The notes under the pieces: model-generated
Seen by the model: the letters and a program-made list of their open reading frames with translations, nothing else
Databases searched by the model: none
What the model was told of the DNA's origin: nothing
Shown: piece after piece, positions 1 through 64,000 of the stretch
How positions within the stretch are numbered: the stretch's first letter is position 1
Layout: each line of letters starts with the position of its first letter
DNA from: Takakia lepidozioides
Lineage: Eukaryota > Plantae > Bryophyta
Length of the DNA: 64,000 nt
Assembly (NCBI GenBank): GCA_030704615.1
Contig: CM060731.1
Coordinates: forward strand, 21,886,001-21,950,000
Direction of reading: 5' to 3'
Translations under genes and position numbers: made by a program

Positions 1-155
1 ATTAAGAGTGGCCTCTTCTGTATTGTAATTTATGTCAGATTGGGACAGTAATGTGATCTCCTCTCGCAGAGGTGTAGAGGGAAAATGTCTGCTAAAGCCT
101 TGTTATTGTGGACCAATGCGAGTAAATTATTGACTTGATCGCTTGTATGTTGCAG

Positions 156-3100
156 TACCTTCCGTCTCACCTGGGAATCCATATGTTGGTAAGTTGTTTT
201 TTCTCAGGACCTTGTTGGTGTATTGTTCTGTTTTGTTGAAATATGTGGTTCAACCTTCTTTTTGCAATGTTTTGTGTTAAAATCGTGAGGCAGATGAACT
301 GTGCTCAAGTCCAAGTTGTACACGAGCAATGTAGTCTCTAATCTATTTCTGTTCGTTGACTGGGACGCTCCTCTCAAAATTGATCCATTGAGAGTGGCCT
401 CTTCTGTTTTTTAGTTTATGTCAGATTGGGACAGTAATGTGATCTCCTCTCACAGAGGTGTAGAGTCACAGAGGTGTAGAGGGAAAACGTCTGCTAAAGT
501 CTTGTTATTGTGGACCTATATGAGTAAATTATTGACTTGATCGCTTGTATACTGCAGTATCTTCCGTTTCACCTGGAAATCCATCCGTTTCGCCTGCAGT
601 ATCTTCCGTTCCTGTTGGTAAGTTGTTTTTACTCAGGACCTTGTTGGTGTATTGGTCTTTTTTGTTCAAATATGTGGATTCAACTTTCGTTGTGCAATGT
701 TTTGTGTTAAAATGTTAAAACTATGAGGCAGATGAACTGTGCTCCGAGTCCAAGTTGCACTCGACCAATGTAGTCCCTGATCTAATTTGTTTGTTGACTC
801 GGACGCTTTTCTCAATGTTGATCCATTAAGAGTGGCCTCTTCTGTATTGTAGTTTACGTCTGATTGGGCCAGCAATGTAGCCCCTGATCTATTTCTGTTC
901 GTTGACTGGGACTCATCTCTCAAAATTGATACATTAAGATTGGCCTATTCATTATTGTAGCTTATATCAGATTGGGACAATGTGATCCCTTCTCGCAGAG
1001 GTGCAGGGAAAATGTCCCTCGAAGCCTTATTATTGTGGACCGAGTGAATTATTGACTTGATCGTTTGTATGTTGCAGGGCCATCTGCTGCACCTGGAAAT
1101 CCATATAAAGGTCACTGTCTCTGCCCCGGACCTTTTCAATCTATGCTTGTATCTTGGCCAAATTTGTGGCTTCAAGCATATTTCTGCTTCAATTGAATGA
1201 ATTTTATTTGTATGATGAGGCAGATGAATAGTTCGAGTTGTACCAGCGCAATGTACTATATGGAGATTAGGGTTTATTATTTTATTCCCGTGTGTTTTAA
1301 TTTGGAGGCCTCATCGAAATTACTCCATTGAGAGTGGCCTTTATTGTGCTCTTTGTCATGCCGTATTGGAGCATGGGTGTGATCTTTGTCCACAGAAGTG
1401 GAGAGGGAAAGCTTCTGGGGTATTTATCTTAGTGGTCCTGCGTCAGTAAATGATGGACTTTGATTGTTTGTATGTTACAGGGCCATCAGCCGCACCTGGA
1501 AATCCATATAAAGGTTGATATCTTTGCTCAGGAACTTTTCAATTGAAATCTCCAATTTGCACAAATATTTGGCTTGAAGTCTCGTCTTTAAATTATGGAT
1601 TGGTTTAGAGGGGTTTTGTCATCGTGTACCTGTGTGAGTTCAATATGGACCTGATCGGTCGTATGTCACAGGCCCATCAGTTGCACCAGGAAACCCGTAT
1701 AAAGGTCAACTTTTATCCCAGGATATTTTCACTTTAAAGTCTTATTCACCCAAACATGTGGTTTCAAGCATTTTGTAAATTCTTGAGTGAAAACTTCTAG
1801 GGTCTTCATCGTTGTGTACCTGTGTGAGTAAATTCTGGACTTGATTATTTGTCTGATACAGTGCCATCAGCTGCTCCAGGAAATCCATATAAAGGTCAAT
1901 AGTGCTTCTCATGAACTTTCCACTCCAAATATCCATCTTGCCCCAATATGCGAGTTGAAGCACTTTCTGTAAATGACTAGGGGGAGGCTCCATCTACCCT
2001 TAATGGTCATGTAGTTGGTGTCGTATTGGAATAGCAGTATGGCCTGCTTGCTCACAGATAGGCAAAAATTTCTTATCTTTGTGGGCCAGTAATTGATGGT
2101 CGGTGTGTTGCAGGGCCATCTGCTGCACCTGGAAATCCGTATGTTGGTCAGTATCTTTGCTCACGACCTTTTCAGTCTACGGTCGTAGTACTGAAATACG
2201 TGGGATCAAGCAGTTTTTGTCTTGATTGGAGTTGTCTGTTTGTTTGGTTGGTTGTTTGGTTTCCTAAATATGTGGTTCCCAGCGTTTTTTTAATCTTTGG
2301 TTTGAGGATAATGTCTGTTCTCAGTTCAAGCAATATGAGAGCAATCTTGTCTAGGAAAGCTCCTTGTAATCAATTCTGTTACTTGTCGACTCGGAAGACT
2401 TTCTGAGTTGATGCATTTAGAGTGGTCTTTATTGTGCTCTAGTTTACATTGTACTCTAGCAACAAATGTGGTCTGTCAAGACAAGCTTATTGAAAAGACC
2501 TATCATGGTTGACCTTCGTGAGTAAACGATAAACTTGATGGTTTGTATGTTGCAGGGCCATCTGCTGCACCTGGAAATCCATATGTTGGTCAGTATCGTC
2601 ACTCAGTACCTGCTAGTGAATAGCTTTAATTTGCACAAACCTTTATTTTTACTTTTACTTCTACAGTTCTAATTTGCCCACATGGGTGTTCAAACAGTGT
2701 TTGTCATTATTGCAAGTGTGGAACAGCAACGTGGCCTCCTTTCTAACCAAGGTGTAGATGGAAAACTTTTGGGGATGACTTTTCATCGTGTAACTTAATG
2801 TGTAAGATTGATTGGTTTGTATACTGCAGGGCCATCGGCTGCTCCAGGAAATCCATATGTTGGTCAGTATCTGTGCTCAGGACCTTTCCAGATTACAGTT
2901 CTAATATGCCCAAACATGTCTGTTCAAAACAGTTTCTCTCTTTATTGAAACTGTTTGGTCTGCACATCATGAGACAGATAGAGTGTCTTTTCGTAGTACG
3001 AGAGCAATGTAGTCTGTGGAGAATGAAAGCTACTTGGGGTGGACAGAAATTTTTTGGGGATTACTTTTGATGGCATAACTCAATGTTGGTTGGTTTGTAT

Positions 3101-6100
3101 TCTTCAGGGCCATCGGCTGCTCCAGCCGGAAATCCATATGTTGGTCAGTATCTGTGCTTGGGACCTTTTCAGTCTATGGTTCTAGTCCACTCTGAGATAT
3201 GTGGGTTCAAGCATTTTTTTCTTAGTTGAAACTGTTTGGTTGTAGACGGAAAAAATTTGGGATTACTTTTCGTGGTGTTTGTCAATGTGTGACGTTGATT
3301 GGTTTGTATTCTTCAGGGACATCAGCTCCAGCCGGAAATCCATATGTTGGTCAGTATCTGTGCTTGGGACCTTTTCAGTCTATGGTTCTAGTCCACTCTG
3401 AGATATGTGGGTTCAAGCATTTTTTTCTTAGTTGAAACTGTTTGGTTGTAGACGGAAAATTTTTGGGCTTACTTTTCGTTGTGTTTGTCAATGTGTGGCG
3501 TTGATTGGTTTGTATTCTTCAGGGACATCAGCTCCAGCCGGAAATCCATATGTTGGTCAGTATCTGTGCTTGGGACCTTTTCAGTCTATGGTTCTAGTCC
3601 ACCCTGAGATATGTGGGTTCAAGCATTTTTTTCTTAGTGGAAACTGTTTGGTTGTAGGCCGAAATTTTTTGGGATTACTTTTCGTGGTGTTTGTCAATGT
3701 GTGACGTTGATTGGTTTGTATTCTTCAGGGACATCAGCTCCAGCCGGAAATCCATATGTTGGTCAGTATCTGTGCTTGGGACCTTTTCAGTCTATGGTTC
3801 TAGTCCACTCTGAGATATGTGGGTTCAAGCATTTTTTTCTTAGTTGAAACTGTTTGGTTGTAGAAGGAATAATTTTGTGATTACTTTTCGTCGTGTTTCT
3901 CAATGTGTGGCGTTGATTGGTTTGTATTTTTCAGGGACATCAGCTCCAGCCGGAAATCCATATGTTGGTCAGTATCTTTGCTTGGGACCTTTCCAGTCTA
4001 TGGTTCTAGTCCACTCTGAGATATGTGGGTTCAGGCAGTTTTTTCTTAGTTGAAACTGTTTGGTTGTAGAAGGAATAATTTTGTGATTACTTTTCGTCGT
4101 ATTTCTCAATGTGTGGCGTTGATTGGTTTGTATTCTTCAGGGACCTCAGCTCCAGCCGGAAATCCATATGTCGGTGAGTATCTGTGCTTGGGACCTTTCC
4201 AGTCTATGGTTCTAGTCCACTCTGAGATATGTGGGTTCAAGCATTTTTTTCTTAGTGGAAACTGTTTGGTTGTAGAAGGAATAATTTTGTGATTACTTTT
4301 GATCGTATTTCTCAATGTGTGGCGTTGATTGGTTTGTATTCTTCAGGGACATCAGCTCCAGCCGGAAATCCATATGTTGGTCAGTATCTGTGCTTGGGAC
4401 CTTTTCAGTCTATGGTTCTAGTCCACTCTGAGATATGTGGGTTCAAGCATTTTTTTCTTAGTTGAAACTGTTTGGTTGTAGAAGGAATAAGTTGGTGATT
4501 ACTTTTCGTCGTGTTTCTCAATGTGTGGCGATGATTGGTTTGTATTTTTCAGGGACATCAGCTCCAGCCGGAAATCCATATGTTGGTCAGTATCTGTGTT
4601 TGGGACCTTTTCAGTCTATGGTTCTAGTCCACTCTGAGATATGTGGGGTCAAGCATTTTTTTCTTAGTGGAAACTGTTTGGTTGTTGGCCGAAAATTTTT
4701 GGGATTACTTTTCGTGGTGTTTGTCAATGTGTGACGTTGATTGGTTTGTATTCTTCAGGGACATCAGCTCCAGCCGGAAATCCATATGTTGGTCAGTATC
4801 TGTGCTTGGGACCTTTTCAGTCTATGGTTCTAGTCCACTCTGAGATATGTGGGTTCAAGCATTTTTTTTCTTAGTTGAAACTGTTTGGTTGTAGACGGAA
4901 AATTTTTGGGTTTACTTTTCGTGGTTTTTGTCAATGTGTGACGTTGATTGGTTTGTATTCTTCAGGGACATCAGCTCCAGCCGGAAATCCATATGTTGGT
5001 CAGTATCTGTGCTTGGGACCTTTTCAGTCTATGGTTCTAGTCCACTCTGAGATATGTGGGTTCAAGCATTGTTTTCTTAGTTGAAACTGTTTGGTTGTAG
5101 AAGGAATAATTTTGTGATTACTTTTCGTCGTGTTTCTCAATGTGTGGCGTTGATTGGTTTGTATTTTTCAGGGACATCAGCTCCAGCCGGAAATCCATAT
5201 GTTGGTCAGTATCTTTGCTTGGGACCTTTCCAGTCTATGGTTCTAGTCCACTCTGAGATATGTGGGTTCAGGCAGTTTTTTCTTAGTTGAAACTGTTTGG
5301 TTGTAGAAGGAATAATTTTGTGATTACTTTTCGTCGTATTTCTCAATGTGTGGCGTTGATTGGTTTGTATTCTTCAGGGACCTCAGCTCCAGCCGGAAAT
5401 CCATATGTCGGTGAGTATCTGTTCTTGGGACCTTTCCAGTCTATGGTTCTAGTCCACTCTGAGATATGTGGGTTCAAGCATTTGTTTCTGAGTGGAAACT
5501 GTTTGGTTGTAGAAGGAATAATTTTGTGATTACTTTTGATCGTATTTCTCAATGTGTGGCGTTGATTGGTTTGTATTCTTCAGGGACATCAGCTCCAGCC
5601 GGAAATCCATATGTTGGTCAGTATCTGTGCTTGGGACCTTTTCAGTCTATGGTTCTAGTCCACTCTGAGATATGTGGGTTCAAGCATTTTTTTCTTAGTT
5701 GAAACTGTTTGGTTGTAGAAGGAATAAGTTGGTGATTACTTTTCGTCGTGTTTCTCAATGTGTGGCGATGATTGGTTTGTATTTTTCAGGGACATCAGCT
5801 CCAGCCGGAAATCCATATGTTGGTCAGTATCTGTGTTTGGGACCTTTTCAGTCTATGGTTCTAGTCCACTCTGAGATATGTGGGGTCAAGCATTTTTTTC
5901 TTAGTGGAAACTGTTTGGTTGTTGGCCGAAAATTTTTGGGATTACTTTTCGTTGTGTTTGTCAATGTGTGACGTTGATTGGTTTGTATTCTTCAGGGACA
6001 TCAGCTCCAGCCGGAAATCCATATGTTGGTCAGTATCTTTGCTTGGGACCTTTTCAGTCTATGGTTCTAGTCCACTCTGAGATATGTGGGTTCAAGCATT

Positions 6101-9100
6101 TTTTTTCTTAGTTGAAACTGTTTGGTTGTAGACGGAAAATTTTTGGGTTTACTTTTCGTGGTTTTTGTCAATGTGTGACGTTGATTGGTTTTTATTCTTC
6201 AGGGACATCAGCTCCAGCCGGAAATCCATATGTCGGTGAGTATCTTTGCTTGGGACCTTTCCAGTCTATGGTTCTAGTCCACTCTGAGATATGTGGGTTC
6301 AAGCATTTTTTTCTTAGTGGAAACTGTTTGGTTGTAGAAGGAATAATTTTGTGATTACTTTTCGTTGTGTTTGTCAATGTGTGACGTTGATTGGTTTGTA
6401 TTCTTGAGGGACATCAGCCCCAGCCGGAAATCCATATGTTGGTCAGTATCTGTGCTTGGGACCTTTTCAGTCTATGGTTCTAGTCCACTCTGAGATATGT
6501 GGGTTCAAGCATTTTTTTCTTAGTTGAAATTGTTTGGTTGTAGAAGGAATAATTTTGTGATTACTTTTCGTCGTGTTTCTCAATGTGTGGCGTTGATTGG
6601 TTTGTATTTTTCAGGGACATCAGCTCCAGCCGGAAATCCATATGTTGGTCAGTATCTGTGCTTGGGACCTTTTCAGTCTATGGTTCTAGTCCACTCTGAG
6701 ATATGTGGGATCAAGCATTTGTTTCTTAGTTGAAACTGTTTGGTTGTAGAAGGAATAATTTTGTGATTACTTTTCGTCGTATTTCTCAATGTGTGGCGTT
6801 GATTGGTTTGTATTCTTCAGGGACATCAGCTCCAGCCGGAAATCCATATGTCGGTGAGTATCTTTGCTTGGGACCTTTCCAGTCTATGGTTCTAGTCCAC
6901 TCTGAGATATGTGGGTTCAAGCATTTTTTTCTTAGTGGAAACTGTTTGGTTGTAGGCCGAAATTTTTTGGGATTACTTTTCGTGGTGTTTGTCAATGTGT
7001 GACGTTGATTGGTTTGTATTCTTCAGGGACATCAGCTCCAGCCGGAAATCCATATGTTGGTCAGTATCTGTGCTTGGGACCTTTTCAGTCTATGGTTCTA
7101 GTCCACTCTGAGATATGTGGGTTCAAGCATTTTTTTCTTAGTTGAAACTGTTTGGTTGGAGAAGGAATAATTTGGTGATTACTTTTCGTCGTGTTTCTCA
7201 ATGTGTGGCGATGATTGGTTTGTATTTTTCAGGGACATCAGCTCCAGCCGGAAATCCATATGTTGGTCAGTATCTGTGCTTGGGACCTTTTCAGTCTATG
7301 GTTCTAGTCCACTCTCAGATATGTGGTTTCAAGCATTTTTTTCTTAGTTGAAACTGTTTGGTTGTAGACGGAGAATTTTTGGGATTACTTTTCGTGGTGT
7401 TTGTCAATGTGTGACGTTGATTGGTTTGTATTCTTCAGGGACATCAGCCCCAGCCGGGAATCCATATGTTGGTCAGTATCTGTGCTTGGGACCTTTTCAG
7501 TCTATGGTTCTAGTCCACTCTGAGATATGTGGGTTCCAGCATATTTTTCTTTGTTGAAACTGTTTGGTTGTAGAAAGAATAATTTTGTGATTAGTTTTCG
7601 TCGTGTTTCTCAATGTGTGGCGTTGATTGGTTTGTATTCTTCAGGGACATCAGCTCCAGCCGGAAATCCATATGTTGGTCAGTATCTGTTCTTGGGACCT
7701 TTTCAGTCTATGGTTCTAGTCCACTCTGAGATATATGGGTTCAAGCATTTTTTTCTTAGTTGAAACTGTTTGGTTGTAGAAGGAATAATTTTGTGATTAC
7801 TTTTTGTCGTATTTCTCAATGTGTCGCGTTGATTGATTTGTATTCTTCAGGGACATCAGCTCCAGCCGGAAATCCATATGTTGGTCAGTATCTGTGCTTG
7901 GGACCTTTTCAGTCTATGGTTCTAGTTCACTCTCAGATATGTGGGTTCAAGCTTTTATTTCTTAGTTGAAACTGTTTGGTTGTAGCCCGAAAATTTTTGG
8001 GATTACTTTTCGTTGTGTTTGTCAATGTGTGACGTTGATTTGTTTGTATTCTTCAGGGACATCAGCTCCAGCCGGAAATCCATATGTTGGTCAGTATCTG
8101 TGCTTGTAACCTTGTCAGTCTATGGTTCTAGTCCACTCTGAGATATGTGGGTTCAAGCATTTTTTTTTTAGTGGAAACTGTTTGGTTGTAGACGGAAAAT
8201 TTTTGGGATTACTTTTCGTGGTGTTTGTCAATGTGTGACGTTGATTGGTTTGTATTCTTCAGGGACATCAGCCCCAGCCGGAAATCCATATGTTGGTCAG
8301 TATCTTTGCTTGGGACCTTTTCAGTCTATGGTTCTAGTCCACTCTGAGATATGTGGGTTCAAGCAGTTTTTTCTTAGTTGAAACTGTTTTGTTGTAGATG
8401 TACTCGTAAGACATTGTTTGCCGTAGCCTTGTGGCCATTGACCCCACGCCCTGTTTGAGCGGGACGTAAAGGGAAAGAAACTACCTTTGTCAGGGGCTGA
8501 CGCCGGTAGTTTGTTTTACCTCGGAATAAACAGTTGAGCTGTGATTTCCAGATAGCTTCCAGAAATCTCTTCACACAAGCATCAATCTGATGTGTGTGAT
8601 TTGCCCAATAGCTAGACCCTAAAAGAGCCTGGGCTTTTGGTTCAGCCTCAAGATTTTCAAAGTTGTTAAACAGAGGTACAGGCACAATTTCCTTGATGGA
8701 ATTGAAGAGGGTGTCCCATTGGTGAGAGTACCCAGGACAATGAATCAGGAAGTGAATATTGTCTTCAGGTTGCCCACACAACGGGCACTTACGTTTAGAT
8801 GCTCAATTGCTTCCGCAATCTCAGAGGAACTAATGGGAGCATTATAACCCTTTAAAATATACTACAGTTCATCAGGGCTGTCTTGAATCATAGACAGAGT
8901 TCTTTCTAGCATGTCATTCCATTCTTCAGAAAACCCCTCGCTGCTAGAACTAGAATTAAGTGTACTGTAGTGGGTTTCAAAGGTGTTGACAATGTCAGCC
9001 GTTGAAGTCACCACTGCACCCTTAGGGGTCCTCAGCGCTTGTACTTGCGGACAATTTTTCGGCTTGTACAGACGTTGAAGGGCCAACCAGAATTTCTTGC

Positions 9101-12100
9101 CATTACCACCGTGGTGGTTTGAGTTTATTTCCCCGTATAACTTATCCCAATATAGTTTCTTCTGAGACCTTACAAGCTGATTGATATCTTTGCGGAGCTG
9201 GTAGTACCTAACCCAAAGGTCATTATTGACTTTCATTCTGCAGCACTCTTTATAGAGGGCTCGTCTCTTGGCAATCTTGAGTGTGATCTCATCGGTCCAC
9301 CAATTAACAGCTCTACCGCAGACAATTAGTGTCCTCCCAATGATCTTTTCAGCCACAGAAGAGACGAAACTCTCCCAAGAGTCCTCCGCTCTTTCGACTT
9401 CATTTCTTGCATTGCCAGCGCAAGATTGAAGGTCTTGGAGCGAATGGACAAAGTTGGGCAGAGCCTCTTGCAAGGCCTGGACATACTCAGCCTTGACCTC
9501 TTCATTTCCGGATTTCTCAATGCGCCATTTCTGGATCGAACGTGTCACAGATCTCTTGGTGTTGGGGAAACACCTTTTGATCTCAGTCCAAACCAGAAAG
9601 TTGTCAGAGGTACCAATATCAGTTCTGTCAATTAACACATTGGCACACTGGGGAAACAGACTCTTGTCCACTATGATATAATGCACAATGGATCGTTCCC
9701 CAGTTTGGGCTTTCTCACGGGTTCACTTCACCTGGTCACCTTTTGACCTATTGTTCAGGGTCGAAAGCTGAAGCTCTTCCAGACAGTTAATTAACCGTCT
9801 TCCATTAGAGTTCAGCTCGTCCTCACTAAAAGGTCCGATGATATCATCCTGGTGAAGACCTTTACCCACCCGGGCATTGAAGTCACCCAATAAGACCACC
9901 TGGCCCTTGGCAAGGAACTTAGCACAGTCCAGCTTTACGTCTTCGAAGGCTTTATCTGCGTCAGCACTAAGGGTCCCCACTGTGGGCATGTAAACACAGC
10001 CCACAAAGAGGTCCTTCCTACTCACGCTGCCCTTCAATTTCAGTTTCACCCAGATACTGTGCTCATACCGCAAATCCTTGTTGATAATTTCACAATTGTC
10101 ACACAAGAAATCTCGGACAAAGAAGCCAACACCTTTTTGCCCACGCTTGGCGGAGGTCGCCTTACGCGCACACATCTTGCCAAACCAACGGTAGCCGTTG
10201 ACATCTCCAACCAGTTTGTCCAAAGTTTCCCATGTCTCTTGCCCAGGACAGATATAAATACCATTTGACTGAAGAACTTGTCCCACTTCAAATTGTTTCC
10301 TTTGGTTAGTCAACCCCAAGAAGTTGAAAGTGCCCAGCCGCAAGCCAGCCTTTTGCATATGGATTGTTTGCCGTCTAGGGAGCCTATGATTGCTCCTGGA
10401 TGACCAACCGCTCTGCAAAGGGGGATCAGTTGCCCCATGTGTAGATTTTGGGCGTCTAGAGTAAACTTTAAGGATTGGCAAACCATTCAGAGTGCCAAAT
10501 CCTTCAGGCGAAGATTTAATTCTTCTCGAGTAAACCTTAAGGATTGGCAATCCATTCAGAGTGCCAAATCCTTCAGGTTCCTGATGCTCCGCCTCAGCAC
10601 ACATAGGGCCAACTAACCTGTCTGGCTGCTTGGTATCAATCTCTTCCAGGGCTTCAAACCGGTTAAAAACTTTGAAGTTGAAGTTCCCACACTTGACTGT
10701 CTTCCTAGAGTGCCCGTTTGAATCACCAATGTCTAAGACTGCCCTCCAACCAGTCAAGGGGCGAATTTCTTTGAAACTGATTTGATGTGGGATTCTATAG
10801 CAGATTTAGGCAATGAAACCTTCAAAGTAGCTCTGTTATCCAATCTGGAGATGGTGCCATTAGCCACATAATCCAAGCCTAAGCTGGAGCAGGTAGTTTT
10901 AAAGGACACATCGTCCATCCTGGGATTCACCCCAAAAACTACACATGAAACTCTAGATTTGGCATAAGTAACCATTTCCCAGGAATGACCCTGAGTAGTG
11001 TTATTATCGGAATGGCCAAATATTTCTTCTGTATTCGCAGGCTGTAAGTTTAAGCACAAGAACCAACCCTAGCCCAAGTGCCGAGCATGCTAGGCAGAGC
11101 ATGCAACTGCCTATTTTGGGCGGAGGGGCTGCCCCCAAGTGGTAGGGGTCCGCTTGTTACCATTCAGAGATCATCACTCCAAACATGTAGACATGTTCTA
11201 AAGAGGGAGAGGCCCCAGACTCTCCAACTAAATCCAATGTACTACCTTACCCAAAGCAGAGTGCTTCAGGTCAAAAAAAACCAAGACACGAGGTCGCAAG
11301 GCTGGCATTTAGTCACAGAGACATTTATCTACTCCCATTTCAAGTCCACCCAATGTCATGGCTTCCTAGAGGGCAGGGAGGAATGTTTTGTTGTAGATGG
11401 AAAAACTTTGGGACTACTTTTCGTTGTGTTTCTCAATGTGTGACGTTGATTGGTTTGTATTCTTCAGGGACATCAGCTCCAGCCGGAAATCCATATGTTT
11501 GTCAGTGTCTTTGCTTGGGACCTTTTCAGTCTATGGTTCTAGTCCACTCTCAGATATGTGGGTTCAAGCATTTTTTCTTAGTTGAAACTGTTTTGTTGTA
11601 GATGGAAAAATTTTGGGATTACTTTTTGTCGTTTCGCAATGTGTGACGTTGATTGATTTGTATTCTTCAGGGACATCAGCTCCAGCCGGAAATCCATATG
11701 TTGGTCAGTACCTTTGCTGGGGACCTTTTCAGTCTATGGTTCTAGTCCACTCTCAGATGTGGGTTCAAGCATTTTTTTCTTAGTTGAAACTGTTTGGTTG
11801 TAGAAGGAAAAATTTTGGGATTACTTTTCGTCGTGTTTCTCAATGTGTGATGTTGATTGGTTTGTATTCTTCAGGGACATCAGCTCCAGCCGGAAATCCA
11901 TATGTTGGTCAGTATCTGTGCTTGGGACCTTTTCGGTCTATGGTTCTAGTCCACTCTCAGATATGTGGGTTCAAACAGTTTTTTCTTAGTTGAAACTGTT
12001 TGGTTGTAGATTGTCAGGCAGAGTGTACTCGGCAGTTCAGTCTTTTGGAGAGAGCTCTGTCTTAATCAGCTGGTTGTTTGGTGACTGGGTGGCCTTCTGG

Positions 12101-13830
12101 AAGTGATCCATTTATAGTGGCGTTTTTGTGCTCTAGTTTATGTCATGTTGGATCGGCAATGTGCCGTCCTTTCTCACACAGATGTAGGTGAAAAGCTTCT
12201 ACAAAAGAGTTCTCAGCTTGGGCTTTCATGAGTCATACAAAGTATTGATTGAGAATAGTTTGTATATTGCAGGGACGTCTGCACCTGGAAATCCATATGT
12301 TGGTCAGTATCTTTGCTCAGGACTAATTTGGTCAAATGTGGGAATTGATTGAAACTGTTTCAGTTTTAACCTCGGAGCTGATGGAGTTTGCACCTAGTTC
12401 AAGACAGTGTAGAGCAATCTAGTCTGTGGAGGGTAAAAGCTTCTCTTAAGTCTAGAATTTTGGATACAACTGATGGGGGTGAGGGATTGTATGTGGCAGG
12501 CCCAACCTCTGCATCTCGAAGTGGGACGTCTCAGTCTACACCACGTAAGTCTCTATGCCTCGTCTCATTTGAGTCGAAGGTTGTCTATGGTCCCGAAGTT
12601 AATTAATTTGTGTCCCAAGGTTTTTCCCCCATGTAAATAAAAGTAGGATCAGTTGTAAACTGATATCTCATTGAAGAGACTGTATTCACAGGGTTCCCCA
12701 ATGGGTCGTACATTATTTGAAGAGCAATTTGCTCATTTATTTGAAAATAAATGTTAAGAATGAGAACTTCATTGTCAGACCTACGGGGATCTCCATAGCT
12801 TAATCAGCTAGATATGCTAGTCTGTGTGTCCCAGGACTCTCCGGATCTGAAACCCAACCTGCTCGGTCATCTTGTAATTCCTTCATCCTGTCCTGTTTTG
12901 GTCCAATCTTTCGTTCTCACTTGAGTTGATTGTGTTTTGTCTAGCATTTACTTTTTCGTAAATCTTGTCATGGGTAACAACGAGGCCTCATGCAAGATCC
13001 TGTATTTCAAGTGGATTTTACTGTGCTTTAATTTCATTTTTTGTAGAAATGTGGTTTTTGGTAGATTGGAAGGACAATCTTGGACTTCGAACTGTCTGAA
13101 GGAATTGATGGAAGGAGGTTCTGTCTTGCAGGGAAATCCTCTGGCGGAATGGGAGCTGACGAGGTTTTCCGAGCCGCTGGTAAGTAACTTTGAACCACCT
13201 CATGTAGTCATGGGTATTTTATGCATATTTTGTTGGTGGCAGTATTTGAAAGTAAACGTTCTATCTAAACCTGCCCTTCAGAATCTGATGTTGCCAAATA
13301 TCATGGTATACATGATTATATTGGTGCAGATCTATTGGATAGCTAGTTTCTCTTTGTTTTGTTTTCTTTTGAAGATGGACGATGTAATTTCTTTAGATCA
13401 GTTGCCTGTAGACTGAAGTGCCCATTTTGTTTATCGATTGTAGCATCATGGATCGATGATGCTTATCGATTGTAGCATCATGTAGCATGTCCTGCTTGAT
13501 GTTAGTACTAATTTGCTGATGATATTATGGCTGTTGATGATGATGATCTCAGGTATCCTTGATCCAACAACAGAAATTCCGGCAGACGACGGGTCAGGAG
13601 AAGTCGACAAGAATGAACTTCGAGCATGGTTGTATACCTTGGATGAGTACTCAACCAACCCAGCTGCCACTACTTTGGATGATCCCCTCGCATCTGTCAA
13701 TATTAATATAAATCCTGATGATAAATCCTTCAACATGAGTGCTGAAAGCCAACGGAATCAAATGAATCAAATGAGAAACATGAGAAGCGGCCCCAGAAAC
13801 CCCAGAGGCCCCAGAAACAAGAGATTTTAA
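156..13830 (+). CDS. 5'-partial gene of tandem micro-exons encoding a G/S/A/P/N/Y-rich repeat protein with a C-terminal EF-hand-like segment
   Basis: AG|exon|GT, phase 1-1 exons at 156-188, 558-617, 1078-1110, 1481-1513, 1672-1704, 1862-1894, 2114-2146, 2556-2588, 2830-2862, 3108-3143, then 25 exons every 206-207 bp from 3317-3349 to 8263-8295, then 11468-11500, 11671-11703, 11875-11907, 12273-12302, 12500-12544, 13132-13179 and terminal exon 13553-13830 (TAA). All splice in one open frame. A further exon at 12835-12873 is possible but weak. Confidence 0.85.
3100..12010 (+). repeat. 206-bp tandem array (33-nt exon + 173-nt intron), about 29 units, interrupted by a LINE
   Basis: Motif ttcagggacatcagctccagccggaaatccatatgttggtcagt recurs with period 206/207. 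Older, more divergent units of 190-520 bp lie at 1-3100. Confidence 0.97.
8401..11383 (-). mobile_element. Non-LTR retrotransposon (family A, RTE-X-like by inference) with both ends, APE endonuclease and C-terminal Zn finger, but RT deleted
   Basis: ORF 9723-10757 has APE motifs (GQETW, LLGDFNARVG); 3' Zn finger CPLCGQPEDNIHFLIHCP; family 3' end ggccacaaggctacggcaaacaatgtcttacgagta; 16-bp TSD tgttttgttgtagatg at 8385-8400 and 11384-11399. Confidence 0.92.
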
Positions 13831-14799
13831 ATGAGTGCAGCATGTAAATCTGACAGTCTTAGAGCTGGGGTGGTGCATCTTGTGTGCTATTTCAAAGCAA
13901 AAGGTAGTACTGCAAAGTCTGTAAGATAGTACTGCTGTGGCTTTTAGTAAGTCTGGTTAGTTAATGGTATTGTGGTTCATGCACCTCATTTTCCAGGATT
14001 ATGGCATTGTGATAGCCACTTGAATGTTTCTTCTGGTGACAATTTCTTTGATGTTTGTTTCTGGTGTGGTTTTTTCATGTGTGTTCTATCTGGGATGTCT
14101 CTCTTTCTTTTAAATGGCTTCTCCACTGTGAGTTTACTTAATTTATATAAAAAATTTATAATCTTTGTGTTTGACTAGGTGGCCTTCTATTTTCAGGCCG
14201 GTTCTTTGCCCCGGCGGTGTTTGGAGTGTGAGAAATCCCATTCCCTCCTTGGTTGGTTTATTCTTTCTTTCTCGCCACAGGCTGTGCAGGAGGCTAGTGT
14301 ACATTTGCTGTTAAGGGTGAACCATTCCACTTACAGACCATCAATTCTAATTCTCTCATTCATGCTCTCTCAGTTCAGCCCCATGCCAAAGCAAATCAAA
14401 ATACCCTGTAATTTTCAGATTTCAGTCATTGTTCAGTTCTCTTGAGAGACATGGGTGCTTGCACACAATCTCTACCAATGTCCACAAAATGCTGGATCCC
14501 ACAAATCTAGGTGCAGCAACTGGAGCCAGAGAGACTTGAATTTGAATCTGTGAAACGACATGCAATATGGCACTGATTGCGAATGTTTTGATGTGTTTTG
14601 CAAGCAGTCAAGCCAAACTCACTATACTCTCCAGATTGAAGTGCTGAGCAACCTAGTGCTTCTATGGAAGAGTATTTTCCAGCAGCTAGGTTCCTGAGAA
14701 GGATCTGCTTGGTCGGACTAAAAAATGTGTCCCCAAACATAGACATACACTCTAATACTTCCAATCAGGGGTACTAACCCCAGCAAAGTTCCGAGTCTG

Positions 14800-15010
14800 C
14801 AAGCTCAAGTTCTAGGAGTTGTGACATGTCTGGCTGGGGCATTGCTTATGTCTCTCTACAAGGGACCAGCTCTTGTAAGCTGAGGACTATCAACAGCTAT
14901 GCCTGGGTCTTTACTCTTTAGCCAACAAATGTGGAGACAGCAACAACTGAAGTGATGAACTCATCTCCACAATGGAGGGGATGCAAAATCAATAACAACT
15001 AGACAATAGG
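14800..15010 (+). pseudogene. WAT1/UMAMIT (EamA) transporter fragment
   Basis: Translates to QAQVLGVVTCLAGALLMSLYKGPAL then TGA, matching the family motif AKVLGTxxCxxGAMLMTLYKGP. No intact gene around it. Confidence 0.55.
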
Positions 15011-15740
15011 CATCTGGAGATGTGATTAGTAGAAAATTCAGTGCAGTAGACGTGACCTGCAATCAGTTCAATTACTCGGGAGGACAGTATACCTCTCACA
15101 AAGCAGTCTTAGGATCTTGTAGCAGCTCAGCTTCAATGCGTGTGCCTGATAGTAGCCCTCTTGCTAGCGAGGAACTTGAGCTCCCCATAGTAGTATGTGC
15201 TGGAGGTGGACTACAAGCTCATACATCCAGTGGAGTTAGCCAAGTGCAAGAATTGTCATCGTGGGGCCATTTCATCCCTAAAGTCGTGGGGGAATTGACG
15301 TTACATAGTGAAAGAGAGAGTAGGACCAGACCCGAAAAACCGCCCAAGAAAGGGGTCAATGCGAACACCCACAATCCTGCAGGCTCGGTTGAAGCAAGCC
15401 GACCAGCAATTCAACTGGCTTGGTTCTGTCACAATTACAGTTTGTGGGTCAGTGGAAGATATGTGATGAACCAAAATTTGTGAGGGTAGAGGGAGGGGGA
15501 AGAATGAGGTGAGTCTTAGGAGTAGAGAAGATGAAGCTTTAAAGCAAGCCAATTGGGCTTGCTTCCAATGCACGGTTCTGGGTGTGTGCTGGAGAGAGTG
15601 AGAGAAAGTTTTCAAGGTGAAGGTGAAATTTCTTTGATGGCATGCGTGAATTTAGATAGATGGATTCTAGAAGACCGTCGGGGTGAGGCTGTCACATATG
15701 TTGTACAGACTCTGGTCTCCTTGAGTGAGGTATTTTGAAG

Positions 15741-30589
<14,849 letters not shown>

Positions 30590-31605
30590 GGCAATGGGTG
30601 TCCTTTATGCACTGGCATGGGATAAAGAACCTCGACTGGGACTCCATGATACTTTCATTGAAGAGTCTAGAGCAGCTCTACATTGGCCACACATATGGCA
30701 ACCAATATCCTCGGAGCATGGGATATTGAGAGTTGGGTTGTCAATCATGTCTTCCATTCCCATCTCCATGTTAATTTGACTCACAGTTCATGATTGTGTT
30801 TGTACTATTTGCGGGGATTCACTTGATCAATCAAGGCCATCCTCAAAAGTGCTCGAAGAAAAAGAGGCTCCTAGTAATTTGTCCACTCCCTCGGTCTCAG
30901 GTTGGTCTTCCAGTCTTTTGTTGCACTCGAAGGGCGATTGCTGGATGTTGAGTGGTGTGTTGGTTAGAAGGCAGGAGAGATGTCCCCTTCACTCTCTCCG
31001 AAGACATGAACGGATGCATTGCCATTCTAGAGTGAATGGGGCTCATCAGTTTTGATTCAGTACGCTTTTCAGCAAATGGAAACTTCTTTTATGTTTGGGC
31101 TTTCACCCATGCTACCAGAGTTAGTGAGCTGGGTTTTCAATCCTGTGTGTGGAGAGGGGAGTTGTATAGGAATGATAAGAAGATGGGTGTCCATGGAGAG
31201 CTAGAATGGATGGATATGATGAGTGAAACAAGTGCAAGAGGACCATAAGGGTTGTGCAATCTTGTTGATTTGGTATCACTAAGATCTAGGAGCATATTAA
31301 AATGCCTCTCCATCGGGTATTTTTTAGGAGCAAAAAGAAATATATTCCCTGAAGGTTGGGGTGAGAAACTATTTGGGAGGGGCATTGCTCCAAAGCACTG
31401 TCTATTATTCTTTCTGTCATGGTTTTAGTCATGGTTAGCTAGAAATGATTTATTTTTAGTTAATTAGGACATTATGGAAGATAATAGGAATAATGTAAGA
31501 ACTTAATGCACATGTGCAACCTATGACAGAATGGTACGCCGGCATGTCAAATCTTCCCCACCCTCTCTTTAGAGTGAGATGGAACTGAAGGAGTGTCAAC
31601 TTCTA

Positions 31606-31890
31606 TTGGGGTTACACTGGGTTACACTAAGAGGTGTGTAACTCCACTTGGGGTTACATCGGGTTACACAACGAGGTGTGTAACGCCACTTGGGGTTACA
31701 TCGGGTTACACAACGAGGTGTGTAACGCTACTTGGGGTTACACGACGAGGTGTGTAACTCCACTCGGTGTAACCCACACTTGGTCTCGAAATTTGACCAA
31801 GTCCAAATGTGGCCAAGTATAAAATGGACCAACCAGAATTACATGAAAAATTGGGGTTACAGAGGGTTACACTGACCGGGGTTACACTGC
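31606..31890. repeat. 42-bp minisatellite (about 4 units) built from GGGTTACAC motifs with internal palindromes
   Basis: cttgggg recurs at 31647, 31689 and 31731; each unit holds gttacac...gtgtaac. Confidence 0.85.
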
Positions 31891-32207
31891 CACAACCTCC
31901 CATTAGGAACTGAACCCAGAACCTTGCCGCCTCCATTGCTATCACCTTACCATCACACTACCCACCACAACTAGCAACATGCTTGGATTCATAAGTATTT
32001 AATAGTGAAACCAAGATAATATGGGGTAGGGAGGATTTGACAGGGGGCCCGCCGGAGGAGCCCAGGTTGCCAGAATCCTGCGAAAGTACTGTCAGATCAC
32101 ACGCGTCCATTAAGTTCTTACATTATTCCTATTATCTTCCCATCTATGTTTTTATTTTGTTGGCATTGGAACTTCATCAATTTCATGTGTCAAGTGAGGT
32201 TCACTTA

Positions 32208-32772
32208 GAGCATCTCCATGGTGACACGGTACCTGCCCAAAAACGGCAATCTGGTCCTAGAAAGGCAGCGGGGCTTGCTCCACGGTTGCCTCAGCCCGGT
32301 AGAATTGATGCAAGCCCCGCCTCAAATCTGCCTCCCCCATGCACTTCTGCCAAACATAGAGGGACCCCGCCAACCACTAGACATTAAATTTGTGAGGTCG
32401 TCAACATGCCAAGATTGCAATGGAGGGAGGGGCTTGCCATAAATTTGTGAGTTCATGAGATATGATGTCCTCGGTCAACGCGCCAAGATTGCGATGGAGC
32501 CGCGGGGGCTATCTTGCCTTGGGGGCTATCTCTACTCTCCCAACCGCCTACATAGTGCCAACCAAACCTTTGCCCTGATAATTACCGTCACCCCTGTAAC
32601 CAGGGTATACTATGACGTTTGACGGGCTTGCCTCAGGGCTATCTTGCCACCTGGCTATCTACCGTCCCAACTGCGTACATAGTGCCAACCAAACCTTCCC
32701 CATAATAATTACCGTCACCTCTGTAACCAGGGTATATGATGTTTGAGGGGCCTGCTCACCGTGGAGATGCTC
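32208..32772. mobile_element. PIF/Harbinger (Tourist-like) MITE
   Basis: 17-bp TIRs GAGCATCTCCATGGTGA / TCACCGTGGAGATGCTC (1 mismatch); TTA TSD at 32205-32207 and 32773-32775; internal direct repeat of about 125 bp. Confidence 0.88.
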
Positions 32773-34652
32773 TTAGGACGCGGAGTGGGTTTTCTCCGTG
32801 TGAGAGTTGGGAAGATTCATCCTCTTCTTCTTGAGCTTTTCTAGACCTCTTGCATTTCACATGATCAGTCAAAGCTCTATACTTCCTATCACCATTGCAT
32901 GACCGCTCTAGGGACTAGGGCTAGCTTTGAACTATTTGGCAAATTGGAAAGAAGAATGTGTAGCCTACAAATTGTTTGCGCGTGTTAGTCCTATTTATAG
33001 AGTATGCAGATAATGGCGTCTCGTAGTTGACAATACTGACACAATACTCTGTTCTCCAAAGTAAATGAATGACAAAATTATACATTAGAAAGAACCTATG
33101 ATTCTCCGCTACAAATAAGGGTCACGAATTGTGTGAGGAGCAGGATTGTGGCCTCCATTGATAAGCGGCTTCATTCTGTAATCAACTTCTACTACTTTGG
33201 GGCTGGCCGGCCATCTTGAGCTAGTGTTGTCGTCGTGTCTTACTTCTACATTTGTTTCACACATCACATGTTTTATCCTTCTTTGCCATTGATTGAACTT
33301 TGTAATTGCCGGATCAGACAATCTGGTGTTGAGGGCAACATCCGGGAAATAATTTCAGTTGAACCAGCCAGTAGCCGCTCATTCCCGGCAGCAATCGGCT
33401 AAGTGGGTTGGGCAGTCGGTGCTGCCCCTTAGTGGTAACTATACTCGGTCAATTTCTGAGATAATTTTTTTACAACCGGTAATATTCCTAATGATTTATT
33501 TTGTGTTCAGCTATAAATCCGGCCCTTATAAATATCAACCGGTTGACAACACAAGTGTCAAATGCACAACAATAAGTAAATAATAATAATAATAAATAAT
33601 CACAACCAGTTTTAAGCAATTCAAACAAGTGAAGAACATTGTATCCTTATAGAAGTTGGACCTGTCAATGCCTTCAAACCACATGGAGGCCAAGAATTGA
33701 ACCCGCGTGGACAGGTGAGCTGTGATAGCAGGCAGCGAGCGCAAGCAGGCGTGGGGCTGGGGCTGCGAGAGCAACGTCCAGACTTAGTAGGGTTTGCCCG
33801 CGGCCCGCCCTCTTGAGTTCAATATTTTTTCACCTAAACGCCCTTCCTTGGATGTAACCCGGCCTGGCACGTTGGTTTCTGCCATGTGGTGGACTTCGAC
33901 GGCCATTTCTGTTTTTTGTAATATAAGAAGGGCCGGAATCCGTCCAGGCCTTGCCAACTAAGGCAGATTTCCTGTCTGTAATGAAATGGAAAGGCAAATA
34001 TCCTTCCTAAAAGTAGGGCACCCGGTTGATTTCCGCTTCAGCCATTTTTTCTTGAGGTTTCATATTTCATACGGAAATCTTTCGCACTAAAGAATTCCGC
34101 GCTCACGCTTATACTCAACTTTGAATTGTAGATTCGAGGACACAAGGGTGCCTCCCTTTCTTACCAAGGAATGTGCATGATCGCATGTACGCAGAGTTGG
34201 ATAAGGAATTGCCGGATACCAACATCTGGAATTCAGTCGGCTAGCATGTAACTGGCTTCCGGTTCTCCCCCTTGGTTTGTTGAGGGTCAATAAACATTTG
34301 TGGTACTTCAGCCAAAAATTCTCAAGTACTGTTCCACGAGGTAGTTTTTGAGCAGATTTTGGTGTAAAAATCTGGCATGCACACGTTTCAAGTTTTAACT
34401 TGTCCACTTTGGCAAAATCAGGCTCCTGATACTCACCTACTGGCATTTTTTGGCAAAATTTCGGGACTTTACGACTTTACCCCCATATTTTTTGTTTTTT
34501 TTTGCCAGAACGAGAAACACTATTCAATAATTCTAAATAAAGCTTCCAGGGCCAGACCCCTGTTCTCAAAAAAAATAAAAAATAAAAAATAAAACACTAA
34601 TTCGACTCCTGACGCACATGCCGTCAACATAAGTATTATGTATTAGGTAAGG

Positions 34653-34777
34653 GCCATTGGTCGCCACGTCACCTGGAATAATCTGCCGAAGAGCCAGCGA
34701 GCGGCGGCCCTTCGGCAGATTACCGACGTTCGCTGGATCTTCGGTAGATTATTCCACGTGACATGGCGACCAATGGC
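34653..34777. repeat. Fold-back with 48-bp arms (4 mismatches)
   Basis: 34653-34700 is the reverse complement of 34730-34777. Confidence 0.9.
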
Positions 34778-35940
34778 TGTTGCCTTCCGTAATTAGGAAT
34801 TCTCTCATAATGGAATGATCCAGAGTTCAACATCTGGACGTGAACAGCCTCTAGGAATTTTTATTTGATCTATATAGACATGGCAGGATAGAAAAGATTG
34901 AAGACAACTTGTGCTGGTAGAAGCGCTAGCATCAGATCACAAAAATTGATGCGGGCAAGTTGTAATGATACAAGACCCGACAGATTATAGGATATAATGT
35001 GACCACCGAAAGGCCAGAATTTCGAGCCAAAGCAAATTACGTACTAGATAATGGCCACCGGGCGGACCCGGTGAGCGGCGGGGCCGCGAGCAGGGTCAAC
35101 TGGTGGCCATTATGGAACGTAATTGGAATAGGGGAGTATTACTCGGTCTACAAACCCAGATGTCGATATCAGAGCTAGGATAGCCAAGAAAAACGTGCCA
35201 CGTGGTGCAATGTGGCAAACTCCCTTGACAAGTGAAGGGCCAAACCCTGAGAAACCTTGGGTGGCAGCTGGAATACGACCCCATGTCCAATTACGTGACT
35301 TGGAACTCGGATTTGAACCCGAATCAGCGGGGTAGCAGCGAGTGTGTGGTGAGGGCGGGCCATGTGTTGGATGCTGAATCTATGGAATGTGGATAGGTTT
35401 ATACGTTACATGGTTCCACACGTGTGCCAGGACGCATGTGAATTATTGTTGGATTCCTCCCTGCAACAGGGTCAACGGGCATACACGTGGGACCGTCCTG
35501 ACCGTCCTGGCATTAAAATCTAGAAAGAGAGAACTGCATGGGGAGTCACCTGTGTTTTTTTTTCACTTTCCCAAAATCGCAGGCAGGGCGACATGTAGAT
35601 TCTACCCAACGCCCATGTGGGAGAATAACGAGGTGACAGAGCTGGAAAAGAGGCTATATTACAGGTGTCATATTTTTACAGGTCCACGTAGGACAAATCT
35701 GGCTCCTGGTATCTTACCAGGATTTTTCAGATTTAAGAAAAAAATCACTGCCGGGGATGGCCAAATTTTGAAGTTACAACAAAAAACAATCTTCCAAGAT
35801 AATAAATTTAATCCTTGAGTTAATGCAACCTTCGGGGAGGTAATCATATTTCACCCTAATAACACATGTGGGCCCACTGTCAGAGAAGTCGGTTCCTTGC
35901 GACAAGGCCAACGAGATTGATGGCATCTTAGTTGTCATCT

Positions 35941-36190
35941 ATTTATTATTACTATTATTATTATTTATTTGTTTTTTTAGAAACAAAAGAAACCTGGGAG
36001 GGACAGCCCACAATTCAGGCCCTTGAGGAGGGGGAAAAATTAACCCCCTTTCATTTATGGGTCATGACACCTACAGGACAAACAATGCCCAGACTCATGA
36101 ACAATCCACACATAGGGGCAGGGCAGCGAGTTTGAACCCCCGAACTACATGGGCGTCACACTGTGCATTTACCAGCTACACTACCAGCCG
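35941..36190 (-). mobile_element. Probable tRNA-derived SINE
   Basis: Minus strand starts ggctggtagtgtagctggtaa (A box), has ggttcaaactc (B box), and ends in an A-rich/(AAT)n tail. No clear TSD. Confidence 0.6.
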
Positions 36191-38399
36191 ATGTGCTATT
36201 TCAATTAACCTGATAAATTTCCCTCCATAGAAGATCAATACATACTACAGTAGGTTCATAGCAGATTAGGAAACAACCATACAATAGGGTCATATGGTAG
36301 TGTACTGACAAAACTTATGCCGCTTACTTTTGTACAAATAAACGCGCCGAAATCGATGGTTCACACTCATTAATGTCGGTACCTTCCAGGGGAAGCCACC
36401 AGACCACACAGTACTGTCATGGCTTTTACCATGCACATGCATCCGAGCACCCTACTCATGCCCAGCCCGGCTATGTCCGGACATACTTATTATCCATACG
36501 AAGGTCAGCAGCATTATTTTACCGTAGGTTCAAAGCTGATTAGGCACAAATTAAGTTTTAAAAAAAAGTGCCTAAGCAAATCTGTGATTTTTCAAGATTT
36601 ATGCCTAAAAAGTTGGAAAAATAATATGAAAGTGCCTAATTCAGTAAAAATCCTACTATATATAATTTCTATTGAAAACAAAAACAAATGCCTCCATAAA
36701 TGTTCAAAAAGTATAGGCAAACTCCCTAGGTCCATACAACCTCCAAAGGACCTTCCAATGAGTCTCGCACATCCTGCATATGTCTTCATCCCCTTCAAGT
36801 CAAGGTACATCTGAGTCTTCAATGTGCAAATTTCCAAGGCAGCGACTCATGCTCTCCACCACCTCAACATCAAATAGAAATCTGGTACCTCTCCACTTGA
36901 GGAGCTGTGGCTCTAAACAAAGGCTATGTGAAATTGCTCTCATAGCCTCACATTGAAATTGCATAAGGGCGACATAACAAAAAATTAGGTAACATTTATC
37001 CAGGGTCGACTGTAATACCCCTAATGTTTGGAAAATACCTAGGTGAGGTGCCTAAATAATAAAAACGAATCTGCCTAATAATATTCCAAACTTAATAATT
37101 ATCATTTTGTGGGACCGACCCTCCTTGACCTCCAGTTTGAATTGATTGAGCTTATATATTTGAAGATATGACCTATGAAACCCTAAAGAACTTTCAGATT
37201 TTTCCCTTGGAGGAAATCAGGGACCTTAAATCTGTGAATCTACATGCCAAGCTGGCCAGTGCGTTACACAATCCTATAATCTACCCGCCAGGTTGGCAGT
37301 GCGTTACACAAATCCTATAATCTACCCGCCGGGCTCCCAGTGCATTATATCTTTCCTGTGCGTTCTTCACGCGTAAGCCTCCTCATTACCCTGCCTCGTG
37401 GTGGGGCTCATTTTGGTGATCCCCTCCACTAACTTCTAGAAGGTTGACTTATGTCAAAATAACGCGTCAATTTATCGCCAAAGGGCTATTGCCTTCCGTT
37501 CTGGAGGTTGGGTAGCGCGTGACGTAAGCATGAGCACAAGGCCATATTCCCCGAACTTCTCAGAAATTTCCAAGAAATTTCCACGCGAAATGAAATTGAC
37601 GAAACTAAAAACTAACACATAAAGAAGAAGTAGCCCCTATACCTGATGAACATGTTATCCTATAGGCGTGGTTTGTTATGCTTAGTTTGTGCCCATATCA
37701 CCAAGTATTTCTCAATGCGAAATTCACCGCCGCCGTTATAGGTTTAGAGTTTTTGGCTACATTATTGATGGTTTCACCTCGCTGAATTGGCGCAAATGTA
37801 CCATACAAATGCACCAGTCCTCTATACCCGCTTATGATTTTATTCCGTTTTGAAAACATATAACTCCTATGACCGAGGTTTAAATAAAACTCCCATGACT
37901 GTGGGTTGTGCTCACGTGAGCGTGCTGTGCTCACAGAATACAAACCCCCCATTCTGTAGGTGGACACCGGACCAAAGTAAGGTGGAGGCAGAAGAAACCC
38001 TGCAAAGCCTAGGCCTCACCCTCTTTAAGTGTATATTGTGCCTCACCCTCTTTATATACTGCGTCTTAGTGGTGGAGCCTTCAAAGAGGGGGCCTAGTGC
38101 CTCATCCTACTTATCTGGACAGCTCTAGAACTAGAAGGAGGGCCCACCGTCTCACATATCCTAGTTTTGCTGGGCTCTACACCTCCTATCACCCATTCCC
38201 ACACCCCTGCCTTCTCTTCCCATTGCCCGCTCCAATCCTCTCCCTTGTTTCGACCTTTTTTAAATTTATATTTTTAGCAGAAAGAGAGTAAGGCACCAAT
38301 TTATTAAAAATGGATAAGAAAAAAACAACCTTAGAAGTGCCATGAAGGCCAGAATTTGAGGACCCTTACTGATAATGTTTTTGATTACGTAAACGGTGG

Positions 38400-40450
38400 T
38401 CACGGGAATCGACCAAGTATTTGAAAGATTCCCTGCATTCTAAGTGAAGTAACTCACCTCGCGAGTTGCTCCCCGGGGGGCTTTCTCCATTGTGTGGGTG
38501 CGTTGTCTCGAGAACAAGGTACAGCTGGTGGTGATGGGTTATGACCGTGAATGGCAGGTTGATAAAGTGTTGTGGGTCACCTTGGGCGAACGAGCACAAA
38601 AAACCCTTTCTCAATATCCTTGAACGGATTCAAGGGTATCCTTGGACGCTCACACCTAGGGCCACAGTAAGGTTTTGGAACTTCATCCTCATCTTCCATA
38701 TCTTCCAGTATCTGTGGCTGGATGCCATCCCTCCGATGGTTTGAGGACCAATTTGTTTTCGGCCAAAATCCCTCAAGAAGCTGAATACGATCCGGAATGT
38801 CCTGCATTGGCTTATCAAGTTCAACGTGAATATTTCCCCAGTATTGGTCATATTGTTCCATCACACCCCGGTAATGATCGTCAAGCAACATTCCTTTGGT
38901 CCAAAAATCTCTGTATTTTTTAATACCATTTTTTATGAATGACTGTTTTTCTGAGGAGTCGTCCCTGACTCCCCATATCGGTCTTTTTGGAACAACATCT
39001 GGTTCTCGTTCAGGAAGATATGGAGTCCCATCAGGATTGGACTTCCACATCTTAACGCTGGAGTTTGTAGGAAGTCACTCCGAATCAGTAGCTGACTTCT
39101 TGTACTTCATAACGGGCTAGCCATCCGCATCCTTAAAAAATCGAAAGACGTGCATCTCTGAGATCCCGACCAAAGCCTCATTTCCATTATGAATACAACC
39201 CTTAACAAACTTCTTGAAGTCGGGAGCCTCCTGTGTGATTTGAGGAATGAATTGCATATCTTGGGAGATCATGAATGACCTCATCAAATCCGGAAGAATG
39301 TAGGTGTTGCGTTCCTTTAGCTTCTTCGAGAGATAGCTAAAGAATCCGTCAATATCCTCATGGGTGTGCCCGACCATGAGAAAACCAAGCTGGATCTCTT
39401 CAAAGACATCTTTGGCAGTGAGGAGGGATATGAAAGCAAGCATCCATCTGTTCTTATTGTCCTTGGAGGAGTTGTCCATCTGCAAATAAAGTCGTCTAGG
39501 AAGTGGTCGAGCACCACATTTATCGTGCGGCCTGCAGGGTTTCAGAGCCTCCAAACATCTCGATATACCTCTCATGAGCGTTTCAAAAAAATCATTTTGA
39601 ACTTCAGTGTCAAAAATGTTCCTGGATTCCCGGCATGTCGGCTTTTCCAGTTGGCGCAGGCACCGAGCCAGCAACCCAATTGTGAAGTTTGAATTGTCTT
39701 TCCAGAACTCAAGGGAAAATTGAGGGTAAGCTCCATCTCCGTGTCCATGCGTAACCATTCCTGTCAATGAGACAAGCAACTGACCCAATCCGAAGACCAT
39801 CATGTTCGTCGTCTGTAGCCTCGGAATAGCCGTTTTCTTATGATCTATCTTATCATGAATAATACATAAGAACTCCTCCGGAACCATAACGGACTCATTC
39901 CTCCAGCTATGGTACAGCCTTCTGCATGACTCTTGATGCCTCAAGTGCAAATCAAGCGCCCGCTTATGTGCGACATGTTCGAAACTCCTCTTAATCGACT
40001 TCTTGATCAAGTCTTTGAACATCTCGCATTCTGTGCACTTAGCAAAGGTGCTTCCTGTTTTCCGAACCTCCACGTTAGGAAATATTCGATCCCGTATACG
40101 GCTTATAGCTGGCTGCGAGACTCCTTTCAAACCGAGCAGTCTATTTGTCTGCACCCCAACTCCCCAACAATGTCAACGTCCACCGAGCAGTGGAGGTTCT
40201 ACAAAGTGGAAGAACAAGAAATCATGATGGCATCAAAAAGAATAAAATCATCCACAGTATTTTGAAAAACGAAATGAGACAACGAATAAAAGTCACCTCG
40301 TTGGACTCCTCTCGAATTCTCTTCCAGTTCATTTCGGGTGGCAAAATTCTCAAAGTATCCCGACGTCCCTCTCCAATGCAACGTCCCTCTCAAATGAAAA
40401 CGAGACGGTGTTCGGTAGATGTGATGGAAGCGGACCGTCCAGATAAAAAA
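38400..40450 (-). pseudogene. DDD/E transposase, Sola1-like, disrupted
   Basis: FAKCTEC...HLRHQ...R..Y, IIHDKID, LYLQMDNSSKDNKN, FLMVGHTHEDIDGFFS; in-frame TAG at 39117-39119 continues into ORF 38577-39050; upstream part frameshifted. Superfamily assigned from motif recall. Confidence 0.75.
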
Positions 40451-41264
40451 CATGGTGTTTCGGAACCAGATGAAAAATCCAGTTGGGGGTCTACCGAGCC
40501 GAACAAAGTGTCTGTCAATGACGAAAATGTGACTGTAGAATCCCCGCGGAACGCATCTGAATCTCCGAGCAATACACCTAAAGTCATCTGTAAGGATACC
40601 CTGGCGGAAATAAGAGAAAACGTTCATGTAAACAATGATATCAACGGATCTCCTGCCCACTCCCAAAATTATCCGACATACACCCCTTCAGACTATTCCC
40701 CAGACACATTGGCGGCAATACGAGTGACTGTTTTTGGATATCGAGCATCTCCTGAATCCACATTAGGATCTTAAGGATATTATCCTCCAAACTTCCTCCT
40801 AGACACTGAAACGAGCGGGGGAGTCCTGCAACTACTGGACGTCTCTGGATCTCCAGGATACTCCCCTGCGTCTCCTGATAGTATCACCGGATCCCCAAAA
40901 TATACCCCTCCAGACTATTCGCCTGATACACTCAGAGAGATAAGAATGAGCATTTTGTAGTTCTTGGGTATATAATCTAGAATCGTCTGAATATAGTGCG
41001 AGAAGTTCCTTAGTATATTTTGGACGAATTGGGTTCGAAGATTTCTATTGTAGATTAGTCATGTTTCAGGATGATGTACTCAATGGCTCCTGAGCCTCAT
41101 TTTCATTAAAGTTTTTTTCTTCAACATCTGAAAAAAATGGAGGATTTCCCATTTCATGTAGAAAGACTTGTACATACGAACCTCCATTGTCAGTGGAGGT
41201 TCTTATTTCTGGAATGATAGATGCTAGTAAGAGAGATCTTGTTATTTGATTATCTAATAAATTT

Positions 41265-44200
41265 GTGTTTGGTTGTAACAGAAGACATCCTACACCACCA
41301 GATTGCGTCCCGGGATTGATTGGAGATATTTGTGGCGCATTCATATGCCGGAAGTCCTCACATTTCAAAACTGTGCATACCGCTATTTTTGAGCTTAACC
41401 CAGAGGTGACAGATTGGGGCATCGTGCCTGTCAGTACACCTCCTGATCACAAACTGTCTTTTCATTACAGAAGTCTTGGAGTAATAACAGACTTAAAATA
41501 CGCAGAAGCTCTCGATATAGAGCTTGAATCTGAAGAGGAAAACCTGATGTTGGTTTTGTTCCTGCATGAGGATGCGAGAACCCCCAGGACGTTTGGTTCC
41601 AAAGTGAAGGTGGGTCGTCTGAACAAGTCGTTGATAAGTGAATGCATTGCACTGGGTTTTAGATTTCCAGACGAGGGCTCTGTATTTACAAACGTAGGTT
41701 TGTCGAGGGCCTGGAGTATTTTTCTGGATATTCTGCACGCAATGGGGAATGACATTCGCAAGAAACGAGCACTAGAAGAAGCATCAAAGCTGAAGAGGGG
41801 AAAACGCAAGTCGTCGACAGCCGGCAATGATGACAATGAGGCCGGGACTTCCGCAGGAAAGAAGAAACAGAAGGAGGATCATGATCCAACATTGATGTCA
41901 GATAACAAGAGACCTAAAGTTGGGGAGATTTTTGACAAGGAAAAATGCGAGAAGATGGAGGAGAGGCTCACGAAGGAATACAATGATGTATTTTCATTCG
42001 GATTCGAGAGTACCTTCCTTGTGAAGGTTTCCATGATGGAACTAGCTCCAAGGAGCATGGTTTATAGACCGTTAAATATCAAGCATAAGGACAAAGTGAA
42101 AGCACGACTCTTCCAACTTCATTTGTTTGACTCCAAACATCTGGTGTATCTTGCACCAATCAACCCTTCGATCCAATCCCGAGAAGATTGCTTCATTGCG
42201 ACCGAAACAATGGAAGGAGATGGACGTATCAAGGTTCTTCGTAATTGGTGGACAACACACCATCGTGGCAGCAAAGGTAATGGACTTCATTTCCTCCCAC
42301 ACCTCTCTTTTAACGAACCTCCACTGGGCAGTGGAGGTTTGTATTGAACTACAAAATTGGATATGTCCCCACACTTTCAACTCTCTCACCCATTTTACAT
42401 TAACTGTAGCAGGAACTTCTCGAGGATCTTTCCAACAGCGAACTGAAGGAGTACTTCCGGGAGTGGCCTGCGAAGATTGTATGGTCTACCGATGAACAAA
42501 GGCTCCTGAAGTTGTCCAGGCTCCTCAACGATCCCAATAAGGAGCAAAAGTTTGATACAATAATGCCGGAGAAAGTTGCGTATGCGCGAATGTTATTCAA
42601 CCTGAGGGGGAAGCCAAAGAAATACAACGATCACACCACAAAGTCCGAGACGAAACAATGGAACGTATGCATTTATGGAATCAAAATCTACTATTCACAT
42701 TCATTTTATGCTAAAGAATACTTCTGTTGTCGAAGTGACAACTAATTTATCCCTGAATGAATGTGCAGGAGTTCATGTTTGCCTGTCATTTGATACTAGA
42801 AATGGGTAGCATTAAGGAGGCAATGGTCCTGGTACTTTGCGACGACGACGTTTGGAAGATCTGGGAAGATGTTTTCAAAAACTGGGAGCAGAGAAAGCTA
42901 CTCGACCCGCTTGGGATACAGTACAAGGGTGAACAGCAACAGTTCACAAAATCTGCTATCGCAAAGCTGCAAGGGTTGAACAGATGGCAGCTGATAAAAG
43001 TTGCACAGAAAATCCTGGACCTGAAATTGACCATTCGAGATTACAAAGGTCAAGACAAATCAATTCAAAGCATGAACAAGTACATAGTCGACATGAAAAT
43101 GCGCCGGTTTATTGTCGACGATGTGATGGAAGTGTTGGGGTGGCCTCGGAGGAGCAAACAGTGCACGGAACCGTACACTAAGGACGAGTGGCGTGAAGTG
43201 AAGAGAAAGTACCACTTCAATAAGGCAGAGTTCTCAACATTTAAAGACAAAGTGGGGACGGATTACATCCAAAGCAAGATCAAGATGAACATGGAGACAA
43301 AACCACTCACGGCCGCTTTTGTTAAGTACGTCTCCTCCATCAAGAAAGCTTATGAGGATAGAGAGGATGCCATGGCGATTATTTCAGCGAGTTTCAAGAC
43401 TCATTACGCTATCATGGGTGGAGAAACAAAATTCGCCGATGCCAAGTCCCGTCTGCGACTCGCACCGAAGAAACGGTTTGACAACATAGCGATGGTGTTC
43501 GTCAATACAATTTCTGAAGACGACTTTGTCGTATTTGAGTCCAACGAGTATGTGAACATACTGGAGGCCTTTGTGGCTCTGAAATTGAACACGAGTGCTT
43601 TTGTTTTCTTCTCGACGCAACCGTCCTCGGCCAATCTGGTCTCCTACATCTGAAATGGTCCCGGAAGAACATCGTATCTTGTCCGTCAGGGATTTTATGT
43701 TCCGGGAGAGTATGAAAATATTTACAAAAATAGCACGAAGACTTTCTCTCGGATTGTACTGTGCCTAGACTATGTTATTCCAGCGACACCTGAGGAGATG
43801 CAGAATCCGGACGAGCACATCTCCACCATACTGTTAATCGAGCCAATACAGCCGATTCTGGAAGGGCCCTCTGAGAAGCCATCAGCTTTTGAAGAAGAGT
43901 GCAGGACTTATAATCATGAGCTACGAGCTGACACATACGACTATTTGGCCTCCCTGTTTTGTCGAGACGGGATATCCGTTGTCAACATCTTCGGAGGTGT
44001 GATGTTGACGTATGCCCTTCATGTAAGTGTAAATTTTTTTTGCATTTTAAATACGAATTTTTATATTTTTGATCCAACACGTCCTCTGTTTTACTGACTG
44101 GGTTTATCTGCAAGCAAGAAACATTCGAGTGCTTGACATCAACCACTCAACCAAGAAAAAGTTTTGCAAAGGAAAAGTTGAAGCTAATTTTAAGAAGCTT

Positions 44201-44821
44201 CAAATTGAGAATGACAATGTTGCTGAAGAGGTTGACGGCGGAGACGATGATGAGGATGAGGAGGAGGAAGATGAAGACTTGGAAGAAGAAGGCGGACATT
44301 CCGAACACGTAGAGGAGGATGAGGGCATCGATGGTAACGGGGACAACGAGGGCCACGATGGTGACAATGCAGACCGTTGGGAGGCTGGACACCTGGATGT
44401 GATTCAGGACTTCAGAACTCAGTCACATGATGGTATTAAGAACATCACCCAAGACGTTGCGGTCCACAATGTCATGATTCTAGATGGGGATTTGTCGAGT
44501 TCAAGCGAGAGAACTAAGAGTAATCTTGCTTCACCATCAAGGGGTGCGGAGGCGAGCTCAATTGAGGTGCGCGGCAATTTGATTGGGAGTGCAGACGACT
44601 GGTTCAAACCTGTAAAAGGGGACGAGCCGGCGCCAATGTCCCCGTATCCCGCGAAAGAGAGGGTAGAGAGAGCGAGGACAAAGAGCCTGTGTCCCACAAA
44701 AGACAGTGGATACAAAGGGAGGACTAAGAGCCCGTCCCCCGCAAAAATGGATAGTGGTGACAGAGGCAAGACTAAAAGCCCGTCTCCAAGAAAAAACAGC
44801 GGAGGCAGAGGCCATACTTAG
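41265..44821 (+). pseudogene. Spliced gene with a ParB/Srx-like domain, a possible degenerate DNA-methyltransferase-like region and an acidic/SP-rich tail
   Basis: VYRPLN...FFVIGGQHTIVAAK|...WPAKIVWSTDEQRLLKLSRLLN; introns 42277-42412 and 42665-42768; frameshift near 42180; in-frame TGA 43651-43653; YDYLASLFCRDGISVVNIFGG near 43940-44000. Confidence 0.5.
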
Positions 44822-45384
44822 AGCCCAACTCGCGCTCAAAGTGTCTCCTAGCATGTCAATTTGGATGTAGGTAACGAATGACACCTGGAGATTTATGGTG
44901 TCTTCAAGCATTATAAATGGAACAAATTGTGTGTATTGCATCTGGTTGTGTTCTGGTTGTGTTTTTGACAATACCTGATCTGTATCTTAATATTTCCCAC
45001 ATTCTTGAAATTTACATGTGACTGACGGTAAGAAAACTCGTATAGATCCATGAACGGAAATTGGAGGAAATCACACAAACTCGGACATAATCCATCGCGA
45101 CTCAAACAGTGAGGAGGCAAGTGGACTTAACAATAAGGGTCAGCCCAACTGATCCGGTCAAACAAACAACCTCCACTGCCCAGTCGACGTTGCGAGATGG
45201 AGGAGATGAGCCGGAGATGGTCGTTGCTCACCGTGAAGGAAAAGAGAGCGAGCAGCACCATCAGCAAATTCGGAACCCCTCCCCGAAACGGGTATACACC
45301 TCATAACCATCTTAGCTATGTTCTTCTTGGTCCTTCTTCTACTTTACAAAATAAATTAATTGTTCTGTTATTCCACAGGATGAT

Positions 45385-46119
45385 ATGATTCACCCTCCAA
45401 TCGACTATCACAAATATGTGAACCCACAGGATTGGTATCGCCTCTCTGAGGGACCGAAAGGATCTCGACCAGGATACTACGTCCTGGTTCTTGACGTCGG
45501 TTACCTTGGTGAGGTTTACATCCGAGATGGCCCGAGATCCCCTCCCGCAACCCATCCTTGTGTGTGCATTGGAAAATTCAAGCTTTCAGTCCGAAATGGG
45601 TTGGACGACTTCCTGAAATGGGTCCTTGAGCATTTTGAGGTCTACTTTTGGAACACTGGACCGTTAGAAAATGTCCTGGATATATGGCTGGCTTTGTTTG
45701 GAAGAAGGTTTTACAATGTCAGGGAATTCAGCAATGAGAACTGCGTGAAGCATAGACAGACGTACAGTGCCGAATGGCCCAAATATCCGAAAGCGCCAAT
45801 ATATCTTAAACGTCTCTACGACCTTTTCACTGTAGATGACCCTGTAGCGTACAAATCAAACACACTTCTTATCGACACTGTAGAAAATATGTATAAGTCG
45901 TATTTGAACCCAAAGTTGTTCGGTATCTTCCTTCCAAAATATAAAGCGCTCGTCGACCCATACAAGGACATGTTTCTTCTTGATGAACTCAAACCGCACC
46001 TGGAAGAGTTGTGGTTATCCGGAAAAGACGCTGATATATTCAACGTGGAAAAACCCATAGGATGTCCACCGTATAATGACCCAAAGGTCAAATGCCTCTT
46101 GCTATGGGATTTGCAGTGA
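45385..46119 (+). CDS. FCP1/NIF-like HAD-fold protein, degenerate motif I
   Basis: VLVLDVGYL, VRNGLDDFLKWVLEHFEVYFWN, YLKRL, NTLLIDT..KSYLNP. Confidence 0.7.
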   Translation: MIHPPIDYHKYVNPQDWYRLSEGPKGSRPGYYVLVLDVGYLGEVYIRDGPRSPPATHPCVCIGKFKLSVRNGLDDFLKWVLEHFEVYFWNTGPLENVLDIWLALFGRRFYNVREFSNENCVKHRQTYSAEWPKYPKAPIYLKRLYDLFTVDDPVAYKSNTLLIDTVENMYKSYLNPKLFGIFLPKYKALVDPYKDMFLLDELKPHLEELWLSGKDADIFNVEKPIGCPPYNDPKVKCLLLWDLQ

Positions 46120-46232
46120 CAGGTTTATCTTAGAAAACAAAAATTTCCTGACGCTTCATTGGAACAATTTGAAACGTAGATGGCTGCTCTAGATTTTCAT
46201 GAACCTCGACTGTCCAGTGGACGTTTCTCCCA

Positions 46233-47017
46233 ATGTCAATCCTGTCCTTGGTTTATCTTGATTACCACTTGAGTGGATGTATGAATTTCTCACAGATTGC
46301 AGCAGCAGTTTCTCCAGTTGCGAAAGGATTGCACTTGATAATTTTTTACCTGAATGGAGTTTTGTGCAAAGTCTTGAAGCACCAGAAGAGCTACTGTGTC
46401 CCCCGAATGTCCGAGACAGACTACAAGATACCAGCTTTTGTTGGATTTTGACTTGTCTATAGGCGGGAAAAATATCGTGAGATGTGGACAAAGTTGAACA
46501 AACATTTCCGTCTAGGTATATGGAGCTGCATGATGTACAAGAACTTGCAGTCTATACTAGACTTTATGCTTCAGGGTCTTCCTCAGCCGGCATTCGTTAT
46601 GTCTCAGGAAGATTGTATCTCCTGTCCTACTTCTGTCCACCCTCAATTATATCAGGATACGACCCGCCGAGTCTGTTCTTGAAGCCATTGATGACTGTCT
46701 GGCAAAGATTTGGTGGTCAGTACAACCTGAGTAACACTCTACTTATTGACGATTCAGCTATTAAGTGTGTGTTGAACCAGCCTGAATCCTGTCTGATTCT
46801 AAAATCGTTTGAATCCGTTGAGACGGTCTCTTGCTATCTCCAGAAGGTTCTTCAGAAATATTTGCTTGGAATCAAAAAATCTCACACGGTTTCTAGTTAA
46901 AAGAGGATAGGACTTAAGCCTTGTCAGAATGTTTCCACCGATCCCAAGTTTAAGCCTCTCCTGGATTATGTTGATGATTCTAATTACGGGAATCTCCGAT
47001 ATGATGCTTCAAAATAA
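46233..47017 (+). pseudogene. Second FCP1/NIF-like gene, frameshifted
   Basis: MYEFLTDC, FRLGIWSC, FVMSQEDC, FLKPL, NTLLIDDSAIKCVLNQP spread over several frames. Confidence 0.7.
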
Positions 47018-48614
47018 AGATTTTATTGATCAACCACGTTTGTGATTCAATGTTTATTTTTGATTGGTTTTTTTATAGGTTGTATTGTTTTTCTAGAAAA
47101 ACTGTTGTGTACTGTGATTTCCTTTTCAATCTGAATTGACATGGAATTGTTTGCTATTTCCTAGTCTCATCCAAGCGTTTCTCCACCCCATACCATCCCG
47201 ATCCTCTGAGATACAGGCCTTCTCCGAAACTCGTCTCGGGGGTTTTTTCAAATCCGACAACCTCCACTGTGCAGTGGAGGTTATCCCGTGTCTGTACATT
47301 GATCTTATAAGTTCGTTTCTGCAGGTTCATGGCGATGCTGCTGATGCCAACTTCTTGTCGGGACCTCCATTGGAATCCTCCATATCAAAAATTCGTCTAC
47401 AAAGGGACAACATTCACACTACTGTTGAGATTTCTGTCATCGACGGTGAAGCATCATCCAGGCACTTGGCTTCCCTTCAATTGCACGACCCTCTTCTTCA
47501 GTCCATTCTTAAAAATGATGTTCTGTCGCAGGATTGTTTAGGATTGAATGTCGCCGATGGAAGCCAACTTGACAAATGTGCAGGGGATTTCGTGGACCTC
47601 ACTCTACAATATTCACCCTCCGTGTTAAGTGTCAATGGTGTGAAGTCTACCTCGAGAATGTCATCCGTTGAGGACGCGGCTGAGACTGCGGCTCCGCAGC
47701 ACAATGTTGCCTCTCTTCCCTCCTTCTCTCCCCAGCACGAAGGTTGGACAGCCCAAATCAAAAGAAGCCAGGTAAAATTACTTATATCTAAATTCTAACT
47801 CGTCCTTTTGTTTTCCTTAGTACTGGGTCTGATGTTCTTGTTTTACTCCAGGCCAAAAAATCTGCGGATTGTGACCTTCCTGTCAAACGACGTCTTCATT
47901 GGAAATTTGTTCCGAGGTAATCCCTTCGTTACGTGTGAATTCCATTCAGGATGTGGAGTGCTCAAGGGACAATTTCCATTCCGTTCCCCTTCTCCGAAAC
48001 CCTTTCGACGAGGACAAGGACGAAACTTCAATTGCAACTTCTGGGCTTCCCAACCCTGCAGTGTTGGCGCAATGTTCTGCACCGAGGAAGCGGAATAGGG
48101 CCCCCAAACCATTTCCATCTCTTCTACAAATCGGTTCCACCGGAAAGAAGTCATTCGTCAGAGACAAAGCAGACTCGAGGAAGAAAAGGAATACCTCGGA
48201 CATACCGGGGTCTCGTCAAAACACGTCCATTGGGATGCTAAGCCCGCCAGCGAGACTTTCCAATAAGGCGACATCGGTATTATTCGATATCGTTCGTTTG
48301 GTTATGCACTAATTAACTCCATCTTTTCTCAACAGACGGGGATGCAACACGATACCTTCATCAATTTCCCTTCGTACAAGATACTTTCCTGAACCTCCAC
48401 TTGATAGTCGACGTTCCTCTTCTTAGCAATATTAACCCTCCTCTTCAAACATTCCAAGCCCACAACATTGTGCAGTATTTTGCCATTTTTTGCACAATCG
48501 TGTTGATCTTCCATACACTCAATCATTCTGGGTCGTGGGTATTTTTCATGGCAGAAACACTAATGTCAGTGTGTGATTAACCTGCTCAGGATAACTTTGT
48601 CTCTCATCCTTTAC

Positions 48615-49200
48615 ATGCAACAGCGGGGGAAGAGGAAACGGATGTTGTTAATTTTGAGTGTCAACGGACTCCTCTGCTACCGGCCACCCCCAACCGGCGG
48701 TGAACTGTTTAAGGAGAAATTTCGTTTCAGGAATGTGACACTTCAAGTTCCCGACAGACCGTTTGTGGTGCCTCGGCCTAGAGTCTTGGAGTTTCTGGAC
48801 CTTGCATTGAAGCATTTTCACGTGGCCATTTGGTCATGTGCTGATAGAGGTGTTCTTTGTAGGATGTTGGAGACCTTCGTCCCCACGAAAATAGCAAAGA
48901 AGTTTTGCTTCATATGGTCTGCTGAGGATTATAAGGATACCACCGGTTATATCAGGCCCGAGATGAAATATCTCGTGAAGGATATTCGAAGTGTTATTGT
49001 CAGGTACCCTGTTGCTACGCAAAGGGCAAATACTTCTTGTAGATGATGAGCCATCAAAAGGCCTGCGAAACCCACAAAATATTGGATTCATCCCTTTCTC
49101 ATTCAAGCCTTTACCAAACGGATTGCATGACCGGGATGATATGACAAAAGCAGTGTGACCATATATATCGGAGATGGCTGGAGCTTCAACAATCGTTGAT
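48615..49200 (+). pseudogene. Third FCP1/NIF-like gene, frameshifted
   Basis: LLILSVNGLL, PRPRVLEFLDLALKHFHVAIWS, FIWSAED, LVKDI, then ILLVDDEPSKGLRNP in another frame. Confidence 0.7.
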
Positions 49201-51094
49201 TACATTAGCGAGAACCGGGCAAAGTGTTCTCATAAGCCTATTGGTTGAGACCATGCCTGCTGGGCTTGGTATGGAAGATGTCTTGATCCTCGTATTTGGA
49301 TCCCACAACCAAAGGAACCTGATTACCTTGGTAGGCACGTGGATCCCACTCTTCTCTTGTTTATTCATAATTTGATTTTCCAATTCTTTTGCAGCTGCAT
49401 TTGCACTCTTACCTCAACATATTCATATGCAAAACTTCCATTTTGGGCCTAACATTTGTCATTTCCATCGCCTTTCCCCAGTTACATTTAAGAAACGAAT
49501 TCTAAAAGAGGAACAAGAGCTGCGTGATTGGGAAGAATGGCGGGCGTGCCGGGAGGCTTCAAGGGCATCAAGTAGAGTTGGCAGCAACATTTCAGATGAC
49601 AATGTCAGTCGGTTTCACCTTCCTGAAAGTATCTCCGTGTCCTCTGGAGCGGAGACCATTGCAAGTGGTTGTGGTAACCGGAGGCGTCTTCGGACACATG
49701 CCACTGCGAGCCGTTTGGGAGGAGGCTCAGTATTATTAATGAGTTAGTATAAGCCGTAACGGTTCTATGCCTTCAGAATCAATGGCTTGTATGGCATTAA
49801 GTCCATGAACGGATGGACAATTGACGTTCATTTTTTTGTTGGTCCATCGCCTTGAATGATATAATCTCAAATAAAATATGAATGTTTCATATCATCAATC
49901 AGGTCCCGACAGACTCGTTTTTCCATGTTGTCCTCTTCATCACATGCCATCATTGTTTCATATTTGGTTATGCCATTATTCCAATGTTTGTTTCTGGATG
50001 TCATTTTGGATATCGGAGCTCTCATCATTGTTTGATTCATTGCATCCTCCCATTCCTTTTAATGAACGTCAACTTGGCAGTGGATGTTCATCTAAGACCA
50101 CAATACATACTTGTATTTTTGCGTAGAATGTGTGGAGGATTACATAATTTGTTGTTAGATAGTGCACAAATAGTCAAATAATTATAGATATATCTCTTTA
50201 TTTCTGTTATAGATTATAATTACTCATATATCTTGTATTATTTCTGGATCAAACAAAAGTCCAGAATTAGTTAAAATAGTGTTCCTACCTGGTTTGAAAC
50301 TTTGATGTGAGAGTTTCATGTTCAAATGAAGCGGTCGATAAAGTCATGGATTCTGTGCAGTTAAACGAGCTCAGTGAACTATCATGTTTCAACTACATGT
50401 AACCTCAATTATACACCCCAGGTAACTCTCATTCCCATGAAATCTGGGCGCTGTCCACAATGAGCAAACTTGAGCCACTGAACAATTGACAGTGTTTACT
50501 GGGAATCTAGTGTACATTGTTAGCACTAGAAAGGTCTTTTCGATCCCTAAGTCTCGACAGGTCTTGACAGTAGCTCAACGCTAATTACCTCGCTGTCCAA
50601 TATTGCGAGATCTCCCAAGTAGATTAGAGATTAGACTGATCACTAGAGCTTCAATTGGGAACTTATTGTTGGATCGAGTACAGGTGAAAGAAGGGAGGTC
50701 CCAGGACAAAGAGAGCTCTAAATGCCGTAGTAAAATTCAACGAAAATTTGAGCTACTCATGACCCCATAGAGCAGCCAGCCATCTTCTGACCGGCTGTGG
50801 TATGTAAGCTGCTATTGGCAGAAGCTCCTGTTTATGAGCAAGAGTACTCTAAACAGTACATCTAATTGTTAGATGTTTATGAGCATCTATCTGCGGTCCC
50901 GATCCCAGTTAGATGTACTGTTTGCTGGGATCGGGACCGCAATCTACATACATAAACGCTCCTAGTCGTGCGACTTGACATATACGATTTCCTCATGATG
51001 GTATGGATAAATCGAGCTTCAACTGACCAGCGCGCATCGAAGCTCCAGCTCGACGTTCTTATTGAGTTGGAAAGAGAGAGGTCTAGCTACTCAC

Positions 51095-51365
51095 CAGGGT
51101 CCACTTGGTCGGCACTGACGAGTTGCAGGAGCACTTTCCGATCGAGCAACTGGTCAGCACCATCATCCAGCAAGTCGGCACCTATGTCGACATAGGTCAA
51201 GAGACTCTTCTTGCGGATCATGATTGTGCCGCTCAGGCTAACATAATCATCCGCGACCTCAGTGTTACTCTTCCCTTGGAACAAAGTGTGCAACCATTTG
51301 TCCACAGGGTCGAGTATTGAGGCACGAACAGCCAAGTTCAGTCTGCGCCCCCGAGAGCTGGCCAT
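51095..51365 (-). pseudogene. Orphan first exon of a lipoxygenase (start of the PLAT domain)
   Basis: LSGTIMIRKKSLL...DIGADLLDD..DQLLDRKVLLQLVSADQVDP followed by G|GTGAGT resembles the plant LOX N-terminus. No further LOX exons found. Confidence 0.6.
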
Positions 51366-52845
51366 CTCTTGTCAGTTCAGAGCGTCAGAGCCTTACTGGA
51401 TTCCTGGAAGACTTGTTTGCCCCAAACCGCTTATTTCTTCCACTTTTCCAAACTTTGCCATTTCCAGCCTGTTTCCTTTATAAAAGAAATAAAACAAAAT
51501 CTTGGTATTGGTAATACCTCCATAAATCTTGGTAATACTTACTGCCATTTGTTTTTCCAAGAATAGGTAGCTCCATTGCAGTGCCATGCTAAGAAGTTAA
51601 TGTGCCTTTTTAAAAAAATCATTATTATGATTATTATTATGCGAGTTTTAAAAAAAAAAACAGCCTGGGACAGAGGCCCTGATGAGAACTTTATTTAGGA
51701 TTATTTGGGGAAAAAATTTTAAAACCCCCCATACACCATTAGGCACGGTAATCGTGAATATGTGAATCAGCCCCTCGTTTTTTGTTTTTAAGAAAACAAT
51801 TCAAGGACGTTAAAGAAACTTTATCTTTATCTATATGTATATATTAAATTTATTATTTTTATGTTGATAATTGAGGGGACCACTGTGGGCAGGGCCACCC
51901 AGGTGAATCGAGGATCCTGCCACCTTGTCGGACTCCTCAAGGCTATTTTTATTTTTTATTTTTATTTTTATTCTTTATTCTTTATTTGTAAACAGGGGAT
52001 TGAAGCCCTGGTTAATTTTATTAAAAAATCTGAGGAAAAAATAACCTCAGGAAACAACCATGGAGGATGAAAAAGGACTCGTCACTGCCCCGTAACCATA
52101 AGCACGAGAGGCTTTTTATTTAAACTAGAAAGTTAAAAGGAAGTTAAGAGAAAGTTAAAAATTGGAAGAAGAGGGGAACGTGGGAACTGTCAAAGTCGCG
52201 AAATCTAGCCTAGGCCCTATATTCGCGGACGGCGCAATCGCACAGCACCGGCGGGCCCCGGTCCCGGCCACCTGCTGATCAGGTAATCAGCGTGAAAAGA
52301 CTCTCCTTGGATTCCAGGCGACCGGGGGTCGGCGGTGGACAAAACAGGTCACCTCGCAGCTCACGTCAGCGCCAAGCTGTTTGTCTGCGGGAGAGCAAGG
52401 AAGCTCGCTCGTGCGAGTCAAGGAATGAAGAAGCTCCATACATACTACATAGTGTCGGAGCTTCTGATCTTGCTTGTTGAGGGCTGAGTTCAGTGCCAGG
52501 ATAATTCCGACATTTGTTTCGCTCAGTCATCGTCCATTTCGGAAATCTGGTAAGGGATCATAGCCGGAATGGAGATGTGAGGAAGGAATTTCGTGGATTG
52601 CATTGGAAACCACTAGATGGACGCGAAAGTGCGGGTGCTGAAGAGATTGGAAGAAAAGAAGCATGCGGGAACGACATTGCAGACGTGATAGACAGTAAGG
52701 TGGATGGATGCTGTGAGAAGAGAGCCATGCGAGGGGGACACACAATATTTTTAGGCCCACAGGGCTTCTGCAAGGCGCATGATAGAGCCAAAGGGAGGGA
52801 GAGAGAGAGTGACGCGGGTTGGAAAGAGAAGAGGGGGGCAGATAC

Positions 52846-55800
52846 ATGAAGAGGTTAAGTATGGGTGTGGGACAGTGTCAGAGAAAAATGGCGATGACAG
52901 TGCTTGCTATGATAGTGGCTGCTGCGCTTGCAACACTTGGCTGTCACGCACAAAGCACCACGGATGCAGTAGCGTACCTCGACAATATTGAGAAAGAAGT
53001 GAGGAAAATCACACAGAATGTCGTCGACAACTATGTGCACACTTGTGGTACACTGCCCCTCCTCTCTCCCTGTCTTTCTCTCTCTGCAACCCTTACCAAT
53101 TTTCCCAATTCCTCTTTTGTACCCGACCGTCGCTAGGACCTAACAGTGAAGCATTGCTTGCGGGTGCAGATCTCGTCGCTTCATGTGGGAACAATAACTG
53201 CTCTAGGCAGGCCTGCATGCCACTGCAGGGGGATAACAATCTCTTAACATGCAAGCGCGTGGCCTCGAATCAAGTCTGCAATGGAAACGGCTGCCAGCAG
53301 TTCCCATTCTCTTTGAAGAGAAGTTTCGTGAGGTGAGAATTAACAGAGTCCAACCACGTCAGGATCTTTTTCGGCCAAAACAACAGGAATTTAAAAAACC
53401 AAGAACTTGAAACCACTGTGTCATTCGTGTGCAATGCAAAGGGATACTTCTGCCTGTGGGTTTTCCACAGTGGTAGCATTGCAGAACTTACTTGAAGTCA
53501 GTCATGAGTACGTTAGGAACCTGCCCTCAATTTGCAGTCACAAAGCTGATGACTGGAAGGTATGGTTCCGGTTCGCACCGACTCTCCCTCTTCCCTTCCT
53601 ACCATCATCCTTTTGTTTCCAGCCTTAATATCAGGAAACCCACACTGGACATCTGTCACTTCCTCACACCTTCTAGTTAGATAGGCACGAATTGATGTTT
53701 ATATCCACTTGCGATTGCGAATATCCATTGGATGTCTGGTATGTTGTCTGCAGGCTCCCCAATGTGGCTCTGACCCTCAATGAGGCCAACTATTCAATCT
53801 GCAGCCAGCGGATGCTCGATCCGACTTTCCAAGGAATTGCACAAAATCATGACAGTTCACTGAACCTCACTTCATGGACCTACTTCGCATCTGTGGAGGG
53901 AGTCCACCGAGCTTTCCCTGGTCGAGTATGTTCCCAGCCTCCCTCATCATGCCCTCTGAAGGACAACTGAGTGAGGATGACAGCCTAGATAGAGAATTTT
54001 GTTGTTTTTGGCATTTAGGAAACAAGAGAGAAATGAAATGAAATGAGAGAAAAAGAAAGTATTCATAAGACGTTGTTTGCCGTAGCCTTGTGGCCATTGA
54101 CCCCGCGCTCAGTTTGAGCGGAACACAAAGGGACAGAGACTACCGTTGTCAGGAGCTGATGCTGGTAGTATGATGTACCTTGGAACAGACTATCAATCCG
54201 AGTTTTCCAGATATCCTCTAGAAATCCCTTCACACAAGCATCGATCTGCTGTGTGTGGTTTGCCCGATAACTAGGCCCCAAAACGGCCTGGGCTTTTGGC
54301 TCAGCCTCGAGACTTTTGAAGTTGGTAAACAGAGGTTCAGGCACAATTCCCTTGATGGGTTTGAAGAGGGCGTCTCTCTCATGAGTTTACCCAGGACAAT
54401 GAATCAGAAATGAATATTGTCTTCAGGTTGCCCACACAACGGGCAATTGCAATCCCTCTTTCCTCTCTGCATCTTTGTGCTGTTTAAAGGTAGGCTTCCC
54501 GCCCTGAGTTTAAATTTCAGTCTAGTGCCGAGGGCGGGTAAACCCTTGAGGTCATCCATGATAGCCTCTCCCATGTCACAGACTGGAAACAAGTTCAGGG
54601 AAGTTTTCTGCCTAACTTCATTAATGAGAATGAAATGAAATGAACTGGTGCTTTATAACGTCCGCGGAAAGCTCATGAGAGAAAGAATGTACTCATAAGA
54701 CGTTGTTTGCCGAGAGAGAGAGAGGGGACAAGTGTGGAGGAGGGCCTGTCAAAAAATCTAGGCAAATGGCACACTAGGGGCTAATAGGTGTCCTTTGTTG
54801 GAATGCAGGATGTGCCTGCGACGAACTGCGCCTTTGAGCCAAGAGAGCGTCCATGGTAGTCATTCTCCTGCTTCTCTTAAATGGGTTTGACCTTACTTGT
54901 ATTCCTCATTTCCATGCAAACTGCAAATGCGTGCATAGCTGCAATATAATTTTGTTTCTCTCTTTATATGTCTAGCAATTTAAAGCCAGTGCTCTCGTTG
55001 GAGTTGCACCTTTCTTTTGTGCTTTGAAATATGATCTTCAGATCCCTTCCCAAACAAATTTAGAGGGGTTTCACCTGTTAGATTTTGTGTAATTTGTATT
55101 TGTCTAGCGCAGTGAGGTCATAGAGTTCATGTGTTTCTTCTCTCCCATTTTTGTCTTTTTCTCATTTTCCGGGTTTCTCCTGTTCTTGTGCATCTGATAG
55201 CTCCTCTGGGCTTGATACTTTCTTCCTTCTTCGAGCTCCATGTCGATGTTATGTAGTTCTTTTCTTTTGGTCTCTTCCTTTGTGTCTTCGTTTCTTTCTT
55301 TTTGCCACAAGGCCATTGCAAGTTAAGACATTCTGCTTCTGCACCTCTGTCCCCCATTTTGATTCCTGCCCTCTCCATTCCCTGCTATTGCATTCTCTGG
55401 GAGAGTTTCGTTTCCTCCGTGGCTGACAAGATCATTGGGAGGAAACTAATTGTCTGCGGTAGAGCAGTTAATTGGTGGACTAATGAGATTAAACTCAAGA
55501 TAGCTGAGAGACGAGCCCTCTATAAAGAGTGCTGCAATTTGGAAACCAACAGAGAATTGTGGGTGAGGTACTACCAGCTTCGTAAAGATATCAATCAGCT
55601 TGTTAGGTCTCAGAAGAAATTATACTGGGACAAGTTATACAGTGAAATGAACTCAAACCACCATGGTGGTAATGACAAGAAATTCTGGTTGGCCCTTCAA
55701 CGTTTGTACAAGCCGAAAAACGGTCAGCAAGTACAAGCGCTGAAGACTACTAAAGGTGCAGTGGTGACTTCATCGGTTGACATTGTCAAAACTTTTGAAA

Positions 55801-58800
55801 CTCACTACAGTATCCTTGGCAGAACTTCTAGGTCTAACAGTGAGGGGTCTTCTGCTGAATGGAGGGACACAGTTGGAAAAACTGTTCCTATGATTCAAAA
55901 CAGCCCTGATGAACTGGAGTATATTTCAATGGCTTATAATGCTCCCATTAGTTCTTCTGAGATTGTGGATGCAATTGAACATTTAAATGGATATAAAGCT
56001 GGTGGACCTGATGGTATTGTCAACGAGCTTATCAAGCACGGTGGCGATCCATGATAGAGGCCCTAGTTCTCCTCTTTAACCTTATCTGGAAGACTGAAAT
56101 GATCCCCTTTCGCTGGCGACAGGGGGTCATTGTCAATCTATACAAGAAGGGTGACAGAGAAGAACCGGGGAACTACCGTGGCATCACGCTCCTCAATGCT
56201 GTTGGCAAGACATTCTGCAGAGTTATAAGTACTCGTCTCGAGGTTGATCTGGAGTCTAGAGGTTGTTTCCACGAAGGCCAAGCTGGCTTTCGGCGAAACA
56301 GGGGCTGTGTGGATCATATCTTCACTCTAAGCCAGATTATCCAGGGAAGGAAAAAAGAAGGGAAACCCACTTATGTCTTTTTCCTGGATGTCAAAAAGGC
56401 TTATGACACAGTGTGGAGAGATGGCCTATGGTTCCGCGTCTGGTCTTGTGGGATCAAGGGAAAGATGTGGAGAGTTGTCCACAACTTGTATGCTCACACC
56501 AAAAGCTGTGTCACTGTTAACGGACAGAAGTCCAACTTCTTTGACATAGACCAAGGTGTAGCTCAAGGATGTACTCTCTCCCCTCTACTCTTCAATGTTT
56601 TCATCAATCAACTCCTCGAGGATGTGGAAAGTGAGGGATTTGGGTTAAGGGTGGGTGATACCACCATACCAGCCCTTATGTTTGCGGATGACTTCGCAGG
56701 CATAGGGGAGACTCCAACCAATCTCCAGGAATTGATTGATTGCGCGAAGAGATACTTTGATCTTTGGGGGCTAGAGGCTAATGTCAGCAAATGTGCAGTG
56801 GTAGCATTCAACGACAGAGGAGAGGGAGGAAGTGATCTTAAGTGGCAGTGGGGTAGCCAAGAGATCCTGGTCCTCCAAACCTACACTTACCTGGGCGTTG
56901 AGTTCTCCTCCAATTGTAATTGGGATGCACATATCCGGAAAGTTGTTCAAACTGGCAAGGGCAAAGCTCTGGGGCTCACTAAATTTTTCCACTGCAGAGG
57001 GGTCACCTCTGAGGTTAAGAAAACCATGCTTTGTCGCGTTATTAGACCTGCCTTGGAGTACGGATCTGCTATATGGGTTGATAACTCCAACCAGGCTAAG
57101 TCTCTAGAATCCATTCAAGTGGGGGTGCTTAAGGAGTATATGTCAGCATGCTCCAAAACAGCCAATGTGGCTGTTTGGCGTGAGTTTGGCATTCCGTCCT
57201 TAAGCTCCCGACGAGATGAATTCAAGGTCAGATGGTGGAGTCAGCTGCAACATATGCCCAACACCAGATATCCTAAGTTAATCGACTCTATATCTTGGAA
57301 ACAGGACCGCCCTGTCAAACAGGCTAAGTCCTGGCAGAAGAGAGTAGAAGAGATCCTCAAGGACCTGGACCTGGATCCGCAAGTCTTGACCCTGCTGGAT
57401 AAATCTGACTTAGAGGCTGTAGTGTCCTCAGCCATGTCTGTTGCCATGAGATTGTCTGATGAAAATGAAGTTAGGCAGAAAACTTCCCTGAACTTGTTTC
57501 CAGTCTGTGACATGGGGGAGGACATCTTGGATGACCTCAAGGGTCTACCCACTCTCGGCGCTAGACTGAAATTTAAACTCAGGGCAGGAAGCCTACCTTT
57601 GAACAGCAAACAGAAGCAGAGAGGAAAGGGAGAGTGCAATTGCCCGTTGTGTGGGCAATCTGAAGACAGTATTCATTTTCTGATACACTGTCCGGGGTTC
57701 TCTCACCAAAGAGACGCTCTCTTCAAATCTATCAAGGGAATTGTGCCTGTACCCCTGTTTACCAACTTTGAAAGTCTCGAGGCTGAGCCAAAAGCCCAGG
57801 CCCTCCTGAGGCCTAGTTTTGGGCAAATCACACACAGCAGATTGATGCTTGTGTGAAGGGATTTCTAGAGGATATCTGGAAAACCCGGATTAATTCTATA
57901 TATGAAGGTAAGTCTTACTACCAACGTCAGCCCCTGACAGAGGTAGGTTCTGTCCCTTTTGTTCCCGCTCAAACTGGGCGCGGGGTCAATGGCCACAAGG
58001 CTACGGCAAACAACGTCTTATGAGTACAATCTCTGCAGCATGCATAGTGTGCATACTTCCCCAAAGAAACATCACTAATCAGCTTCCTGGGTTGAGGAAG
58101 TAATGACATCTTGTAGGCAACATCACACCATGGGACTGGCCCTCACCCCAAAGCATGAGCCCTGAACCCAAAGGGCACAACAGTCAGTCAGTCTACGTTT
58201 ACCTTGACTAAGGATGTTGGTTGCCACTTATATATGCACTGAAATTTTTTATTGATGATTGCAAATTTGCTCTGACCATATGAGGTCGAGTATACAATAC
58301 AAACTACTAAACTGGCAAACAGTCTTCAAGGTGCATTAGTGTTTGCAAAGAATTTGTTACAGGGATTATGAGAGGTTCTTGAGTACTTTCCACATTTGGC
58401 AGGTACAAGGGTGCCATAGCTGTGACGAAGGATCTCATGGTGCTCCTTGATGCTGGAAATTCTATGGGGGAAAGTCTCACTTCTGACTTGTTGAACCTGG
58501 AGAGCAAGTTTGCAGCAGCTGTGTCAATTGTGTCAGAGCTTTTGAACACCTTGGTCCATGGAGATCGAGTGACCATTGTGCGGTTCACCAGTGCTTCAGC
58601 AGCCTTAGTTCATCAATCGGTATGTTGACCTGATTGCTATCCCAACTTTAGGCTACCACTGTGGCTACTGACTTGTTCTGCTTAGTGAAGATCTTGCGGG
58701 TGCAATTGATTTCCAAGTCTTAAGAGTCTTTCTTATCTTAGATGCATTTCTTCTGCAGCTGACAGCTACAACAGGTAATGCAACAGACCTTCAACCACTG

Positions 58801-61800
58801 AAGGATGCCCTTCAAGTGCTCACCACCGACACTAATCAAGGAGCATCAAATATAGAGGCAGCATTTCAATTGGCTAACCAGACATTTGAACCTCAAAGCA
58901 GTGCTCTCAAGGTATGATAGCCAAAATATGCCAAACTATGATGTTTGCATTTAAGACTTGGCTAGGTGTACACGTATCTAATATTTGCTTGTCGAAATCC
59001 ACCTTCCAAACGGAAGGCAGTAGCCCTTCGGGGTGAAGTGACACCATAAGTTACGCTTGCTTCGGCGAGAGTCTCCCTTTTTCGTCCCTTTGGTTGTCAT
59101 AGCCTTGTAGCCATAGAACCCAGGCCAGGCCCTACCTCTGCTTTTGGAGGCCCAAAGCCTAATCACAGTGAGAAAGGAAAGAGACAAAGGAAGGAAGTTT
59201 ATATCGTCCAGAGGGATCCCGAAGGCACATGGGACAAAGCAGAACAAGCTTCAGGAAACAGCAAACCATGCCTGAGATAAAGTGCCTCATGCAGCTGGGC
59301 TGCCAGGCATGGATTCAAATTCGAAATTTCCTCTAATAAGCTGTGTCAAGAAGAGAGGGAGACAGAAAGCAAGAAAGAATTAAAGAGATTTATGCACCCA
59401 TGAGGTGGCAACCCTGGATCCCACCTATTTGGATCTAAGGAGTACATGGGAAGGGCAGAGGAAAGAAAAGGGCTCTATTTTGAGACATGTTAACATGTGT
59501 TTTTGGGGGCATGGGCAGGTTATCTTGACATTTACAGATGGGCAATTCACAAGTCAGAGCCTGTCAACTTCGATCCTCGACAGCCTTGTTCAACAGCAAG
59601 TGTTGATACAGTTCTACAGTTTTGACCGGTTAGACACCATCAAGCAACACCTTTCCCAGGTTGCCTGCTATGTCAATGGTACATATGAGAGAATATTGGA
59701 ATCGGTGGCGAACCCTCTGTGGACGATTAGGTCGTACTTTGGCATCATAGCAATGCTTCGTCTCAGGGCTCTGGGTGATAATCCATACTGGACCCTACCT
59801 TATCCAGATGACGGCAGCTTGGGGACGGTCATCACTGTTGCTTACCCTGCATTTGCTCCTGATAATTACACTCTCATTGGAGTAGCTGGCATCGATGTCC
59901 TCATGGAGGAGTTGGGTTCAATTGCAGAATCTGCTTTCACCATTGCTTTACAGGATCGCCTCAACACCGAGCCGGTCCCCAACCTGACACCATCACCTCT
60001 CCCTTGCAATGTAAGCACCTGATGTATGCATAGACCTTGTGATTGATTCTGTGAGCCATGTCATTGGCTAGATTTCTTTCTGGCTAGGGCTCTCTTTGTG
60101 TATTTTAGGTAATCTCTTCTTTTCTTCCTCCCCATGCACAGAATCCTGACATATGCCCAATTTTCCACTGTCCATTGTAGGGAATCCCACACCTCTCTTT
60201 GGCCTTGTGTGGATGTTGTAAACGTTCCTTTCTTTCTTTGCTTCCAGAGTTCAAGCAGAGCAGGCTGATATTTTTTTCTTGGACAGGTGCAACTGTCAAA
60301 CCTGAATCAGTGCCAGAGTGTTCAAGCACCCTCAAATCCTTTATGTTTGAAGACAGACACAAGTGGTATGTCATTTGAACAGCGGGTGTGCACTTGCCAA
60401 CCAGAGTGTCAACCCTCCTCTAAGCGGTTGACAGCTTCACAGATCAGTGGAATAGGCGTTGGCGGAGGGGTTTTCCTTTTAGTATTTCTTGCCATTACCT
60501 TCCTTACCTTCCTTGTGATCTATCGGAAGTCTAAGCACCGTGGCAGTGGAACATCACCTGCAACCGGATCAGTTGTGAAGGGCACCACTGGAGATGCTCA
60601 TCTTGCGTAAGTACAAGCACCTATCAAAATAGGGTCTTTATGTTGTCATTGTTCTTCCTAGCAACAGTGGTATGTCACTATGTTAACACATTGCTTGGAA
60701 GTCTTGATTGTTTTGTCAAATGAGGTGGACTTGATGAATCTTGAGAGTATGTTTCTCCATCACTCTCCTCCACAAGACAAAGAAAGTCAGGAAGCGACAA
60801 AAGAAATGATACTGCCTGCACCACCCAAATACAATACCCGACTGTTGAAACATGGGCAGGCTTTACTGTTCAACAGATGGGGACATTGCTTGATATTATT
60901 CACAACCTTGAGTATTAGTTTGGTTGGCAGTTTGGTTCATAAGAAATATGAGATCATGGGTGTCAGATCCAATGCTGGTCTGCCACAATTCCATATCTCA
61001 TGACTGAGCTTTCTCCTTCGTTGCTCGTTGCCTTGATTCAGGGAAATGCCGAGACTAGAGGCACACTCATTGCGAGCCAGATCTGGTAGCTGGGGAAGCC
61101 AAGCAAATAGAGATTTGATTGAATACACTGAAGGACAGCTCCAAGAAGCAACAAAAAACTGGAGCGATGGAGTCCTTCTTGGGACGGGTGCCCATGGACA
61201 GGTGTACAAGGGGTGCTTCAGTGATGGAAAAATTGTGGCAATAAAGAAGCCCACAGTAAATGTTGAGATGGCTTGCGATACGTTTGCGACAGAGTTGGAG
61301 TTGTTGTCCAAGCTCAACCATAAATGTCTAGTACGTCTGCTGGGTTATTGCAAGGACAAGAGGATCCTAATTTATGAATTCATGGTGAATGGAAATCTTT
61401 CAGATTGTTTGCATGGCAAGCAAACAGGTCAGAGGCTTGGCTGGGAGGAGCGGCTACGAATAGCCATGGGAGCTGCCAAAGGACTAGAGTATTTGCATGA
61501 ATATGCAAAGCCAAAAATCATCCATGGGGATGTCAAACCAGCAAATATTTTGCTTGACCAAGCCTTGGATGCACATGTTTCAGACTTTGGCCTCTCTCTC
61601 TGGAGCCAAGATGCTGAGATGTCCTATTTGTGGGCAAGCCGCATGGGTGGGACTTTAGGGTACTTGGATCCTGAGTATGCTTCCTCAGGTGCCCTCACAT
61701 TTGGGAGTGATGTGTACAGCTTCGGAATGGTTCTACTGGAATTGATCAGTGGACGTAGGGTGGTTGTAAATTCCATTAACATCGGAACCTGGGCTACTGA

Positions 61801-62023
61801 GCTTGCTGAACAAGGAAATGTTCGGGACATACTTGATCCGAGCTTGGAAGAACCTACGAACATTGAAACCATCTATGGTCTGGTTGAACTTGCTCTCGAT
61901 TGTGTGCAACAAAAGAGGCAGGCTCGCCCCAAAATGAAAGAAGTGGCAGCCCAACTCGATGGAGCCCTTACTGCTTGGAAGCCCTGCAATAGGATTCCTG
62001 AAGATGCCATTTCTCCAAGATAG
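52846..62023 (+). CDS. Receptor-like kinase with an alpha2delta/CACHD1-type ectodomain (signal peptide, Cys-rich, dCache_1 split by VWA, TM, Pelle kinase), about 915 aa
   Basis: Exons 52846-53047, 53170-53332, 53754-53925, 54809-54855, 58403-58619, 58759-58911, 59519-60010, 60287-60606, 61042-62023 sum to 2748 nt in frame, all GT-AG. The start could be ATG 52861 or 52888. Motifs YFASVEG..RAFPG, FEPRERPWY, KDLMVLLDAGNSM, FTDG, WTLPYPD, LIGVAGIDV; TM GIGVGGGVFLLVFLAITFLTFLVIY; kinase GTGAHG, VAIK, HGDVKPANILL, DFG, GTLGYLDPEY. Confidence 0.92.
54030..54725 (-). mobile_element. Nested family A and B LINE 3' ends in RLK intron 3
   Basis: A fragment at about 54058-54620 sits inside a B (ATTTC)n tail; B end at 54628-54677; a 30-bp A end at about 54685-54712 next to (GA)n. 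Confidence 0.85.
55398..58034 (+). mobile_element. Young 5'-truncated family A LINE with near-intact RT in RLK intron 4
   Basis: 601-aa ORF with all RT motifs (ALMFADD) and the Zn finger; single-base frameshifts near 56050 and 57820; short TSD tctctg. Confidence 0.95.
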
Positions 62024-64000
62024 GACTGAACTGGAGTTCACCATGGAGTCATGACTGATGAGCAGCACCGGGCGTAAGTGATCACCTCTAGCTGCTCATT
62101 TTCTGGAATCCCTTGGATTTAGCCTTGTAATTTTAACCACTATAGAATTGTAAAGTTTCCTGTATATCAGAACCATGGGGATTGTCCATAACTTAACGTG
62201 ACAATACCCGTTTGTGTGTGCAATATAGAATTTCTCCTTTTAGATCAGCATTCATCCACTGGCAACTGCAGCTGCCTGATTTCATCCCTTGGGAAAGATC
62301 ACTTGTGGAAGTAGTCTATTCATTGGTGCCTGAACGGGATAGGGTTGGGGGCCAAGCACTTTGAGTAGCCAATTTTGATGGGGCTGACAGTTTGCATTCA
62401 AAAAACATTGGTGACCTTTTTCAGAGGCACCTTGTTTGCTTATGGTTATTCATATCAAGATCCCCTTCCTCGTCAGCATCTGTGGGGTCCCGCATTTCCG
62501 TTCTCGAAGCTTTGGTGGACCGGTCACAACCAACAACAGGGGACATTATTCTCAGGGGACACGATTTTGCAGGTATAGTGGCTTGGTGTGGTTTCTATGA
62601 TGAAAGTACTATTGAGTGTTCAAAGCTTCCAAACACGATGGTTCTGAGGTCCAGATTCTTGTGTGCCCCCAATGAGGAGTGGGGTCCATATCAACTAGGT
62701 TTGGATCCAGACAAGGAGAATGAATGCTTTCATATTCTCACTGTATTCCAGTGGATGGGCGGAGATTGGGACTCCATCAAGCTGATTGATGCTCTTCCCT
62801 CCCCTATTTGGAGGATGCTTCAGCTGAATAGTTCTCTGCAAGTCTTATCCGTTTCAAGATGGATCTCATCTTCGGCGTTGACTGAATTGTTGAGATAGCT
62901 GTAGGTGAGTCATTTGTCACACGTCAGAGTTTACTGGAGTTTACTCTAGAGGTTGGTTGATTGTGAAGCCCTTACTAGTTAGTCTTAGTTTGGTCTGTGC
63001 TTCACATTCCTTTGCATTCAAACCAAAATATCGTGGGAGGCTTGGCCATATTCTTCCAAGGCCCAAGCAATGGGGATACTCTTTGAACTCTATAGATGCC
63101 AGTTTCGGTATTAAGGCTGTGCAGATCATTGCTTACTTGATGTTGGATTTGGGGGTTTTTCCTATCTGTTCATTGAAAGATAAAGAGGGACTCAGAAATG
63201 GGCTTGAGCGATGAGTTCCGTGTCATTCTTGCCATAGACCCCATGCCTCATGTGGTTGGAGCAGACTCGGTGGGGGACAGCGGATTCAGGTCCAAGGTCT
63301 CACTTGCTGCTTACAACGTATACTTGGTAGGTCACAACAATGCAATTCACTTCTAAAGCAAGTTAGTTCCGTAGTTAGTTCCATAGTCCCTGCACATAGT
63401 AATAAGTACGGCATGTTTGAGCTCATTGAGCATGGTTGATTACCCGTGATAACAACACTCAGGAGAGTTGGCTAGTAATGGTTCCAAGTTTTTCTGTTAT
63501 GTTGGAACTATTTAGTTCATTGACTGCAATTTCTCTTGCTTTTCAGAAACCCGAATCTGACCTGTTGAGACTCTTTTACATCGTCTTTGGCATGCCCACC
63601 CATTTACTGCCTTGTCCAAAAACCTCAAAGACCAATCTAGATATGTGGACCCCCACACTAGAAACAGATTGCAGAAACAGAGATGGAGGGAAAAGCCAGG
63701 CCCTAGCGAACTTGCTAACAAGGGAGAAGGATGGAGTGAATAGTGGCTTAGTAGAGATTGCGAGAGAGATGAAATGTTGTGCTAGGGCAGGAACTAAGAG
63801 AAGTAAGAAGAGAAGTAAGAAGTGAAAGAGTGACGGATATGAAGCAATCCCGAGAGACCGTTGAGATTGAAGAGGCAGCAAGCTGTTCTAGAAATAACAG
63901 AAGGGAGGTCCTGTGAAGATGAAGTGCGCAGCTCGGAGGTGATGAGCTGTGGAGAAAAGGAGCTGGAGAAGGAGCTCGGAGATGCTGCAGTAACATAGTC

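What the first reader, a model, noticed from the sequence alone, without database searches (positions are those of the whole stretch)
52846..62023. Plant receptor kinase with an alpha2delta/CACHD1-like ectodomain: candidate amino-acid-sensing RLK
Seen: the spliced protein follows the order found in animal calcium-channel alpha2delta subunits: YFAS..G..R.FP, FEPRERPWY, VWA (KDLMVLLD...FTDG), WTLPYPD..GTVITVAYP..LIGVAGIDV, then TM and a Pelle kinase. Established: dCache_1 amino-acid sensors use YxxxxRxWY...YxD...D, the gabapentin/leucine pocket of alpha2delta, which is split by a VWA insertion in eukaryotes. Here R, W, Y and both D residues are kept, with Y>F at the first position. Inference: a cell-surface small-molecule receptor kinase of a class I do not know from angiosperms; functionally uncharacterised as far as I know. 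The key motif is invisible in the ORF track.
Basis: partly seen in the sequence, partly recalled or inferred. Interest (0 to 1): 0.88.

Follow-up and report, generated by a model that had tools for sequence, protein, structure and literature searches.

The report
Moss receptor kinase with gabapentin-type pocket
This is a real, spliced moss gene for a cell-surface kinase whose outer part is built like the gabapentin- and leucine-binding subunit of animal calcium channels; the layout was mentioned once in 2022, but I found no test of whether such proteins let plants sense amino acids.

Summary
Confirmed. Nine GT-AG exons (52846-62023) give an open 915-aa protein: signal peptide, alpha2delta-like ectodomain, one TM, RLK/Pelle kinase. 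One RNA-type contig joins exons 5-9 and carries exon-4 letters across the LINE-filled intron. Orthologs occur in Sphagnum, Physcomitrium and Ceratodon. The Sphagnum ectodomain model (pLDDT 91) matches alpha2delta-1 best (Z 29). All amino-acid-motif residues are present, and F at position 1 is allowed by the published motif.

It is not a new class. Gumerov 2022 (PMC8915833) already reported VWA-split dCache_1AA Ser/Thr kinases in streptophytes; I found no functional study.

Added here: only the distal Cache module is present, and a six-cysteine stalk replaces the proximal one, so it is not a true double Cache. The MIDAS is imperfect and the kinase is non-RD (HGD). Relatives carry no kinase, other Pelle kinases, or an MLKL-like kinase.

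Best reading: a receptor for an extracellular amino acid or similar molecule that signals through a co-receptor (0.55). Binding is untested. The scan's earlier notes showed no other case.

The parts
52846..53047 (+). Exon 1: start codon (52846, or the in-frame ATG at 52888), signal peptide, start of the Cache stalk helix
53170..53332 (+). Exon 2: Cys-rich insertion in the VWA_N-like region
   Evidence: 44-58% identity to orthologs; Cys conserved across the family
53754..53925 (+). Exon 3: first strands of the distal Cache module (YFAS...RAFPG)
   Evidence: Pfam VWA_N weak hit E 0.03; 60-72% identity to orthologs
54809..54855 (+). Exon 4 (47 nt): motif residues F188 (54833-54835), R193 (54848-54850) and two bases of W195
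   Evidence: loose end of RNA contig X1 record 1 is this exon
58403..58619 (+). Exon 5: end of W195, Y196, first part of VWA with imperfect MIDAS (D-A-G-N-S)
   Evidence: Pfam VWA_2 E 4e-5; RNA contig
58759..58911 (+). Exon 6: middle of VWA
59519..60010 (+). Exon 7: end of VWA (FTDG, Cys368), C-terminal half of the Cache pocket with Y413 (59801-59803) and D444 (59894-59896), first stalk Cys481
   Evidence: Pfam MCP-like_PDC_1 E 7e-4
60287..60606 (+). Exon 8: cysteine-rich stalk, transmembrane helix (about 60452-60523), basic stop-transfer, juxtamembrane
61042..62023 (+). Exon 9: intact RLK/Pelle kinase, non-RD (VAIK, HGDVKPAN, DFG, GTLGYLDPE); both RNA runs carry an in-frame 3-nt insertion at 61982
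   Evidence: Pkinase E 8e-39; best PDB hits are plant RLK/Pelle kinases such as SYMRK, BRI1 and BAK1
55398..58034 (+). LINE retrotransposon segment inside intron 4 (RT ORF 56051-57856); spliced out, not part of the protein
   Evidence: RVT_1 E 7.5e-34; 96.8% identical to a copy at 19422-22018; no exon-4/5 interruption in RNA
54045..54681 (-). Inverted 3' fragment of the same LINE family inside intron 3
   Evidence: 88% identity to 57464-58027

Best explanation
A single-pass plasma-membrane receptor kinase of a moss-wide ortholog group. Its ectodomain is a cut-down alpha2delta/CACHD1 relative: stalk helix, one distal Cache module split by a VWA domain, and a six-cysteine stalk instead of the proximal Cache module. 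Shown: splicing into one open frame, the fold (on the Sphagnum ortholog), motif residues F188/R193/W195/Y196/Y413/D444, and intact kinase motifs. Inferred: R193 and W195 hold a carboxylate and Y413 and D444 an amino group of a free amino acid or close analogue in the apoplast, as in PctA and alpha2delta-1. Inferred, weaker: with no proximal module or second TM helix for a bacterial piston, pocket closure changes the Cache/VWA surface and recruits or rearranges a partner (an RD co-receptor kinase, or a kinase-less paralog), which activates the non-RD kinase. The output is probably a stress, damage or microbe response, with nutrient sensing as the alternative.
For: Splicing across ectodomain, TM and kinase. 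AlphaFold model pLDDT 90.6, pTM 0.92; top structural hits alpha2delta-1 (Z 29.4, about 400 residues, rmsd 4.4) and CACHD1 (Z 23.9), above plain VWA (about 20). Residue-level alignment to alpha2delta-1 across both motif halves; the family profile also hits PctA, PctB, PctC. Motif conserved at about 25-30% overall identity: R 52/52, W 49/53, Y 66/70, D 61/67. Fits the published generalized motif, with 30 residues between Y413 and D444 (PMC11237719); R and D are absent from the amine and purine motifs respectively. All tested prokaryotic motif carriers bound amino acids, and R241A/D491A abolish gabapentin action on alpha2delta-1. [quoted passage not shown]
Against: No binding or signalling data for any plant member were found. 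In alpha2delta-1 the pocket affects trafficking, not transmembrane signalling. The motif is equally kept in kinase-less relatives, so its conservation does not show kinase coupling. Motif validation was on double-module prokaryotic domains. The structure was modelled on an ortholog (about 60% identical), and pocket geometry could not be measured. The non-RD link to immunity is only a correlation.
Confidence: 0.55

Rival explanations
1. Works like alpha2delta: an amino acid sits in the pocket as a folding or trafficking cofactor, while the real signal is a protein or wall polymer bound by the VWA face. The kinase then reports a macromolecular ligand.
For: Closest structures are alpha2delta-1 and CACHD1, where the pocket controls surface expression and the VWA contacts partners. 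The motif persists in kinase-less members. The proximal module is missing.
Against: The MIDAS is degenerate and variable across the family (D-A-G-N-S here), whereas the pocket residues are nearly invariant.
Confidence: 0.25
2. The pocket binds something other than a free protein amino acid: a non-protein amino acid, a peptide end or a microbial amino-acid derivative. The receptor is then a narrow pattern-recognition receptor.
For: Clade-fixed F at motif position 1 and non-RD kinase; lineage-specific paralog expansion; a paralog fused to an MLKL-like kinase.
Against: F is within the amino-acid motif; all amino-group and carboxyl-group contacts except one hydroxyl are kept.
Confidence: 0.17
3. 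Artefact or dead gene: a chance joining of exons, or a gene broken by the intronic LINE.
Against: Open 915-aa frame, spliced contigs in two studies, nine of nine exons collinear with orthologs.
Confidence: 0.02

Closest known systems
Streptophyte dCache_1AA-VWA Ser/Thr kinases (Gumerov et al. 2022, PMC8915833)
   Same: VWA-split Cache ectodomain with the amino-acid motif, fused to a Ser/Thr kinase, in a non-flowering plant. Very probably the same class (the paper's dataset could not be read).
   Different: The paper calls the domain dCache_1; here only the distal module is present. It gives no kinase subtype, no stalk and no experiment on plant members.
Animal alpha2delta-1 (CACNA2D1)
   Same: Stalk helix, VWA inserted in the distal Cache module, motif in that module, a Cys at the end of the VWA at the matching place.
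   Different: No proximal module, no second dCache, imperfect MIDAS, about half the length; a true TM helix and cytoplasmic kinase instead of a channel-subunit role.
CACHD1
   Same: Same fold (Z 23.9; profile E 2e-39); single-pass membrane protein (own knowledge).
   Different: CACHD1 keeps the motif in its second dCache and has no kinase.
Bacterial dCache_1AA sensors (PctA, PctB, PctC)
   Same: Pocket motif; profile hits E 5e-9 to 2e-7.
   Different: They have two modules, two TM helices and no VWA insertion.
Moss orthologs: P. patens XP_024368104 (auto-named THESEUS 1) and XP_024396876, Ceratodon KC19_6G023200, Sphagnum BDL97_14G043000
   Same: Same domain order, 50-65% identity, HGD kinase, F-type motif; one clade with 100 support on both ectodomain and kinase trees.
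   Different: Uncharacterised. The THESEUS 1 name does not fit: no malectin-like domain was found and the kinase does not group with the CrRLK1L rows.

Membership tests
dCache_1AA (amino-acid motif) | N-terminal half [YFWL]xxxx[RK]xW[WYF] | tested here: met
   F188, R193, W195, Y196; motif text in PMC11237719; aligned to alpha2delta-1
dCache_1AA (amino-acid motif) | C-terminal half [YF]-x(27-34)-D | tested here: met
   Y413 and D444, 30 residues between them; aligned to the alpha2delta-1 Tyr and Asp
dCache_1 (double Cache) | Stalk helix plus membrane-distal PAS-like module | tested here: met
   Ortholog model and structural match; profile match
dCache_1 (double Cache) | Second, membrane-proximal PAS-like module before the TM | tested here: not met
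   Profile matches to alpha2delta-1, CACHD1 and PctC stop at position 421-423 of 504; no beta-sheet after the motif Asp in a confident model; 81-94 residues with six Cys and no proximal signature in the plant kinase members; no Pfam hit
dCache_1AA (amino-acid motif) | Binds amino acids | not testable with these tools
   Needs thermal shift or ITC
Eukaryotic alpha2delta/CACHD1 type | VWA inserted in the distal Cache module, splitting the motif | tested here: met
   VWA aa about 205-390 lies between the motif halves
Eukaryotic alpha2delta/CACHD1 type | Two nested dCache_1 domains | tested here: not met
   Ectodomain about 500 aa with one module
alpha2delta-1/-2 | Perfect MIDAS DxSxS...T...D | tested here: not met
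   D-A-G-N-S against D-V-S-G-S
RLK/Pelle receptor kinase | Signal peptide, ectodomain, one TM, Pelle kinase in one transcript | tested here: met
   the signal-peptide exon is supported by orthologs, not RNA
RLK/Pelle receptor kinase | Catalytic residues VAIK, HxD, DFG | tested here: met
   activity itself not testable
CrRLK1L (THESEUS1) or WAK | Malectin-like or GUB/EGF ectodomain; kinase within those clades | tested here: not met
   No such domain; kinase forms its own clade, and the WAK sister link of the quick tree is lost in the careful tree
Streptophyte Cache-VWA kinases of Gumerov 2022 | Listed in that paper's Dataset S3 | not testable with these tools
   No supplements held

The most novel reading that the evidence does not exclude
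This family is a plant receptor kinase that directly senses free extracellular amino acids through the gabapentin-type pocket, using a single Cache module. Bryophytes wire the same sensor to several outputs (non-RD Pelle, RD Pelle, MLKL-like kinase, none) as a damage- or microbe-sensing system that flowering plants lost.
Probability: 0.3. Interest if true: 0.87.

Novelty: new variant of a known kind. Interest (0 to 1): 0.6.

Why it matters
From my own knowledge, plant amino-acid sensing at the cell surface is credited mainly to glutamate-receptor-like channels, and a receptor kinase that binds a free amino acid would be a new input type. Here the ligand class, the exact residues to mutate and ready-made pharmacology (leucine, gabapentinoids) all follow from the structure, and Physcomitrium has orthologs that can be knocked out. 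The single-module ectodomain is also a natural minimal alpha2delta, useful for asking what the gabapentin pocket does without a calcium channel. The score is held down because the architecture was published in 2022 and nothing functional is shown.

Tried and rejected
Single-sequence AlphaFold of the Riccia relative failed (pLDDT 34) and was discarded. First ectodomain tree was void because of a script error. The idea that the kinase is WAK-derived appeared in the quick tree (89) but not in the careful tree: rejected as unsupported. The idea that the Pelle kinases of this family come from several independent fusions was tested: one clade is not rejected (p-AU 0.17; the two MLKL-type rows were left out), so it is not claimed; only the MLKL-like kinases are clearly a different family. 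The six-Cys stalk matched nothing in Pfam or PDB (a talin hit at E 0.065 is noise). Amine and purine Cache motifs were considered and do not fit. Paper searches found no functional study, but most subscription journals are not searched, so RLK surveys may already list this ectodomain. The scan's notes showed no other case in this genome. The exons were joined only inside local scripts, to check the frame and number residues.

Full report
Gene model. Reading 52000-64000 gives nine + strand exons: 52846-53047, 53170-53332, 53754-53925, 54809-54855, 58403-58619, 58759-58911, 59519-60010, 60287-60606 and 61042-62023. All introns are GT-AG, the phases agree, and the frame is open for 915 aa, with hydrophobic peaks at the N-terminus and near aa 540-560. 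Exon-wise Pfam scans give VWA_N (weak), VWA_2, MCP-like_PDC_1 and Pkinase in that order. Intron 4 holds a LINE segment and intron 3 an inverted LINE 3' fragment. The W codon of the RxWY motif is split across intron 4.

Expression. Two runs from different studies hold about half the words of 58380-62100, as expected for exons only. One 3213-nt contig of X1 joins exons 5 to 9 at the predicted sites, and its loose end before 58402 is exon 4; X2 shows three of the joints. So ectodomain, TM and kinase are on one transcript and the LINE is spliced out. The contig has 1030 nt before exon 5, against 584 nt for exons 1-4, which leaves about 450 nt of leader if the model holds.

Relatives. Exon 7 finds 78 representatives. 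The closest are full-length kinases of Sphagnum, Physcomitrium and Ceratodon; exons match them collinearly at 32-80% identity. The window gene falls in this clade with 100 support on the ectodomain tree (exon 7 alone, quick tree) and the kinase tree, branching deep. More distant members are liverwort kinases (HSD), a Physcomitrium RD kinase, two Ceratodon proteins with non-Pelle kinases, many kinase-less TM proteins in liverworts, mosses and Selaginella, and protist proteins such as one from Diplonema. No angiosperm name appeared among the ectodomain hits I could name. The source is a moss by homology.

Ectodomain. The Sphagnum ortholog ectodomain hits alpha2delta-1 (E 6e-10), CACHD1 (3.5e-6) and PctB (0.003) by sequence; the 70-sequence profile gives 4e-64, 2e-39 and about 1e-7 to 1e-8 for PctA/B/C. 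Its AlphaFold model is confident (pLDDT 90.6, pTM 0.92) and matches alpha2delta-1 best by Foldseek (E 3e-21) and VIA-align (Z 29.4, 399 residues; also first in the wide search). The motif residues F188, R193, W195, Y196, Y413 and D444 line up with the alpha2delta-1 pocket and fit the published generalized motif, which allows F first (PMC11237719). Across the family R, W, Y and D are nearly fixed, and F is fixed in the moss ortholog clade. The MIDAS is imperfect.

What differs from the published description. Homology to alpha2delta-1, CACHD1 and PctC ends just after the motif Asp (profile position 421-423 of 504). In the model a helix and a sheet-less cysteine-rich segment follow. In the plant kinase members 81-94 residues with six Cys separate the Asp from the TM, and the proximal-module signature seen in two-Cache protist proteins is absent. 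So this is a single distal Cache module, not a double Cache. The structural alignment ends with model residues 450-453, at the first stalk Cys, on alpha2delta-1 residues 1071-1075, and Cys368 aligns with the VWA Cys of the alpha2-delta bridge region. This hints that the stalk is tied back to the VWA as delta is; I could not read the coordinates, so it is a lead only.

Kinase. It is an RLK/Pelle kinase (best PDB hits are plant RLK/Pelle kinases such as SYMRK, BRI1 and BAK1, then IRAK4) with intact VAIK, catalytic Asp and DFG, and Gly in place of the RD Arg. HGD is shared by the ortholog clade. It forms its own branch and is neither CrRLK1L nor demonstrably WAK. [quoted passage not shown]

Mechanism. 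Shown: architecture, splicing, fold of the ortholog, motif. Inferred from PctA and alpha2delta-1 mutagenesis: the pocket binds an amino acid. Inferred from general RLK behaviour (own knowledge) and the missing proximal module: activation by ligand-dependent partner recruitment rather than a piston. I give this 0.55, the alpha2delta-like cofactor reading 0.25, a different ligand 0.17 and artefact 0.02.

Prior art and verdict. [quoted passage not shown] No functional paper was found, within a library that lacks most subscription journals. The finding is real and testable but the class is known in outline; the single-module build, the non-RD kinase and the varied outputs make it a variant worth following. 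The joined-protein search and fold were left out; the ortholog stood in.

Noticed in passing
P0099 (Ceratodon KC19_8G097200), aa 560-1246: A paralog has the same Cache-VWA ectodomain and TM followed by a weak MLKL_N/RPW8-like region (E about 0.006) and a kinase whose best PDB hits are 6lba and 6ka4 (E 7e-37; Arabidopsis MLKL-like proteins, from my own knowledge). It may be a surface receptor fused to an MLKL-type module. P0100 (KC19_2G286500) groups with it on the kinase tree, on long branches.
   Followed up: partly
P0012, P0014, P0021, P0027, P0036, P0039, P0061, P0063, P0102, P0137: Many kinase-less single-Cache-VWA-TM proteins in Riccia, Marchantia, Physcomitrium and Selaginella, several with neighbouring locus numbers in Riccia, mostly keeping the motif: a receptor-like-protein counterpart of the family.
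   Followed up: partly
P0050, P0075: Unnamed eukaryote-type relatives add a C-type lectin domain between the Cache-VWA unit and the TM.
   Followed up: no
XP_024368104 (P0086): The Physcomitrium ortholog carries the automatic name THESEUS 1, which does not fit its ectodomain.
   Followed up: yes
window 52399-52845: If the transcript leader is unspliced it is about 450 nt long with nine upstream ATGs, one opening a 70-codon frame that overlaps the start; possible translational control, or the leader is spliced.
   Followed up: no
window 61982: Both RNA runs have an in-frame AGT insertion after the kinase domain relative to the window: allele or assembly difference.
   Followed up: no
window 8374-10757, 19326-29430, 54045-58034: Many copies and fragments of one LINE family, up to 97-98% identical, suggesting recent activity.
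   Followed up: partly
window 17018-17990: Exons that look like an ATG6/Beclin-1 gene (recognised from memory of the SFVVLP motifs; not searched), with LINE copies just downstream.
   Followed up: no
window 38577-49046: Transposase-like ORF on the minus strand and several FCP1/NIF-phosphatase-like ORFs, probably a large DNA transposon (also noted as s1-477351).
   Followed up: no
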